Shown here piece by piece: positions 1 through 64,000 of a stretch of DNA of 64,000 nucleotides. How positions within the stretch are numbered: the stretch's first letter is position 1; each line of letters begins with the position of its first letter. Both the position numbers and the translations under genes were made by a program. The DNA is from an uncultured Elusimicrobia bacterium (GTDB taxonomy: Bacteria; Elusimicrobiota; Elusimicrobia; 2-01-FULL-59-12), in contig OY969767.1 in assembly GCA_963702895.1 (NCBI GenBank), forward strand, positions 672,001 through 736,000. Direction: 5' to 3'. The notes below the pieces were generated by a model that saw nothing but the letters and a program-made list of their open reading frames with translations, was not told where the DNA came from and made no database searches.

Positions 1-752
1 GGCTGAAGGCTTTGGAGCTTCCGGAGATGCACCAGCATTTATTGAGATCCCACATGGCATTGCTCGATGAGATTCGCGTCCAAATTCGAGCGACAGAAGA
101 ATGGATTGATCGGGTTTTAAGGGATCACCCTTTGCGCGAGCTTGTCGATTCATTTCCTGGGGTCGGCAAGATCTTAAGTGCTCTGATGGCCTTGGAAATT
201 GACACCATTGAACGGTTTCCGACGGCTGCGCGGTTTGCATCGTACTGTGGCGTGGTGTGTAGTACCTACAGTTCAGGGGGTAAGACGTATCACGGAGGAT
301 TGATCCCGTCTTGTAACCGCTATTTACGCTACGCATTAATCGAGGCCTGTTGGACGGCTGTATCTGTATCACCGTACTTTAAAGCCTTTTATCAGCAACG
401 AAGAATTCGAAAGCTGTCATCGGTCGCTATTGTGGCAGTGGCCAGAAAGATGGCAGAGATCATGTGGGTATGCCTGAAGAACAAGAGGAAGTATAAGGAA
501 AAGATGTATCGATTTGGTCGAGTCGCCTTGGCGAAATCTTAACGGAAGCCGCGTTTAACTGCAGCGTAAGGGACCCGGCCTCGAACCATTACAGTGTCCA
601 GACGTCGTGGACGAAGAAAAGTGTGAGTACAGCTTAAGCATCAAGACGAGGCGACGGTAAGAAAAACGCTCAAATAGCTAGTCGCACCACGGCCTACTTC
701 AAAGGCAAGGAGAGACCTTTTGTCATTAAAGAATTTACTTGCGCCCGCTTTC
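1..752 (+). mobile_element. Right part of an IS110/IS1111-type insertion sequence including a ~200-nt 3' non-coding end (right boundary approximate)
   Basis: Transposase followed by non-coding DNA of lower GC before the convergent DUF493 gene. Confidence 0.6.
3..542 (+). CDS. IS110-family transposase/recombinase, C-terminal part (5'-truncated by window edge)
   Basis: Motifs 'SFPGVGKILSA...EIDTIERFPTAARFASYCGVV....SSGGK....G.I...NRYLRYALIEA' and 'AIVAVARKMA' are typical of the IS116/IS110/IS902 C-terminal domain. Confidence 0.92.
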   Translation: MKALELPEMHQHLLRSHMALLDEIRVQIRATEEWIDRVLRDHPLRELVDSFPGVGKILSALMALEIDTIERFPTAARFASYCGVVCSTYSSGGKTYHGGLIPSCNRYLRYALIEACWTAVSVSPYFKAFYQQRRIRKLSSVAIVAVARKMAEIMWVCLKNKRKYKEKMYRFGRVALAKS

Positions 753-767
753 AGAAAAGATTCCCGG

Positions 768-1016
768 TTAAAGGACCATTTTCACCTGCGGATGCTCCTT
801 GAACGCCTGGAAGAGCTCATTCCGATGCTCTTCCGAGGTGACCCAGATATCAATATGCAGCGACACGTAGCGCTTTTGGCTGCTTTCCTTGGAAAAGCTC
901 ACCCTGTGCTCCGTGCCCCGGGTGATCGCGCCCACCGCCAGGCGCAGTCCCTCCTCGTCGGGTCCGATCACCGCATACGTCCACCAACAGGGGTACTCAA
1001 CCTTCGCTTCGACCAT
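768..1016 (-). CDS. YbeD/DUF493 family protein
   Basis: 82 aa; 'VEYPCWWTYAVIG', 'SS.KRYVSL', C-terminal 'HPQVKMVL'. Confidence 0.85.
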   Translation of the reverse strand: MVEAKVEYPCWWTYAVIGPDEEGLRLAVGAITRGTEHRVSFSKESSQKRYVSLHIDIWVTSEEHRNELFQAFKEHPQVKMVL

Positions 1017-1126
1017 GCGATCGAGATCCTATAAAAATTCTGAGTAGACAGAATCATCAATTCGTTCCACTTTGGCTCGGATGTGTTGCGGCGAGAGGGC
1101 GCCTATGATATCTTGGGCCTGACGAT

Positions 1127-3235
1127 ATGTTTATCGAAATTGCGATGAGCCTTCCCCTGGATCGTACCTTCCACTACGAAGTGCCGGCATCGCTTCCCTG
1201 TGATGAGACGTTCATCGGACGGAGGGTGCTCGCGCCCTTTGGCAAGAAGACCCTCGTGGGCTATATCGTAGGCATTCAGCACGAGGCGCCCCCCTTTCCT
1301 GTCAAACCCATTCAGAGCATTCTTGACCATGAGCTGCTCATCGATCAGCCCTTGCTTGACCTGGCGCGTTGGGTCGCGAGTCGCTACCTCTGTTCGTTGG
1401 GGGAGGCGCTGGCTTGTATTGTGCCGCCCACCCTTGCCAAACCGAAGAGACAAGGGGCAGCGGAGAGGCAAAAGCGGACGGAGGATGAGGAAAAGATTTT
1501 AAAGGGCAATTCCTTTTCTCTTTCCCCCGATCCCTCCCCCCTCAAATTGACGCCCGGCCAGAGCGCGGCCCTGACGCCGCTTCTCGCGGCCGTGGGAGCG
1601 CGGCAGTTCAAACCTTTCTTGATCCGGGGTATCACGGATTCCGGCAAAACAGAGCTCTACCTGCGTGCGATGGATCTTACGCTCGAACAAGGGAGGCAGG
1701 CTCTTTTTCTGCTGCCTGAAATCGCTCTGACGCCTCCCTTCTTCGACCGGCTGCGGGAGCGCTACGGGGAGCAGAAGGTGGGGCTTTGGCACAGTGGCTT
1801 GTCCGAGGGTGAGCGTTACAGGACCTGGACCGGGGCTCGCCGTGGCGAGATCCAGGTCATTTTAGGCGCTCGCTCTGCCGTGTTTGCGCCTTTCCCCAAG
1901 CTGGGGCTCCTGGTGCTCGATGAGGAGCATGAAGCGACGTACAAGCAGGAAGACCGACCCCGTTATCATACGCGGGAGGTGGCGCTGCGGCGCGCGGAGC
2001 TTAGCTCCAGCGTTCTCATCATGGGGAGCGCGACCCCAAGCATCGAAAGTTATTGGAAAGCCAAAGAAGGTCTCTACACCCTTCTGGAGCTCACGTCACG
2101 GGTTGAAGAAAAGCAGCTTCCGCCCGTCGAACTCATTGATCGAAGAGCGAAGGGAGATGGGCAAAAAGCAAAGGAGAATGGCAAAGAACAAGAACAAAAG
2201 GGGGACCTTCAAGCGGCCCGTCGATCATCCCCCACTTCTCGCTTCCCGCCCTTCAGTGTGTTTTCGGAGCCGCTCCGCCTGGCCATCGAACAGCGGCTGG
2301 CCCGAAAGGAGCAGATCCTCCTCTTCGTGAATCGGCGGGGTTATACACCTTTTTTGCGTTGCTCGACGTGCGGGTGGGTGGCGCGCTGTGATCGCTGCGC
2401 GATGACGCTCACGCTCCATCATTCAGAGTCATCCCCCTACATGCAATGTCATACCTGCTCACGAAAGCAAAACGTCCCCATTCAGTGCCCCTCATGTCAG
2501 AGCATGCGTGTTCGGCAGTACGGCACAGGGACCCAAAAGGTCGAAGAGGAATTGAAAACTCTTTTCCCATTTGTGAAATTAGGCCGTCTGGATCGGGACG
2601 TGGCCGCCAAGAGAAAGCAGCATGAAAACATCTATCGTGCCTTTGCCAGCCGGGAGCTCGATGTTCTGGTGGGCACGCAGATGATCGCCAAGGGCTTCAA
2701 TTTTCCAGGCGTGACGCTCGTCGGGGTTGTCGATGCGGATGTGTCGCTCCACCTGCCTGACTTCCGGGCGGCCGAACGAACTTTTGACCTCTTAACGCAG
2801 GTGGCGGGCCGCACGGGGCGAGGCAAGTCCCGAGGTCTCGTGTATGTCCAAACGCACCATCCGGACCATTACGCCCTCCAGGCCGCGAAGCATCATGATT
2901 ATCTGCGCTTCTATGGTCGCGAGATCGAGGACCGTAAATCACTGAGCTACCCCCCCTATTGCCAATTGGTGAGTGTCATTTTACGCGCGAGCAAAGAGGA
3001 GGCAGCACATGCCGCCTCCGAAGAGCTTTATGCTCGGCTGGAGAGCGTTCATTCTGAAGCGACTCTTCTCGGTCCCTCGCCGGCCCCCTACAGCCGCTTA
3101 CGCAATCAATTCCGGTATCAGATCTTGCTCAAAGGTGCTGAAGCGTCTCTCGCGCGACTTCTCGAGGTCCTTCGTGCATGGAAACCTTCCAAGGCCTACA
3201 TGAGCGTGGATGTGGACCCGGCGGATCTGCTTTAA
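1127..3235 (+). CDS. priA: Primosomal protein N' (replication restart helicase)
   Basis: Walker A 'GITDSGKTELY', 'LLPEIALT', 'DEEHE', CxxC zinc-finger pairs, 'GTQMIAKG', C-terminal 'VDVDP'. Confidence 0.97.
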   Translation: MFIEIAMSLPLDRTFHYEVPASLPCDETFIGRRVLAPFGKKTLVGYIVGIQHEAPPFPVKPIQSILDHELLIDQPLLDLARWVASRYLCSLGEALACIVPPTLAKPKRQGAAERQKRTEDEEKILKGNSFSLSPDPSPLKLTPGQSAALTPLLAAVGARQFKPFLIRGITDSGKTELYLRAMDLTLEQGRQALFLLPEIALTPPFFDRLRERYGEQKVGLWHSGLSEGERYRTWTGARRGEIQVILGARSAVFAPFPKLGLLVLDEEHEATYKQEDRPRYHTREVALRRAELSSSVLIMGSATPSIESYWKAKEGLYTLLELTSRVEEKQLPPVELIDRRAKGDGQKAKENGKEQEQKGDLQAARRSSPTSRFPPFSVFSEPLRLAIEQRLARKEQILLFVNRRGYTPFLRCSTCGWVARCDRCAMTLTLHHSESSPYMQCHTCSRKQNVPIQCPSCQSMRVRQYGTGTQKVEEELKTLFPFVKLGRLDRDVAAKRKQHENIYRAFASRELDVLVGTQMIAKGFNFPGVTLVGVVDADVSLHLPDFRAAERTFDLLTQVAGRTGRGKSRGLVYVQTHHPDHYALQAAKHHDYLRFYGREIEDRKSLSYPPYCQLVSVILRASKEEAAHAASEELYARLESVHSEATLLGPSPAPYSRLRNQFRYQILLKGAEASLARLLEVLRAWKPSKAYMSVDVDPADLL

Positions 3236-3271
3236 CTATTGATTTTTCGCGAGAATTCGTATAGAAATTAA

Positions 3272-5218
3272 TTGTTCATGTACTTAAGAGCATTTCTCAT
3301 CACGCGCTGGCTCGTGGCGGTCTTAGGGAGTGGAGGATGTCTTCTGTTGACTCCTGAGACAATCCGAGCAATCGAAATAGCGCCGGCGACCGCCGCTGAC
3401 ATCTTGACGGCTTTGGGGCCGGACGCCAAGGGACTGTTAATTCAACAGCAAAACCTCCCCGACCTCTTCACCTTGACTTCCAGTCGCATCGATGAGGACG
3501 CGACGCGCTTTATTATTGTGGAGCCCTATGTCGGTGGTCGCTGGAAGGATGGGAAAGCGATCATCGAGTACGCGCGCGATTTATCTTATACGCTGGTCAG
3601 CATTTATGACAAGAAAGGGCGGCGCCAAAGAATTTATTCTGTACGGACTCAATACGCTGAGCATTTGGCACGAATACAACAGCAAGACCAGGTCGTGATG
3701 CGACCTCAAGCTTCGGCGGCCACGTCGGCGCCAAAGGAAACCTATGAAAGGCGGCAGCCCGAGCCTCAGGAAACCACTGAAACGCGGCAACCCGCGCCTC
3801 AGGAAACCACTGAAACGCGGCAGCCCGCTGTGGTGCCCGTTTCAACACCCAAGAAAACCCCGAGCCGGGAATACGAATGGGATGAATCCAAAGGAGAGTA
3901 TGTCCCTTCCGGCACCGTGAAACGTCCGGCAAGGTCCGAGGCAGCCGAGCAAACAGAGTCGGTGCAAAAAGAGCGCTCCGCAGGCGCTGAATCCTCAGCG
4001 CGTCGATCTGGGAGACTTCGGCGATATCGTCTGAGCACGACCACCGAGGAAACAAGCGGGGCTGCCGTCTCGGGTCCAGCAGCGGGCTTATCCGGCACTT
4101 CTGGAGGTTCGTCACCGCCCCAAGAGATCTGGCTGCCCACCGGATCGCCATCCAAAGGGAAGTCCGCCAAGGGCACGGTGGTCGCCGCGGCGGGCGCGAA
4201 GTGGGTGGAGCGCAAAGATGTGAGTGTCCCGGAGGCTCAAGCCCCTGCGCGTCGAACCGAAACCCGGTCTGACTCTTCAAGGTCAAAGGTCCAAAAAGAA
4301 AAAGCAGTGGAAACGCAACGAGAAAAACCGATTCAAGAACCGCCTGTTGTGGCGCAGCAAGAACAAGTGAGCGAAGAGCTCCCGGCGAAGAAGAAATCTG
4401 ACGAAACTCGTATTCAGGAGGCGCCCGTGGTCGCACGTCGTGAAGAATCGCCGGCGCCGCGGGGCGCGGTCTCGTCTCCGGAGCAGGGATCACCCCAGAA
4501 GCCTTCCGATCGTGTTCATGAAGAGTCTGTCCCTTCCACGGAAGAGCTCCTGGTTTCACCTCCAGACGATACCCACAGGCCCACCGATGAAGGAGACGCC
4601 TGGGTGCCCAAGAAGGTTGCCATGCCCACGAGTGTGGATTCTGGAATTTCCGATGTCGCTCCAGAACCGAAAAAAGTTGCCATGTTACCCAAACAAGCCC
4701 CTGTCGATAATTCTGTCGAGAAACTGCTTAAAATGTCTCCCGGAGGGAAGGAAGCGGTGACGCGAGAAGGGGACTCTTGGATGCCCAAAAAAACGTCGTT
4801 GGAGACGCCAGCGACTGAAGTCCAATTGACCCAGGAAATTCGCAGGCTTCGTGAAGAGGAGAAAAAGCGCGCCGCGCCAGCGGTGAAAACTCCGATCAAA
4901 CGCGACATCAACAATCCGGAGGAAGGCGTTCTCCCGGTGAGCTCCTTTGAGAAAATGTCCGGGCCCATGTACGGCCGCCATCGGGAGTATGAGCGCCGTT
5001 TCTATCCCGGCAAAAAGGCGAAGAGCAAGGCGCCAGAACATGATTTTTATGTCGACGAGGTTGACCGTAAAAAAGAAATCCACAACATTTATTTTTACCA
5101 ACAGCGAAAAAACAAACCGCCCAAGCTGGTTGCTGTTCAGCGTCACGAAAAAGTGTCGTTCCGAGGCAATTACGACATCGACAAAGAAGATTCTGGCAAG
5201 CTCAGTACCTATAATTGA
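3272..5218 (+). CDS. Hypothetical exported protein with long low-complexity P/E/S/K-rich linker
   Basis: 648-aa ORF; hydrophobic N-terminus; duplicated 'PQETTETRQPA'; globular-looking N- and C-terminal ends. Confidence 0.7.
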   Translation: MFMYLRAFLITRWLVAVLGSGGCLLLTPETIRAIEIAPATAADILTALGPDAKGLLIQQQNLPDLFTLTSSRIDEDATRFIIVEPYVGGRWKDGKAIIEYARDLSYTLVSIYDKKGRRQRIYSVRTQYAEHLARIQQQDQVVMRPQASAATSAPKETYERRQPEPQETTETRQPAPQETTETRQPAVVPVSTPKKTPSREYEWDESKGEYVPSGTVKRPARSEAAEQTESVQKERSAGAESSARRSGRLRRYRLSTTTEETSGAAVSGPAAGLSGTSGGSSPPQEIWLPTGSPSKGKSAKGTVVAAAGAKWVERKDVSVPEAQAPARRTETRSDSSRSKVQKEKAVETQREKPIQEPPVVAQQEQVSEELPAKKKSDETRIQEAPVVARREESPAPRGAVSSPEQGSPQKPSDRVHEESVPSTEELLVSPPDDTHRPTDEGDAWVPKKVAMPTSVDSGISDVAPEPKKVAMLPKQAPVDNSVEKLLKMSPGGKEAVTREGDSWMPKKTSLETPATEVQLTQEIRRLREEEKKRAAPAVKTPIKRDINNPEEGVLPVSSFEKMSGPMYGRHREYERRFYPGKKAKSKAPEHDFYVDEVDRKKEIHNIYFYQQRKNKPPKLVAVQRHEKVSFRGNYDIDKEDSGKLSTYN

Positions 5219-7092
5219 CCGGTTTTCTCTTTTTCTCATCCTTCCTCTATTATCTTGCGGGTTTGAGCGGCACGGTCCCTGCCTATCGGGACTCCGGTGA
5301 CCTCATTGCTTCCATTGATTCCTTAGGGATCGCCCACCCGCCGGGTTACGCGCTCTATGTCCTGATCGGGAAGCTCGTGGTGACCCTCCTTCCGTTTGGG
5401 AATGTCTCCTACCGTGTCAATGTGATGAGCGCGCTGTTCGCTTCCGGGGCGGTTGTCGTTCTCTATCGGGTTCTGGTGAAAGTCACACAAGAAAAAAGCG
5501 TGGTTCCGTTGATCCTCAGTGGACTTCTGGTGGTTTCGCCCGCCATGACCGCGCTTGCCCGAGTCGCTGAGATGTACACCCTCTCCGCGCTCCTGACGGC
5601 GCTGGTGGTCTTGTGTCTTCTGTCCGAGGACCCCAGAGGGCCATCCTGGGCGGCCCTGTTTCTCGGGCTGGGGCTTTCCGTGCATTTGACGCTCGTCTTC
5701 CTTGTCCCTCTTTTTCTGATCGCACCTTCTCGTACGATCACACGCAGGAGCGCCCTCTTTTTCCTTCTCGGCTTATCGATCTTTCTCTATCTCCCTCTGC
5801 GGGCCGCGCAGGACCCGGTCCTGAATTGGGGGGACCCTTCGCACTGGCGCAATTTCTGGCGAGTGGTGACGCGCGCGGACTATGGGGGGTTGAAGCTTCA
5901 CCCCCAAGAGAGTGTCCTCGCCTGGACGCCCGCACAAATCTTTCGACAGAGCCAGTATTTTCTCACCACCTTTTCGCGAGATTGGGGCTGGGGGGGACTC
6001 TTTTGGGGTGTGGTGGGTGTGGTCGTCACGATGAGGCGTGATTCCAAACGGCAGGCATGGGCCTGGGGCGTGCTCAGCGCATGGCTGCTCGCCGGGCCCG
6101 CCTTCTTCGTGTTATCGAACTTGCCCTTGGAGGCCGCAAGCACCCCAGCGATCCTTCAACCCTACGTGATCCTCCCCCTGGTGTTATGGAGCCTTTTCAC
6201 AGCCATCGGGATCCACGCCGCGATCACCCGAACCAACCACAAACGGTGGATGACGATGGCGTGCGCGGTGCTTCTCCTCGGGACAAAGTCCTGGGCGTGG
6301 CCAAACACAAGGCATGATTTCTACGCTTATGATTACGCGCGCAACCTGCTGAGAATTTTACCCCAGGATGCCGTTCTGTATGATCCGGATGACACCACCC
6401 ACTTTTCGATCCAGGTGCTTCAGCTTTTGGAGGACCGGCGGCGGGATGTGGTCTTGCTCAGCTTTTTTCGCACACGTTGGGGCTATGAGCAGATCAAGAG
6501 AAGGTGGCCGGACCTCTTGCCGCCTATTCCCATGAGAAGCGGCGACGAACTCCAGAAGGCGCTCTGGGACTATGCCGCCCGCCGGCGTCCCTTTTTCGCG
6601 GAGCTGCCCCAAAAGTTTGAGGGGCGTCCTTACCGATCTTACGGCCTTCTTTACTCGCCGACAGGCCTCTCGAGCCGTGAGTTCAACGCCACCGCCTCGC
6701 GCCGGCAGAGTCGTCTGCTTCTCGAAACCATGCTTTGCCGTGGCCGCTGTGTGACAACATCGCACCAGGATTTCTTTACCAAGCATTTGCTCGGCTACTA
6801 TGCGGCAGCCAGGAGCAATCTCGGCCTCGAGTATGCTTCCGCGAAAGACTGGCCGGAAGCGGTGCGTTATTACCAAGCGGCGCTCGAGATTGATCCTGAG
6901 CTTTCCGCCGCATGGAACAATTGGGGTATCGCCGACTTTGAGCAGCGTGATTACGCTGCCGCCGCCAAGCGCTTCCAGCGCGCGTTGAACTTTGAACCCA
7001 AGAACGAACTCTTTCAAAAAAACCTCCACCTTGCTCAAGAGCATCAAGGACAAAGAGGATCACAGACAGGGGAAAGAGTGATGAGCAGGTAG
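5215..7092 (+). CDS. DUF2723/TMEM260-like multi-pass membrane glycosyltransferase with C-terminal TPR
   Basis: 'DSGDLIASIDSLGIAHPPGYALY', 'AEMYTL', 'LYLPLRA...P.LNWGDP'; TPR motif near C-terminus. Confidence 0.85.
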   Translation: MTGFLFFSSFLYYLAGLSGTVPAYRDSGDLIASIDSLGIAHPPGYALYVLIGKLVVTLLPFGNVSYRVNVMSALFASGAVVVLYRVLVKVTQEKSVVPLILSGLLVVSPAMTALARVAEMYTLSALLTALVVLCLLSEDPRGPSWAALFLGLGLSVHLTLVFLVPLFLIAPSRTITRRSALFFLLGLSIFLYLPLRAAQDPVLNWGDPSHWRNFWRVVTRADYGGLKLHPQESVLAWTPAQIFRQSQYFLTTFSRDWGWGGLFWGVVGVVVTMRRDSKRQAWAWGVLSAWLLAGPAFFVLSNLPLEAASTPAILQPYVILPLVLWSLFTAIGIHAAITRTNHKRWMTMACAVLLLGTKSWAWPNTRHDFYAYDYARNLLRILPQDAVLYDPDDTTHFSIQVLQLLEDRRRDVVLLSFFRTRWGYEQIKRRWPDLLPPIPMRSGDELQKALWDYAARRRPFFAELPQKFEGRPYRSYGLLYSPTGLSSREFNATASRRQSRLLLETMLCRGRCVTTSHQDFFTKHLLGYYAAARSNLGLEYASAKDWPEAVRYYQAALEIDPELSAAWNNWGIADFEQRDYAAAAKRFQRALNFEPKNELFQKNLHLAQEHQGQRGSQTGERVMSR

Positions 7093-7200
7093 ACGGTTTT
7101 CCCGGCCTGAGCGTTTCCCTCTGTCCCCTGGCTCTGCTAGACAATAAATACAGAAAAACCTTTAATGATGCACGTCCATGATTCTTGCCTCTCACCTGCT

Positions 7201-7710
7201 ATGAGTTTGCTGCCCATTGTCAAATACGGCGATCCCGTGCTCCGCCAACACACTCCCCCTATTCCGCGCATTGATGAGGAATTGCTCCAAACGATCAGCG
7301 ACATGTTCAAGACCATGTACGCGGCGCCAGGAATTGGACTGGCTGCTAATCAGGTGGGACTCTCCAAATGTTTTGCCGTCATTGACCTGCAGCCGGAGGG
7401 CCAGAAGCGGCCGCTGGTGATCATTAATCCCGTCATTGAAGAGCGCTCGGGCACGGTCTATGAGGAAGAAGGGTGTCTTTCGATCCCTGGGTTCGCCGCC
7501 AAGATCAAACGGGCCGCGAAAGTCCGCGTTCGCGCGCTCAGCGAGCACGGTCTTCCGGTCATTCTGGAAGGAGAGGGGCTCCTGGCGCGCTGCCTGCAGC
7601 ATGAGATCGACCACTTAAACGGGAAATTCTATATCGATCACCTGCCCCTTCTTTCCCGCATGAAAATGAAGCGCGATATCGCCCTGCGCCGCAAACAAAA
7701 CCTGTTCTAA
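7201..7710 (+). CDS. def: Peptide deformylase
   Basis: 'GIGLAANQVG', 'EGCLSIP', 'QHEIDHLNG'. Confidence 0.97.
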   Translation: MSLLPIVKYGDPVLRQHTPPIPRIDEELLQTISDMFKTMYAAPGIGLAANQVGLSKCFAVIDLQPEGQKRPLVIINPVIEERSGTVYEEEGCLSIPGFAAKIKRAAKVRVRALSEHGLPVILEGEGLLARCLQHEIDHLNGKFYIDHLPLLSRMKMKRDIALRRKQNLF

Positions 7711-7714
7711 AGCC

Positions 7715-7845
7715 GTCATCCCCCGTGGGTTTAAACGGGGGATCCATCCATTTCAAATGGCGTCTCATGGATCCCGTCCGCCACACGGCAGGGCGGACGG
7801 CCCGCCGGATGTGTGGAGGGCCGGCTTACGACGCGCCGGGATGAC
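7715..7845. repeat. REP-like palindrome, family A (GTCATCCC...GGGATGAC)
   Basis: Terminal inverted GTCATCCC/GGGATGAC; its 3' ~65 nt is nearly identical to 24243-24322. Confidence 0.85.
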
Positions 7846-7873
7846 AGAACGCAGTATCAGCTACAATACCAGT

Positions 7874-8791
7874 ATGCTCAAAACTCTTTTCCTGGGCACC
7901 CCGGCCCTGGCCGTTCCGTTCCTCGAACGTCTGCATCAGTTGACGTCCATTCAAGCTGTCATCACGTCGCCAGACCAGCCGGCGGGAAGGGGCTATGAGC
8001 TCCAAGCACCACCGGTGAAGCTCGCGGCCCAGAAGCTGTCTCTTCCTGTTTGGCAGCCGGACAAGCTCAAAGACCCTTCGGTGGTGGATCGATTTCAGTC
8101 GTTTGGAGTGGATGTCGGTATCGTGGTGGCCTATGGGAAACTCATTCCCAAAAGCATCCTTTCCATCCCCAAGCACGGTTTCCTGAATGTTCATTTTTCA
8201 CTCCTCCCGAAATACCGGGGGGCCGCTCCGATACAGTGGACCCTGGTCAACGGGGAGACCGAAACGGGTGTGACCCTGTTTTGGTTGGATGAAGGGATGG
8301 ACACGGGGCCGACCTTTCTGCAAAAAAAAGAGACGATCCTCCCCGAAGACAGCGCTGAATCTCTCAGGAACAAATTGGTGGCCTCGGGCGTTGCATCCCT
8401 TACGGAAGCCTTGGCTCTTCTTGAGAGAGGAGAGATCAAACGCGTGCCGCAGACAGGGCCCGCGAGCCTTGCACCACTTCTGAAGAAAGAAGATGGCCTT
8501 CTGGACTGGTCCAAAGCGGCGCAGGCCATCGCTGACCAGATTCGCGGTCTCACACCCTGGCCAGGCGTTTATGTGCCTGGCCTCAAGATACTCAAAGCCA
8601 GAGCGCTTTCGGATTCGGCGCAGGGCGATCCGGGTACAGTCGTGAGCCTTGTTCCAGGAGAAGGGCCCGTTGTAAGATGTGGGGAAGGCGGTCTCCTGAT
8701 TCTCGAGGTTCAGCCGGAGGGGAAAAAGGCCATGGGGGCCTGGAGCTGGTGGCAAGGGGCTCGATTAAAAATAGCCGATAAGATAAGGTGA
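7874..8791 (+). CDS. fmt: Methionyl-tRNA formyltransferase
   Basis: 'FLGTP', 'PDQPAGRG', 'VVAYG', 'NVHFSLLPKYRGAAPIQW', 'MDTGP'; start placed at ATG 7874 because the upstream extension is repeat-derived. Confidence 0.96.
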   Translation: MLKTLFLGTPALAVPFLERLHQLTSIQAVITSPDQPAGRGYELQAPPVKLAAQKLSLPVWQPDKLKDPSVVDRFQSFGVDVGIVVAYGKLIPKSILSIPKHGFLNVHFSLLPKYRGAAPIQWTLVNGETETGVTLFWLDEGMDTGPTFLQKKETILPEDSAESLRNKLVASGVASLTEALALLERGEIKRVPQTGPASLAPLLKKEDGLLDWSKAAQAIADQIRGLTPWPGVYVPGLKILKARALSDSAQGDPGTVVSLVPGEGPVVRCGEGGLLILEVQPEGKKAMGAWSWWQGARLKIADKIR

Positions 8792-8795
8792 TTTT

Positions 8796-9680
8796 ATGAA
8801 TAGCTTAAAAACATTTTTGCTCATGGTGGGTCTTGTGGCGCTCTTTCTTTTCATCGGGAAGGCGCTCGGAGGGCAGATCGGCATGGTCTACGCGTTTATG
8901 CTGGCCTGCGTGATGAACTTATTTTCCTACTGGTTTTCTGACAAGCTGGTGCTGGCCCTGTATCGGGCGAAACCCGTTCCGGAGACCGATGACACGGGCC
9001 TCGTTCGTACGGTCAGGCGCCTCGCTCAGAAGGCCAGCATCCCCATGCCCAAGGTCTATCTGATCAAATCCCCTGTTCCGAATGCTTTTGCCACGGGACG
9101 CAACCCCCAGCACGCGGCGATCGCCGCTACGACGGGGATTGTGGAGGCCCTCTCGGAGAGAGAGCTCGAAGGCGTTCTGGCGCATGAGCTCTCCCATGTG
9201 ATCCATCGAGATATCTTGATTTCAACTGTGGCGGCCACGCTGGCGGGGGCGATCATGCTGCTCCGGCAAATGGCCTGGTGGGGTTCGATGTTCGGTGGCA
9301 TGCGGCGTGACCGTGATGAGCATGGCGGGGGACTGGAGCTCCTGGTGGCGATGATCGTCGCGCCTCTGGCGGCGACGCTCATCCAGCTGGCGATTTCAAG
9401 AAGCCGTGAGTATGATGCGGACAAAGGCGGCGCTGAACTGACGGGAGATCCTCTGAGCCTGGCAAGCGCTCTCTCCAAGATCTCGGCGGGCAATGCTCAT
9501 GCGCGCGTGCCGCTCACGGACAATCCGGCGACGGCCCACCTGTTCATTTGCAACCCTCTCAAAGGTCAGGGACTGGCTTCCCTCTTTTCGACCCATCCAC
9601 CGACGGCGGAGCGAATCAAACGCCTGGAGAGCTTGGCGGGCGTCGTCACCTCTTATAAGACACCGAAGCTGATCTACTGA
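8796..9680 (+). CDS. htpX: Zinc metalloprotease HtpX
   Basis: 'PNAFATGRNP', 'HELSH', 'ISRSREYDAD', 'FSTHPP'. Confidence 0.95.
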   Translation: MNSLKTFLLMVGLVALFLFIGKALGGQIGMVYAFMLACVMNLFSYWFSDKLVLALYRAKPVPETDDTGLVRTVRRLAQKASIPMPKVYLIKSPVPNAFATGRNPQHAAIAATTGIVEALSERELEGVLAHELSHVIHRDILISTVAATLAGAIMLLRQMAWWGSMFGGMRRDRDEHGGGLELLVAMIVAPLAATLIQLAISRSREYDADKGGAELTGDPLSLASALSKISAGNAHARVPLTDNPATAHLFICNPLKGQGLASLFSTHPPTAERIKRLESLAGVVTSYKTPKLIY

Positions 9681-9713
9681 GCATCGCCACAGGACTCTTA
9701 ACCCGGCACCGAC

Positions 9714-10757
9714 GTGTCCACCTCAATTCATCGTAAGACCTTTCTCGACGTCCCCGGAGAGGCGCTTTTTGATTTCTTAAAGGCGCACGGACAGGCTGCG
9801 TTTCGGGCGAAGCAGATCTACGAGTGGTTTTTCCGGCGCGGCGCGGCAAGTTTTGAAGCCATGTCTGATCTTCCCGCTTCCCTTCGCGCCGCGCTGGGCG
9901 AACGCTTCCTCCTTCACCCCTTGCGCATCAGGCGAAAGGAGGAGTCGCGCCAAGACGGCACCGTACGGTACTACTTTGAAGCCCAGGACCATTCCACCGT
10001 CTCAACCGTTTATCTTCCCGAGGATGACCGACGGTCCCTCTGTCTTTCCACCCAGGTGGGTTGTGCCTACCGATGTCAGTTCTGCGCCTCCGGTCTTGTG
10101 CCTTTCAAGCGGCAGCTCAGTGCCGCGGAGATCATCGACCAAATCCTTTGGATTACCCAGGACAGTGGCCGGGTCCCCACCAACCTTCTCTTCATGGGGA
10201 TGGGCGAGCCACTCGCGAACTATACCCAAGTCGTCCAGGCGGTCCGGTGGATCACGTCCCCAGTGGGGCTCGGAATGAGCCCTTCCCGCATCACGCTCTC
10301 GACGTCCGGCCTCACCCCGCAGATCCTCAAATTGGCGGACGATCAAATCAAAGTGAAGCTCGCGATTTCTTTGCACGCCGTGCGGGACGATCTGCGGCTC
10401 AAGCTCATGCCCGTTTCCGGGAAGTTTCACGTGCGGCAGCTCATCAAAGCAGCCAAGTATTACGCCGCCAAGACCAAGGCCCCCGTCACTTTCGAATACA
10501 TCCTGCTGGACAAGGTCAACGATTTCGAGATGGACGCCAATCGCCTCGCCTATCTCATCAAGGGATTCCCGCACATGGTCAATCTCATCCCTTACAATCC
10601 CGTCGCTGGATTTTCGTATGACCGGCCGTCGATGACGTCGGTGCTGCGCTTCCAGCAGTGGCTCAAAGTCCGCGGCGTTCCGGTCTTCATCCGCAAACCC
10701 AAAGGGCTTGACATCGGATCGGCTTGCGGACAGCTGGGCGCCGCCCGCCCTTCCTGA
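9714..10757 (+). CDS. rlmN: 23S rRNA A2503/tRNA A37 C2-methyltransferase (radical SAM)
   Basis: 'CLSTQVGCAYRCQFCASG', 'FMGMGEPLAN', 'ACGQL'. Confidence 0.96.
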   Translation: MSTSIHRKTFLDVPGEALFDFLKAHGQAAFRAKQIYEWFFRRGAASFEAMSDLPASLRAALGERFLLHPLRIRRKEESRQDGTVRYYFEAQDHSTVSTVYLPEDDRRSLCLSTQVGCAYRCQFCASGLVPFKRQLSAAEIIDQILWITQDSGRVPTNLLFMGMGEPLANYTQVVQAVRWITSPVGLGMSPSRITLSTSGLTPQILKLADDQIKVKLAISLHAVRDDLRLKLMPVSGKFHVRQLIKAAKYYAAKTKAPVTFEYILLDKVNDFEMDANRLAYLIKGFPHMVNLIPYNPVAGFSYDRPSMTSVLRFQQWLKVRGVPVFIRKPKGLDIGSACGQLGAARPS

Positions 10758-10814
10758 TGCCATAGATGTTGTCCCCTCGAGCATCGAAGCAGTAAATCAT
10801 TAGGACGGTGGCCA

Positions 10815-11246
10815 TTTTCCCCGGGAGAAGGAGTCCGCTCGCTCCGGCGAAATTTCTCCCTCCAATGTCCAGGCTGCAGAGGGCCGGCGTTTCGGCTTCG
10901 GCCAGCCTGCGGAACTCGGGCCTTTCCCACGAACATCAGAAGGAAGCCCTCGGACAGTCCTCGGCTGGGCACGCCCTCGCCGAAACGCCTGAAATTTCGA
11001 GTTGCTCGCCAGACTCCTTCTCCAGGGAAAGAGGATCCAACCATCGAAATCGTTAAGACTGCTTGCTGTGGGGGAGGGAGGCAGCGAGCGACTCGCGTAC
11101 GGCGGCTGGGTGGCGAGAGCGTCCAGCCGAGGATGTGTGAGCCTCGTCCTCTGATGGAAGGGAAAGAGGCGAGTTCCGCAGGCTGCTCGAGCCGCCCAGC
11201 CGGGGTGTCCGGGAGCGCTGGAGCGAGTCGCCTCCCTCCCCCACGG
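10815..11246. repeat. Two-lobed structured intergenic element (two long hairpins with mutually complementary cores)
   Basis: Stems 10816-10835/11012-11030 and 11068-11082/11230-11244; CAGCCTGCGGAACTCG (10903) is the exact reverse complement of 11170-11185. Confidence 0.75.
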
Positions 11247-11334
11247 CGATGACTCCCCCAAAAAACATTTATCTCCTTTTGAGCATAAGAGGGCTTAACG
11301 GGAGGATGGGGGGTGACGTATAATACGAGCCGGC

Positions 11335-12282
11335 ATGAAAGAAAAGGTCCTTCCCTCACTGGCGCTTCTGGCCGCACTCACGGTTGGCTATCTCTCTTTT
11401 GACTGGGCCGTAGGAGCCATCATCCATAGCCGCAAGGTGGTGGCCGTGCCGGACCTTTCTGCCAAGTCTGTTCATGACGCTTTGAATCTCCTGGCGCCGC
11501 TGGGGCTTGGCCTGGAAAAGGACGGGGAACAGTTTGATAAACGTTTTCCGGCTGGCGCCATCGTTCACCAAACACCTTCCGCGGGGATGCAGGTGCGTGA
11601 AGGACGCATCATTCGGGTCACCTTGAGCCAGGGCGGCGAGACCCTGTTTGTTCCCAATCTGGTGAGTCAACCGCTTCGAAATGCGCAAACGACGCTGCAA
11701 AACATGGGTCTGAGCATCGGCGAGGTGGAGCACAGACCCTCTCTCAAGTTCAACAAAGACCTGGTGATGACGACGGATCCTCCTTCAGGCGCCATCATCT
11801 CCAAGAATGGCCTGGTGAACCTCGTCATCTCCGACGGGCCCCCGGGCTCGGATGTGTTGCTGATGCCGGATTTTTTGGGCGGGTCCGTCAACTCAGCGAA
11901 AGCTTGGGCGGACGAGCACCTGATCAGCGTATCGATCAAGGAGGAAACGGATATCAGCAAAGCCGAGGGAGAAGTCTTGATGCAGTCACCCTCCGCGGAT
12001 GTTCCGGTTCGTCCTACGGATCTTTTGACGCTGGTGGTCAACCGGCCCGGATTCTCCAACCCGGACGCAGGGGAAGGCGTTCGAATTTATTATGAAATCC
12101 CGCAAGGCGCGAGCGACCGTGATGTCCGCATCACGATCCTCGATGAAGCGGGGGAACGCGAAGTATTCCGCCATTCCCAGGCGCCCGGGTCGAAAGTGGA
12201 CATACGCGTCCAGCCCAAGGGCCATGCCCGCGCCCGCATCTTTGTAAATGGCGTGGTGGTTGAAGAAAAGACCTTACGATGA
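11335..12282 (+). CDS. PASTA domain-containing membrane protein (three PASTA repeats)
   Basis: N-terminal TM helix; repeats 'VPDLS', 'VPNLV', 'MPDFLG' with Q.P..G motifs; upstream of rpe. Confidence 0.88.
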   Translation: MKEKVLPSLALLAALTVGYLSFDWAVGAIIHSRKVVAVPDLSAKSVHDALNLLAPLGLGLEKDGEQFDKRFPAGAIVHQTPSAGMQVREGRIIRVTLSQGGETLFVPNLVSQPLRNAQTTLQNMGLSIGEVEHRPSLKFNKDLVMTTDPPSGAIISKNGLVNLVISDGPPGSDVLLMPDFLGGSVNSAKAWADEHLISVSIKEETDISKAEGEVLMQSPSADVPVRPTDLLTLVVNRPGFSNPDAGEGVRIYYEIPQGASDRDVRITILDEAGEREVFRHSQAPGSKVDIRVQPKGHARARIFVNGVVVEEKTLR

Positions 12283-12947
12283 AGACTTCTCTCAAACGCC
12301 GCATTGTGCCATCGGTCCTGTCCGCCAACTTCGCCTATTTGGCACGTGATATTGAGCTGATTCAGAAAGCGGGCGCGGAGTCTGTCCAGATCGATGTGAT
12401 GGATGGACATTTTGTTCCTAATATCACCGTGGGACCTGTCGTGGTCGAATGGCTCAGGAAGGAAAGCTCCATTTTTCTTGATGTCCATCTCATGATCGAA
12501 AACCCCCTCCAATTTCTTGAAACCTTCGCGAAGGCCGGAGCAAACCTCTTGACAGTCCATTGGGAGGCTTGCCGGGACCCCCAAGAGGCTCTCCGCGCGG
12601 TCAAGAAACTTGGGGTCAAGGTCGGCATGGCCATTAGGCCCAAGACGCCTGCCGATGTCCTCTTTCCGCTCCTGGATCAGCTGGATTATGCGCTTGTGAT
12701 GACCGTGGAGCCCGGTTTTGGTGGCCAATCCTTCATGCCGGACATGCTGGGTAAGGTCAGGGTGCTACGGGAGCGCTTGGATCAGAGCAGGAAAGCCTGC
12801 GAGCTGCAGGTGGATGGCGGCATCAACCTCAAAACGGTACAGATGGCCGCCGAGGCGGGGGCGACGTCCCTCGTGGCAGGCAGTGCCGTGTTTGGGTGTC
12901 CCGATCCGGTCAAGGCCTTTCGAGAGATCCAAAAATTGGTACAATGA
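12279..12947 (+). CDS. rpe: Ribulose-phosphate 3-epimerase
   Basis: 'PSVLSANF', 'DVMDGHFVPNITVG', 'MTVEPGFGGQ', 'VDGGIN'. Confidence 0.97.
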   Translation: MKTSLKRRIVPSVLSANFAYLARDIELIQKAGAESVQIDVMDGHFVPNITVGPVVVEWLRKESSIFLDVHLMIENPLQFLETFAKAGANLLTVHWEACRDPQEALRAVKKLGVKVGMAIRPKTPADVLFPLLDQLDYALVMTVEPGFGGQSFMPDMLGKVRVLRERLDQSRKACELQVDGGINLKTVQMAAEAGATSLVAGSAVFGCPDPVKAFREIQKLVQ

Positions 12948-12954
12948 CGCGCTT

Positions 12955-13209
12955 ATGGTGAGAATACGTTTTCAACGTGAAGGCAAGCCAGGTCAGGCCC
13001 ATTACCGCCTTGTCGCGATCGATCGTGCGGCGAAACGTGATGGCCGTCCTGTCGAAACGCTGGGCTATTACAACCCACGGCTCGAAAAAGACAAGCTTAC
13101 GATCAATGAAGTGCGGGTCAAGCACTGGTATGAAAAGGGCGCCATCCCGACTGATACGGTCAGAACGCTGCTTGTCGCGTCCGGCGCCTGGCAGCGGATC
13201 GCCTCCTAG
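12955..13209 (+). CDS. rpsP: 30S ribosomal protein S16
   Basis: 'MVRIRFQREGK...HYRLVAID...RDGRPVETLGYYNP...GAIPTDTV'. Confidence 0.95.
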   Translation: MVRIRFQREGKPGQAHYRLVAIDRAAKRDGRPVETLGYYNPRLEKDKLTINEVRVKHWYEKGAIPTDTVRTLLVASGAWQRIAS

Positions 13210-13213
13210 AACT

Positions 13214-13951
13214 CATCCCAAAAAAGAACATCTTCAGCGCCTGGACATCGTCACTTTATTTCCAGGGATGTTCGATGGGCCGATGACGGAGAGCCTTTTG
13301 GGGCGCGCCCGGGCGCGCGGCCTGGTGGACCTGAGGGTCCACAACCTCCGAGACTGGGCTGCGGATGAGCGCCATCGGACAGTCGATGACCGGCCCTACG
13401 GCGGCGGTCCGGGCATGGTGATCCAGGCCGAACCGATTTTTAAGGCTCTAAAGGCCATTCGGACCGAAGGAGCCAAGGTCTTTGGAAAGAAGCGCAAGCC
13501 CTATGTCGTTTATCTGTCGCCCCAGGGCAAGGTGCTCACGCAAGCTTGCGCAGCCAGTCTCTCGGTCGAGCCTTGGATTGTGCTTTTGTGCGGGCACTAT
13601 GAAGGCGTTGACGAAAGGGCGATGGCGCTCGTCGATGAAGAAATCTCGATTGGCGATTACGTTTTAACAGGCGGGGAAATCCCTGCGATGGTGCTGGCCG
13701 ATGCCGTGGTGCGCCTGGTGCCCGGTGTCGTCAAAGAGGCCGGTTCTTTACAAGAGGAGTCGTTTCAGAACGGGCGTCTGGATTATCCGCACTACACGCG
13801 CCCGGCCGTTTGGAAGGGCGTCCCAGTACCGCACGTGCTTTTGTCAGGCGATCACGCGGCGATCCGAGCGTGGCGCCTCCAGCAGGCGGAACTTGCGACC
13901 CGAAACAAGAGGCCCGATTTAGTTCGAGTCACGTTAAGGAGAAAGTCATGA
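13214..13951 (+). CDS. trmD: tRNA (guanine37-N1)-methyltransferase (start codon unclear)
   Basis: 'DIVTLFP', '[13 protein letters not shown]', '[10 protein letters not shown]', '[11 protein letters not shown]'; no ATG at the expected position. Confidence 0.93.
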
Positions 13952-14379
13952 AAGTCACCATCGATTCCGTTGAACAGTCTTTCCTGAAGAAAAATATCCC
14001 GACTTTTCGTGTCGGTGACCACGTGCGCGTCACCCTCAAGATCGTCGAAGGCGAAAGCGAGCGCCTCCAGGCTTTTGAGGGAACGGTCATTCGCCTGCGC
14101 GGCCATGGCTTGTCCGCGATGTTTACGGTTCGAAAAATCTCCTTTGGTGTGGGCGTCGAACGAACGCTTCCGCTTCACTCCCCGCGCATCGAAAAGCTCG
14201 AAGTTCTCCGCTCAGGGCACGTCCGGCGCTCGCGGCTCTACTTCCTCCGAGACCGAACGGGCAAGGCGGCGCGCTTGGATGAGAAATCGGACCGCCGGGA
14301 GGAGAATGTTCCTGTCGTCCCAACGCCACCCTTGGCCAAGGCCCCCGTTTCGGCCACGGCTCCCGTCGCGCGACCTTAA
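13948..14379 (+). CDS. rplS: 50S ribosomal protein L19
   Basis: '[11 protein letters not shown]', 'RLQAFEG', '[11 protein letters not shown]', '[10 protein letters not shown]'; SD AAGGAG upstream. Confidence 0.97.
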
Positions 14380-14382
14380 ACC

Positions 14383-15030
14383 ATGGCAGTTCGCCGAAAG
14401 AATCGGCGATCCATCAGCCTCTTTCGTTTTGACCAACCCTATTTAAAGCGGCACGGCCTCATCGCCGGCGTCGATGAAGCGGGTCGTGGTCCCTTGGCTG
14501 GACCGGTGGTGGCCGGGGCCGTCATCCTCCCTTCCACTTGGCGGCACTCCTTGCTTGACGATAGTAAAAAGCTCTCTGCCCAAACACGGGAATCCATTTT
14601 TTCGGAGCTTCAAGCGCAGGCGCTCGCGATCGGGGTCGGGATTGTGGAAGCGCACGAGATCGACCGACTCAATATCCGACAAGCGAGTTTTGTCGCGATG
14701 CGGCGCGCGCTCTCGCGCCTCCAGGTGAGGCCCTCCTATGCGCTCGTCGATGGATTTCGCATTCCGGACTGTGTTCTGCCTCATGCCGGCATCGTTCAGG
14801 GCGATGCTCAAAGCGCCCATATCGCCGCGGCCTCTGTCATCGCGAAGGTGACCCGGGACCGGCTCATGGACCTCTGGCACCAAAAGTATCCCGCATACGG
14901 CTTTTGCCGCCATAAAGGGTACGGAACTCCCGAGCACTTGGCCGCTCTTTCCCGCCACGGCCCCTCTCCCATACATAGGAGATCCTTTGCTCCGGTTGCT
15001 TTGGCTGATAGGACGTTGGTAGAGGGTTAG
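14383..15030 (+). CDS. rnhB: Ribonuclease HII
   Basis: 'GVDEAGRGPLAGPVVA', 'DSKKL', 'IAAASVIAKVTRD', 'HKGYGT'. Confidence 0.97.
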   Translation: MAVRRKNRRSISLFRFDQPYLKRHGLIAGVDEAGRGPLAGPVVAGAVILPSTWRHSLLDDSKKLSAQTRESIFSELQAQALAIGVGIVEAHEIDRLNIRQASFVAMRRALSRLQVRPSYALVDGFRIPDCVLPHAGIVQGDAQSAHIAAASVIAKVTRDRLMDLWHQKYPAYGFCRHKGYGTPEHLAALSRHGPSPIHRRSFAPVALADRTLVEG

Positions 15031-15341
15031 GCCGCTTTCTTAAGGGGGGCTGGCTTATCTTGGGTGATCATCATTTTCATCCCCAGAGAACGAACAAGTT
15101 GCCTAAGATTTTCGAAGCGTGGGTTTCCATTCTTTGAAAGCATTCGAAAGAGATGTTCTCTGCTCACATCGGCCTTCCTGGCTAGCCTGCGAATGCCGCC
15201 ATGGGCCTCGGCCACATGCCGTAAAGCCAGCAAAAAAACACCATCGTCATCATCCTCAAGACAGGCATTCAGGTAGTCCAGAGCGTATTTTGGGTCTTTC
15301 AGCCGTTCCATGAGGTCCTGATGATAATGTGATCGCTTCAT
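15027..15341 (-). CDS. Addiction-module antidote (HTH antitoxin, HigA-like)
   Basis: 'YLNACLED...FLLALRHVAEAHGGI..LA......REHLFRMLS..GNP'; ATGA overlap with the toxin stop. Confidence 0.88.
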   Translation of the reverse strand: MKRSHYHQDLMERLKDPKYALDYLNACLEDDDDGVFLLALRHVAEAHGGIRRLARKADVSREHLFRMLSKNGNPRFENLRQLVRSLGMKMMITQDKPAPLKKAA

Positions 15342-15676
15342 GACGCTTGTCTCCTTAAGTGGCATTCCCAGAAAGACTTCGCCAAGAGGATGTCTTTGCT
15401 CTGCGTGCTCTTGTCGCCGCCGAGGAGGAGCAAGAGAACAGTTTTTCCTTCTTGGCCAAAATAGATCCTATATCCCGGTCCGATATGGATTCGCAATTCA
15501 TAAACACCCGCGCCGACGCTTGAACAATCACCTAGAAGTCCTCGCTCGATACGCGTAAGACGCTTGTCTATCGCTACTCTTGCGGCTGTGTCTTTTAAGC
15601 GATTGAACCAGACGCGATACGGATAGCTGCCATCCGGTGCCTGAAAGTAGTCGATGAACCGCGGGGCAACCTCCAC
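15338..15676 (-). CDS. Type II TA toxin, RelE/ParE (HigB-like addiction-module killer)
   Basis: 'RLTRIERGLLGDCSSVGAGVYELRIHIGPGYRIYFG...LLLLGGDKSTQSKDI'. Confidence 0.92.
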   Translation of the reverse strand: MEVAPRFIDYFQAPDGSYPYRVWFNRLKDTAARVAIDKRLTRIERGLLGDCSSVGAGVYELRIHIGPGYRIYFGQEGKTVLLLLLGGDKSTQSKDILLAKSFWECHLRRQAS

Positions 15677-15821
15677 GCCTGCCTCCTTGATAGTAACACA
15701 TAAGCTACTGACCGACCAAGCGGCCTCCTATCCTTAGATGCGAAAGTGGACGATTTATTCATGGATCATGAAGATCGCCGTCGAAGAATGAATAAAAATC
15801 CAACTTTTGCATCTAAGGGAT

Positions 15822-16184
15822 ATGGACACCCTAGCGCTTGGCTTATGGGGGGAACGGGAAGCCGCCCGCTATTTGAAAGCGCGTGGCCTTGCGGTGCTGG
15901 AGCATCACTATCGCCAAAAGTGGGGGGAGATTGATCTCGTCTGCAAGGATCGTGACACCTGGGTCTTTGTCGAAGTCAAAACGAGGTCCAAACTCTATGA
16001 GCCTGGGGCCTTAGGCGCCATTGGCCAGGCCAAACGCCAGAAGCTTGCCCGCACGGCCATGAGCTATATGAAGTCTCAGCGAATCGAAGGACAGGCGATG
16101 CGTTTTGATGTTGTTGTGATTGAGGACGGTGAAATGGAATGGATTCAAAATGCTTTTGAACTCCCATCGCGCTATACCTGCTGA
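15822..16184 (+). CDS. yraN: YraN/UPF0102 family endonuclease-like protein
   Basis: 'G.WGE..AARYL', 'GEIDLV', 'VFVEVKTR', 'RFDVV'. Confidence 0.92.
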   Translation: MDTLALGLWGEREAARYLKARGLAVLEHHYRQKWGEIDLVCKDRDTWVFVEVKTRSKLYEPGALGAIGQAKRQKLARTAMSYMKSQRIEGQAMRFDVVVIEDGEMEWIQNAFELPSRYTC

Positions 16185-16201
16185 ACAGAAGGAGGCTAGG
16201 T

Positions 16202-17734
16202 GTGATCGCTAAAGTTGACACCTTGTGCTTGTCTGGCGTGGAGGCGGCTCCTGTGCAGGTGGAGGTGAGCCTCGCGAAGGGGTTCCCGACGTTTTCCATC
16301 GTCGGGCTGCCGGACGCGTCCGTCCGCGAGGCGAAGGACAGGGTGGTGGCCGCGATCCGGAATTCCGGTTTTAGTTTTCCCTCTCGGCGCGTGACGGTGA
16401 ACCTTGCTCCGGCGGATGTCCGAAAGGAAGGCGCGAGTTTTGATCTGGCGATTGCCGTGGGGATCCTCACCGCCTCGGAAGCCATTGTCCTGAAGCGTTG
16501 GCCGCGGTGCTACTGGCTGGGGGAGCTCGCGCTCGACGGCTCCATTCGCGCTGTTCGCGGGGTGCTTCCGATGGGGAGAAGCCTTTCCCGGCATCCCGGA
16601 GCGGCCTTGGCGCTTCCGCAGGGCAACCTGACGGAGGTGAGCTGCTTGCCGGGCCTCAAGCTCTTTCCCTTCCAGCGCTTAACGGAGGTCGTGAACTGGC
16701 TGCAGGCCGAAGGGGATCCTCAAGCCCTTCGCCATGAGCCCGCCTGGACGCCCGCGGAACAGACCGCTCTCGTCGATTTGGCGGATGTCAAAGGCCAACG
16801 GATGGCCAAGCGGGCCCTCGAAATTGCCGCTGCGGGACGGCACCACATGCTCATGCTGGGAGCTCCCGGAACGGGGAAGTCCATGCTGGCGCAGGCCTTG
16901 CCCGGGATTCTTCCTTCCTGGACGCTCCAGGAGGCGCTGGACGCGACGCAGGTCTATTCCGCGGCAGGACAGATCGTGGGCACAGGCCTCATCAGCTCCC
17001 GGCCTTTTCGAAGCCCGCACCACACCGTTTCGACCGTCGCCCTCCTGGGGGGTGGCGATATTCCTGGTCCGGGCGAAATATCACTCGCCCATCGCGGGGT
17101 TCTGTTTATGGACGAGCTTCCAGAGTTTCGTCGTGATGCCCTGGAGGCGCTTCGGCAACCCCTGGAACAAGGGGTCATCCAGATCCAGCGGGCCCGCGGT
17201 CGCGCCAAATTTCCAGCTGATTTCCTGATGATTGGAGCGATGAACCCCTGTCCCTGCGGTTACCTCGGACACCCCAAGCGGGAATGCGAGTGCAACCCCT
17301 ACCGCATCCAGCGCTATATGGGGAAAGTGTCCGGCCCGGTTCTCGACCGAATGGACCTTCATGTGGAGCTTCCCGCTCTCAAAGTGGAAGAGCTCTTTGA
17401 ATCCACCGTCCACGCGGAATCTTCGGTCCATGTTCGAGAGCGTGTGCAGCGGGCGCGCCTCATTCAGGAAGAGCGCTACCAGCATTTCCGAGGCCGACCG
17501 CGTGACAACGCGCATCTTCAGCCCAAGGAGCTGCCGCGCTATTGCGCCCTTTCCTCCGACGGAGAATCGATCCTCAAGGCGGCTGTCGAACACCTGGGGC
17601 TTTCCGCGCGGGCCTTTGACCGGATCAAAAAAGTGTCCAGGACCATCGCTGACCTCGAAGGGGGACAAACGATCGAAGCTCGGCATATCGCGGAGGCGAT
17701 TCAGTACCGATGCCTGGACCGCCATCGCAGCTAA
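16202..17734 (+). CDS. comM: YifB/ComM Mg-chelatase-like AAA+ ATPase
   Basis: 'IVGLPDASVRE', 'VTVNLAPAD', 'GAPGTGKSMLA', 'RPFRSPHH', 'AMNPCPCG'. Confidence 0.93.
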   Translation: MIAKVDTLCLSGVEAAPVQVEVSLAKGFPTFSIVGLPDASVREAKDRVVAAIRNSGFSFPSRRVTVNLAPADVRKEGASFDLAIAVGILTASEAIVLKRWPRCYWLGELALDGSIRAVRGVLPMGRSLSRHPGAALALPQGNLTEVSCLPGLKLFPFQRLTEVVNWLQAEGDPQALRHEPAWTPAEQTALVDLADVKGQRMAKRALEIAAAGRHHMLMLGAPGTGKSMLAQALPGILPSWTLQEALDATQVYSAAGQIVGTGLISSRPFRSPHHTVSTVALLGGGDIPGPGEISLAHRGVLFMDELPEFRRDALEALRQPLEQGVIQIQRARGRAKFPADFLMIGAMNPCPCGYLGHPKRECECNPYRIQRYMGKVSGPVLDRMDLHVELPALKVEELFESTVHAESSVHVRERVQRARLIQEERYQHFRGRPRDNAHLQPKELPRYCALSSDGESILKAAVEHLGLSARAFDRIKKVSRTIADLEGGQTIEARHIAEAIQYRCLDRHRS

Positions 17735-17758
17735 CCGGGAATCTCCGGTTCTATGTAA

Positions 17759-17870
17759 CCCCCTCGCCCGCGGAACGCGGGAGAGGGCGGGGGTGAGGGC
17801 AGGTTTACGTCGGAAGATGAGGTTGTGCCCTCACCCTTCACCCTCTCCCACCTGGCGGCGGGAGAGGGGA
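17759..17870. repeat. Palindrome family B (CCCTC(T/G)CCC...GGGAGAGGG / GGTGAGGG...CCCTCACC)
   Basis: Nested inverted repeats; related copies at 22270, 37131, 37497 and 55439. Confidence 0.8.
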
Positions 17871-18070
17871 TTCATAAGTGCAACTGGCTCAGACGGACGG
17901 GACCGCTCTGCTGAAGATTCCGGGCTCATGAACTTGACTCTGCGTCATGGCCGTGGCGCTGACCGGCGATCCATCAGAACCATAAAAAAGAGGGATTCTC
18001 CGACAGAAATATCCGGGGATGACGGCATGGCAGAAATAAATATCAATTGACAAACCGGAGGTGATCGACT

Positions 18071-18955
18071 ATGAATAGTGAGCTTCAAAGCGAAATTCGC
18101 TGTGTTCTTGATAGTGATCCGGATTATCCGTCGAGTCTGCGCGACATTCCGGACAAGCCCGATGTTCTTTATGTCCAAGGACGCTGGCCGTTGCCGGAAG
18201 AAGTGATGAAGATCGGGATCGTAGGCGCGCGGCGCGCGACCCCCTATGGCATGGACGCCGCCGCGAGGATCTCTTCGGATTTGTCGCAGCAAGGGGCCCT
18301 GATCATCAGCGGCCTGGCGATGGGAATAGATGCCTGCGCTCATCGGGCGTGCCTCAAAGAAGGAGGGTGGACCGTGGCCGTCTTGGGACATGGGTTCGGG
18401 CACGAGTACCCTCGAGACAATGCGAGGCTTTCGAAGGATCTTGCGGAGAAAGGGACTTTGATTACGGAATTTGATTTCGACGTTCCGCCGCGGCCCCAAC
18501 ATTTCCCGCGCCGTAACCGAATTATCTCGGGCCTTTCCAGAGGGGTCGTCGTGGTTGAGGCCGGGGAGCATTCCGGTGCCCTGATCACCGCGCGCTACGC
18601 GGCGGAACAGGGGAGGGATGTCTTTGTGGTTCCCGGGAGCATTTTCAACTGGCAAAGCAAGGGGTGTCACCGTCTTATTAAGGAAGGGGCAAGGCTTATC
18701 GAATCGGCACAAGATCTACTCGAAGAGTACGGCGCAAAAGCGCCTGGGGTGAGAGCCTCCTCAAAGGAATTGCCCCCGCTGAGCCCCGCCGAGCAAGAGC
18801 TTTTGGGGCATCTCAATTCCGTGCCGCTTTCCGTCGATGAATTGGCCGAGCTGACAGGCCACAGAGTTGATCGGTTGGCGGAAGTCCTGCTATCTTTGGA
18901 GCTCAAAGGATTAATTATGAACATGTCTGGACATCGTTATGCTACGCACAACTAA
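18071..18955 (+). CDS. dprA: DNA-processing protein DprA
   Basis: 'IVGARRATPYG', 'SGLAMGID', 'FPRRNRIISGLS', 'SGALITA'; C-terminal winged helix. Confidence 0.96.
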   Translation: MNSELQSEIRCVLDSDPDYPSSLRDIPDKPDVLYVQGRWPLPEEVMKIGIVGARRATPYGMDAAARISSDLSQQGALIISGLAMGIDACAHRACLKEGGWTVAVLGHGFGHEYPRDNARLSKDLAEKGTLITEFDFDVPPRPQHFPRRNRIISGLSRGVVVVEAGEHSGALITARYAAEQGRDVFVVPGSIFNWQSKGCHRLIKEGARLIESAQDLLEEYGAKAPGVRASSKELPPLSPAEQELLGHLNSVPLSVDELAELTGHRVDRLAEVLLSLELKGLIMNMSGHRYATHN

Positions 18956-21224
18956 GAAAAAGGCTGTTCCGAAGCGGGAGTCGCCAGCCCCCAAGCGGAA
19001 GGGCGGGCGTTCGCTCGTCATTGTGGAGTCCCCCACGAAGCAGAAGACGATCGCGAAGTTCCTGGGCAGCGGCTACACCATTATGGCGACACTCGGCCAC
19101 ATTCGCGATCTGCCGTCACGCTCCATCGGCATCGATGAAGCCCATGATTTTGAGCCTCAATATGTGATCCTTCCCAAAGCCAAAAAGGTGATCCCTGGTC
19201 TTAAAGACGCCATCAAAGGAGTGGAACAGGTGTTTCTGGCGACCGACTTCGACCGTGAAGGCGAGGCCATCGCTTGGCACGTCTCCGAGGTGCTCAAGAT
19301 CCCCCGCGACCGGATGTCGCGTATCACGTTCCATGAAATCACTCAGTCGGCTATCCAGGATTCGCTCGCCCATCCGCGCGAGGTGGATATGACGCTCGTG
19401 CAATCCCAGCAGGCGCGCCGGGTCCTCGACAGGATCGTGGGATACAAACTGTCTCCTCTTTTATGGGAAAAGGTGCGCAAGGGGCTTTCCGCCGGTCGCG
19501 TGCAGTCGGTGGCCTTGAGGCTCCTGGTCGAACGAGAGCGCGAGATCAATGCTTTTAAGTCGCAGGATTACTGGAGTATCGAGGCCCATCTCAAGAAAGG
19601 GACCGGCCATCCTTTTCTCGCGAGCCTGGTCGAGATCCATCACGAAAAAATTGAGAGGACCTCCGTTTCGAAGCTTTTCGCGGATGATTACCGAGTCACC
19701 ACGACGACCCTGGCGGAAGAAAAACACGTGAAGACCCTTGTCGACCGATTGAAGACGGCGGCCTACAAGGTCCAGAAAATCATTCGCAAGGAAGCCCGAC
19801 GCGCTCCCGCGCCGCCTTTCATGACGGCGACGCTCCAACAGGACGCTTCGCGGCGTGTTGGATTCTCCGCGGTCAAAACCATGGTGATCGCGCAGCAACT
19901 CTACGAAGGCGTTGATCTTGGCAAAGAGGGGTTTACCGGTCTTATTACCTACATGCGAACGGACTCCATGAACGTCGCGGCCACGGCTCAGGAAGAAGCA
20001 AAAAAGTTTATTAAGGCTCATTACGGCGAAAACTTCCTGCCCGCGCAGGTGAGGGTTTATAAAACGAAAGCCAAAAGCGCGCAGGAAGCTCACGAAGCCA
20101 TCCGGCCCACCTCCGTCACACGGACGCCGGAGCTGGTGAAGCAGTTTCTTTCCAGCGATCAGTTCAAGCTCTATGAGATCATCTGGCGCCGCTTTGTCGC
20201 CAGCCAAATGGCGGATGCCGTTTTTGATACGGTGAGCATTGAAATTGACGCGAAAGTTCAAGGGGATCCTAAGTCTTACCTCTTCCGGGCCAGCGGCCGC
20301 ACCGTGAAGGCCTCAGGCTACTTGAAGGTGTATGAAGACCCCGAAGAGAAAGAAGCCGCCGCCCAAGACCAAGGGCAAAAGCTTCCGGCCCTTCATGAGC
20401 AGGACGCGCTGGATCTGGTCGAGCTCTTGCCCCATGCTCACAAAACAGAGCCGCCGCCCCGGTTCAACGAGGCGAGCCTCATCAAGATGCTCGAGCGGCA
20501 TGGCATTGGACGTCCGTCGACGTACGCCCCGATTCTGCAAACGATCATTGGAAGAGGGTATGTGCGCGACGAGAACCGCCGTTTGCATCCCAGCGATTTG
20601 GGCATCCATGTGACCGAACTGCTCATCGGTCATTTCCCGGAAATTGTGGACTTAAGCTTCACGGCGAAAGTGGAAGACCATCTGGACAACATCGCGCAGG
20701 GCTCAAGCGCATGGGCGAGCGTCATCAAGGAATTCTACACGCCGTTCATGAAGGACCTGGAAAATGCGAAAAACAATATCGTCACAAAACCCTATGAACC
20801 CAAGGAATCCGGTGAGATGTGTTCGAAATGCGGCGCGCCGATGCTCATCCGCGAGAGCCGGTTCGGGAGATACCTGAGCTGCAAGAGCTATCCGGCTTGT
20901 AAGAACAAGGTTTCACTCGATTCCAATGGCAAGAAGATTGTGCCGGAAGTGGTCGACAAAAATTGCGACACCTGCGGCAAGCACTTGGTCAAACGCTTTG
21001 GGCGTCGCGGACCGTTTTTGGCCTGCTCCGGTTACCCGGAGTGCAAGACCACCTACTCCGTCGACAAAGAGGGCCATGTGACCCTGCGTCCTCCTCCTCA
21101 GATGACGGACAAGAAATGTGAAAAGTGCGGCAAGCCGATGCTCCTGCGTGTGGGCAAGCGCGGTCCTTTTCTCACCTGTTCGGGCTTCCCGCGCTGCCGC
21201 AACTTAAAAAAGGCAACCGCCTAA
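18939..21224 (+). CDS. topA: DNA topoisomerase I with C-terminal zinc ribbons
   Basis: 'LVIVESPTK', 'ATDFDREGEAIAWH', 'SAGRVQS', 'ITYMRTDS', 'GIGRPSTYA'. Confidence 0.98.
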   Translation: MLRTTKKKAVPKRESPAPKRKGGRSLVIVESPTKQKTIAKFLGSGYTIMATLGHIRDLPSRSIGIDEAHDFEPQYVILPKAKKVIPGLKDAIKGVEQVFLATDFDREGEAIAWHVSEVLKIPRDRMSRITFHEITQSAIQDSLAHPREVDMTLVQSQQARRVLDRIVGYKLSPLLWEKVRKGLSAGRVQSVALRLLVEREREINAFKSQDYWSIEAHLKKGTGHPFLASLVEIHHEKIERTSVSKLFADDYRVTTTTLAEEKHVKTLVDRLKTAAYKVQKIIRKEARRAPAPPFMTATLQQDASRRVGFSAVKTMVIAQQLYEGVDLGKEGFTGLITYMRTDSMNVAATAQEEAKKFIKAHYGENFLPAQVRVYKTKAKSAQEAHEAIRPTSVTRTPELVKQFLSSDQFKLYEIIWRRFVASQMADAVFDTVSIEIDAKVQGDPKSYLFRASGRTVKASGYLKVYEDPEEKEAAAQDQGQKLPALHEQDALDLVELLPHAHKTEPPPRFNEASLIKMLERHGIGRPSTYAPILQTIIGRGYVRDENRRLHPSDLGIHVTELLIGHFPEIVDLSFTAKVEDHLDNIAQGSSAWASVIKEFYTPFMKDLENAKNNIVTKPYEPKESGEMCSKCGAPMLIRESRFGRYLSCKSYPACKNKVSLDSNGKKIVPEVVDKNCDTCGKHLVKRFGRRGPFLACSGYPECKTTYSVDKEGHVTLRPPPQMTDKKCEKCGKPMLLRVGKRGPFLTCSGFPRCRNLKKATA

Positions 21225-21232
21225 TCTTGTGC

Positions 21233-21316
21233 GTCATCCCCCCCGGTCGTAAGGGGGGGATCCATCGTTTCTTCTCAGTACATGATGGACCCCGGCTGAA
21301 GGCATGCCGGGGTGAC
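21233..21316. repeat. REP-like palindrome, family A
   Basis: GTCATCCCCCC..GGGGGGATCCATC...GATGGACCCCGG..CCGGGGTGAC. Confidence 0.85.
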
Positions 21317-21364
21317 GGCATAATTTCCTGTAAGGTATTTCCCTGATATTCCATAATAGTCCCC

Positions 21365-22249
21365 TTGGACCAACTGATTCATCGATTCCTCATGTATTTA
21401 CGGGCGGAACGTAACGCCTCTCCTCACACCCTTCGCGCCTATCAGCATGACCTGGCGGCCTACAGCGCGTTCGTGAAGAGCCAATATCCGCGCCTGTCCA
21501 TGGACCACAAGCATCGGCTCGTGGTGCGTGATTATTTGGCCCACCTGCACGATAAAAATCTCAAGCGCGCGACCGTTCACAGGGCCATTGCCGTTCTCCG
21601 GGCTTTCTACAAGTTTCTGCTGCAGGAAGGGGTGAGCTCCCAAACTCCCTTCGCGGGTCTTCCGATGCCAAAGCGCGAACAGCGGCTGCCACGCTTTTTG
21701 GCCGAGGCCGAAATGGCCCGGCTTCTTGAGATGCCGGCCGTTGGCCGGGGGCTTCTTGCGATGCGTGACGCCGCGCTGCTTGAGTTATTGTATTCTTCGG
21801 GTTTGAGGATCCAGGAACTCGCTGGGCTCAACATCGAAGATCTTGACCTCTGGGGCGGGATGGTCCGCGTCTTTGGAAAGGGGGGGAGGGAAAGGATGGT
21901 CCCGGTTGGAGAAACCGCGCAGAAGCGCCTGCATGCCTATATCAGCGCGCGCGCCCCGAAGCGGGAACGTGCCGCGCCGCTTTTCACCAACGCGCGCGGG
22001 GGGAGGCTCTCGGACCGGGGCGCGCGACTGGTCGTCACCCGCTGGGTTGAAAAGGCCTCGATCCAGCAGCGCGTGAGCCCCCATTCTTTTCGCCACTCCT
22101 TTGCCACACACCTCTTGAACAGGGGATGTGACCTGAAGGCGGTTCAGGACATGCTGGGACACAGGAATCTGGCCACCACCCAGATTTATACCCATGTGTC
22201 CGCGGAACACCTCAAAAAAGTGTACGAAAGGGCCCATCCCAGAGCTTGA
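21365..22249 (+). CDS. xerC: Tyrosine recombinase XerC
   Basis: 'RDAALLELLYSSGLRI', 'GKGGRER', 'SPHSFRHSFATHLL', 'MLGH..LATTQIYTHV'; conserved position after topA. Confidence 0.88.
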   Translation: MDQLIHRFLMYLRAERNASPHTLRAYQHDLAAYSAFVKSQYPRLSMDHKHRLVVRDYLAHLHDKNLKRATVHRAIAVLRAFYKFLLQEGVSSQTPFAGLPMPKREQRLPRFLAEAEMARLLEMPAVGRGLLAMRDAALLELLYSSGLRIQELAGLNIEDLDLWGGMVRVFGKGGRERMVPVGETAQKRLHAYISARAPKRERAAPLFTNARGGRLSDRGARLVVTRWVEKASIQQRVSPHSFRHSFATHLLNRGCDLKAVQDMLGHRNLATTQIYTHVSAEHLKKVYERAHPRA

Positions 22250-22269
22250 TGAGCGCAGGTCTCGGCACT

Positions 22270-22383
22270 CCCCTTCTCCCGGCGCAGGCGACGGGAGAAG
22301 GTTGGGATGAGGGCACGGCCTTGCCCTCACCCAGTCGCCAGACATCTGGCGACCGCCCTCTCCCACCCATGGCGGGAGAGGGT
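22270..22383. repeat. Palindrome family B
   Basis: Core GATGAGGGCACG..TTGCCCTCACCC.GTCGCCAGAC.TCTGGCGACCGCCCTCTCCCA is nearly identical to 37571-37630. Confidence 0.85.
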
Positions 22384-22488
22384 TTTCAAGCGCGAAAAAC
22401 GCCCGATTTAACAGAAGTAACGAAATGCTAAAAAGCATTGACAATACAATCCGTCGCCGCTAGACTTGCTCTAGCCAAGGGGGGCATT

Positions 22489-23181
22489 ATGAAAACACGC
22501 ATACTATTGGTCGAAGACGATCCAGCGCTCCGAAAACTCCTCAAGGAAGCCCTTCCGGAGAGCATTTTTATTATTGATATCGCGGAAACGGGCCGGGAAG
22601 GCCTGGACATGATCGTCAAACGTAAACCCGATCTCATTCTCCTCGACTGGAACCTTCCCGACTTGAACGGATTCGAGGTCTGCAAGTACATCAAGCAAAA
22701 CAAGGACTGCGCGCACATTCCCATCATCATGGTGACGGCCTATTCGGAGCTCAATCGCAAGGTGTCGGCGCTCGATGTCGGGGCAGACGACTATATCACC
22801 AAGCCGTTTGAGATCGAGGAGCTCATCGCCCGCGTCAAAGCGGTTCTGCGCCGCCGGCAGGGCGGCGCGCCCGAGGAAGCCATTACGAAAGAAAATGTGA
22901 TGATCAACCTCACGACCTATACGGTGGAGGTCGACAAGAAGCCGGTCATCCTCACGGCCAAAGAATTTGACCTTCTGTATGTGCTCATGAAAAACGCGGG
23001 GAGGATCCTCACCCGGGAATTTCTCCTCGAGCGCATCTGGGGCTACGCGGTGGACGTGTCCACGCGTACCGTCGACGTCCATATCCGGCGCCTGCGCAAG
23101 AAGTTGGGGACCAAACATGAGGACCTGATTCAAACCTATCGCGGTGTCGGGTATAAGTTCAAGGATGATGCTCGACGGTAG
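22489..23181 (+). CDS. OmpR/PhoB-family response regulator (REC + winged HTH)
   Basis: 'LLVEDD', 'LLDWNLP', 'GADDYITKPF', 'TRTVDVHIRRLRKKL', 'RGVGYKF'. Confidence 0.95.
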   Translation: MKTRILLVEDDPALRKLLKEALPESIFIIDIAETGREGLDMIVKRKPDLILLDWNLPDLNGFEVCKYIKQNKDCAHIPIIMVTAYSELNRKVSALDVGADDYITKPFEIEELIARVKAVLRRRQGGAPEEAITKENVMINLTTYTVEVDKKPVILTAKEFDLLYVLMKNAGRILTREFLLERIWGYAVDVSTRTVDVHIRRLRKKLGTKHEDLIQTYRGVGYKFKDDARR

Positions 23182-23192
23182 GCCATGATCCG

Positions 23193-24131
23193 ATGGAGCG
23201 ATCGCCTCATGCCGTTATCCTGGTCGCCGATGATGAAGAGGCCGTCGCGACCCTCCTCAAAGATGCTCTGGAAAGCCTCCACTATGAAGTGCGCGTCGCC
23301 TATAACGGTGAAGAGGCCATGCGACAGATCCGGTCCAGCCCGCCTGACCTTCTCCTCCTCGATATTATGATGCCTGGAATGAGCGGCTACGATGTTTGCA
23401 GACAGGTGAAATCCGATGTGTTCTTGCGCCATATCCCGGTGATGCTTCTGACCGCCAAGGTGGGCACGAGCAGCAAAGTCACCGGCCTTGAGCAGGGCGC
23501 CGATGACTATCTGACCAAGCCCTTCGAGATGGCCGAGCTCTTGGCCCGGATCCGAACGCTTCTGCGCCGGACACGCCTGGGGCTTGAGGCGAACCCCCTC
23601 TCGCGCCTGCCCGGCAATGTGACCATCGAAAATGAGATCGTCAAGCGCATTGAGAGCCAAACGCCCTTTGCCGTCCTCTACATCGATTTAAACGATTTTA
23701 AGGCCTACAACGACATCTACGGCTTCGTGAAGGGGGATGAGGTGATCCGCGCGACCTCCAGGATCGTGCTCACCCAGTCCCTTTCGGCAGAGGGCTTTGT
23801 GGGCCATATCGGAGGGGATGATTTCATCGTGGTCGCGCGACCAGACCAGGCCGAAAGCCTGGCCAAGGGCATGATCAAGGCCTTTGACGCGAAGTCCCCG
23901 GATTTCTACACCCCTGAAGACCGCGCAAGAGGCTATATTGAGACCAAAGACCGCCGGGGCGAGTTGACGCGTTTCCCGCTCTTGTCGATCGCCATCGGCG
24001 TGGCCACGACCCAGGTCCGCCCCTTAACCTCCCTGGGTGAGGTCTCCAAGATCGGCACGGAACTGAAGCGTTTCGCGAAAGAGCGCAAACACCATGGATC
24101 GTTTTATGCGATTGATCGAAGAAAAATATAA
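23193..24131 (+). CDS. Response regulator with GGDEF-type domain (GGDDF variant)
   Basis: REC domain followed by 'ANPLSRLPGN', 'DLNDFKAYNDIYGF..GD', 'HIGGDDF'. Confidence 0.92.
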   Translation: MERSPHAVILVADDEEAVATLLKDALESLHYEVRVAYNGEEAMRQIRSSPPDLLLLDIMMPGMSGYDVCRQVKSDVFLRHIPVMLLTAKVGTSSKVTGLEQGADDYLTKPFEMAELLARIRTLLRRTRLGLEANPLSRLPGNVTIENEIVKRIESQTPFAVLYIDLNDFKAYNDIYGFVKGDEVIRATSRIVLTQSLSAEGFVGHIGGDDFIVVARPDQAESLAKGMIKAFDAKSPDFYTPEDRARGYIETKDRRGELTRFPLLSIAIGVATTQVRPLTSLGEVSKIGTELKRFAKERKHHGSFYAIDRRKI

Positions 24132-24143
24132 ACGCTTAGAGTT

Positions 24144-24322
24144 GTCATCCCGGCGTGTTGTAAGCCGGCCCTCCACACATCCGGCGGGCCGGGTCGCCGG
24201 GCGTGTGGAGACCCGGGATCCATCATGTATTTTGACGTCGATGATGGACCCCGTCCGCCACACGGCAGGGCGGACGGCCCGCCGGATGTGTGGAGGGCCG
24301 GATTACGGATCTCCGGGGTGAC
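24144..24322. repeat. REP-like palindrome, family A (expanded composite copy)
   Basis: GTCATCCCGG...CCGGGGTGAC with internal CCGGCCCTCCACACATCCGGCGGGCC and its reverse complement. Confidence 0.85.
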
Positions 24323-24331
24323 GTCCTTTTT

Positions 24332-25018
24332 ATGAAATATAAGATTCTTGTCGTCGAAGATAGTAAGACTGACGCGGAAGCCCTGGCCACGGCCTGTCAA
24401 CTGGGTGGGTTTCAGACGTCCCTGGCGGATTCGGGAGAAAAGGCCCTGGAAATGGTCTGGACCTGGAAGCCGGACATGCTCCTCTTGGACCTATCCCTTC
24501 CCGGGATTAATGGCAAGGAAGTTTGCCGTATTCTTCGCGAGGATGACCGGGGGAAAGCCATCCCGCTCATCATGGTCTCCGTCGCCAAGGAACGGGGAGA
24601 TATCCTCGCGGGTTTTGCGGCCGGCACGGATGACTATCTGACCAAGCCCGTCGAGCCCCAAGAGCTCGTCGCCCGCATGAACGCGGTCCTGCGCCGCTAC
24701 CACAAGAAGAATGGCGAAGGAGAGATCCTCAAAGTCGGCAAGGTGATGCTCGACCTCTCCAAGCACCGCGTGGAGGTGGGAGGGGAGCTCGTGAAGCTCA
24801 CCGGCAAGGAATTCGGGCTTCTCGAAGTCATGATGAAAAAGTCCGGCCGCGTGCTCTCCCGACAATTTCTGCTGGAATACGTTTGGGGTTATGAAGAAGA
24901 AGTGCTCACCCGCACCATCGACATGCACATCGCCCGGCTTCGCCAGAAGCTCGGTGACGAAGGCCGGGAGCGCATCCAGACGGTGGAACGCTTCGGCTAC
25001 CGCTTCTCCGACGAATAA
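24332..25018 (+). CDS. OmpR/PhoB-family response regulator
   Basis: 'ILVVED', 'LLLDLSLP', 'DDYLTKP', 'TRTIDMHIARLRQKL', 'GYRF'. Confidence 0.94.
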   Translation: MKYKILVVEDSKTDAEALATACQLGGFQTSLADSGEKALEMVWTWKPDMLLLDLSLPGINGKEVCRILREDDRGKAIPLIMVSVAKERGDILAGFAAGTDDYLTKPVEPQELVARMNAVLRRYHKKNGEGEILKVGKVMLDLSKHRVEVGGELVKLTGKEFGLLEVMMKKSGRVLSRQFLLEYVWGYEEEVLTRTIDMHIARLRQKLGDEGRERIQTVERFGYRFSDE

Positions 25019-25056
25019 TCTCCAAAGCACACATGCCTTCTCTCGCGGACTTCTTT

Positions 25057-25729
25057 GCGGAAGGGAGGCTGGTTTCATCCGTGCGCGAGGAGATTCCTGG
25101 CGCCGTCTCGGTTGGGCGTACCCCCCATCCCCCGTCTCCGACGGGGAGTGAGGACGCCCAACCTTCGACGGCCTGCCGAATCTCACGCGCATCTCCAGAA
25201 ACCAGCCTCCCTTCCGCAGGCATTGAAGTGACCGTTTCCGTTGGGATACTCAGCGCTAACCGGAACCTTTCTGTTCAAGTCCCCGCCATTGCTCCATTGG
25301 CGGGTGCGTCTTATAGGCCGGTCGTCGCATGCTTTTGCTGTTCAAAGAGGAAATTGGGGCCGGCAAGCCGTCGGACACTCCTTATCACAAATGCTGCAAT
25401 CATTGAAAAGACTTGATGTGCAGATGACCCAGACCTCCATTGAGGCATGTGCTGAACCGAAGAGCTTGGTCAGATGAGCATGCTCGCTCTTCACGCACAT
25501 GTTGATCGATGTGTCGTCAACCCATGTCGTAGGAAATGCTTCAAACAAGAGCTGTTTCTTGCACAACAGCTATGGAAAGCTGGCCCTGGTCTCCAGAGTC
25601 GTGCGTGGGATTGGACAAGCCGTCGAAGGTTGGGCGTCCTCACTCCCCGTCGGAGACGGGGGATGGGGGGTACGCCCAACCGAGACGGCGGCAACAATCC
25701 CCTCGCACGACTCTGGAGACCAGGGCCAG
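25057..25729. repeat. Two hairpins carrying a perfect 72-bp inverted repeat (25101-25172 / 25619-25690)
   Basis: Exact reverse complements; outer stems 25057-25076/25198-25217 and 25580-25605/25704-25729. Confidence 0.85.
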
Positions 25730-25750
25730 ATCCCGTCGATCTTTCCGATC

Positions 25751-25816
25751 TGTAACCTTCCTTTTACAATCTTTTTACACCGCCGTAACACCCATGTGAC
25801 AGCATACCGCTATACT
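25751..25816 (+). promoter_or_regulatory. Five 11-bp-periodic GTAAC/TTTAC boxes plus -10 TATACT
   Basis: Boxes end at 25756, 25767, 25778, 25789, 25800; TATACT at 25811. Confidence 0.7.
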
Positions 25817-25836
25817 CTTCTCAGGAGGACAACCTT

Positions 25837-26223
25837 ATGGAACGCCGACTCTTAATGATTGACGACGACATCGCGCTGGGCAAGCTCGTGCAGGAGTTCT
25901 TGACCGGCGAAGGCTGGAGCTGCTATTGGGTCGATAACGGCGAAGAAGGCTATCAAGAAGCCCTGGCGCTTAAGCCCGATGTGATCCTCCTCGATCTGAA
26001 TTTGCCGGGCGTCGGCGGCATGGAGCTTTGTCACCGGATGAAGGGCGACCCACGCCTTTCGCATATTCCGATTGTGATTTTAACAGGGGCCTACAAGGAA
26101 GTGCGCGACCGGGTGAGGGGCCTCGAGCGCGGCGCGGACGACTATATCCTAAAGCCGTTTGATTTGGACATTCTTCTGGCGCGGCTCAACAGCATCTCGC
26201 GGGTCAAAGGCAAAGTCGCCTAG
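25837..26223 (+). CDS. Single-domain response regulator (REC only)
   Basis: 'LLMIDDD', 'ILLDLNLP', 'GADDYILKPF'; SD AGGAGG. Confidence 0.93.
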   Translation: MERRLLMIDDDIALGKLVQEFLTGEGWSCYWVDNGEEGYQEALALKPDVILLDLNLPGVGGMELCHRMKGDPRLSHIPIVILTGAYKEVRDRVRGLERGADDYILKPFDLDILLARLNSISRVKGKVA

Positions 26224-26226
26224 CAC

Positions 26227-26318
26227 GTCATTCCGGCGAAAGACGGAATCCAGAACTGGACCCCGACTTTCGTCGGGGTGACCAAATAAAAAGGGACAGT
26301 CCTAAGGACTGTCCCCTT
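26227..26318. terminator. Family-A palindrome plus hairpin AAGGGACAGTCC-TAA-GGACTGTCCCCTT between convergent genes (probable bidirectional terminator)
   Basis: Strong stem with A-rich and T-rich flanks. Confidence 0.6.
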
Positions 26319-26364
26319 CTGTTTCTTCGTCTAAAAAATAGGCCTTGGTGAACGGCTGCGCTGA

Positions 26365-28587
26365 CTACCGCCGAGGCTCCTGATCACCATACTGCGCGCC
26401 AGCCCCTCGACGTGCCGCCGCCGCGGCCCCACGAGCGCTCGTGCTTCCCCCTGCGGCGGTGTTCGCCATCGCGTTCTGTCGAGCGAGGGCTTCGTTGGCT
26501 TCATCGGTCGGCACGACGGCGCCATTTGCGTTTTTCTTGAACATCTTGACGCGGCCTTCCCCTGGCGCCACCCTTCTTAGCATATAGCCGTCATAATCGA
26601 CGGTTTCCATGTTGACATGGTATCGAGCGGCTTCACCAGGTGCCGTAATATCTTTAGAGACCCAGGTGACTTTCATGCCCGAGACGCCATCGTTTCCAGA
26701 TTCTTGGTAAAAGGTTTTGCCCATGAGACCCTCAGGGTTGGATGGCAGGCGACGGGACGGGTCAATCGCGGCTTGGAAAGAGTCTCGTGCGCCTGGCAGT
26801 TGCGTGACGGTTATGGGAATGGACTGGCTCACGGGACCAGTGACAGACAGGTCAATGCCGAGCCCCATGAGGGCCGCCCCCGCGACGATTGGAATGGCAT
26901 TCTTGCCAAGAGCTGTATACCACGGCCCGGTGTTGGGCATCTTCGTGACATCGCCCTTGGTGGCATCTTCTGGATTGTCTTTTTTCCTGTTCAGCCATCC
27001 AGCGATTAAGCTGACAAGAACAATCGCAGCTAAAGCTATCCATCCTAAAACGGGTATTCCTCCGAAAACCATGGCCATACTGCCGATCATGCTGAGGGCC
27101 GACATGGCGAGAGAGGCGAACCCGCTCCACGAGAAGCCATTCTGTCCCATGGCAAACCCCGAAGCAAATGTGCCTATGGCACTCGCAACAATCCCGATGA
27201 CACCGAGCGTTTTGCCGAGTGTTGTCAGGGAGCTCCAACCTTTTGCCGCAGCATCTGCCACATGGGTTAAAGAATTCGGAAGCATGTTCAAGGCAGCGGT
27301 ACTGGCTGCACCTATCGCGCCAGCAATGGCGCCTATCTTGCCCATTGTGCTGCCAGTTACCCCACTGGTATCGTTATCGCTGTCGTCCTGATCGTTGATA
27401 TCGTCTACGTCCGTATCGTCTGTCGTATCAGTGGTCGTGTCATCCGTCGTGTCATCCGCAGTGTTGTCATCCGTCGTGTCATCTCCGTCGTCCGGCACCG
27501 GTGGTGTGTTTCCAATCGGTGTGTTGGGGTCGGTGAGATCAGGCGGTTTATTTTCAATCACTGTGTTGGGGTCGTCTATTGACGTGTTGGGGTCAGCAAT
27601 ATTTTGGATGGGATTGACGGAGTCGTCATCCGAAACGGTGGGCGAAGGGGGGCGGGCGCCGCCATCGGCCAGCGTGGCCGTGGCAAATTGCCGGCCCGTG
27701 GCTGTGCCTGAAAAGGAGTTGTTGGTGGCGGTACCAGCACTTGTTGTGTTGGTGCTCCCCGAACCCTGGCCCCCCGTTGTAGACCCCGTACCGTTGGTCA
27801 CGTTGCTCCCCGAACTCTGGCCCCCCGTTGTAGACCCCGTACCATGGACCAGATCTAGGTTTTCAACAGGCAGGTTGAGGAAGCCAGGCCCATCGATTTT
27901 TCCTACCACTTTCGTGCCGTTGTAGATGGTGTAGGTTTTAAAGTCGATGCTATAGCCCTGCGGGAGAGACAGCACGTTCCCCTGGGTATCACGGATCACG
28001 ATGCCGCTTCCGTCGCGCGTGATGGCCAAGTCGATGGGTTGATCCTCCCCTACCAGCTTCAATTGGGCGTTGGGCTTCAGAATGCTCGAGGGGTCCTTCG
28101 GGATTCCGGCAGATTCGGCCGGCAGGCGGAAGAAGCCGGGGCCCTGGATCTGCCCGGCGACTTTGTTGTTGAAGTAAATCGTGTTCGTTTGTAAGTCGAC
28201 GGTGTAGCCGCTCGGCAGGGAAAGGGGCTGACCCTGGGCATCGCGGACGACGATGCCGCTTCCTTCGCGCGTGATGGCAACATCCTTCGTACTCCCCAGA
28301 AGCGTGAGCTTGGCGTTAGTTCCCAATAAGGGGCTGTCGGGATTCAATACTTGTTCCGACGGCAGGTCCAGAAAGTTGGGGGCCTTCAGTTGCCCGGCCG
28401 GTTTTCCCAAGTAATAAAGGGTGCCGGTTTCGAAATTGATGCCGGTCCCTTCAGGCAGAGAGACGAGCTGGCCAGAGTCGTCCCGAAGGATAATGCCGCT
28501 GCCGCTCCGGGTGACGCGGACGTTGAGCTTGTCATCGAAGAGAGAAAGGTCACCGTTTGTCACGATGGTGGGGGCTGTTGTGCTCAT
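26365..28587 (-). CDS. Hypothetical membrane protein, paralog B (three ~70-aa N-terminal repeats, D/T-rich linker, hydrophobic helices, conserved C-terminal domain)
   Basis: 740-aa ORF; repeat 'TR.GSGIV.RD.QG..LSLP.GY.ID..T.TIY......G....P.FL.LP' three times. Confidence 0.85.
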   Translation of the reverse strand: MSTTAPTIVTNGDLSLFDDKLNVRVTRSGSGIILRDDSGQLVSLPEGTGINFETGTLYYLGKPAGQLKAPNFLDLPSEQVLNPDSPLLGTNAKLTLLGSTKDVAITREGSGIVVRDAQGQPLSLPSGYTVDLQTNTIYFNNKVAGQIQGPGFFRLPAESAGIPKDPSSILKPNAQLKLVGEDQPIDLAITRDGSGIVIRDTQGNVLSLPQGYSIDFKTYTIYNGTKVVGKIDGPGFLNLPVENLDLVHGTGSTTGGQSSGSNVTNGTGSTTGGQGSGSTNTTSAGTATNNSFSGTATGRQFATATLADGGARPPSPTVSDDDSVNPIQNIADPNTSIDDPNTVIENKPPDLTDPNTPIGNTPPVPDDGDDTTDDNTADDTTDDTTTDTTDDTDVDDINDQDDSDNDTSGVTGSTMGKIGAIAGAIGAASTAALNMLPNSLTHVADAAAKGWSSLTTLGKTLGVIGIVASAIGTFASGFAMGQNGFSWSGFASLAMSALSMIGSMAMVFGGIPVLGWIALAAIVLVSLIAGWLNRKKDNPEDATKGDVTKMPNTGPWYTALGKNAIPIVAGAALMGLGIDLSVTGPVSQSIPITVTQLPGARDSFQAAIDPSRRLPSNPEGLMGKTFYQESGNDGVSGMKVTWVSKDITAPGEAARYHVNMETVDYDGYMLRRVAPGEGRVKMFKKNANGAVVPTDEANEALARQNAMANTAAGGSTSARGAAAAARRGAGAQYGDQEPRR

Positions 28588-30806
28588 TTGTTTTCAACCT
28601 CCGAGTTATCAGCCGCTCCCCCGTTATGGGCAGCGGCGACAGATCCATCAGGACTTGTGACATTGCTGGCGGCGGCCATGGAATACGCGCGCACTCGACC
28701 GATGGCATCGTTGCCCGCTCGTGTCGCGACCACAGCGCCATTGGCGTCGCGCTCGAAAATAGGGACATAGGAATCCGACGGATCGTTCGGGCCAACCATG
28801 GCGCCTTTATAATTAAGGCTGAGCATGTTCACGGAATAAGTCGCGGCTTTATCCTTCGTCGGCATGGAGTCCTGGGACACATAGACCACCTTGTCAGGTG
28901 TGACCCCGTTGTTTTCAGAGCTCTGAATAAAAACTTTCCCTAATACGCCAGTGCCGATCCCGGGCAGTTTGCCGCCGCCAACGGAGGTGTCGAGGGCGTT
29001 TCTCCAGCCGGTCAGCTCGCTCGCCTTGATGGCGATGGATTTGTCGGAGGGTCCCTCTAAGCCCAGGTTGAGCCCCAAGGCCATGAGCGCCGCGGCAGAG
29101 GTGATCATAAATACGTTTTTGCTTCCCAGGCTCTTGTACCAGGGCTTGGGCTCGGCGTACTTTTTCTCTTGGGCAACCACCTTCTGACCGTTGGCGGATG
29201 TGGTCTGGCTCGTTGGCGTCGTCTGCGTGGCTGGGACTGGCGGTACATCGCCGGGGCCGCCTTCTTCGTTGTCCTTCTTTTTTTTATGACCGAGCCAATA
29301 GCCAAGCGCCATGATGAGGCCGGCGACCATGGCCGAGTAGCCCACGCCCCATTTGAAAATAGCATCAAAACCCTGCATAAAGCTTGTAACAGACGGGACC
29401 AAGCTGACGATCCCTGTCCATGCGGACTGGCCCTCCTGGAGATTGCCCAGCGCCATTCCCAAAGCAAAGAGCGAAAAACCTCCGCCGATCATGCCCACGA
29501 GCGCCATGGGATTGGATTTCATGCGCTGGCCTAGCGAGGTTTCTGATCCGGCCGAAGCTCCGGCGCCCGCGCCTTTTTCGGTGATCTCCTCAGGGCCCCT
29601 AAGCCCCGCTGCCATTTCCCCGGCTGCCTGGTCATTCATGCTTGCACCGATGAGATTGCCCTCGCTGTCGTAAACCCTTGTTACGGTTTTGTCAGAATAT
29701 TGAACGTTGGGATTGACGTTGCCCTTTTCGTCAAAAAAGTTTCCTGAAGATGCAGGACCAGTCTCTTTCACGACGGTAACACCCGTCTCGGCAAATACTT
29801 TGCTTTCTCCCGGCTTCATCGAGGCTATGGTCTGCGCATAGCGCGCGCTGTTCGCCCTTGCTTCGTCCGCAGACCAAAGGGCCGTGCTCACCACTTTTCG
29901 TGCCGTGTCAGCATTGTACGTGCTGATCGATTTACCGTTGCCGAGGGGCACGGTGTATTCTGTTTTGCCGCCAACGGTTTGCGTTGTGACACGTGGGTCA
30001 TACAATGGATCCGCTTCGTTAAAGGACTTTCCTCCTATTAGGTGCTGATCAAAGGGGACGGTGTTTCCATCCGAATAGGTAGTAGCAGTGGGGTTGCGTG
30101 GTTTCACATAGGGTGCTGAAAGGTCAGCTGTTCCGATCTTGCTCGTTGTGCTGCTTAAAGGTGTTCCGTTCACAATGGCATTCTTGATATTGTGCGCACT
30201 GGCGCCAGCGATAGAGTGATCGGCATTCGCCGTGTCAAGATATCCTGCGACCTCTCCGTTGCTGCCCTTCAGTTCAAAATAACCTACGCCGTTCTGATCC
30301 TTTGCCATAGCACCAACTTTATAGGACACACCGTTTTTCCCAGCAAAAGTCACTGTCTGCCCTGTGACTATCTTTTGACCACCGTAATCAATCCCATCTG
30401 TAACGGGAGTAAAAGTAAGCTGTGTAGCGGGTACCGGGGCGGCGGCCTGTGAATGCGAAGCAACAAGCGGAGTGGGTGCCGGGGCGGCGGCCTGTGAATG
30501 CGAAGAAACAAGCGGAGCGGGTGGCGTAGCAGGAGGAGTGGGTGTCGGATAACCAGGAAATGGCGGTAATGATTGATGCAAATCCCCAGTAGACCGGAAT
30601 GTCCCAAGGGTAGTGTGACCATCTACGATAGTTGTAACTCCATTATTCGGTGAATAGGAAAGTTGATAGTTCCCGCCGAGACTACTAAAGTGGTCGCCAT
30701 TGGGCACAAGTATCTTGTTATTGATCAGATCTCTATAGGCAGTAACGGCATTGCCATTAGGCATTGTTAATACAATTTTCTCATACGGTGATGTGATTGA
30801 GCTCAT
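28584..30806 (-). CDS. Hypothetical membrane protein, paralog A
   Basis: 740-aa ORF; ATGA overlap with paralog B; C-terminal ~300 aa visibly homologous to B. Confidence 0.85.
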   Translation of the reverse strand: MSSITSPYEKIVLTMPNGNAVTAYRDLINNKILVPNGDHFSSLGGNYQLSYSPNNGVTTIVDGHTTLGTFRSTGDLHQSLPPFPGYPTPTPPATPPAPLVSSHSQAAAPAPTPLVASHSQAAAPVPATQLTFTPVTDGIDYGGQKIVTGQTVTFAGKNGVSYKVGAMAKDQNGVGYFELKGSNGEVAGYLDTANADHSIAGASAHNIKNAIVNGTPLSSTTSKIGTADLSAPYVKPRNPTATTYSDGNTVPFDQHLIGGKSFNEADPLYDPRVTTQTVGGKTEYTVPLGNGKSISTYNADTARKVVSTALWSADEARANSARYAQTIASMKPGESKVFAETGVTVVKETGPASSGNFFDEKGNVNPNVQYSDKTVTRVYDSEGNLIGASMNDQAAGEMAAGLRGPEEITEKGAGAGASAGSETSLGQRMKSNPMALVGMIGGGFSLFALGMALGNLQEGQSAWTGIVSLVPSVTSFMQGFDAIFKWGVGYSAMVAGLIMALGYWLGHKKKKDNEEGGPGDVPPVPATQTTPTSQTTSANGQKVVAQEKKYAEPKPWYKSLGSKNVFMITSAAALMALGLNLGLEGPSDKSIAIKASELTGWRNALDTSVGGGKLPGIGTGVLGKVFIQSSENNGVTPDKVVYVSQDSMPTKDKAATYSVNMLSLNYKGAMVGPNDPSDSYVPIFERDANGAVVATRAGNDAIGRVRAYSMAAASNVTSPDGSVAAAHNGGAADNSEVENK

Positions 30807-30859
30807 CCGAGTCGTCCTCTCATTCTTACCCCAATGCTCTTTTCTAGGTGGCTGGGAAT

Positions 30860-30914
30860 AGTTTGACGTTTTAGTGTTACAAGCGGGTTAATTGAATGTT
30901 ACATTTCGGTTAAA
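30860..30914 (-). promoter_or_regulatory. Four 11-bp-periodic GTTAC/GTTAA boxes upstream of the paralog pair
   Basis: Boxes start at 30876, 30887, 30898, 30909; weak -10 CAAACT at the conserved distance. Confidence 0.6.
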
Positions 30915-31196
30915 TCCGCCTTCCCGGATGGCCTATGCCTCCGACGGAGAACCCCAAAATGGCATAGGTCCTTTGGCGAAGGTATATAGGCCCATAAAAT
31001 GGCGCGAAAAATCGAGAAACGAGAAGCGAGAAACCAGAGCTGAGAGCAAAAAAATGGGGGTAATTTTTGCCCGATTGGCCTGGGCCTTTCGACTACTAAA
31101 ACATGGGCCCTATGGAAAAATATATTAGACGAAAAGGGGAAGGTCCAATGGCGAGCAGCATGAATAACGTTCCCAAAGAGTTCATAGCAAAAATGA

Positions 31197-31556
31197 CAAA
31201 GCAGAGACACGAAAGCAAAAACTCAGAGCAGAAATCTCGTATTTCTGCTTTGTGGCTTTGCTTTCGTCGGTCTGCTTTGTCAGTTCTGTTTTGATCTTTG
31301 AGAAAGATCCAGCTTTCAGAGCAGAATCACCAAAGCAGAGACACGAACGCAAAAACACAACGCAGAAATCTCAGAGTTCTGCTTTTGCTTTCGTCGGTCT
31401 GCTTTGAGGGCTCTGCTTTGCTCTTTGAGAAAGATCCAGCTCTCAGAGCAGAATCACCAAAGCAGAGACACGAACGCAAAAACTCAGAGCAGAAATCTCA
31501 GAGTTCTGCTTTTGCTTTCGTCGGTCTGCTTTGAGGGCTCTGCTTTGTTCTTTTGC
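31197..31556. repeat. Three tandem 127-134-bp hairpin units
   Basis: Units start CAAAGCAGAGACACGAA at 31197, 31331, 31458; each has a complementary TTCGTCGGTCTGCTTTG arm. Confidence 0.9.
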
Positions 31557-31773
31557 TTTCATGGCAATCCCCCCACCCACCCTCCCCTTGCACACGCAGG
31601 AAGCCAGTCACCCTTCCGCCGTCCGTCTCTTCCGCCGCCCGCCTCTTCCGGCGTCTCCGTCTGAAGAATGAATATCTCCCGCGTTTCTGCATCTAAATAG
31701 TAGGAAGGGATCTCAGAACAGAGAGCACGGATTCAGGAAACCGGTCTAGCGACAGTTCCTGGGGAGGATCGAC

Positions 31774-32901
31774 ATGACGAAACAGGCCAAGCCACGAGCA
31801 GGTCGAAAAGACCATCGACAGATCATGGGCCGCAGCCGTAAGGGGGAGGCTCAATTTCCTGTCGCTCCTCTTCGCGGCGCGCTGCCGGCGGACTACGCCG
31901 ACACGTTTCGACGACTCAAGCGGCGCATCGAACAGGAACGGATGCGGGTTGTCCTCTCGGCCCATTCGGCGATGGTCTTGCTCTATTGGGATCTGGGTCG
32001 GTTTATCCTCGAGCGTCAACGCCGGTCCGGCTGGGGTGCCCGGGTGATCGATCGGCTCGCTCATGACTTGCGTGCCGCCTTTCCCGATATGCATGGATTC
32101 TCGCCCCGAAACCTGAAATACATGCGGGCCTTCGCTGCCGCCTGGACGGACCGCTGCCTTGTGCAAGAGACACTTGCACAAATCACCTGGTACCAGAATC
32201 TGGCGTTGCTCGAAAAACTGAACGATCGCGACACCCGTCTCTGGTACGCGCGAGCGGCCCGGGTAAACGGTTGGTCCAGAGATCTCCTGGTCCTTCAAAT
32301 CGAACGCGAGGCCCATCGCCGCCAGGGTCGGGCGGTGGCCAACTTCAGCCAGACGCTGCCTCCAACGGACTCGGACATGGCCGCGCAAGCTTTCAAAGAT
32401 CCTTACCTCTTTGATTTTCTCGGGACCGCCGGAGCGCGGCGCGAGGTCGAAGTCGAACGGGCGCTGATGGATCATGTTCACGATTTCCTGCTGGAACTTG
32501 GTGCCGGGTTTGCGTTTGTGGGTCGGCAGGTCCATCTGGAGGTCGGAGACCAGGATTTCTATATCGACCTTCTGTTTTATCACCTTAAACTTCACGCCTA
32601 CGTGGTGGTCGAACTGAAGGCCGTTCCCTTCAAGCCGGAATTCCTTGGTCAATTGAATCTCTACCTCTCGGCGGTCGATGATCTGCTTCGTCAGCCCGAG
32701 GACAAACCTGCCATCGGGCTTCTTCTGGTCAAAGAGAAGAATCGTCTCCTGGTCGAATACGCACTTCGTGATATCCAAAAACCCATTGGCGTCGCCCACT
32801 GGGAAACGCGTCTCGTCAAGGCGCTTCCCGAAGAGCTCAAGGGCATTCTTCCTACGGTCAAGGAACTCGAAGCGGAGCTATCCGGAGAGCCCGAACGCTA
32901 A
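31774..32901 (+). CDS. DUF1016/YhcG-family PD-(D/E)xK nuclease domain protein
   Basis: 'LYWDLG', 'GFSPRNLKYMRAFA', 'KDPYLFDFL', 'FLLELGAGFAFVGRQ', 'YIDLLFYH...VVVELK'. Confidence 0.93.
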   Translation: MTKQAKPRAGRKDHRQIMGRSRKGEAQFPVAPLRGALPADYADTFRRLKRRIEQERMRVVLSAHSAMVLLYWDLGRFILERQRRSGWGARVIDRLAHDLRAAFPDMHGFSPRNLKYMRAFAAAWTDRCLVQETLAQITWYQNLALLEKLNDRDTRLWYARAARVNGWSRDLLVLQIEREAHRRQGRAVANFSQTLPPTDSDMAAQAFKDPYLFDFLGTAGARREVEVERALMDHVHDFLLELGAGFAFVGRQVHLEVGDQDFYIDLLFYHLKLHAYVVVELKAVPFKPEFLGQLNLYLSAVDDLLRQPEDKPAIGLLLVKEKNRLLVEYALRDIQKPIGVAHWETRLVKALPEELKGILPTVKELEAELSGEPER

Positions 32902-32918
32902 CAGGCTCCCGGAATACG

Positions 32919-33326
32919 GCGGATCTTCGGTACTGTGGGGCGGATCTACAGTACTGTGGGGCGGATCTTTGGTTCCATGAGGCGGATCTTCGGTACCGTG
33001 AAGCGGATCTACAGTACCGTGGGGCAGATCTTCGGTACCGTGAGGCAGATCTTCAAGCTCCATGAGGTGGATCTTCGGTACCGTGAGGCGGATCTTCGGA
33101 ACCGTGAGGCAGATCTCCAAGCTCCATGGGGCGGATCTTCAGCTCCGTGAGGCGGATCTTAGGAACCATGGGGCGGATCTACAGCTCCGTAAAGCAGATC
33201 TTCAAGCTCCATGAGGCGGATCTTTGGTTCCATGAGGCGGATCTTCAGTACCGTGAGGCGGGAATATATCCCTTTGGTCCGCCGTATGGTACCGGGGATC
33301 TGCCGTACGGTACCGGAGATCCGCCT
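32919..33326. repeat. 21/22-bp tandem repeat (~16 units, consensus GCGGATCTTCGGTACCGTGAG) followed by ~2 inverted units
   Basis: Direct reading of the sequence. Confidence 0.92.
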
Positions 33327-33342
33327 TCCTAACATTTGGTAA

Positions 33343-33397
33343 ATTTACACAGTCTTCACGTTCCTGTAACCTGGCCGTAACATGGCGCTGGTACCCT
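33343..33397 (+). promoter_or_regulatory. Four 11-bp-periodic boxes plus -10-like TACCCT
   Basis: Boxes end at 33348, 33359, 33370, 33381; hexamer at 33392. Confidence 0.6.
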
Positions 33398-33463
33398 TAG
33401 ACCCAAGGACAGAAGGCCTATGGCATAGGCTGAAAGGATGATGTTGGGATCCATAAACGATCT

Positions 33464-35326
33464 ATGAAGCCCCTCTGCGCTCCGGTGTTGCTTGTCTTGG
33501 TCTTCTCCATGGCCCATGGAGAAGAGATCACGCCCGCCAATATGGAGACGCTCGCCCCAATAGGCCTTGCGCCCAGAAGCGGCAACGTCTCTCCAGGCAC
33601 GGACGCCGTCCTCGAACAGGGCAAAGAGCTCTATGCGCAGGGACAGTACATGGCCGCCTTGGACAAATTTATGAAAGTGCTCCGGCGCGATCCGCGTCAA
33701 CCCGAAGCGCGAGAATATTTGAGGCTGGTGGTCGATGAGATTCGGCATAATCGCGGCAATTCCATGCCTAAAAACACTGTGCCGCAGAACCCGCTACCGC
33801 TGACCGAAACACCAATAAGCCCTTCGGCCCAAGCCGTGGCCCCCGCGTCGCCGCTTCCTCCGAAGCCTGTCCCGGAAGCGCGGGTCGCGCCGCTCACGCA
33901 AGAAAAAGACCTTCAGCAGAAGCGAACCAGGCAACTGCTGACTACGGATTTGTCCGTGATCCCGGGCGTGAAAGTCGTGGCCGACAAAAATAACGCGCAG
34001 GTCGAAATGGAGACCCATTTGCTCTTCGCGGATCAAACGGGAGGACTCCGGGAAGAGGGCGTGCCGCTCCTGGACCGGGTGGCGGCGTGGCTGAAGACCT
34101 TTGGTGAAAAACCCGTCGCGATCCACTGCTACCCCGAGGAAAACGCCGAGGCGGCGCTCGGCGGCTCCCTCTTCCTTCACCGCTATGCCCAACTGTATGG
34201 TTACTTCGTGGAGGAGCGAAAACTTTCCGCTTCGCGCTTCGTCACGACCACTTTCCTTAATGAGGATGACAAAGGCCCCAGGAAGAAAACCCGGGAGTCC
34301 GCGCCCAGCCCTCTTTATGAGGAAGCGCCGAATGACCCTTCCCGGCTCGCGAAGCTCGTTTCATCGTCTCCTTCCCGCGTGGTCATTGTGGTGGTCGGAG
34401 CGGCGGATGATCTCCAGTCCTTCGGTTCGGTCACAGGATCCGCTTCGCGGTGGCTGGAATTTTCCATCATGGCGCCTCGCCTGAGCTTTAATCCGGACGA
34501 AGGGGATTGGGCGACATTGGACCTGGCCGCCTTGACGCCCCAACAGGTGGCGGCTTGGCGATTTACGATTATCAAGGAAGGTGAATCCTCCAAAAAAGCG
34601 GGAGCTTCGAATCCTTACATCTACGCTCTCGAAGGGAAAGGCAATTTGCTTAAACGTGTCAGCTGGGACGGCCGTCGGCAAAAAGAAGGGACCTTTGTCT
34701 CCGCCGGAAAGTACGTTTGCAAGCTCGTTGCGACAAACGCCGATGGCACGGACAAGACGCAGTCTCTGACGCTTGAAGTCCTGCGCGCTCAGGCCGAAGA
34801 AACGGCGGTCAAGCCCGTCGCGAAAAAATCTTCCTCCTCTTCGGCCAAACCGAAGCCCAAAAAGCGCAAGGCGGCCACTCCTGAAGCGTCTGCCGCGCGA
34901 GCGAAGCCGCCGGTGGAGTCCCCGGCGCCTGCCGCCAAGACCCCACCCGCCGCGCAGACCCCACCGGCCGTCGCAGATCAAGCGGACCAGGGGGATGTGC
35001 CCGCGGCGGCCTCTGAAGAGGATTCCTCGGATGCGATATGGAAGCAAGTGATCCAATTTGATTCCGGTGAAAGCGATCTTAAGCCGACCCTGAAGGCTTC
35101 TTTGGAGCGTATCGGGAAGACGCTCGAAGTCTACCCGCTGCAGAAAGTGCGCGTGATGGGCTATGCCACGGGCGTTGAACCCGATGCCCTCGGGCTCGCC
35201 AAGGAGCGCGCGGAGCGTGTGCGACAAACCCTGATCAGCGAATATGGCGTCGACCCCAAACGGGTGTTTGTGGCGGGCGGCAAGGTGGGTTCGGCAAGCA
35301 AAGTGGAAATTTCCATCACCAACTGA
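33464..35326 (+). CDS. Exported TPR + OmpA/MotB-like + FlgD-Ig-like multidomain protein
   Basis: Signal peptide; TPR; 'WDGR...G.FVSAGKY' Ig motif; C-terminal 'IQFDSGES.L....VRVMGYA....LAKERAERVRQTL...GV' OmpA-like domain. Confidence 0.75.
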   Translation: MKPLCAPVLLVLVFSMAHGEEITPANMETLAPIGLAPRSGNVSPGTDAVLEQGKELYAQGQYMAALDKFMKVLRRDPRQPEAREYLRLVVDEIRHNRGNSMPKNTVPQNPLPLTETPISPSAQAVAPASPLPPKPVPEARVAPLTQEKDLQQKRTRQLLTTDLSVIPGVKVVADKNNAQVEMETHLLFADQTGGLREEGVPLLDRVAAWLKTFGEKPVAIHCYPEENAEAALGGSLFLHRYAQLYGYFVEERKLSASRFVTTTFLNEDDKGPRKKTRESAPSPLYEEAPNDPSRLAKLVSSSPSRVVIVVVGAADDLQSFGSVTGSASRWLEFSIMAPRLSFNPDEGDWATLDLAALTPQQVAAWRFTIIKEGESSKKAGASNPYIYALEGKGNLLKRVSWDGRRQKEGTFVSAGKYVCKLVATNADGTDKTQSLTLEVLRAQAEETAVKPVAKKSSSSSAKPKPKKRKAATPEASAARAKPPVESPAPAAKTPPAAQTPPAVADQADQGDVPAAASEEDSSDAIWKQVIQFDSGESDLKPTLKASLERIGKTLEVYPLQKVRVMGYATGVEPDALGLAKERAERVRQTLISEYGVDPKRVFVAGGKVGSASKVEISITN

Positions 35327-35327
35327 T

Positions 35328-37489
35328 ATGGCAGAACACAGCGATCGCATGGGAGCACAAGGCGGCGCAGGGCAGATGAGGGGAGAACAGGGCAAACCCG
35401 GGGCGATCCATGGGATCATCTCCCAGGTGAAACCCGTGTTTTCCCGTGTCTTCCCTTCTTCTCCCATGCCTGCCCAGGCGAAGGCCCCCGTTTCTGCCGC
35501 GCCTCGCGGCAAGTTGCTTCACAAGCTCTTGCTCCTTTTTCTTGCGCTCTCCATTGTGCCGATCCTGCTGGCCCGCTTTTTCCTGATTGGGGTGAGCGAT
35601 TATTTCATCCAGAAGGAAAGCCGCGGGGTGAAGCTCGCCATCGCCCAGAAAATCGCGGGCAATGTGGAAGCCTATATGGTCAACATCCAAAACATCCTTC
35701 AGGTGGCCCATAAGTCAGGGGACTTCTTGAGCATGAACCGCCTCAACCAAACGGCGATCATGAGCAACGTCATGAACGCCTATCCGATGTTTATGCGCAT
35801 GGCGGTGCTGGGACTCGATGGTCGTGAAGTGGCGGCGGTCAATCGCATTTCCCGTCAGGAATCTCCCCGCGACAACACGGAGGCGCTCCGTACGGTGCTC
35901 TCGGCCGGCTACTACCAAAGCTTTGTGTCGCGCTCACAGGAAGGCTATCCCCGCATCACGATTGGCGTCCCGATCGAGCGTATCCCTGCCCGGCCGTTGG
36001 GGGTTTTGCTCGGGGTGGTCAATCTCATCGATTTGAGCTCCTTAATCAAGGATCTTGTGGTCGGCAAGAATGGCTATGTTTACATCGTGGACATGAATAA
36101 ACGCCAGCTGATCGCTCATCCGGATATCCAGACGCTGCTCTCTCCGAACCCGCCGCCTGAAGTCTCCGCGGCGCTTCTGACCGAAGAAGGGGATTCAGGG
36201 GCCGTGGAATTCACCGATCAGAAAGGGAACAAATTTCTCAATACCTATGCGACCGTTCAGCACTTGAGGTTCAAGTGGAGAGTGATTGTCCAGCAGCCGA
36301 CCGAAGAGGCCTATATGGCGTCCTCCCAGATGCGTTCCAAAGTCAATGGCCTGCTGGTCGTGGTGGTGGTGATCGTGGCCATCGTCGCTTATGGGATGAG
36401 CCGGGCCGTGGTCGGCCGCGTGCTCAAGCTGCAGGCGGCCATGGAACTGGTCGGAGAGGGAAAATTCGATGTTCCCGCGGTGCCTGCCTCGAATGATGAG
36501 TTCGGGGCTCTTGCGGAAAAGTTTTTGTGGATGGCCCATTCACTCAAAGACAAGACCTATCGGCTCATCAGCGCCCAGTTCGAGCTCAGGCGTTGGAATT
36601 CGGAGCTGGAGAGGCGCGTGCAGGAGCGCACGCGCGCTCTGCAGGAGGCCCAGGAACGGCTGATCGCGCAGGAGAAGCTCGCGGCCCTGGGGCAGATGGC
36701 TTCCGTCGTGGGCCATGAGCTTCGCAATCCCCTGGCCGTCATGAACAATTCGGTTTACTTTTTGAAGACCAAGCTCCTCGCGGCGGCAGGCGAAGCGGGT
36801 CTCGACAATAAGATGGAAAAACATATCCGGATCCTCGAATCTGAAATCGTCAAATCCAACATGATCATCCGGGATATTTTGGATTTCGCGCGCAACCGGG
36901 CGTTGAACACCTCAACACAGAAGGTGGACGAGCTGGTCGAAAAAGCGATCGAGCGCATCCAGCTGCCGCCTCATGTGACCGTGAAGAAAGCCCTCGGACT
37001 GCCCGGGGGCGAGGCGGTGTTGGATGAAGATGAAATCCGCCAGGTCCTGGTCAATCTCATGGAAAACGCTTGCCAGGCCATGCCCTCCGGGGGTACGCTA
37101 TTCGTAGGCACAAAGACCCAGGGAAAGTCGCCTTCCCCCCTTGTGGGGGAAGGTCGGGATGGGGGGATCGGGCGAGTCCAGCGCCCCCCACCTTCGTCCT
37201 CCCCCACAGGGGGGAGGAAAAGGCTGGGATTGAGATCCAGATATCCGATACAGGGTGCGGCATACCCCAAGAACATTTGAATAAGATTTTCGCGCCGTTT
37301 TTTACAACGAAGAGCCGTGGGACCGGACTTGGCCTGGCGGTGGTGATGAAAATCATTGAGCGTCATCATGGTACGATCCAGGTCGAGTCCAAAGTCGGGG
37401 AAGGGACCACGTTTAGAATCTTGCTGCCCTTCGTGCAGCCCGTGGCGGCAAACGGGCCGCCCGCGAAGAACAGCGACGCCGCAGCTTAG
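35328..37489 (+). CDS. Cache/HAMP sensor histidine kinase, frameshifted (-1) inside an inserted palindrome near 37130-37220
   Basis: 'GHELRNPL' H-box and N-box '[10 protein letters not shown]' in one frame; 'ISDTGCGI...[13 protein letters not shown]' G/F boxes in the -1 frame ending at 37489. Confidence 0.85.
37131..37218. repeat. Palindrome family B inserted in the kinase coding sequence
   Basis: CCTTCCCCCCTTGTGGGGGAAGG...CCTCCCCCACAGGGGGGAGG. Confidence 0.85.
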
Positions 37490-37496
37490 CGATACG

Positions 37497-37649
37497 CCCT
37501 CTCCCGGCACACGTCACGGGAGAAGAGGACGGAAATATTCCTTCTCCCGCCGAAGGTGGGAGAAGGCAAGGATGAGGGCACGATTTTGCCCTCACCCGGT
37601 CGCCAGACGTCTGGCGACCGCCCTCTCCCATCTTCGACGGGAGAGGGGA
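37497..37649. repeat. Palindrome family B
   Basis: Three CCCTCTCCC/GGGAGA hairpins; core shared with the 22270 copy. Confidence 0.85.
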
Positions 37650-37669
37650 TCGTAGCGAAGGAGAACATC

Positions 37670-38836
37670 ATGTCAGACGCCAACGAACTTTTTGAGCGCA
37701 TCGAAGCCGGGAACCCCAAGGTCCTCCTGGTGGATGATGATGTCAATATCCTGGACACCGCCCGGGATATCCTCGAGGACGTGGGTTACCTGGTTCATAC
37801 GACCTCCAATGGCACCGAGGCCCTCAAGCTCCTTGAGCAGCAGGCCTTTAACATTCTGGTCGTCGATTTCCAGCTGCCGGACCTGACGGGGCTCGAGCTG
37901 GCCCGAAAAGCGCGCGAGCACAACGCCCATACCCTGGTCGTGCTGATGACGGGACACGCCTCTCTGGAAATGGCGGTCAAAGCGATTCAAGAGGCCGTCT
38001 ATGATTATCTCATCAAGCCGGTCGATCCTGCGCAGCTCAAACGCACGCTGGAGCGGGCTTTGGAAAAGCAAAAGCTCGTCCTGGAAAATAAACACCTTCT
38101 GGAGGACCTCCAAAAGGCCAATGAGGCCATGGCGCGTCTGGACAGCCTCAAGTCCCAGATGCTGACCGTGCTCTCGCATGATTTAAGGACCCCCTTGTCC
38201 AGTATCCGCGGCTATTCCGAACTGCTCAAGTCCGGCGTGAAAGGCCGCTTGACCGACGTTCAGAAGAAAATGGTCGAGATCACCATGCAGGAGGCCGACC
38301 ACTTGAATGGCCTGATCAGCGACCTCCTGGATCTGGCCAACGTCGACGCCGGGATCCTGAGCCTCGATCAACGCACCGTGCCTTTCGAAGAGATCATCGA
38401 CAAGGCGAACCTCCGCGTGAAGATGGTTTCGGAGATGAAACAAATCCCGGTGGAAATTATTTTCGGGTCGTCTTTTTCTCCGGTTCAAGTGGACGTGCCC
38501 CGTATGGTCCAAGTGATCGCGAATCTCATCCGGTCTTGCCTGAAATACGCCCCCCGCGGCGGACGGGTCCTGTTGAACGCCATCGAGCGGGACGGCTGCG
38601 TGGAACTGCGCATTTCCCAGGGCGGCCAAGGTTTTTCCCCCGAGAAACTGAAGAGCCTCTTTGCCGTGCTCAAAAAAGACAACACTGAGGTTCCCGGCGG
38701 CCAGGACGGCCTCAAAATCATGCTGGGGCTGGCCCGTGAGATGGTGCTGGCGCACGGCGGCGACATCGGTGTCGAAAGCCGCGGCGAAACAAGCGGCTTT
38801 ACCTTTTGGATCAAGCTGCCTACGGTGAAGGCATGA
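37670..38836 (+). CDS. Hybrid REC-histidine kinase (degenerate-looking HATPase)
   Basis: REC 'LLVDDD...VVDFQLP...YLIKP'; 'SHDLRTPL'; G boxes diverged. Confidence 0.88.
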   Translation: MSDANELFERIEAGNPKVLLVDDDVNILDTARDILEDVGYLVHTTSNGTEALKLLEQQAFNILVVDFQLPDLTGLELARKAREHNAHTLVVLMTGHASLEMAVKAIQEAVYDYLIKPVDPAQLKRTLERALEKQKLVLENKHLLEDLQKANEAMARLDSLKSQMLTVLSHDLRTPLSSIRGYSELLKSGVKGRLTDVQKKMVEITMQEADHLNGLISDLLDLANVDAGILSLDQRTVPFEEIIDKANLRVKMVSEMKQIPVEIIFGSSFSPVQVDVPRMVQVIANLIRSCLKYAPRGGRVLLNAIERDGCVELRISQGGQGFSPEKLKSLFAVLKKDNTEVPGGQDGLKIMLGLAREMVLAHGGDIGVESRGETSGFTFWIKLPTVKA

Positions 38837-38855
38837 TCATGCGGACCCTATTGCC

Positions 38856-38978
38856 GTCATCCCCCGCGGCTGTTAGCGGGGGATCCATCATGATGGACCC
38901 CGTCCCCCTTACATCTGGGGGACTGTCCCTTCCTATAGCCTCAGAGGAAGGGGACGGCTTACAATCCGCCGGGGTGAC
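38856..38978. repeat. REP-like palindrome, family A
   Basis: GTCATCCCCCGC..GCGGGGGATCCATC..GATGG...CCGGGGTGAC. Confidence 0.85.
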
Positions 38979-39028
38979 GTTGATAATGGGCGAAGCGCAT
39001 GAATGACGCGATAAGGAGCGACTGAGCT

Positions 39029-40669
39029 ATGCTTTGGAAACGAATCAAAATTCTCTATTGGCAAAACCAGTTTTGGTTTATTGTCGTGGTCGTCATCCTG
39101 GTGCTCGGCTTTTTCTCCGTGATTGGACTTCTCTTCATGGACTCCTTCTTTGCCCAGCAGCAGATCGCGATTTTGCCGCTGGAGACGCTCAAGATGATGC
39201 TCTGGGGCCTCACCTCCGCCTACTTCTTTATGCAGATCATGTACAAGGGCGGAGGGGGTCTTTCCTCTCTGCGCGGCTCTAAAAAGATCAAAGGAGAATC
39301 AGTCAAGGTCACCTTTCAAGACGTGATCGGTCTGAGCGAAGCCAAGCGTGATTCCATGGAAGTCGTCTCGCTTATCAAGGACAGGGCCAAAGTGCGGCGG
39401 ATCGGCGGGAAAGTCGTGAAGGGGCTCCTCATGGTGGGCCCTCCGGGGTGCGGCAAGACCTATCTTGCGAAGGCCATCGCGCATGAGGCGGGCGTCCCGT
39501 TCTACTCCATCGCCGGTTCCGAGTTCGTCGAGGTCTTTGTGGGTGTCGGCGCCAGCCGCGTGCGAAAAATGTTTGAAATCGCCAAGAACTCCGCTTTCAT
39601 TCATGGCGCCGCGATCATTTTCATCGACGAACTGGATGTCGTGGGCCAGCAGAGACAGTTCTCCTTCATGGGAGGCCAGGAAACGAACAGCACGCTCAAC
39701 CAGCTCCTCGTATGCATGGACGGTCTGGGCAAGGAAGACGGGGGCAACGTCATCGTCATTGGCGCGACCAACGCCAACATCAATGTTTTAGATCCCGCCC
39801 TGCTCCGTCCCGGGCGTTTCGACCGCCATATTCAGATCACGATGCCCCGGGTGTCGGACCGCAAGGAGCTCTTCGAATACTATTTCAAAAAGGTCAAGAC
39901 CGACCCCGACATCGATGTGGCGAGGCTCTCGCGCAAGACGGTCTGGAAGTCGCCGGCGGACATTGAAAACATCGTCAAGGAAGCGGCCCTCATCGCGATC
40001 CGGAACGGCCGTGAAGTCGTGACCTACAAGGACATCTCCGCCTCGATTGAAAGAGTCGATCTGGGACAGGAAACACACCTCGAACTCACGCCCCAGGAGC
40101 GGGAGCGGGTGGCGTATCATGAGGCCGGGCACCTTTTGGTGCTCTACAATCAGCACCCGACCGATGACGTTTTTAAAGCTTCCATTAAGACGCGAGGCGG
40201 CGCCCTGGGTGTGGTCTATCATCACCCGCGCGAAGAGCTCTACACCAAGACGAAGGACGAGCTCTTCGCCAACGTCAAGACGGCGCTCGCCGGCTATGTC
40301 TCCGAAAAGATCAAATACAACGTGACCTCCACAGGCGTCTCCGGAGACTTCGCCAACGCGATGAGCGTGGCCTCCAGCATGGTCTGGCACTTCGGGATGA
40401 GCTCCAACGGTTTTGTGGGAGACTACAGCCTGCTTCTGGGGAGCGCGACGAAGGGCGAGAGCCGGATTTCTGAAAGCATGAAAGATCACCTGAATAAGGA
40501 AGTCCAGATTATCCTGCACAAGGCGACGGAAGAAACAGAGGCTTTCCTGCGCCAGGAATGGCCGATGCTCGAAGTCTTTGTGAAGGCGCTCCTGGAGAAG
40601 AGCGAATTGGATTATGACGAAATTGAGGCCATTTTTAAAGAGCATGGAAAAGAAAGGATTAAGGTTTAG
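39029..40669 (+). CDS. FtsH-like membrane AAA+ zinc metalloprotease (M41)
   Basis: Two N-terminal TM segments; 'GPPGCGKT', 'FIDELD', 'ALLRPGRFDR', 'AYHEAGH'. Confidence 0.92.
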   Translation: MLWKRIKILYWQNQFWFIVVVVILVLGFFSVIGLLFMDSFFAQQQIAILPLETLKMMLWGLTSAYFFMQIMYKGGGGLSSLRGSKKIKGESVKVTFQDVIGLSEAKRDSMEVVSLIKDRAKVRRIGGKVVKGLLMVGPPGCGKTYLAKAIAHEAGVPFYSIAGSEFVEVFVGVGASRVRKMFEIAKNSAFIHGAAIIFIDELDVVGQQRQFSFMGGQETNSTLNQLLVCMDGLGKEDGGNVIVIGATNANINVLDPALLRPGRFDRHIQITMPRVSDRKELFEYYFKKVKTDPDIDVARLSRKTVWKSPADIENIVKEAALIAIRNGREVVTYKDISASIERVDLGQETHLELTPQERERVAYHEAGHLLVLYNQHPTDDVFKASIKTRGGALGVVYHHPREELYTKTKDELFANVKTALAGYVSEKIKYNVTSTGVSGDFANAMSVASSMVWHFGMSSNGFVGDYSLLLGSATKGESRISESMKDHLNKEVQIILHKATEETEAFLRQEWPMLEVFVKALLEKSELDYDEIEAIFKEHGKERIKV

Positions 40670-40673
40670 GAGC

Positions 40674-41612
40674 ATGCGTTTATTCCGTCATCCCCCGCGG
40701 GTGTCAGCGGGGGATCCATCAAAAATGAACATGATGGATCCCGTCTCCATCCCTATAGCCTATAGGGATGGACAGTCTCCCGGTTGTAAGGGGGGCGGCT
40801 TACGGATTGCCGGGATGACGTCCATGATCCTCAGTCTTCTCCTCGTGAGCCTGCCAGCATGTCGTTGGAAACTGAGTCCAACCTATCCAGCGTCAAAAAT
40901 CTCGAGTTCGCTCCGGCAGCTCTGTGAACGGGATTACAAGCTTTCGGTTGAGACCCGGCACATCCGCAACTCTTTGCAGGCGCACTTTTGGAATTGGGGG
41001 CTCTTTAACGGAGATGCCCGTGACCTCCAAGCCATGAGCCGGGAGGCCATGCAGGCGCTGGAGCACATCCTCTTATGCTCCACACGCATTGCGCTCAGCA
41101 CCGACGCGAAGCTCGATTTTATTGAAGTGCGGCTCGCGGATGTTTTGACGGGAGCATCGATCACGCTTTGGCGCTATGTCCCGGATATCCACGACTCGAT
41201 GCGGCAGCGCTTTGGGGACACAGAATACATCAACCGCCTTTTGATCAATATTGAGCCTGGGAGGAGTTCTGACCCCATCGAGCCAAGGCAAGGCTCCCTC
41301 GTGAAGAGCGTGGAGTGGAATGAGCCGATGACCCTTTCAGAATTTCTGGCCAAACAAGTCATCATGCGGGCGCGTCGCGAAGCCGGGGATGGCTTTCTTG
41401 CCCATCCCGACCTCACGGAGCCCGCCACCCTCGGGGTTGTGATTGAGGATTGGGCAAGGATTGCGGAAAAAGGTCCGGAGCAAGCCGCTCACGTGACAGA
41501 GCTCCTCCACCAGAATGCCCAAAAGGTGGTCCGAGGTTACCGGTTTGACGGGTTTCGGGAAATCGTTTTACGTGACGGCCGCGGCGCGCCTTTGCGCCGC
41601 TGGTCATTTTAG
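40674..41612 (+). CDS. Hypothetical lipoprotein; N-terminus contains an in-frame family-A palindrome (start uncertain)
   Basis: 'MILSLLLVSLPAC' lipobox-like; residues upstream are encoded by repeat 40687-40819. Confidence 0.7.
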   Translation: MRLFRHPPRVSAGDPSKMNMMDPVSIPIAYRDGQSPGCKGGGLRIAGMTSMILSLLLVSLPACRWKLSPTYPASKISSSLRQLCERDYKLSVETRHIRNSLQAHFWNWGLFNGDARDLQAMSREAMQALEHILLCSTRIALSTDAKLDFIEVRLADVLTGASITLWRYVPDIHDSMRQRFGDTEYINRLLINIEPGRSSDPIEPRQGSLVKSVEWNEPMTLSEFLAKQVIMRARREAGDGFLAHPDLTEPATLGVVIEDWARIAEKGPEQAAHVTELLHQNAQKVVRGYRFDGFREIVLRDGRGAPLRRWSF

Positions 41613-41666
41613 GCGTCACCCCGGCGCAAGCCGGTATGACGAGGGGTGGGGAGAAAGAGGCAGTGT

Positions 41667-42380
41667 ATGGCAGATGACAAGAAGAACGGAAGCGGAGCGA
41701 TGGTCCCAAGCTCCAAATCCGCTAAAAAAGACAAAGTCAGGCTGTTGCTCGCGGACGATCACTCGCTCTTCCGCGCGGGGCTCAAGGACCTCTTGGACGG
41801 GACAAGCCATTTTGTCATCGTCGGAGAGGCCGCGACGGGACCCGAGGCGCTGGAGCTTGTGGAAAAGAAAAATCCGGACATCGTGCTCATGGACATACGG
41901 TTACCGGGTATGGACGGGATCGCCTGCACCAGGCAAATCAAGAAGACCCATCCGGAGATGACGGTGCTCGTGCTGTCGATGTATGACGACGAGTCTCATG
42001 TGCTGGAGGCCTTTAACGCTGGAGCCAATGGCTATCTCTCGAAGCTCCTCTCCGCTCAGGACCTCGTGCGCGCCATCGAAACGGTGCATCAGGAAGGGTA
42101 TCTCATCCCGGGCAACATCATGACGCGCCTCATGGGGGGTCTGCGGAAGCTGGACCTCTCCGCCATGGAGGATTCCAATGGCGTTGTCACGAAGTCTGAG
42201 CTAAGGGTGCTCTCCAGCCTTGTGCAGGGACGTTCGAACAAGCAGATTGCGGAGGAGATTTTCGTGTCTGAGAAGACCGTTAAGAACCACCTCAATCACC
42301 TGTTCAAGAAGCTGGGTGTGAAGAACCGGACCGAAGCGGTCGTCAAAGCGATCGAACGCGGCCTGGTCTCGATGCAGTGA
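41667..42380 (+). CDS. NarL/LuxR-family response regulator
   Basis: 'LLADDH', 'VLMDIRLP', 'SNKQIAEEIFVSEKTVKNHLNHLFKKLGV.NRTEAV'. Confidence 0.95.
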   Translation: MADDKKNGSGAMVPSSKSAKKDKVRLLLADDHSLFRAGLKDLLDGTSHFVIVGEAATGPEALELVEKKNPDIVLMDIRLPGMDGIACTRQIKKTHPEMTVLVLSMYDDESHVLEAFNAGANGYLSKLLSAQDLVRAIETVHQEGYLIPGNIMTRLMGGLRKLDLSAMEDSNGVVTKSELRVLSSLVQGRSNKQIAEEIFVSEKTVKNHLNHLFKKLGVKNRTEAVVKAIERGLVSMQ

Positions 42381-42454
42381 GCGACGGCAAAAGTCGTCCC
42401 CGCGATGAGTCCTTGCGGGGACTGTCCCGCATCCTCTATCGATAGGGTGGCGGG

Positions 42455-42880
42455 ACGTAAATAGTGAATGGTAAATAGTTCTTTGCAGATGTCCTGATGT
42501 TCAAAACCATTCACGATTGACCATTCACGACTTTTGCCTTGCTGGTCTGAACCCAGGGGGGTCAGATCCCGCCGCCTGATGCATCCAAGGGCTGTGGGAC
42601 CTGGCCCCTTCCTTTTACGTCAACGGCAAACGGCGTGAATGGTGAATCGTAAATAGTGAACCGGGAAAGTTCAGTTAGGCCGTCACCCCGGCGGTCGTCA
42701 GCCGGGGTCTATCATTCTTCGACGGAAATGATGGATCCCGGCGTCCGCCGGGATGACGGCACAAAAAAGTACATTGACTACAGACAACAAAACCGGCCCA
42801 AGAGAAGATTCCCTGATAGTCAATCGTGAAAGGGTGAATGGTGTAGGACCATTCACTATTTACGATTTACCATTCACGCC
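42455..42880. repeat. Composite intergenic repeat zone: inverted 7-mer arrays (GTGAATG/CATTCAC), family-A palindrome 42682-42757, GGGACTGTCCC motifs
   Basis: Direct reading of the sequence. Confidence 0.75.
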
Positions 42881-42896
42881 GTTTGCCGTTTTGTTC

Positions 42897-43175
42897 TTAT
42901 TCTTGTTCGAGGTGCAGCGTCACGCCCTTGAAGCGGTTCGCCCAGACGTTGTAGAGCCACGAGATGAGCGTCAGGACAGCGGAGACCACCAACGTATAGA
43001 CCACGGTGAAAAGCAGGGTCGCCATGATCTTCTGCCAAAAGACCGTGATGCGGATGTTGGGGTTGGGAACGATGAAGAAACTGATGATGGCCACGATGAA
43101 ACCGACGACGACGAAGATGCGCAAAGCGTTGAAAAAGACAGAAGCGGGACTGATCGACTTAATTTCGTAATTCAT
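42897..43175 (-). CDS. Small two-TM protein (DUF3566-like)
   Basis: 'EIKSISPASVF...WLYNVWA...GVTLHLE'. Confidence 0.7.
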   Translation of the reverse strand: MNYEIKSISPASVFFNALRIFVVVGFIVAIISFFIVPNPNIRITVFWQKIMATLLFTVVYTLVVSAVLTLISWLYNVWANRFKGVTLHLEQE

Positions 43176-43191
43176 GGGGCTCTCCTTTTTC

Positions 43192-44298
43192 CTAATTCGG
43201 TATCAGGGCTATCAGCGTCTTGACGGCCACGGACTGCTGCGCGGGTACGCTTAAAATCATGGCGTTGTACTTATTTTCCTGGAACGTGACATCGCCCCGC
43301 ACCGCTTCGCCTTCCTTCTGAAAAGCGCCGGTGAGAAGGTTAGCAAAATTGGTCTCCGTGATCAAATCAAGCAGATGGGGCCTCTTCCGGTCTGATTTTG
43401 GGGAGGGCTCTCCTGTGTCGGAGACCACCCGGTTGTCCTTGTCCGCCACGATGATCCGGGCGCCTGGTAAGAGGGTCGTGGCAAGCTGCTCGATCCAAGC
43501 CTTCTCCTGTTCCGCCCGGGCGCTGAGGGCCGTCGTCTGGCGTTGGAGCTCATTTTTGATCTGCCGCACAAGCTGGTTGAAGGCGGCCGCCACTTTGCCA
43601 AACTCATCGGGATATTCCGGGAGGCTGGGGTCCGGGGAGGCGGGATTGAGGCTGCTGAGCGTTGTCCGGAAGTTTTGGAGAGGCTGCAGCACCCAGCGGT
43701 GCACAAAGAGCGACACAAAAGCAAAGCAGGTCATGAGCGACCCAATAATGATGAACCAAAACCGCTTGCGGGATGAGGTGACCTGCTGCTCAATGGACCT
43801 GTAGGTGAGGTCAATCCGAATGGCCCCTAAGGGGCCGGGGAGGCTACGGACCACGAGGGGCGTCAAGAGCGCCAAGGCCTTGCCGCCGGAATTTTCATAG
43901 ACCGCAATGCTCGCCTCTCCCGTTTTGAGGGTGTTGAGGATCGCGGCGTCCGAAGCGGGGGTGCCGACTCTTTCCGAGTCCCGGTGGTAGCGGAAATCCC
44001 CCCGTTGGTCAATCACATAGATGGAAAAAATCTCCTGGTCCTCCTCGAGCTGGTTGATGACTTGGAGGAGCGTCACATCGTCCTTCTGGATCAGGGCGGA
44101 AGCGATGCGGTCAGCGGAATAACGGTTAATGAAGCTCGCCTTTTCTCTTAAGCGTGTTTCGAGATTGGTCCTTTCCTGCCTCGCGAAGAACATTTGAGAA
44201 CTCAAGGCGGTCATGATGACCAGACACGCCGAAAGGAGGAAAAAGCGCTTCAACAAGCTCTCTGAGAGAAGAGAGGTCATACGCTCATCGGGAGGCAT
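43192..44298 (-). CDS. Membrane sensor-like protein (periplasmic domain, HAMP, PAS-like tail, no kinase domain)
   Basis: Two TMs; HAMP 'VLQPLQNF...DEFGKVAAAFNQL'. Confidence 0.75.
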   Translation of the reverse strand: MPPDERMTSLLSESLLKRFFLLSACLVIMTALSSQMFFARQERTNLETRLREKASFINRYSADRIASALIQKDDVTLLQVINQLEEDQEIFSIYVIDQRGDFRYHRDSERVGTPASDAAILNTLKTGEASIAVYENSGGKALALLTPLVVRSLPGPLGAIRIDLTYRSIEQQVTSSRKRFWFIIIGSLMTCFAFVSLFVHRWVLQPLQNFRTTLSSLNPASPDPSLPEYPDEFGKVAAAFNQLVRQIKNELQRQTTALSARAEQEKAWIEQLATTLLPGARIIVADKDNRVVSDTGEPSPKSDRKRPHLLDLITETNFANLLTGAFQKEGEAVRGDVTFQENKYNAMILSVPAQQSVAVKTLIALIPN

Positions 44299-45733
44299 CC
44301 ATAGCGACCTTCTCCTGCTTGGCCCGCTGGAGCGCGACGTAGATATGTTCGTTGTCCGGGTCGTACTGCGAAGCGAGTTCCAGTTCCTGCACCGCTTGAT
44401 GATAATTTTTATTACGAATGGCGGCCAGTCCTGAGCGGTAGTGCTGGCTGGCCTTTACGGGATCGGCGGGCCGGCGGACAGGTGCCGGCGTGGAGGTAGA
44501 AGGTCCCTCCTGGCCGCTGGGCGGAGATCCTGGCTTGTCCTTTGAGGTTTTTTCGTTTACGGGCGTGACCCGTGCCTTGTTGGAAGCTGTGATCTTGCTT
44601 TCCGCTTCTTTGATGCCTTTCTTCGAATTTTCAACCTCATAACCATAGTTCAGGCTTTCTTTCCAAAAGTTGATCGCCGCCGCGTAGTGTTTCTGGGACA
44701 TGGCGCTCTTGGCGGATTGATAGGAAGCCTTGCCCAGCTCGATTTTAACGCGAGCGTACATCTTTCTGGCCTCGGTGTTGCGCGGTTCAAGCAGGAGGAT
44801 CTGCTCATAGGCCTTCAGAGCTTCGGTCAGGTCCTTTTCCTCGTAGAGCTGTTTGGCCCGTGCGAGGAGTCGTGAGGACTGTCCCTTTTGGAGAGCGAGC
44901 TGTGTCTTGGCCATCATCATGGTCAGCCCGCGTTCTTTCAGGGCCGGGTCAAGAGCAATAGCGTTGGACCAATTGTCGAGGGCCTGCTCATAATCTCGCT
45001 TTTTGTAGTTTCGGTAGCCTTCCTCATATTGTTGTTGGCCCAGCTCGCGGTTCACTTCCGCGATTTTCTTCAGGGCCGGTTTGTACGAAGGGTTGATGGC
45101 GAGTGCCTGCTTCCAATAATTGATCGCTTGGACGTTGCGTCCCGCTTTGCGCGCTTCATTTCCTTTGCGCATGTAATCGTCGAGCAATCCGCGCTTACTC
45201 TCAATTTGGCGGCCCTCTTTGATCGAGAAAATCTTTTCACGCAAGGCCGCGACGTCCTCATAGTGGGGGTCGACCGCATAAATGTTGTTGAGGTACTCCA
45301 AGGCCTCGTCATAGCGGCCCAAATTGTAAGCATCGAGAGCGTCCCGGTAGAACACGTCCAAGGTGTCTCGGGCCACGGATTCTTTGGCGGAGCGAATGGA
45401 CTGTTTAAAGAGCGTCTTTTCGGACGTGGTCACGCCCCGGCCGCCTTCCATGGCGGCGGCCCGCAAGATGGCTTCCTTTTGAGTTTCATCAGCGGCGTGC
45501 AGCGGGGAGAGAAGAAGAAGGAAAATTATCGAACCGGCGAACCGCCCGCCACTACAGCACGGCGGGCCCGCCAACGATGTGATGGCGGGGCGAACCAGAG
45601 ACACGGTGTACCGGAGTAACGGGGTGTCGGGGTAACGGGGTAACGGACTTGACTCCGATACTCCGACACTCCGGTACCCCGATACCGGTTTTACGCCGAT
45701 TCCCCGACCTGCCGACTCGGCCATAGCGGCCAT
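44285..45733 (-). CDS. Exported TPR-repeat protein (TadD/pilotin-like position); N-terminus carries repeat-derived sequence
   Basis: Multiple TPRs; 'IIFLLLLSPLHA' signal cleavage site preceded by octamer-repeat-encoded residues. Confidence 0.8.
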   Translation of the reverse strand: MAAMAESAGRGIGVKPVSGYRSVGVSESSPLPRYPDTPLLRYTVSLVRPAITSLAGPPCCSGGRFAGSIIFLLLLSPLHAADETQKEAILRAAAMEGGRGVTTSEKTLFKQSIRSAKESVARDTLDVFYRDALDAYNLGRYDEALEYLNNIYAVDPHYEDVAALREKIFSIKEGRQIESKRGLLDDYMRKGNEARKAGRNVQAINYWKQALAINPSYKPALKKIAEVNRELGQQQYEEGYRNYKKRDYEQALDNWSNAIALDPALKERGLTMMMAKTQLALQKGQSSRLLARAKQLYEEKDLTEALKAYEQILLLEPRNTEARKMYARVKIELGKASYQSAKSAMSQKHYAAAINFWKESLNYGYEVENSKKGIKEAESKITASNKARVTPVNEKTSKDKPGSPPSGQEGPSTSTPAPVRRPADPVKASQHYRSGLAAIRNKNYHQAVQELELASQYDPDNEHIYVALQRAKQEKVAMDASR

Positions 45734-45740
45734 AGTGTAC

Positions 45741-46610
45741 CTATTTCTGCGCAAAGAAGTTGAGCGCGATGGGGCCAAAAATGATCACAAAGACGATGGG
45801 AAAGAAGAACACCATCATGGGAAAAAGCAGCTTCACCGGCGCCTTTCCGGCCAGGTCTTCGGCGCGCAAAATGCGTTTGCTCCTCATATCTTCCGCGTAG
45901 CTTCGCAGAATGGTCGAAAGCGATGTCCCCAGTTCTTCGGATTGGATGATGATGGAGGTCAGCGACTGCATGTCGGACAGATTCACACGAAACGCCAGGT
46001 GCTGGAGCGCTTCTTTTCGCGGCGCGCCCAGGCGGCACTCCTGCAAGAGGAGCGCGAATTCATCTTTCAGGGGCGCCGGCTTCATTTTTTCCATGATGCG
46101 CTCCACCGCCGCGAGAAAATCCAGCCCGCCTTCCAGGGTGAGCGCCGCCAGATCGACAAATCCAGGGAGCTGTTTTTGAATGGAGGCCTGGCGGGCCTGC
46201 CCCTTGGCCTGGATGTAAATATCCGGCAGCCAAAATCCGGCGACGAGTCCAATGAGATAGAGAAGAGGTTGTTGCGCGCCCGAGCGCCAGAAGAGGAGCA
46301 CGAAGAAGAGCCCCGTAAGCTCTTTCACGAAGAGAAAGTTTTCGGCCTTCCAGCCAAAGGGATAGCCGCTTCGCAAAAGAAGGAGCTCGAGGCGCTCCCG
46401 GAGCTTTTGATAGCGCAGGAGGGACTTATTGAAGGAGAGCTTTTCGCTAAACTCGGTAAAACCACGGAGGGCCTTTTGGCCGAGCTCTTCCTTGGGGGCC
46501 TCGGAGGCGGTCACCCATTGTTTTTGGGACTTGGAGTCCAAATAGAGCCCTAGCCCCTGATAAACAAGGAGGAAAATGGGTACGGCGATCAGGATAGGTC
46601 CCCAGTCCAT
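45741..46610 (-). CDS. tadC: Tad inner-membrane platform protein TadC (T2SS F family)
   Basis: 'LPGFVDL..L..EGGL.F', 'QSEELGTSL...LR', 'AE..AGKAPVKLLFP'. Confidence 0.92.
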   Translation of the reverse strand: MDWGPILIAVPIFLLVYQGLGLYLDSKSQKQWVTASEAPKEELGQKALRGFTEFSEKLSFNKSLLRYQKLRERLELLLLRSGYPFGWKAENFLFVKELTGLFFVLLFWRSGAQQPLLYLIGLVAGFWLPDIYIQAKGQARQASIQKQLPGFVDLAALTLEGGLDFLAAVERIMEKMKPAPLKDEFALLLQECRLGAPRKEALQHLAFRVNLSDMQSLTSIIIQSEELGTSLSTILRSYAEDMRSKRILRAEDLAGKAPVKLLFPMMVFFFPIVFVIIFGPIALNFFAQK

Positions 46611-46615
46611 AGTCG

Positions 46616-47470
46616 TTAGACGTCGATGGCGACGATTTTCTTCGTGACGATAATGCCAATCACTTCCCAAACGATTAAAAAGATGACCACCAGCTGTCCC
46701 AAGGGGGACGTGAGGGCCGGCCTCATGAGGTCGGGGGACATCACGATGAAAAGCAGGGCCAGGACCCAGGGGAAAGCCGACAGAAAGAAAATCTGTGAGC
46801 GCGCCTGCGCCGTGATGGCGCGCGCTTTTTTCTGGAGCTTGTTTTCCTCCCGGATGGTGAGCACGAGCTGCTCAAAAACCTTCAAAATATTGCCGCCTGT
46901 CTCGCGCTGGATGTTGATGGCGTACACCACGGTTTCCAGGGTCTTGCTGTTGATGCGCTCCAGGAGCTCCACGAGCGCCCTCTCAAGCGACGATCCCAGG
47001 CGATAGGAATTGAGGACGAGCCCAAACTCTTCGGAGATGGGAGGCGCCATGCTCGTGACGACCCGCTCAATCCCCGCGACCATATCCAGGCCGCTGCGGA
47101 GAGAATTGGACATGAGAAGAAGCGCGTCCATGAGCTGGGCCTCCACCTGGGCGGAGCGGACTTCCTTCCACATTGACAAGAGCATCTTGGGCGCCACAAA
47201 CCCCGCGGCAATGACGGCTGCTCCGATCACCCAGCTCCGGGTCAGAAGCCCCAACAGAACAGCCAGCACCCCCGCGCCCATCATGATCTGCGTAGGCCGG
47301 ATATTGAGGAAAAACCTGCTTAATTCGCGCGCCGTCTGGCGGGATTGGCTCTTGTACTGTTCCCGGTAGACACCGAAGAGCTCTGGAATAATCCGGACGA
47401 TGCCCAGGGACAGGAAGAACACGCACACAAACACATAGAGGTGGCCGATGAAATCGGGTCCTGGGTTCAT
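46616..47470 (-). CDS. tadB: Tad inner-membrane platform protein TadB
   Basis: 'QLMDALLLMSNSLRSG', 'PISEEF', 'IQRETGGNI', 'RAITAQAR'. Confidence 0.92.
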   Translation of the reverse strand: MNPGPDFIGHLYVFVCVFFLSLGIVRIIPELFGVYREQYKSQSRQTARELSRFFLNIRPTQIMMGAGVLAVLLGLLTRSWVIGAAVIAAGFVAPKMLLSMWKEVRSAQVEAQLMDALLLMSNSLRSGLDMVAGIERVVTSMAPPISEEFGLVLNSYRLGSSLERALVELLERINSKTLETVVYAINIQRETGGNILKVFEQLVLTIREENKLQKKARAITAQARSQIFFLSAFPWVLALLFIVMSPDLMRPALTSPLGQLVVIFLIVWEVIGIIVTKKIVAIDV

Positions 47471-49631
47471 GCCGCTTCTCCCTTGCCGTTCTTGTTCTCA
47501 AAGATGGCGGGGTCCAGGTGCAGGCCCTTGGCCTTCAGTTCGTCGAAAAAGGAGGGGAGCTTGCCTAGGGCTTCATAATGCCCCATGACCCGGCCGTCGT
47601 CATCGACACGGTCCTGGACAAAGCGAAAAAGGTCCTGGGAAAGAATCGTTTCGTCGCTGCGTCCCGTCACTTCCGTGATGCAGACCACTTTGCGCGTCCC
47701 ATCCTGAAGCCGGGCGAGCTGCACCACGAGATGCACCGCCGAACGGATCTGCTCACGCAGGGCCCACACCGGCAGGTCCATGCCGGCCATGAGACACAGG
47801 GTTTCCAGGCGCGTAAAACAATCTTGGGGGCTGTTGGCGTGAATGGTGGTGAGCGAGCCGTCGTGGCCCGTGTTCATCGCCTGGAGCATGTCCAGGGCTT
47901 CCCCGCCGCGGCACTCACCGACGACAATCCGATCGGGCCGCATGCGCAGGCAGTTCTTAACGAGGTCCCGTATGCTCACCTGGCCCTGGCCCTCAATATT
48001 GGCTGGCCGCGCTTCGAGTCGCACCACGTGTTCCTGCTGCATGCGAAGTTCGGCGGTGTCTTCCACCGTCACGATGCGCTCATTGTTGGGGATAAAGCTG
48101 GAAAGCATGTTGAGGATCGTGGTCTTTCCGGTGCCGGTACCGCCGGAGATCACCATGTTCTTTTTGAGCAGCACGCTGACCTTCAGAAAATCGATCATCG
48201 TGGGGGTGATCGATTGCGAACGGACCAAGTCCGCAGGGCCGAGGGCCCGTTCCGGAAAGCGGCGGATGGTGAGAGTCGGCCCCTGCACGGCCAAAGGCGG
48301 GATGATGGCGTTGACGCGTGAGCCGTCCTTGAGGCGGGCGTCGACCATCGGCGCGCTTTCATCAATGCGCCGGCCGAGGGGAGAGATGATCCTTCGAATG
48401 ACCTGGACCACATGGTTGTTATCAATGAAATGTTTGTCCGAGAGCGTGATTTTTCCGAGGCGCTCAATGAAAACCTGATCGAAGCGGTTCACCATGATTT
48501 CCGTGACGGAGGGGTCGGCGAGCAGCTCCTCGAGAGGCCCGAGCCCCAGGGCCTCGTCCACCATTTCCTTCACGAGCCGCTCGCGCTCTTCTCGGCTGAG
48601 CTCCATGTCCTTTTCCTTCGAGATAATGCTGTTCACGGTGCTCTCGACATTGGTGCGGAGCTGCCGTTCACGGACCGGGTCGCCTTTGGTGTCCAAATCA
48701 ATGCGCCGGATGTTGAGTTCTTCGACGAGTTCGCGGTGGACGTGCTGCTTGAAAGTGGTCCAGCGTTTCCTTTTTCTTCCACCACCTTGTCGGTGACCTG
48801 ATGTTCGAGCGCGGCCGACGTCTTCCTGCTCGAAGGGGAGCTCGGGGCACTCCCTGAGTTTACCGCGCCGGAACGAAAGGTCCGCGGACCGTCCGCTTTC
48901 GGGAGCGCGTCGATCAATCGCTGGACGGCCGTGAGGTAACCCGAAAGCCCTCTCTGGAGGATGACCGGTTGACCTTGGTTCAACAATAAACTCAATTCCG
49001 GTTCGTTCGGAAGCTCCACAGAGACCGATTTTTGAAACCGCCCGAGCGCCTGGGAAATGCTTGGGGCTGGCAGTGCGTGGGGGGAATCGGATTGGTTCAG
49101 GGCAAAAAGAAATTTGTGAAAGCCAACTTTTTGGTTATGGAGAATCTCCATGTGCTGCAGAGTGGATTTGACGGAGAGCGCGTGAGGAAGGAAGGTCCAG
49201 ATCACGACATCGGCCAGGTCCAAGGCTGAGAGCAGCAGCGGATGCGTCATTTCCATGTCGATCACGAGGTCATGCAGCTTGGCATAACCTTCCACAAAAA
49301 ACTTAAAGTGGTCCGTCTCCACGTGGGCCGCTTCGGCAGGGTGGGCGGCGAGCGAAATGGTCCCAACATTCAGCTTGTTGACCGGCACCCTCCCGCGCAG
49401 CATAGGGAAGGAGATCTTTTGACTCGCGATGATTTCCAGGAGGCTCGTGAGACTGGGGGACAAGGGCGAACCGGATATTTGGGCGGCGTCCCCTCTGCAA
49501 AAGGGGTCCGCGTCAAGGATCAGAGCGGGCTGATGATGAACGCGCGCGAGCCCCGCGGCGACATTGACCGCCAGCGTCGTTTTGCCGACCCCCGCCTGAG
49601 GGCCGATCACCAGAATGATTTTGTTGGCCAT
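47467..49631 (-). CDS. cpaF: Fused CpaE/TadZ (MinD/ParA-like) - CpaF/TadA pilus ATPase, with apparent -1 frameshift at ~48770
   Basis: N-part 'GPQAGVGKTTLAVNVA'; C-part 'GLGPLEELL.DP.VTEIMVN', 'GGTGTGKTT', 'LRMRPDRIVVGECRG.EA', 'AMNTGHDG'. Confidence 0.88.
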
Positions 49632-49721
49632 AATGATCAGTCCCGCGTCTCGAGTCTCGGGGCCCGCGTCTTGAGTCTCACATTTGTTCTGAGCTTGTGA
49701 CCCGGGACTCGGGACTCGGGA

Positions 49722-50648
49722 CTAAGATTTTACCAGGCGGAACGTGACAAAGATCACAAGGGAGGTCTGCGTCACTTTCTCGTCCTTGTGCCTGAACAGG
49801 AGCCCTAAAATGGGGATATAGCCCAGGATCGGAACGCGCACGATGACTTTTTCTTTGCGTGACTGTTTGATGCCCGCCAGCACAACGGTTTCACCGTCTC
49901 TGACTTCCACTTTGGTGCTTGCTTCCCGGGTGGCCATGCCCGACACCATGGCCCGATCGACGGGGATGGCGACCGACGCGTCAGGATTGGAGACATTCAC
50001 ATTGATCTGGGCATCAATGGTTTCCCGCGGCGTGATCTGGGGGAGGATCTTCACTGACACGCCATATTTCTTGTACTCCACGCCGGAGACGCCCCCCTGG
50101 CCGACTTGGGGATAGGGGACCTCTCCTCCGACAAGAAAACTCGCCTCAAAGCCGCTCTTGGAGAGCAGGGTGGGATTGGCCAGGACCCTGACCTGATTGT
50201 TTTTGATCATGGCGTCGAGTATCCCGGCGAGTGGAGCGCGCTGAATTTCTCCCACTTTAAACAAGGACGGAACGGGCGACTCTTCAAGAAAATTGATTTG
50301 ACCTGCTCCTGGATTAAAGGCGTCTCCCCAGAGAAGGCCGACAAGCGCTGTATTGCTTTCGCTGATTTCCAGGGAGTCGACGCTGACTTCGATCAGCGGT
50401 TCCCTCGCTCCGGTTGCGGTGCTGGGAGTGGGCCCGGCCGCGGGAGCGGGCGCCGCGCCGAGGAGGCTGTTACTGGTGAGCAGAAGCGCGAGCGCCATTG
50501 AGAGATAACGGCGTAACGGAGTAACGGAGTAACGGGGTAACGGGGTAACAGCACAGATACTTTTTGCTGTGACTCCGTTACCCCGATACTCCGATACTCC
50601 GATACGGCTTTCTTGGGTCACACGGCCCAAAAGCACTGGGTCTTTCAT
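49722..50648 (-). CDS. cpaC: Tad secretin (CpaC/RcpA-like), secretin domain only
   Basis: 'VLANPTLL..SG.EASFLVGGEVP', 'EYKKYGV', 'DGETVVLAG', 'VPILGYIPILGLLFR', 'LVIFVT'. Confidence 0.85.
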   Translation of the reverse strand: MKDPVLLGRVTQESRIGVSEYRGNGVTAKSICAVTPLPRYSVTPLRRYLSMALALLLTSNSLLGAAPAPAAGPTPSTATGAREPLIEVSVDSLEISESNTALVGLLWGDAFNPGAGQINFLEESPVPSLFKVGEIQRAPLAGILDAMIKNNQVRVLANPTLLSKSGFEASFLVGGEVPYPQVGQGGVSGVEYKKYGVSVKILPQITPRETIDAQINVNVSNPDASVAIPVDRAMVSGMATREASTKVEVRDGETVVLAGIKQSRKEKVIVRVPILGYIPILGLLFRHKDEKVTQTSLVIFVTFRLVKS

Positions 50649-50655
50649 ACTAGGA

Positions 50656-50710
50656 AGTGTAACGGATGACTGTTACGGCGATGTTACGTTTTTGTAACAA
50701 ATTCGTTAAT
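50656..50710 (-). promoter_or_regulatory. Four 11-bp-periodic GTTAC boxes plus -10 TACACT upstream of the secretin operon
   Basis: Boxes start at 50672, 50683, 50694, 50705. Confidence 0.7.
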
Positions 50711-50817
50711 TTACGCGGTGTTTTGGTCGTTGAAAGTCACTTTAATTCGTTTTTTCGGGCATTTTTGGTCAATTTGAGGGGGGTAGGTGGCAATTCAATC
50801 ATCTACTGTTCTCTATC

Positions 50818-50901
50818 GTCATCCCCCCCGGGTGTAAGGGGGGGATCCATGAATGCCGCACGACAATGATAGATCCCCCGCTAACACCCGCGGGGGATGA
50901 C
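50818..50901. repeat. REP-like palindrome, family A
   Basis: GTCATCCCCCCC..GGGGGGATCC...CCCCCGC..GCGGGGGATGAC. Confidence 0.85.
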
Positions 50902-50970
50902 GTCGTAGAGACTTATGGCACAGTCTCCAGGATGACAGCAGAAAGACTTCACGAATTCTGGGATGGAAAT

Positions 50971-51711
50971 CTACTTCAGAATGGACCCTGGCGTGACAAC
51001 GGGAATTTGGTAAACCTGATTATCGCCATGGGGCCGCACGACCACGGAGATGTCCCCTTGGGATTCTGTTTGGGCGAGCGCGAGCGTCTGCACCTCGATG
51101 GGGTTGAGTGCCAGGGTCAAAATGAGGCTTTCGGCCGCTTCCTTCTTGCCCGAGACGTCCTCATTAGATTTCTTGAGTTCGCGTCCGACGGCGACGACCA
51201 GGATGTTTTGCAAAATTGTATGGGTGAGTTTCGTGGTTGCGTTTTCTTTGCGCACGTTAAAGGTCGCGATGATATCAATGAAGTCCCCGGGCAGGATCAA
51301 GTTGGCGACATCGACGTTTCCCAGACGCAAGAGGTACCCCCGCTTGCCGGGGGGAATGAGCGGCGCGACTCCGGTGGTATTGGGGGAAGGAAAGATCAGA
51401 TTGGACATCACGATTTGCGAGCCTTCCGGGACCGAAGCGATCGTCACTTTCCCTTTCACGCGGCCCAGGGCATCCGCAGGGACTTTCACCACCACAGCGC
51501 CGGGGGCGACATAGCGGAGCGGCACATTTTGTGTGGTGACATCGCGTTCGGTGATTTCCGTGCGGGGGGGAATGTCTTTGGCGGCGGTGAGCACTTCCAC
51601 CATGCCGTAGGCGTTGGCGAGGGCCTTCTCCTTTTCCTTGAGGTAGAACTGGATGAACCCGATGGCAAAAAGCGCGCTGATCAGGACCTGAAGAAGTTTC
51701 TTATGCTTCAT
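50971..51711 (-). CDS. cpaB: Flp pilus assembly protein CpaB/RcpC
   Basis: SAF 'VLTAAKDIPP'; 'IPPGKR', 'LPGDFIDII', 'ILQNILVVAVG', 'LTLAL.P.E...LALAQ'. Confidence 0.92.
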   Translation of the reverse strand: MKHKKLLQVLISALFAIGFIQFYLKEKEKALANAYGMVEVLTAAKDIPPRTEITERDVTTQNVPLRYVAPGAVVVKVPADALGRVKGKVTIASVPEGSQIVMSNLIFPSPNTTGVAPLIPPGKRGYLLRLGNVDVANLILPGDFIDIIATFNVRKENATTKLTHTILQNILVVAVGRELKKSNEDVSGKKEAAESLILTLALNPIEVQTLALAQTESQGDISVVVRPHGDNQVYQIPVVTPGSILK

Positions 51712-52373
51712 CGGGGTGGCTTCAAGTTCATTCTGGCCTTGGCTTTGGCATGCACAACAAAAGAGCCAGAACCACTCGAATTATAAGCAAAGGTCTTAAT
51801 GTCTTCACACTTCGCGGCTTCTCCTAAGCCCGCTTTCAGCGCCCCGCCCAGGATCGCATTCACGAAGGGGAATGCCTTCACTTCAGCGCAGGCCTCGACT
51901 CGGACATCCCGCAAAAGTGGATCAATGGGGCTGTCGGGGTCCTTCGGGTTTGCCCACGCGTCTGGGTTTTTCATCCCTGCCACAAAGAACTGTTCTAGCC
52001 TCCTATTGTAGTCTTGGCCGCCTGAGATATTCTCCGCCACGGCTTGCCGGGCGATGGCCGCCGCTCCGTAGTTGACAACGACGAGAGCCGTCGCCAATTG
52101 CCCCAGCTGCAACAACCCAAAGACCAGCAGGAAATATAAGGGCACCAACATCAATGTTTCGGCGCTGGCCTGTCCACGGCAATGATCAGGCTGCCGAAAA
52201 ACTTTTCCCAATGCCTCCTGGCCGGAAGTGTAGCAGCCAAGCCATTGACCGAGCGCGCCTATGATCATCGACCCGCCCTTCCACTGGGCGGGCGCTCGAC
52301 GATGCACAGCAGAGCATTTTTGCAGGCTGTGGTATCTCAGGACATGCATGCATGCGCCCTTCGGCCGTTTCAA
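51708..52373 (-). CDS. TadE-like pseudopilin (start uncertain)
   Basis: 'RGQASAETLMLVPLYFLLVFGLLQLG...AAAIAR'. Confidence 0.8.
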   Translation of the reverse strand: MKRPKGACMHVLRYHSLQKCSAVHRRAPAQWKGGSMIIGALGQWLGCYTSGQEALGKVFRQPDHCRGQASAETLMLVPLYFLLVFGLLQLGQLATALVVVNYGAAAIARQAVAENISGGQDYNRRLEQFFVAGMKNPDAWANPKDPDSPIDPLLRDVRVEACAEVKAFPFVNAILGGALKAGLGEAAKCEDIKTFAYNSSGSGSFVVHAKAKARMNLKPPR

Positions 52374-52395
52374 ACTGGCCTGTCTGTAAACTTAT

Positions 52396-52572
52396 TTACT
52401 TAACTTTTCCATCTCTAATTGTCTCGGCGATCTTGCCCGCCTTGTCTTTGATTGCGGTCTCGATGGTAGGGAAGAACACGACCAAGAGTCCTATGATGAG
52501 CGCCAGGATCACGATATATTCTGTTGTTCCCTGCCCTTTGCGGCTTTTGAGGTAGTTCATGTAGCGATTCAT
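52396..52572 (-). CDS. flp: Flp major pilin, 58 aa (not in ORF track)
   Basis: Manual translation MNRYMNYLKSRKG|QGTTEYIVILALIIGLLVVFFPTIETAIKDKAGKIAETIRDGKVK; SD AAGGAGG. Confidence 0.9.
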   Translation of the reverse strand: MNRYMNYLKSRKGQGTTEYIVILALIIGLLVVFFPTIETAIKDKAGKIAETIRDGKVK

Positions 52573-52706
52573 TTCTTTGACCTCCTTCGGTATTGACCTT
52601 TAACCGGTATTGACCTTTAACGAAAGTGCTTGCGGCCGGCTCGATGTCCAGCCCTAAACGATCACTGCAATATTACACACAGGCTCAATCGAAGTAAAGC
52701 GTGTGA

Positions 52707-53021
52707 TTAGTCTTTGGCGATTTTCTCTACGGCGCCTTGGCTCATTCCCTTGATGGCGTCGGTGCCTCCATCGGCCGGAGTGAACGCGCGCATGATAAAA
52801 AAGCCAATCACCGTCAGGATCCCGAGGAGAAGGAGGTATTCGCTGGAGGACTGGCCGCCGTTCTTTAGGTAACGGTGTATCGGAGTATCGGAGTGTCGGG
52901 GTAACAGCATATCTTTTGTTTGGTGTGACTCCGATACGCCGATACCCCGATACTCCGTTACTGACATTGGCGTGACCCCGTTACTCCGATACCCCGATAC
53001 TCCGATACTGTCTTTTACCAT
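52707..53021 (-). CDS. Second Flp-like pilin with repeat-encoded leader
   Basis: 'KNGG|QSSSEYLLLLGILTVIGFF'; leader encoded by octamer arrays 52868-53010. Confidence 0.8.
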   Translation of the reverse strand: MVKDSIGVSGYRSNGVTPMSVTEYRGIGVSESHQTKDMLLPRHSDTPIHRYLKNGGQSSSEYLLLLGILTVIGFFIMRAFTPADGGTDAIKGMSQGAVEKIAKD

Positions 53022-54019
53022 CGCACCTTCACCGTCACCGTATGCGAGATGCCGAGCGCTCCAAAGGGCGCCATCGTGTAATCGACGACGAAATGGAGGG
53101 TCTTAAACTGAGGGGGACGCATTTCCAGGCCCCCGCCGAAGGTGAGGCCGGCGAGCGAAGCGCTGCGGAGCCAGGAAATCTTGGCGTCCAGAGAGTCATC
53201 GAGCTCATCCCGAGTATGGTAGCCCAAGCGGAGCACGGAGTTTTCCAGCTGCGGCATGCGGTATTCCCCCGCAAGCGAGATCCGTACCGGAGCGTCGTTC
53301 GTATATCCCAGCGCGAGCGCTGATGTAAAGATGGGGAGAAAGTCATAGGACAGCCCGCCGGTGAGTTCCAGAGGGAAATCCGCTTTTCCGGTCGACAGGT
53401 TTCTCGCCGTAAGGCCTACATGCAAAGTGTCCGAAGGGTCCAGCATGAGCCCGAGGTCCACGGCCGCGTTGTTGTATTTGGTGTCCGCGATCTTTTCCTG
53501 GATGACTTTGAGCTGTCCGCCCAGATAGAGGTCCATGCCAATCTCATCCCGTGACCGGAGCCGCCCGCCATAGCCAAGACCCAGCACGAGGTCGTAGGCC
53601 GAGAAGTCGCCCGTTTGAAGACCGGCGCTGTCCCGGCCTTCCATGTCGCCGGAGCCCAAATAAAAGAGGTTGGCGCCAAGGCCGCTCATATTGAAAGGAT
53701 GCGCGTAGCTGACATTTTCAATGGAGACGTCCTGGTAATATTCGATATGGGTTGCGGCGACTTCTTTGCTCGTTGTGAAGGCCAGCCCCGCGGGGTTCCA
53801 GCGCATGCCTTCCGTTCCTTTGGCGAGCGACACCATGGTGGCCCCCATCGCCACGCCCCGCGCGTCGGTAGGGATCTTCAGGAAGGCGCCGGCCTTCGTC
53901 CCCGCGTTGTCGCTAATCGCGTGAGCGGCGGACGGCGACAATAGAAAATAGACAATAGAGAATGCCGCAAGAGCTCTATTCTCTATTTTCCATTTTCGCC
54001 GTATGCCGTTCCTGTTCAT
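53015..54019 (-). CDS. PorV/PorQ-like (UPF0164) outer-membrane beta-barrel
   Basis: 'AGTKAGAFLKIPTDARGVAMG', 'WNPAGLA', 'VDYTMAPFGALGISHTVTVKVRW'. Confidence 0.85.
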   Translation of the reverse strand: MNRNGIRRKWKIENRALAAFSIVYFLLSPSAAHAISDNAGTKAGAFLKIPTDARGVAMGATMVSLAKGTEGMRWNPAGLAFTTSKEVAATHIEYYQDVSIENVSYAHPFNMSGLGANLFYLGSGDMEGRDSAGLQTGDFSAYDLVLGLGYGGRLRSRDEIGMDLYLGGQLKVIQEKIADTKYNNAAVDLGLMLDPSDTLHVGLTARNLSTGKADFPLELTGGLSYDFLPIFTSALALGYTNDAPVRISLAGEYRMPQLENSVLRLGYHTRDELDDSLDAKISWLRSASLAGLTFGGGLEMRPPQFKTLHFVVDYTMAPFGALGISHTVTVKVRW

Positions 54020-55143
54020 CGGATCACCGCCAACTTCTTAATGGTCTGCACGGTGCCTTCCGGGTCCTCTTCCCTGACGACAAAGTAATAGACCCCGCGC
54101 CCAACGGCGTTTCCCGCCTCATTGGTCGTGTCCCAGTTAAACGTGACGGTGTTGCCGGTGGCCTGGTTCAAGAAGCTCTCCTCCCGGACCAGGTCTCCCG
54201 CAAGCGTGTAAATCTTGAGCGTGATATTGGCGTTATTGCGCACGGCCAAAAACTGGAAGGTGGCCTGGCTGTTCCGGATGGGATTGGGAAACACGATGGC
54301 GTTGTCCGCGAAGAGCTGATCGAGACTGGAACCCAAGCGCGCCAGAGACTGGATGGCGATGGAGCCGGAGCGTTGGATCGCCCTATCGGCGCTTCCGGGG
54401 TCCTTCGCGTCGACGTAGACGGTATAAATTCCAAGAGGAACGGGTTTGGCGTCGTCGCCGAGGCCGTCCCACATCAAAATATTGGTCTTAATATGTTCAC
54501 CATACTGCGGCGCGTCGGTGGCCAGCGTGCGCTTGAGCGTACCGCTTGAATCTTTTATTTGAACTGTGACGAGCGAGTCTTTGGCCAGGTCATAGACGAT
54601 GTAATAGGGGAGAGTCGGGTTTTGGTTCGCGTCGGTGCTGGGAATGACGCTGAAATTGTGGATGTCAACGGAGGTGATTTCCAGTAGCTTGGGGATGGTA
54701 AAAGAGCTAACGCCGCTTGCGCCTCGCGCGATCAGGATCACCTGGAAATTACCGTTCTGCCGGCCGATATCGCCGCCTACAAGCCACAAGGCATTCCATA
54801 AGTAAGAATGGGCCCCGATGGCGACCCCGTGTTGCTGGATCGAAGCCACCTGGTTCAGCGAGCTGGGTTCTTCTGAAATGTCTTCGAGTCGGTGTATGTT
54901 GATTTCGATACTGGAGATCTCATCCGCCGTGGTGTAATTGATGGTGGTATCAAGGGGCGCACCGATGGTTTCATAGGGAATGGTGTAATTGGATAAGGAG
55001 GCGGCTGTCACAGCGGCGTCGACAGGAAGAGCACAGAGCAGAGAAACGAGAGCAGAAAGTAGAAGGCCGTACCGGAGTATCGGGGTAACGGGGTAACGGG
55101 GTAAGAGCTGCATAAATTGTTTGAAAAGACTTCTCATGGTCAT
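54016..55143 (-). CDS. Exported FlgD-Ig protein with T9SS type-A-like C-terminal sorting domain
   Basis: Signal peptide; 'WDG..D....VP.GIY'; 'VFPNP...LKIYTLAGDLVR...WD..NE.G..VGRGVY...KKLAVIR'. Confidence 0.82.
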   Translation of the reverse strand: MTMRSLFKQFMQLLPRYPVTPILRYGLLLSALVSLLCALPVDAAVTAASLSNYTIPYETIGAPLDTTINYTTADEISSIEINIHRLEDISEEPSSLNQVASIQQHGVAIGAHSYLWNALWLVGGDIGRQNGNFQVILIARGASGVSSFTIPKLLEITSVDIHNFSVIPSTDANQNPTLPYYIVYDLAKDSLVTVQIKDSSGTLKRTLATDAPQYGEHIKTNILMWDGLGDDAKPVPLGIYTVYVDAKDPGSADRAIQRSGSIAIQSLARLGSSLDQLFADNAIVFPNPIRNSQATFQFLAVRNNANITLKIYTLAGDLVREESFLNQATGNTVTFNWDTTNEAGNAVGRGVYYFVVREEDPEGTVQTIKKLAVIR

Positions 55144-55322
55144 CCTCTTAGTGTCTCCTTGATCTGCTGTTACTCCCCGCCATCACATAGTGGGCGGGCA
55201 TTACTCCGTTACCCCGTTACTCCGATACCCCGTTACTCCGGTACCCCGTTACTCCGGTACCCCGTTACTCCGATACTAACTTGGGTCTGCAGGCCCACCA
55301 CTGGGCCCTTCTTACTATGAGG

Positions 55323-55377
55323 AGTATAACCAGCGACTGTTACGGGAGTATTACGCTGGTGTAAAAACTGCGTTAAA
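55323..55377 (-). promoter_or_regulatory. Four 11-bp-periodic boxes plus -10 TATACT upstream of the CTD/PorV/pilin operon
   Basis: Boxes start at 55339, 55350, 55361, 55372. Confidence 0.7.
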
Positions 55378-55810
55378 TCCATCAAAATGGCTTTGGCCCT
55401 GTCAGGGGGATGGCGCGAAGTCTTTAGCGATTACGCTTGCCCTCACCCGGTAGTGTGCCTGAACACGCCCTCTCCCGCGTGCAAGCGGGAGAGGGTGGAG
55501 CGGATGGTCGCTTGAGCGACCAGACAGCGGAGGGTGAGGGCACGATCTCATGGCGATCAGCGTCAAAAGCACAGTCCTTTGATCCAGTGGGTGTTCAACA
55601 GGTGAGCGAATGATTCTTTTGCGCACGCAGCAGCGCCTGGTCTCATTTTGCCTTCCTGCCACCCCCAACAGGCGAGGCAGCGGGCTGTGGCTGCAGGTGA
55701 GCGAATGGTGTATTGAGCGAACGCAGCCACAGCCCGCTGCCCTCGCCTCCACCATTATTTAACATGTACGTAACATGTACCTGTTATATCTAGTGCAGCA
55801 GCATCATCAT

Positions 55811-56956
55811 ATGAAGAGGATCCTGAGCGGCAAGAACGGTCAGTTTATTCCGATTTCCGCCATGGTGTTGTTCACCATGTCGGTCTTCCTCGTCGCTGTC
55901 GTCAATATCTACACCGTCACCCGCGCCAAGCTCCAGGTCCAAAACCTGGCGGACGCGGCCGCCCTTAACCTCGCCTCGCAGCAGGCCCAGGTTTTTAATC
56001 TCGTGGCCGACAAAAACGAATGGCTCAATCACATGATGGAGGGAGTGAAGAGCCCGAATGAAGACGGCGGTCCGGATTGCAGCCTCTTCAGTGCCAAGAA
56101 TGCGACGCTCATCCCCGGCATTTCTTGTGTCGAAAATGACGATAGGACGGGTCTTGCTCGCGGAGACGCCATCACTGCTACCGATATCAAGAAAGCCTCC
56201 TCGCGCAACTATAGGGGACCAAACGATGCTGCCTTCAAGCGCCATATCTTTTCCTCCCGCGGCGGGGCCATCAATTATGGGCTGATCCTTCATACCGTCA
56301 ACCAGGCGCAGAAACTCTTTATTCAGGCTTACAACTCCTTCCTTGGCGCGCCGAATCCGGCGGCAGGCGGCGCCTCATCGTCCAACGCCACCCCGCGCAA
56401 TTTTACGGCCCTCTTAAAGAAGGATATCCCGGCGCTCCGAGATCCGAACATTCGCCTGGTGGCCTGGAACTCTTCAGGCAAAGAAGAGGAGGCCAGACAC
56501 TCGCTGGCCAGCAGCTTTACGCCGGGTGAGGAAAGTGAACTCAAAGCCAAAATGGAGCCCCTCCAGTTTGAAGTCGAACGTGATCTTCAGACCCGGTATC
56601 TGATGACGAATAAAGACGTGAATAAACCGGACGGGTGGATTGTCGGAGCCACCTTCGGCCAACTTTTGTACGGGTGCATCCCTCAGGATTGGGTCAACAA
56701 GGATGCCAGTTATAAACGTTGCGGGCCCTTGAACGGCCAAGATCCTGCGAAAATCGGATGGTTAAAGCCCATCGCTATGCCAACTCTCAAAGTGGGCAGA
56801 GGGTCCCCTCAGGTCGGCGTGGGCGTCATGATTCAAAAAAAGATTACGCTGCCCGTGCTGGGGAGCAAAACCGTGAGCGCCACATCCAAGGCATACATCG
56901 TCGGGACCGCTGGCAGCGAGTTCCATCCGACGTATTGGGTGAAGCTAGGGAAATAA
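55811..56956 (+). CDS. TadG-related pilus protein
   Basis: 'KNG|QFIPISAMVLF....VVNI......K.QVQNLADAAAL'. Confidence 0.8.
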   Translation: MKRILSGKNGQFIPISAMVLFTMSVFLVAVVNIYTVTRAKLQVQNLADAAALNLASQQAQVFNLVADKNEWLNHMMEGVKSPNEDGGPDCSLFSAKNATLIPGISCVENDDRTGLARGDAITATDIKKASSRNYRGPNDAAFKRHIFSSRGGAINYGLILHTVNQAQKLFIQAYNSFLGAPNPAAGGASSSNATPRNFTALLKKDIPALRDPNIRLVAWNSSGKEEEARHSLASSFTPGEESELKAKMEPLQFEVERDLQTRYLMTNKDVNKPDGWIVGATFGQLLYGCIPQDWVNKDASYKRCGPLNGQDPAKIGWLKPIAMPTLKVGRGSPQVGVGVMIQKKITLPVLGSKTVSATSKAYIVGTAGSEFHPTYWVKLGK

Positions 56957-57075
56957 CCGTATCGGAGTAACGCCCGCCACTACAGCTCGGCGGGCCCGCC
57001 AACGATGTGATGGCGGGGAGTATCGGGGTAACGGAGTAACGGCAAATTGAGGATGAAACTATTTTAGAGAGTATT

Positions 57076-57759
57076 ATGAGAAACCTAATGCGAATGCTTA
57101 TTCGGCCTTTACTCCGGTACTCCGGTACCCCGATACCCCGGTACCCCGGAACCGCCGCTTCGCTTCGCTCCGCGGCGGGTCAAGCCTCAAGCGAAATCCT
57201 CTTCCTCCTTCCGCTTTTCGTCATGATGGCCGGCCTTGCGCTTTATGTGGGATACATGTGCTATCAGGGCGTGAAGGTCCAGCACGCCGCCAATTTCGCC
57301 GCGCGCATCCAGGGGCAGGAGCGCATAGGAGGCGGTGTGAGTCAAGACAGCATCAATCGATTAAATGGTCTGGAAGGCGCCTATGACGAAATCCCGGACG
57401 CGGCGACTCTGAGGAGCCTCTCAGGCAAAGATGTCCCGCCGGGGCGTCTGCGGAGGAAGGGACTCCATGGGGTGTATTGGAAGTATCGAACGCTTGCGGG
57501 AGAACTTTTCTATGAGGCCCCTGAAGACAAGCTTCTCTTCCCGAAACCGGACCTCGGCATCAATTCGGACAGGGTCCGGGTCGCGAGAATCTTGGTCCCT
57601 CCGAAGCTTTTCGGTCTGCAGATGGCGCCCATGGTTCTCGAGGCGGAGGCCTATGGGGGCGAAGACCCCCGGATGTACGGCCTGCCGCGCTGGGGTGAAA
57701 CAGGTGGTAAAACAGAATCGTTTTATAAAACCCAGATCAGGGAAAAGATAGGGCCATAA
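57076..57759 (+). CDS. TadE-like pseudopilin with repeat-encoded leader
   Basis: 'AG|QASSEILFLLPLFVMM....HAANFAAR'. Confidence 0.78.
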   Translation: MRNLMRMLIRPLLRYSGTPIPRYPGTAASLRSAAGQASSEILFLLPLFVMMAGLALYVGYMCYQGVKVQHAANFAARIQGQERIGGGVSQDSINRLNGLEGAYDEIPDAATLRSLSGKDVPPGRLRRKGLHGVYWKYRTLAGELFYEAPEDKLLFPKPDLGINSDRVRVARILVPPKLFGLQMAPMVLEAEAYGGEDPRMYGLPRWGETGGKTESFYKTQIREKIGP

Positions 57760-59010
57760 TGGAGTAACGGAGTATCGGAGTATCGGAGTGCCGGGGTAAC
57801 GGAGTAACGGGGTGCCGGAGTAACGGAGTAACGGAGTATCGGAGTAACGGAGTACCGGAGTAACGGAGTAACGGGGTCACGGCAGGCTGCAACGAAGTGC
57901 CGGAGTGTCGAAGTATCGGTGTAACGGCACGACGATCGAAAAGGAGGAATGTGGATAGACAATAAATTGAGAATGTTGAGCCATTGGACTTTGAGGTTTT
58001 GACTCCGATACCCCGTTACTCCGTTACGCCTTTGCCGTTACCCCGATACTCCGGTACCCCGTTACTCCGATACGTCGTTTCTTCAACGAATGAGCCAGCT
58101 CTCAGGCGATTCGATCATTCGGACCAACTGAGACAGGATTTGATCATAAGTCAATCGCAGAGCAGCGGCACGGGAAGGGTCAAGGTATCGACAATGAACG
58201 GCAAATTCGATCCAGGTCCGGGTTTCACACGCTTCGCATTCAGCGTCGTTCAGCTTGGCAACAAAAGCTGCTTTGTATCGGCGTTTTCTCCAGGCTTCGG
58301 CCAGATTGGAGCAAACAGAGCGTGAACTTCTTCTTATTTGATCCACCAGGGAGTATCGCTCTTCGCTTGGGAATTCCTTTGTCAGGTGGAATATTTCCAT
58401 GGCGACTTGGAAAGCGTTCTTGTAAACGAGCAACTCCTCAAGGTTTCTGGCAAACGGATTCATCTATATCCTTAGATGCAATTTGCCAAGATTTATTCAT
58501 TTCTCCGTCCATCTCCCGCTGTTACGCCGTTGCCGTTACCCCGGCACTCCGATACCCCGTTACGCCGTTGCCGTTACCCCGGCACTCCGATACCCCGTTA
58601 CGCCGTTGCCGTTACCCCGATACTCCGGTACCCCGTTACGCCGTTGCCGTTACCCCGGCACTCCGATACCCCGTTACGCTGTTGCCGTTACCCCGATACC
58701 CCGTTACCCCGATACTGCCACCCCGGGGCCCACGTTTCCCGTGGGACTTCTGGTCGGGGAAAAAAGGTCTTTGGATCGATTCAATGTGCGCCCGGCGGGC
58801 AGTATCCTTATGGTGTGGAAAAAAAGGTTCCTGGGAGGGGATCTTTTAGGTCGACTATTATGATAACGCGATACTTATCGTGGTTGTATCGGCGTATCGG
58901 AGTATCGGCGTATCGGCGTATCGGAGTCACGGCCGTTACCCCGACACTCCGATACTCCGTTGCGCCGTCGCCTTTACCCCGATACCCCGTTACCCCGATA
59001 CCCCGTTACG
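57760..59010. repeat. Octamer tandem arrays (GGAGTAAC/GGGGTATC and reverse complements) at 57760-57926, 58001-58072, 58520-58717, 58885-59010
   Basis: Direct reading; further copies at 45605-45700, 50505-50607, 52868-53010, 55068-55104, 55201-55277, 56958-57043, 57108-57150. Confidence 0.92.
58083..58463 (-). CDS. Four-helix-bundle protein (23S rRNA-IVP/bAvd-like family)
   Basis: 'EELLVYKNAF...IFHLTKEFPSEERYSLVDQIRRSSRSVCSNLAEAWRKRRY..AF...L.DAE.EA.ET..W'. Confidence 0.93.
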   Translation of the reverse strand: MNPFARNLEELLVYKNAFQVAMEIFHLTKEFPSEERYSLVDQIRRSSRSVCSNLAEAWRKRRYKAAFVAKLNDAECEACETRTWIEFAVHCRYLDPSRAAALRLTYDQILSQLVRMIESPESWLIR

Positions 59011-62000
59011 ATGTTTCGCTCTTCGCCTCTCGCTCCTCTGTCTTCTCTCGCTTCTTAGCCGTCTCCCTCTCTCTCTCGATGATCCTCACCGCGCCGGGCA
59101 CAACCGCCTGGGCGGAAGTCAGGTCTCAGAATGAGACGGAGCAATTAAAGGTCACCTCGGATAATGAGCCAGGAAAAAACTACAAGTCTTTAATCAAAAA
59201 CCCCAAGGCTGGTGGCGAAGCCATTCAATTGCTGCAAGCGCTTGCCAATTTGGGTATGGAACTTGGCTCTCGATTCGTAAAGCCTCAATCGATCTCCTCG
59301 ATGGCAGCTTTTCCCTTTGGTGGGCGTGGAGTTGAAAAAGGTGACGCCCAATACGCGAATCCCATCATCGTGCAGCACGATGTTGCGAATCTTGGTCATG
59401 ATGTGCGCACGTATCTGGGCGACATCCCAGTCATTGATTTAGACGAATCGGCTGCAACTCCTGACCAGTTGAGATATGGTGTCGCCAAACGGATGTTCGA
59501 GAGCATTGTTCACCCTGAACGAGATTCGCTTGAGGGTGGTACTGAAAAGGCTGGCGCGCCCGCATCCAATGCTTCCGTAGCCTCAGCAAATCCGAACGCG
59601 GGAGAAGAGCTTAATATTCCTCATATGCTGGAAATTCTGAAAAGCCAGCTTGGGGAAGCGGACAAGTCTGGAAAGGCGCGAGGCGGAGTTGTCGACGCCT
59701 ATCAGACGATGGTGGATGAATATAAGAACCTTTACGTTTCTAACGGTGTAGCAATAAAGATCAATCAGTATCTTCTAACGAAAACCAAAGCCGAACTTAA
59801 TGAGCTCGCTGTCGTCATCAATCAGTTAGAGATACAGAAAGCGACATGCGGCGGCGTGTTCACCCCGGCCTGTGTAGCTGTTGGCCGGCAACTTTCTGAT
59901 GCGCATGCAAAAAAGAAAGAGTTGCTCAAGAGACAAGCTGAATATGAAACAGCTTTGCGAGAAGCACAAGAATATTTCGCGGTGGCCAAACAGATGCTTC
60001 AACAGCTGCGGCAGGCTTCTTCAAATCCGAAGATGTTTGACTTTGACCACATGCTCAAGGGAGAAAAAGCTGAAGGTTATGACACTTCAAAGAGCCTTGA
60101 TGGTGTCATAGATGAGAGATATAACGACTGGAAAATGAAGCAAAGCAACAATGTCTTCGGAACGCTGACCAATTCTGTAGGCAGTTGGATATGGGCCCAC
60201 AAAGGGGCGATTATTGGTGCGGCGGTGGGCTTAGCGGCTGTAGCGGGCGTGATCGTATTTGCGCCAGCCGTGATTACGGGAGTTGCGGTGGCAGCCGTCA
60301 CCAAAGCGGCATTATTCGTCGGCGCGACTGCCGCTCCTGCTGCATTGACCACTGCGGCAGGTTGGGTCGCTGGGACGACGGCATTGGGAATCGGAGGTAC
60401 TGTAGGTGCGATGGCAGGGTCGCAATATGATGCAGGCGTGTTGTCAGCGAATCAGGCGACCATCCAGGCGGATGCAGCGCGAGCCGAGAGTACAGCATAT
60501 CGTCAAAAAACAGGAGCTTGGTTTGACCAATTGAAGGCATCCGGAGCCTCCCAAGATGCGTTAAGTAAGTTTCTTGCCGAGAGTGCGCGCAACGGACATG
60601 CCATGGATGCCGCCAAGACATTGCTGGCCGCTCAAAACGCGGCGGCTACAGCTTATAAGAACCTCGTCGGTATCGCTGCTCAATTACAAGATATCTTAAG
60701 TGGTGGGAACAATGCGCGTGATCAGTTCTTGCGTATAGCCAAGGCTTTAGGCGGTAGCTCCGTAGAGAATACCCTAGCGTCCAATTTGCGTAACGGCATG
60801 AAGTTGAACGATGCTGCCAATCATCTCTTCTCTTATCATTCCAATAATGTGTTGAAGTCTGTAGGCCAATCGTTCCAAGAGGGAATGCAATCATCATTCA
60901 TGAAAGGGCTTGAACAAACACGCAATGAGGTGAAAAGTGCCCAAGAGAATGCAAATAAAGTCCGACAATCAATCTTCCAGGCAGCCCAGAGCGGAGACCA
61001 TGATGCTCTAGCATTTGCGCGACAGAACGGAATGCAGTGGTTCGACTCTTATACAGGCGAACTCAGCCAAAATGCGTTCGATACTTCTCTCAAAGACCCG
61101 ACATCTGTTGGTCACTCATATGGGGACTACTCAACCCGCGTTCACAACACCTACAGTGGTGTGTCAAACCCGATATCGCCAATTGTAACAGCAGTGAAAG
61201 ATGCTTGGGGAGACTCAAGCGTGCTTCAGGATGGTGTAGTAGGAACGATTGGCCGCGTGGCCTGGGCGGGCGCCACAAGTGCTGTGAATTCTGTATTTGA
61301 GGTCGTCATGGATCCGGCCATGGCGGCTGGTGGTGCCATCTTCTCATTGAGTGGGAGCGCCATGCAGCGGTTTGGGGATACATATACCGGCCAGTGGCTC
61401 CAAACGGTTGGTGCTTCCCAATTCGGCAATACCGTCTTTTCACGCTCGCTAGGCGGCAATGCCTCCAGAGCCGTTCAATTTATGACAGGCGTCTCGGATC
61501 AAGAGCTGCTGCTTGACTACTCAAGCGGTCAGGGCCTCTTTAATACGAGAAATAGCCAATTCAACAGCTTCCTTAATACAACCAGACAAGAGCTGTTGCA
61601 GGAGGGCCAGCTGATGTCAAATGGTGCTGACGTTCTTAGCACCGTAAATATCAAAACAGCAAGTATGCGAGTGGGATCTCATGGCATCAGCGATTTATAT
61701 GCTGGCAATTACCTCTCAGGTGCGGCAAAGTTGGTGGGCGCAGGCTTGTCTATCGGCGGTCAGACGATGCTGGACATGGGCTCTTCCATGGGCGTTTTCA
61801 ATACGGGTATTGGGTATCTTGGTAAAGGTAATGCTTTTGTCCGTTCTGCCCTTCAAACTACCTTCGTACGTCTCCCTATGGCCCAATTTGGAATCGGAAT
61901 GGCGCATGACATGCGGAATATGTGGGAAGGCGTCCTCGCAGGAATGCATGGTGACACAGCCACGTCTGCCAAACTCTTTGGCAGTGGGTTGGTGGATTTT

Positions 62001-64000
62001 GCGGGGACGGCAGCTGGAATGACCGGCTTGGGCAGCATGCGTGCGGGAGCGCGTGCGGCTGGTGAACTGGGGAAGGGTGCTCCCGTCATGCAGCGGGCAC
62101 AGGCATACGCTTCCGGGTTTGCCCGTGACTTCGCGCCACGTCTCGTTTTCGAGACTGGGAAGCTGGGAATTCAGGGTGGATTGGTTTTGGCCGGTGGTGG
62201 CCTCATGGGTGGCGAGGGAGCCTTAGGGGGTGCTCTAGGCGGTGTGAAGGCCATTGAGATTGCTCCCCATCTTCCTGATTATGTACGTCTTCAGGCAGAT
62301 GAAATCAGAGTGGCCAATGACGTTGCTGCACGGGCCAGCATCAACACACCAGCCCAGGCTGAGAAAGCAGGGTATGCGACTCGGATTTATGAAAGGGCCC
62401 TATCGCGCTTTAGCGAATCCCAACTGAGTGCAATAGCCAAAGGTGAGGCTGGCCCAACGATAGACCTGGGTGCGAAGAACCCAGGCCTATCCTTAACACA
62501 ATCCAAAGTAGGTCGTTTCTTGCTTCGTGTAATGGGGAGCGAACCCGTCAATCCAGACAATACGCTGGCCGCATCCTTCAAGGTCGATGCCTCGAACCCT
62601 TACTTAAAAAAAGCGGCTGAAAATGTGCTCGTCAAACGAGTGGTGCCACAATCGACCGGGACCATAGCTGAGGCGCTCCGCGCTGGCTATCGTGAAGTAA
62701 GGTCCATGTTGAGCCCAGAGCCTGCGATGCAATTGGTGGGTGTTGGTGGCATGGTGCTAGGCGAATTTTCTGCCCCGAGAGAAATCACGCGTCAGTCTGT
62801 GGCGTCGAGATCTTCTCAGGCCCCTCAGGAGGCCACTCAGCCTTCAAGGTTCCAGAGGTACAAAATCTTCAGGGCTGAACGCGTGCAAAGCCCAATCGAA
62901 GCACTTAAGCGTCTGCATGAAACAACAGTTCAAGCAGGAGAAGCGTTGCGTGCTAACCCAAGCGATGCGAACTTAGCAAGAGCCTATAAAAAGGCGGCAG
63001 CCCGCGAACTGAGCGCGGTAGGTGAAGTTCGTGACATCCTGATTTTGCGAGGGGGTGCTGAGTCTGGAATCCGGGATATTGCGGAGACCTTAAGGCGCAC
63101 GAGGGAAGCTAATCATGAATTGAGTCGACTTGCGGATGAAGCAGGAGCGCATGTCAGTATAGCCGTGGGTTCCGAGGCGCTGGCACGCGCAGGCAACAAT
63201 GCGACTCCCTTACAGGTAGCGGAGGCAAAGTTCCGCCAGGCTTCGGGCGTTGCGCAGCTGGCGCGGGCGACGAACGATGGGACAGTGCCGGCGCGCCAAG
63301 CAACGTATAAAGCCTATGCTGAACTTGAAAGAGCGCGCGCTGACCTGCTTGAAGCGCAGTTGCGTGCAGATGAAGCGCAGAAACCTTCATCAGGGGGCCC
63401 TGATGCGCGGCTTGCGGAATTGCGGGCTCAAGAGGTGCGGGCTCAGGTCGCGGTAAGCCGTGCTCAAGCGGAGGCCCTCGAGAGCATGGCTCGCAGTCGT
63501 GGCGAATTGAACGCGGCGAGTGATCGTCTTAAAGCGGTACGACAGGCAGCGCAAGAAGCAAGAGACGTACGTGTCGGAGAGGAAATTGAACAAGCAGGGC
63601 GGTATCGAGCGCGCCTCCAGGAGCAGGAAGCGATCCTTAGCGACTCCTCACGAGCAAACGATCACGCTCAGGCTGTTCGGGCTAAGAAGGCTCTTGAAGC
63701 CGAACAATATCTCGCGAAGCTCAAGGCTGAAGGCGAGCATCCCGCAGCGGGTAGATACATCGAGGCAGAGCAGCAGGCTGCTTATCTCCGGCGCTTGGCA
63801 GACAAAGGGCTTGATCCCGTAACAGTGCGCGATAAGATACTGCATCCTGTTGCATCTTTGCGACGATCATCTGCCTTGCGTCAGTTAACCAAAGCAGTTC
63901 ATCAAGAAGTTGTATTCAAAAAGGCTCTCGATGGTGTCGTATCCAAGTTGTCGCCAAAAGTTCAGGCTGATGGGGAATGGGTGCGGTCGCTTCTTTCCGG
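58860..64000 (+). CDS. Giant exported-type protein, N-terminal >=1713 aa (runs off the window; absent from ORF track)
   Basis: Manual translation is open from ATG 58860 to the window end; signal-like 'FSRFLAVSLSLSMILTAPGTTAWA'; coiled-coil segments; Gly/Ala-rich hydrophobic stretches. Confidence 0.85.
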   Translation, partial: MITRYLSWLYRRIGVSAYRRIGVTAVTPTLRYSVAPSPLPRYPVTPIPRYDVSLFASRSSVFSRFLAVSLSLSMILTAPGTTAWAEVRSQNETEQLKVTSDNEPGKNYKSLIKNPKAGGEAIQLLQALANLGMELGSRFVKPQSISSMAAFPFGGRGVEKGDAQYANPIIVQHDVANLGHDVRTYLGDIPVIDLDESAATPDQLRYGVAKRMFESIVHPERDSLEGGTEKAGAPASNASVASANPNAGEELNIPHMLEILKSQLGEADKSGKARGGVVDAYQTMVDEYKNLYVSNGVAIKINQYLLTKTKAELNELAVVINQLEIQKATCGGVFTPACVAVGRQLSDAHAKKKELLKRQAEYETALREAQEYFAVAKQMLQQLRQASSNPKMFDFDHMLKGEKAEGYDTSKSLDGVIDERYNDWKMKQSNNVFGTLTNSVGSWIWAHKGAIIGAAVGLAAVAGVIVFAPAVITGVAVAAVTKAALFVGATAAPAALTTAAGWVAGTTALGIGGTVGAMAGSQYDAGVLSANQATIQADAARAESTAYRQKTGAWFDQLKASGASQDALSKFLAESARNGHAMDAAKTLLAAQNAAATAYKNLVGIAAQLQDILSGGNNARDQFLRIAKALGGSSVENTLASNLRNGMKLNDAANHLFSYHSNNVLKSVGQSFQEGMQSSFMKGLEQTRNEVKSAQENANKVRQSIFQAAQSGDHDALAFARQNGMQWFDSYTGELSQNAFDTSLKDPTSVGHSYGDYSTRVHNTYSGVSNPISPIVTAVKDAWGDSSVLQDGVVGTIGRVAWAGATSAVNSVFEVVMDPAMAAGGAIFSLSGSAMQRFGDTYTGQWLQTVGASQFGNTVFSRSLGGNASRAVQFMTGVSDQELLLDYSSGQGLFNTRNSQFNSFLNTTRQELLQEGQLMSNGADVLSTVNIKTASMRVGSHGISDLYAGNYLSGAAKLVGAGLSIGGQTMLDMGSSMGVFNTGIGYLGKGNAFVRSALQTTFVRLPMAQFGIGMAHDMRNMWEGVLAGMHGDTATSAKLFGSGLVDFAGTAAGMTGLGSMRAGARAAGELGKGAPVMQRAQAYASGFARDFAPRLVFETGKLGIQGGLVLAGGGLMGGEGALGGALGGVKAIEIAPHLPDYVRLQADEIRVANDVAARASINTPAQAEKAGYATRIYERALSRFSESQLSAIAKGEAGPTIDLGAKNPGLSLTQSKVGRFLLRVMGSEPVNPDNTLAASFKVDASNPYLKKAAENVLVKRVVPQSTGTIAEALRAGYREVRSMLSPEPAMQLVGVGGMVLGEFSAPREITRQSVASRSSQAPQEATQPSRFQRYKIFRAERVQSPIEALKRLHETTVQAGEALRANPSDANLARAYKKAAARELSAVGEVRDILILRGGAESGIRDIAETLRRTREANHELSRLADEAGAHVSIAVGSEALARAGNNATPLQVAEAKFRQASGVAQLARATNDGTVPARQATYKAYAELERARADLLEAQLRADEAQKPSSGGPDARLAELRAQEVRAQVAVSRAQAEALESMARSRGELNAASDRLKAVRQAAQEARDVRVGEEIEQAGRYRARLQEQEAILSDSSRANDHAQAVRAKKALEAEQYLAKLKAEGEHPAAGRYIEAEQQAAYLRRLADKGLDPVTVRDKILHPVASLRRSSALRQLTKAVHQEVVFKKALDGVVSKLSPKVQADGEWVRSLLS

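Follow-up and report, generated by a model that had tools for sequence, protein, structure and literature searches.

What are the inverted arrays of 8-nt repeats that lie at the starts of pilus and envelope genes in an Elusimicrobia genome and surround a gene for a small helical protein? The DNA originates from an uncultured Elusimicrobia bacterium (GCA_963702895.1, OY969767.1, 672,001-736,000). This whole stretch of 64,000 nt is called the window. Feature coordinates are positions in it, and genome positions are named as such. An earlier note on this DNA offered two interpretations: an oligomeric Avd-like protein reading the repeats on mRNA and co-regulating the exported proteins of a Tad pilus locus, or a selfish element of gene and repeats spreading into cleaved leaders.

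Octamer hairpins of the Tad locus

The octamer repeats are real. The motif GGRGTAWC has 71 exact matches in the window versus 4.03 expected (sd 2.0; maximum of 100 shuffles 9), and 67 of them fall inside 45,613-59,004. Tandem Repeats Finder (TRF) identified period-8 arrays at every position claimed before. A looser unit model yielded 16 arms with at least three units in the span 45,605-59,010. The unit of the family is GTAWCGGR, read as GGAGTAAC in the earlier note. G-rich 5' arms and C-rich 3' arms fold as hairpins (z = -3.4 to -11.6 versus shuffles). Seven octamer hairpin loci lie in the 13.4 kb around the PF05635 gene, at 5' ends of genes (Table 1). Their reported location at the TPR, secretin, pilin-like, FlgD_ig/CTD and TadE-like genes and at the giant ORF was confirmed. 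Three genes have their start codon inside the hairpin loop.

The peptide that had been quoted as an array translation is in the secretin reading frame. In the pilin-like gene, the arm after the ATG encodes LLPRHSDTPIHRY, preceding GGQSSSEY, which we take to be a Flp-type site. For the FlgD_ig/CTD gene, the arm that follows the start codon encodes LLPRYPVTPILRY, preceding the hydrophobic core, and the leader LLRYSGTPIPRYPGT of the TadE-like protein is encoded by the C arm of its hairpin. The giant ORF carries its hairpin within an N-terminal extension, directly before a signal-peptide-like core. Two hairpins of other unit families in the Tad locus had been overlooked. One of them (GAAAATA / TATTTTC) encodes with both arms the entire N-terminal signal-peptide-like stretch of a PorV-like protein (MNRNGIRRKWKIENRALAAFSIVYFLLS).

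Table 1. Genes, hairpins and repeat arms of the Tad locus and the full-length element (positions in the window)
Feature	Position	Strand	Details
TPR protein gene	44,285-45,778	minus	octamer hairpin upstream of or within its leader
TPR gene hairpin	45,613-45,680		G arm 45,613-45,644; C arm 45,657-45,680; RNA fold z -3.7
Heptamer hairpin, other family (GTCCCGN / NCGGGAC)	49,640-49,723		occupies gap between ParA-like and secretin genes
Secretin gene	49,722-50,648	minus	Secretin PF00263
Secretin gene hairpin	50,510-50,600		gene's 5' end; G arm 50,510-50,549; C arm 50,569-50,600; RNA fold -61.8 kcal/mol, z -11.6
Pilin-like gene	52,707-53,021	minus	
Pilin-like gene hairpin	52,882-53,003		gene's 5' end, ATG in loop; RNA fold z -6.9
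Heptamer hairpin, third family (GAAAATA / TATTTTC)	53,934-54,000	minus	PorV-like gene start
FlgD_ig/CTD protein gene	54,016-55,143	minus	start codon inside hairpin loop
FlgD_ig/CTD gene hairpin	55,074-55,271		G arm 55,074-55,097; C arm 55,208-55,271; loop 110 nt
TadE-like gene hairpin	57,017-57,147	plus	ATG (57,076) in loop; RNA fold z -3.4
TadE-like gene	57,076-57,759	plus	
Outer arm	57,761-57,880		15 octamer units, G-rich on plus strand; pairs with 58,521-58,710 across gene
Inner C-rich arm	58,007-58,068		7 units; between outer arm and gene's 3' end
Four-helix-bundle gene	58,083-58,463	minus	126 aa; PF05635 (23S rRNA intervening-sequence protein / S23p, Avd-like)
Outer arm	58,521-58,710		19 octamer units, C-rich on plus strand; 38-nt super-repeat
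Giant ORF hairpin	58,891-59,004	plus	G arm 58,891-58,930; C arms 58,935-58,958 and 58,981-59,004

The full-length element

As had been noted, the longest arrays in the window flank the four-helix-bundle gene. They form a stem of ~200 nt and the gene is placed in its loop, outside rRNA and between protein genes. On the strand that carries the gene, the 19-unit arm is located upstream of it. The fold of the gene strand pairs the outer arms across the ORF (-438.9 versus -336.8 ± 9.1 kcal/mol; equalled by none of 20 shuffles). This copy (57,761-58,710) is the sole full-length one of the octamer family in the genome. Its gene is intact, with AAGGA 5 nt before the ATG. The product matches PF05635 (E 5.6e-30), in agreement with the Avd-homologous four-helix bundle recognized from the sequence. 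Among solved structures, 2GSC and 2RLD are its nearest relatives, with five chains deposited for each. The predicted fold matches Bordetella phage Avd (4DWL; TM 0.75/0.87).

Dispersal in the genome

The restriction of the arrays to 45.6-59.0 kb holds for the window and fails for the genome, in which the octamer family comprises 99 arms at 56 loci. Simple pairs of a G arm followed by a C arm account for 35 loci; this order, as described before, is reversed in none. Genome-wide mapping placed ~15 of the 56 loci in leaders of exported proteins, with clustering near the gene-bearing copy: the surrounding 35 kb (1.3% of the genome) hold 11 of the loci and 25 of the arms. At least 15 of the 56 lie within genes for housekeeping enzymes and giant proteins, in frame. 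Examples are MiaB-, QueA-, QueG-, BioF- and phosphoglucomutase-like genes, and the earlier impression of array-free housekeeping genes does not extend to the rest of the genome.

The C-rich arm is stop-free in any frame, with a VTPLLRYS-like translation and one arginine per 8 residues. Arms can be very unequal (7 versus 32 units at genome 742,708-743,201). Most units contain GGAG, not GGGG; GGGGTAAC runs of at least four units are present, e.g. at genome 2,502,164-2,502,203. No target-site duplication was seen. Except for a GTCAC/GTGAC innermost unit, the loops of gene-less copies showed no likeness among themselves or to the interior of the full-length copy. The gene-less copies are therefore not simple deletion derivatives. 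Some unit families are without a resident gene, e.g. GTGATTAA with 7 arrays.

A 42-aa insert in MiaB is absent from 4 of 4 aligned relatives, and the MiaB match is split at the insert site in 8 of 8 relatives searched. Folding favours the antisense over the mRNA strand in 21 of 26 in-gene copies (Wilcoxon p 5e-4), and in 16 of 21 once paralogues are collapsed. With their stems weaker on the mRNA strand, copies within genes seem to be tolerated, not used. The Tad-locus hairpins show no mRNA-strand weakening (differences -5.5 to +2.2 kcal/mol). The same Tad-locus junctions bear hairpins in three genera, which could mean function instead of tolerance. TadE-like orthologues of two other genera have different repeat units at the same place. 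In the relative G005 (assembly 92% complete, 80 contigs), the octamer family present in the Tad locus was found beside 0 of the 6 PF05635 genes.

Association of gene and repeats

The proposed association of gene and repeats far exceeds chance, both within this genome and across other phyla. The genome contains ten PF05635 genes. Eight of them adjoin a tandem array (<=150 bp), the unit family being different each time. Arrays within 150 bp were present at 8.5% of 20,000 random segments (P ~1e-7) and 10.1% of 1,520 long ORFs (P ~4e-7). Flank-to-flank inverted matches (E < 1e-3) occur in seven of the ten paralogues, each with its own unit. For six of eight bracketing arms, the number of distant loci that share their 11-mers exceeds that in every one of 20 shuffles (57, 28, 12, 8, 8 and 4 loci). 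Two paralogues (genome 1,647,348 and 1,698,211) have no array within 150 bp by TRF. The latter possesses a short arm only, missed by TRF, and the matching arm is 870 bp off, past another gene.

Gene-repeat pairing is recurrent in many bacterial phyla. Among close homologues with enough flank, from about a dozen phyla, 50 of 75 lie between arrays in inverted orientation, mostly of 8-nt units, versus 11 of 75 in a direct-repeat control. Period-8 arrays are present on both sides at 47 of 80 homologue loci. A period-7/8 array was detected in 133 of 154 proximal flanks versus 18 of 137 distal segments. On the protein tree the unit class is clustered, with 23 changes versus 42.1 after label shuffling (a value this low in none of 200 shuffles), the classes being defined after data inspection and 19 of 81 rows belonging to 'other'. 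Related proteins of Chloroflexota and Planctomycetota have GGTGAC units beside them, and the same holds for GAAGGT units in six phyla. Cognate units of homologues are dispersed in 5/5 and 4/5 home genomes and are absent from the Elusimicrobia genome. Clustering of the unit type on the protein tree may reflect plain linkage. The link of PF05635 genes with repeats was not found in print in full-text literature searches.

Comparison with known systems

According to the available text of Warrier et al. (2016; PMC4990558), the Coxiella burnetii intervening sequence (IVS) harbours an S23p ORF within a stem of 28 bp that RNase III cuts. Tandem heptamers (GACAGAT) precede the ORF in strain-variable number, and IVSs with an S23p/PF05635 ORF (Coxiella burnetii, Leptospira) are regarded as selfish elements. 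The Elusimicrobia genome has a gene for RNase III. In both systems, terminal inverted repeats build a long stem whose loop contains a small four-helix-bundle ORF, and tandem short repeats adjoin this ORF (PMC4990558). The octamer element differs by its location outside rRNA; the single 23S gene (genome 581,316-584,326) contains none of the ten PF05635 paralogues. Its stem consists of ~120-190 nt of tandem octamers versus 28 bp in the IVS, and it has more than 50 gene-less companion copies, many of them translated.

In the available text on diversity-generating retroelement (DGR) structures (8UBE and others), the Avd pentamer contacts an 11-bp RNA stem-loop through all five protomers, the same residues from different protomers binding the RNA (bioRxiv 10.1101/2023.10.23.563531). 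The four-helix-bundle protein has the same predicted fold, but differs from Avd by a sequence identity of 13% and a Pfam bAvd score of 25.9 bits, below the cut-off (40 bits). No reverse transcriptase was found near the PF05635 gene; the three RVT_1 genes of the genome are located at 230 kb, 464 kb and 1,963 kb.

REP/REPIN sequences with RAYT comprise dispersed short palindromes and a single-copy gene flanked by cognate repeats, with several pairs per genome. The same arrangement is present here. The partner gene differs, encoding a PF05635 helical bundle, whereas RAYT is a HUH tyrosine transposase, and variable-length arrays of 7-8-nt tandem units replace one fixed palindrome. Cyanobacterial STRR, placed here with the tandem heptamers of Xanthomonas and Nostoc, are presumably also similar to the octamer arrays. 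These heptamers (Xanthomonas, GGGAATC; Nostoc, GGGGAYT) form inverted pairs that converge, and a DNA-level role has been proposed for those of Xanthomonas (Rehm et al., 2015; PMC4692102). They resemble the octamers as tandem 7-8-nt units with opposite-strand G-rich arrays as potential stem-loop, genome-wide and near gene ends. Between 89 and 93% are intergenic there (PMC4692102), in contrast to the in-frame and export-leader loci here. The words xcc0516, S23, four-helix and intervening are all absent from the available text of PMC4692102, and therefore no link to a PF05635 gene is drawn in it.

Origin and role of the arrays

A family of IVS-like selfish elements is the explanation favoured with moderate confidence, with gene-less copies tolerated and a protein that probably binds the repeat stem and aids the element. 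Its observed basis is the architecture, the spread of the copies, a single insertion polymorphism and the coupling of gene and repeats, both here and in other phyla. The arrays would be the arms of a genome-wide hairpin element family built of tandem 8-base units. The full-length copy, two long arms enclosing the PF05635 gene, has the build of a 23S rRNA IVS with S23p ORF at a site between protein genes. The remaining copies, including all others in the Tad locus, are gene-less and would persist where harm is small, i.e. in intergenic regions, cleaved leaders or charged signal-peptide starts, and surface loops of enzymes. By analogy to the Avd pentamer on an RNA stem-loop, the protein may be a ring-shaped binder of the repeat stem of its own element. 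It would serve copying or upkeep of the element, not pilus gene control. Of the two initial interpretations, the selfish element that spreads to cleaved leaders agrees better with the data, given the in-frame enzyme copies, the MiaB copy missing in relatives and the mRNA-strand weakening in genes. The PF05635 bundle and its link to the repeats stand as well; the arrays as mark of a Tad regulon are not supported as proposed. Against the selfish-element reading, a mobility mechanism is not visible and PF05635 is without known catalytic activity. The unrelated loops, the two paralogues without a nearby array by TRF, the unit families without gene and the result for G005 also count against it, as do the shared junction hairpins of three genera and the unweakened mRNA strand in the Tad locus.

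It is unlikely that the hairpins arise and spread alone, via slippage and recombination of simple-sequence repeats, and that the gene is a separate mobile cassette. Such a cassette would land in tips of pre-existing stem-loops, and its protein would be inert toward the dispersed arrays. Known IVSs occupy rRNA helices (helix 45 of 23S rRNA), and the heptamer number beside the Coxiella ORF differs among strains (available text of PMC4990558). Gene-less loops that have nothing in common with the gene-bearing interior, families without gene and the very unequal arms, as from slippage, are consistent with this origin. However, unit type and protein tree agree across phyla, as for GGTGAC and GAAGGT, which points to arms moving together with the gene. 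Period 8 is kept around the protein subfamily, on both sides at 47 of 80 loci, and six of eight bracketing arms in this genome match a dispersed family.

The trp RNA-binding attenuation protein (TRAP) is a ring oligomer, with evenly spaced triplet repeats in mRNA leaders. The earlier analogy to it concerned the ring oligomer and the evenly spaced leader repeats; the fold is unrelated, the octamers are paired in hairpins and also lie outside leaders, and binding here is putative. A corresponding regulon, in which the four-helix-bundle oligomer binds leader hairpins on mRNA and co-regulates translation or stability for pilus, secretin and envelope genes, is improbable. It is suggested by the seven hairpin loci at 5' ends near the gene, the start codons within loops, and the strong mRNA-strand stems retained in the Tad locus in contrast to in-gene copies elsewhere. 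Hairpins at the same junctions in related genera and the grip of an Avd pentamer on an RNA stem-loop (available text of bioRxiv 10.1101/2023.10.23.563531) point in the same direction. Yet the family is genome-wide, with at least 15 of 56 loci inside housekeeping or giant genes of no envelope relation. Two other unit families also form hairpins in the Tad locus, and related genera have other units at the same junctions with no matching protein change demonstrated. A role as cruciforms or G-quadruplexes acting on replication, supercoiling or transcription, the gene being incidental, is very improbable: it could draw on the GGGGTAAC runs and the mainly intergenic, convergent G-rich pairs of Xanthomonas (available text of PMC4692102), but most units lack GGGG, many copies are translated and the gene link is strong and recurrent.

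For the preferred selfish element, the Avd pentamer on stem-loop RNA is the working model of how the repeat stem may be read. The pairing of gene and repeats hints at the function of the unexplained PF05635 protein family.

The PF05635 gene and its repeat stem

The 126-aa protein encoded by the four-helix-bundle gene belongs to PF05635 (E 5.6e-30; score 104 bits, cut-off 33.8); its only other Pfam match, to bAvd, is weak and below the cut-off. Among solved structures, 2GSC and 2RLD, both deposited with five chains, match it best in sequence as well as in fold. A structure model derived from 40 homologues (pLDDT 96.1) yielded TM scores of 0.84-0.94 to 2GSC and 2RLD and of 0.75/0.87 (rmsd 1.7 A) to chain D of the phage Avd 4DWL. 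The PF05635 match and this predicted similarity bear out the Avd-type bundle that had been recognized from the sequence alone in an earlier note. A Xanthomonas protein of the PF05635 type has been described as a homopentamer (PMC4990558). No catalytic domain was found in the PF05635 protein.

The gene lies within the stem of a full-length element. Its two flanks form an inverted match of 113 nt (80% identity, E 1.7e-18). The arm upstream of the ORF on the gene strand (58,521-58,710) and the one downstream (57,761-57,880) pair across it, and the fold energy of the element is -438.9 kcal/mol compared to -336.8 +/- 9.1 kcal/mol for shuffles (z -11.2). The arm beside the gene has 11-mers in common with 57 distant loci, while 20 shuffles gave a maximum of 12.

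Features located in the Tad region (window coordinates unless marked genome)
Feature	Position	Strand	Setting	Remark
PF05635 four-helix-bundle gene	58,083-58,463 (genome 730,083-730,463)	minus	between TadE-like gene and giant ORF	
Heptamer hairpin of another family (GTCCCGN ... NCGGGAC)	49,640-49,723		fills the gap between ParA-like and secretin genes	missed in the earlier note
Heptamer hairpin of another family (GAAAATA/AATAGAA)	53,934-54,000	minus	start of PorV-like gene	missed in the earlier note

Octamer arrays and hairpin-encoded leaders in the Tad locus

In the window, 71 matches to the octamer GGRGTAWC were counted, with 4.03 expected from 100 dinucleotide shuffles (largest value 9). The scan placed 67 of these 71 matches within 45,613-59,004, and Tandem Repeats Finder called period-8 arrays at every place named before, which confirms the arrays reported for the Tad-locus span. 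A looser unit model (GG[AGC]GT[AGC][ATC]C, at least three units) resulted in 16 arms between 45.6 and 59.0 kb. At each paired octamer locus the G-rich arm precedes the C-rich arm. RNA folds on the gene strand were more stable than 200 shuffles each at the TadE-like (z -3.4), pilin-like (-6.9), secretin (-11.6) and TPR (-3.7) genes. Tandem units of 7-9 nt, with a G-rich array followed by its complement, place the family among the convergent repeats of the Xanthomonas/Nostoc type; all 35 simple pairs of this genome have that order. Two repeat blocks of the window lie outside this finding. One (31,197-31,553) comprises 2.8 copies of a 127-nt unit built of short CAGAG-type words, the other (32,918-33,325) 16 copies of a 21-nt unit (GGCGGATCTTCGGTACCGTGA), followed by a short array resembling its complement.

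Pfam matches in the Tad locus comprise two T2SSF, T2SSE, ParA-like, Secretin, RcpC/CpaB, two TadE, Tad/TadG, PorV-like and FlgD_ig/CTD genes. With gene starts deduced from ORFs, the ATG of three genes falls within a hairpin loop: TadE-like (57,076), pilin-like (52,707-53,021) and CTD (54,016-55,143). The arm 3' of the loop ATG reads as a leader, LLRYSGTPIPRYPGT, LLPRHSDTPIHRY and LLPRYPVTPILRY, respectively, which precedes a prepilin-type or hydrophobic segment. Since three octamers amount to 24 nt, every frame of the C-rich arm yields the same eight residues (VTPLLRYS and variants), a stop-free peptide with one arginine.

Two hairpins of the locus are built from heptamers. The GTCCCGN hairpin has the C-rich arm first, the reverse of the octamer-family order; the same gap in G004, a relative from another genus, is also filled by a heptamer hairpin (locus L002, 7,531-7,606). 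The two arms of the GAAAATA/AATAGAA hairpin encode the entire N-terminal signal-peptide-like stretch of the PorV-like protein, the purine-rich arm the basic RRKWKIENR and the pyrimidine-rich arm the hydrophobic FSIVYFLLS. The same unit flanks a PF05635 gene at genome 811,644-811,994.

Dispersal of the octamer family in the genome

The genome is a single contig of 2.72 Mb, and the window spans its positions 672,001-736,000. It harbors 99 octamer arms at 56 loci, namely 35 simple G-then-C hairpins, 18 loci with one detected arm, three composite loci and none in reversed order. Eleven loci with 25 arms cluster in genome 717-752 kb, 1.3% of the genome. By hand reading, applied as the automatic classification mislabelled several loci via spurious frames, about 15 loci are situated in leaders of exported or membrane proteins, a count that includes seven paralogues at genome 2,186-2,224 kb, and at least 15 lie in frame inside real genes. 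Among the in-frame hosts are ORFs of 6,000-12,800 codons as well as enzymes resembling MiaB, QueA, QueG, BioF and phosphoglucomutase. The presence of copies throughout the genome, including the interior of enzymes, means that the arrays are not a specific mark of exported Tad genes, contrary to the earlier note. In total, 553 tandem arrays were recorded, among them several other 7- and 8-nt hairpin families. No convincing cargo ORF was found in the other long hairpin loops at genome 205 kb, 237 kb, 634 kb and 1,640 kb.

The seven paralogues are large secreted proteins (550-1,500 aa; genome 2,186,940-2,223,976) with a common octamer-hairpin-encoded start (...LPRYTVTPLLRYSLLLLLAAPAAQA), which indicates that the hairpin was duplicated together with the genes. 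At genome 742,708-744,884, 7-9 kb past the window end and just past the end of the giant gene, an AAA-type ATPase-like ORF lies between the longest octamer arm of the genome (32 units, 376 nt) and another large hairpin; arm lengths differ greatly, 7 units against 32.

Association of PF05635 genes with tandem repeats

Ten PF05635 paralogues are present in the genome, the others being only 19-26% identical to the copy of the window. An array occurs within 150 bp of 8 of the 10; for random segments the share is 8.5%, and for 1,520 long ORFs 10.1%. Inverted flank matches at E < 1e-3 bracket seven paralogues, and the unit differs from one to the next: the octamers, TTTTGGA, GTCCCGN, AATAGAA, CTGAGCT, GAGAGCA and CGTCCGA. 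The TTTTGGA arrays are those of the paralogue at genome 2,082,721-2,083,071. For six of eight paralogue arms, the number of distant loci with the unit exceeded that of every one of 20 shuffles. At L004 (genome 497,113-497,655), the open frame of the paralogue continues into the flanking 21-nt array, adding a repeat tail (DAGLETR/DAGLKTQ x 6) behind the four-helix domain. At L005 (genome 1,698,118-1,699,417), an arm matching the left-hand repeat of the paralogue is located 870 bp past the other end of the gene. A 273-aa ORF resembling an amino-acid kinase lies in between, so that the inverted arms would enclose two genes.

Most PF05635 genes in G004 and in G005, a genome from a further genus, are likewise bracketed by arrays. 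In G004, the heptamer GTGGACC beside one PF05635 gene is also the heptamer of its Tad locus. The nearest homologues, retrieved with a single protein query, have 49-70% identity and belong to about a dozen other phyla. Inverted repeats bracket 50 of the 75 homologues with enough flank, in a direct-repeat control 11 of 75. Period-8 arrays are present on both sides at 47 of 80 homologue loci, and a period-7/8 array in 133 of 154 proximal flanks versus 18 of 137 distal segments. Cognate units were dispersed in 5/5 and 4/5 of the homologue genomes and absent from the genome studied here. Mapped on the protein tree, the unit class requires 23 changes compared to 42.1 with shuffled labels (none of 200 shuffles as low); as the classes were defined after the data had been seen and kin share labels, this clustering demonstrates co-inheritance, not recognition. 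In one clade with 99% support, 31 of 35 rows, from six phyla, carry GAAGGT-type units.

Orthologous loci and strand asymmetry

The Tad locus is syntenic in three other genera. The TadE-like leader is hairpin-encoded in all three readable genomes with units that differ between them, GGAGTAAC in the present genome, a GGAGACRC-type octamer in G005 and the heptamer AGTGCTG in G004. Arrays are also found at the secretin, pilin-like and CTD starts of the G005 locus; in the G004 locus, one lies in the gap that separates the secretin gene from the ParA-like gene, another in the PorV-like start. Hairpins of different units at matching sites may reflect recurrent insertion at tolerant sites or the replacement of old hairpins. 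A three-unit octamer pattern was detected in 0 of 60 relatives. These are incomplete assemblies that often lack repeats; completeness is 73-89% for the three genomes of the same genus, which lie in 260-480 contigs with repeats often unassembled.

The comparison of orthologous loci for insertion polymorphism, suggested for the Tad genes, revealed one case outside the Tad locus. A 126-nt hairpin is cleanly inserted into a variable loop of the MiaB-like gene and missing from all four aligned relatives, three of them of the same genus. Neither the MiaB site nor the 35 hairpin borders inspected showed a target-site duplication, with arm ends ill-defined and relatives too diverged. One DNA run sharing words with the stretch, with short, low-depth contigs, contained no joints or length variants. 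For 55,000-59,300 of the window, no RNA run was listed.

Gene direction was assignable for 26 hairpins, and in 21 of them the more stable fold is that of the antisense strand, not of the mRNA strand (median 6.6 kcal/mol, p 5e-4; 16 of 21 with paralogues collapsed, p 0.0045). In-gene copies drive the asymmetry (11 of 12). Its basis is A.C on the mRNA where the other strand has G.U. The leading strand of this genome has an excess of G. Leading strands also carry an excess of T, and from both the opposite asymmetry would be expected. As a possible cause, replication strand is confounded with gene direction; the discriminating cases, too few for a decision, lean to transcription, 3 versus 1. The asymmetry is consistent with selection against stable folds in translated RNA, by which the in-gene copies would be tolerated, not used. 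Tad-locus copies are not weakened on the mRNA strand (-5.5 to +2.2 kcal/mol), which leaves room for a role or a young age.

Comparison with known systems and possible function

In architecture, the element parallels the 23S rRNA intervening sequence, in which an S23p-family ORF likewise lies within a long terminal-inverted-repeat stem. In Coxiella, RNase III cuts the stem that contains the S23p ORF, and variable-number tandem heptamers precede the ORF (PMC4990558). Intervening sequences reside in a 23S helix, whereas the present element is outside rRNA: the sole LSU/23S rRNA match is at genome 581,316-584,326, and none of the ten PF05635 paralogues lies inside. An RNase III gene is encoded in the genome. 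In REPIN-RAYT systems, too, a single-copy gene is flanked by repeats dispersed in the genome (57 distant loci here), but the gene there is a RAYT (HUH/Y1 transposase), while only PF05635 and weak bAvd matches were obtained here. A MITE would have terminal inverted repeats and a target-site duplication; inverted arms are present here, and no duplication was apparent with the ill-defined arm ends and diverged relatives. The predicted fold agrees with Avd of diversity-generating retroelements; a retroelement of this type was rejected as a reading, since no RVT_1 match lies within 200 kb of the gene. The three RVT_1 ORFs of the genome (230,277; 463,860; 1,962,540) have 507 aa each and near-equal scores and are probably copies of one retroelement.

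The architecture, the dispersal, a single insertion polymorphism and the link between gene and repeats are matters of observation. In the Avd pentamer, all five protomers use the same residues to contact an 11-bp stem-loop (bioRxiv 10.1101/2023.10.23.563531). On this precedent, the PF05635 protein may bind the repeat stem of its own element, and its purpose would be the propagation or upkeep of that element. The gene may instead be a cassette homing to hairpin tips. Homing would account for the lack of any relation among the loops of the hairpin copies; its agreement is poorer with units that track the protein tree. For binding of the repeat stem, the data predict cognate pairs, each paralogue with its own unit.

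Tandem heptamer hairpins (PMC4692102) and rRNA intervening sequences with S23p (PMC4990558) are already in print. The words xcc0516, S23, four-helix and intervening are all absent from PMC4692102. A survey of full-text literature, covering few subscription journals, identified no published link of PF05635 genes to dispersed tandem-unit hairpins outside rRNA.

In this genome, repeats become protein: hairpin arms encode leader peptides in full, as well as the complete length of at least one signal-peptide-like segment, with start codons in loops. In annotation, the starts of ORFs running through such arrays are uncertain. A wider and rather doubtful proposal is that rings of PF05635 proteins read tandem 7-8-base repeat stems in a sequence-specific manner, with one cognate unit per paralogue. 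Rings and stems together would constitute a widespread, self-propagating REPIN-RAYT-like class without a transposase fold, with rRNA intervening sequences and STRR/Xanthomonas-type heptamer arrays as its faces and ready-made export leaders and new start codons for host genes as by-product. Structures of S23p/PF05635 proteins date from 2006-2007, and the proteins continue to be described as uncharacterised. If true, the proposal would tie their function to the origin of the tandem heptamer and octamer hairpins that litter many bacterial genomes.
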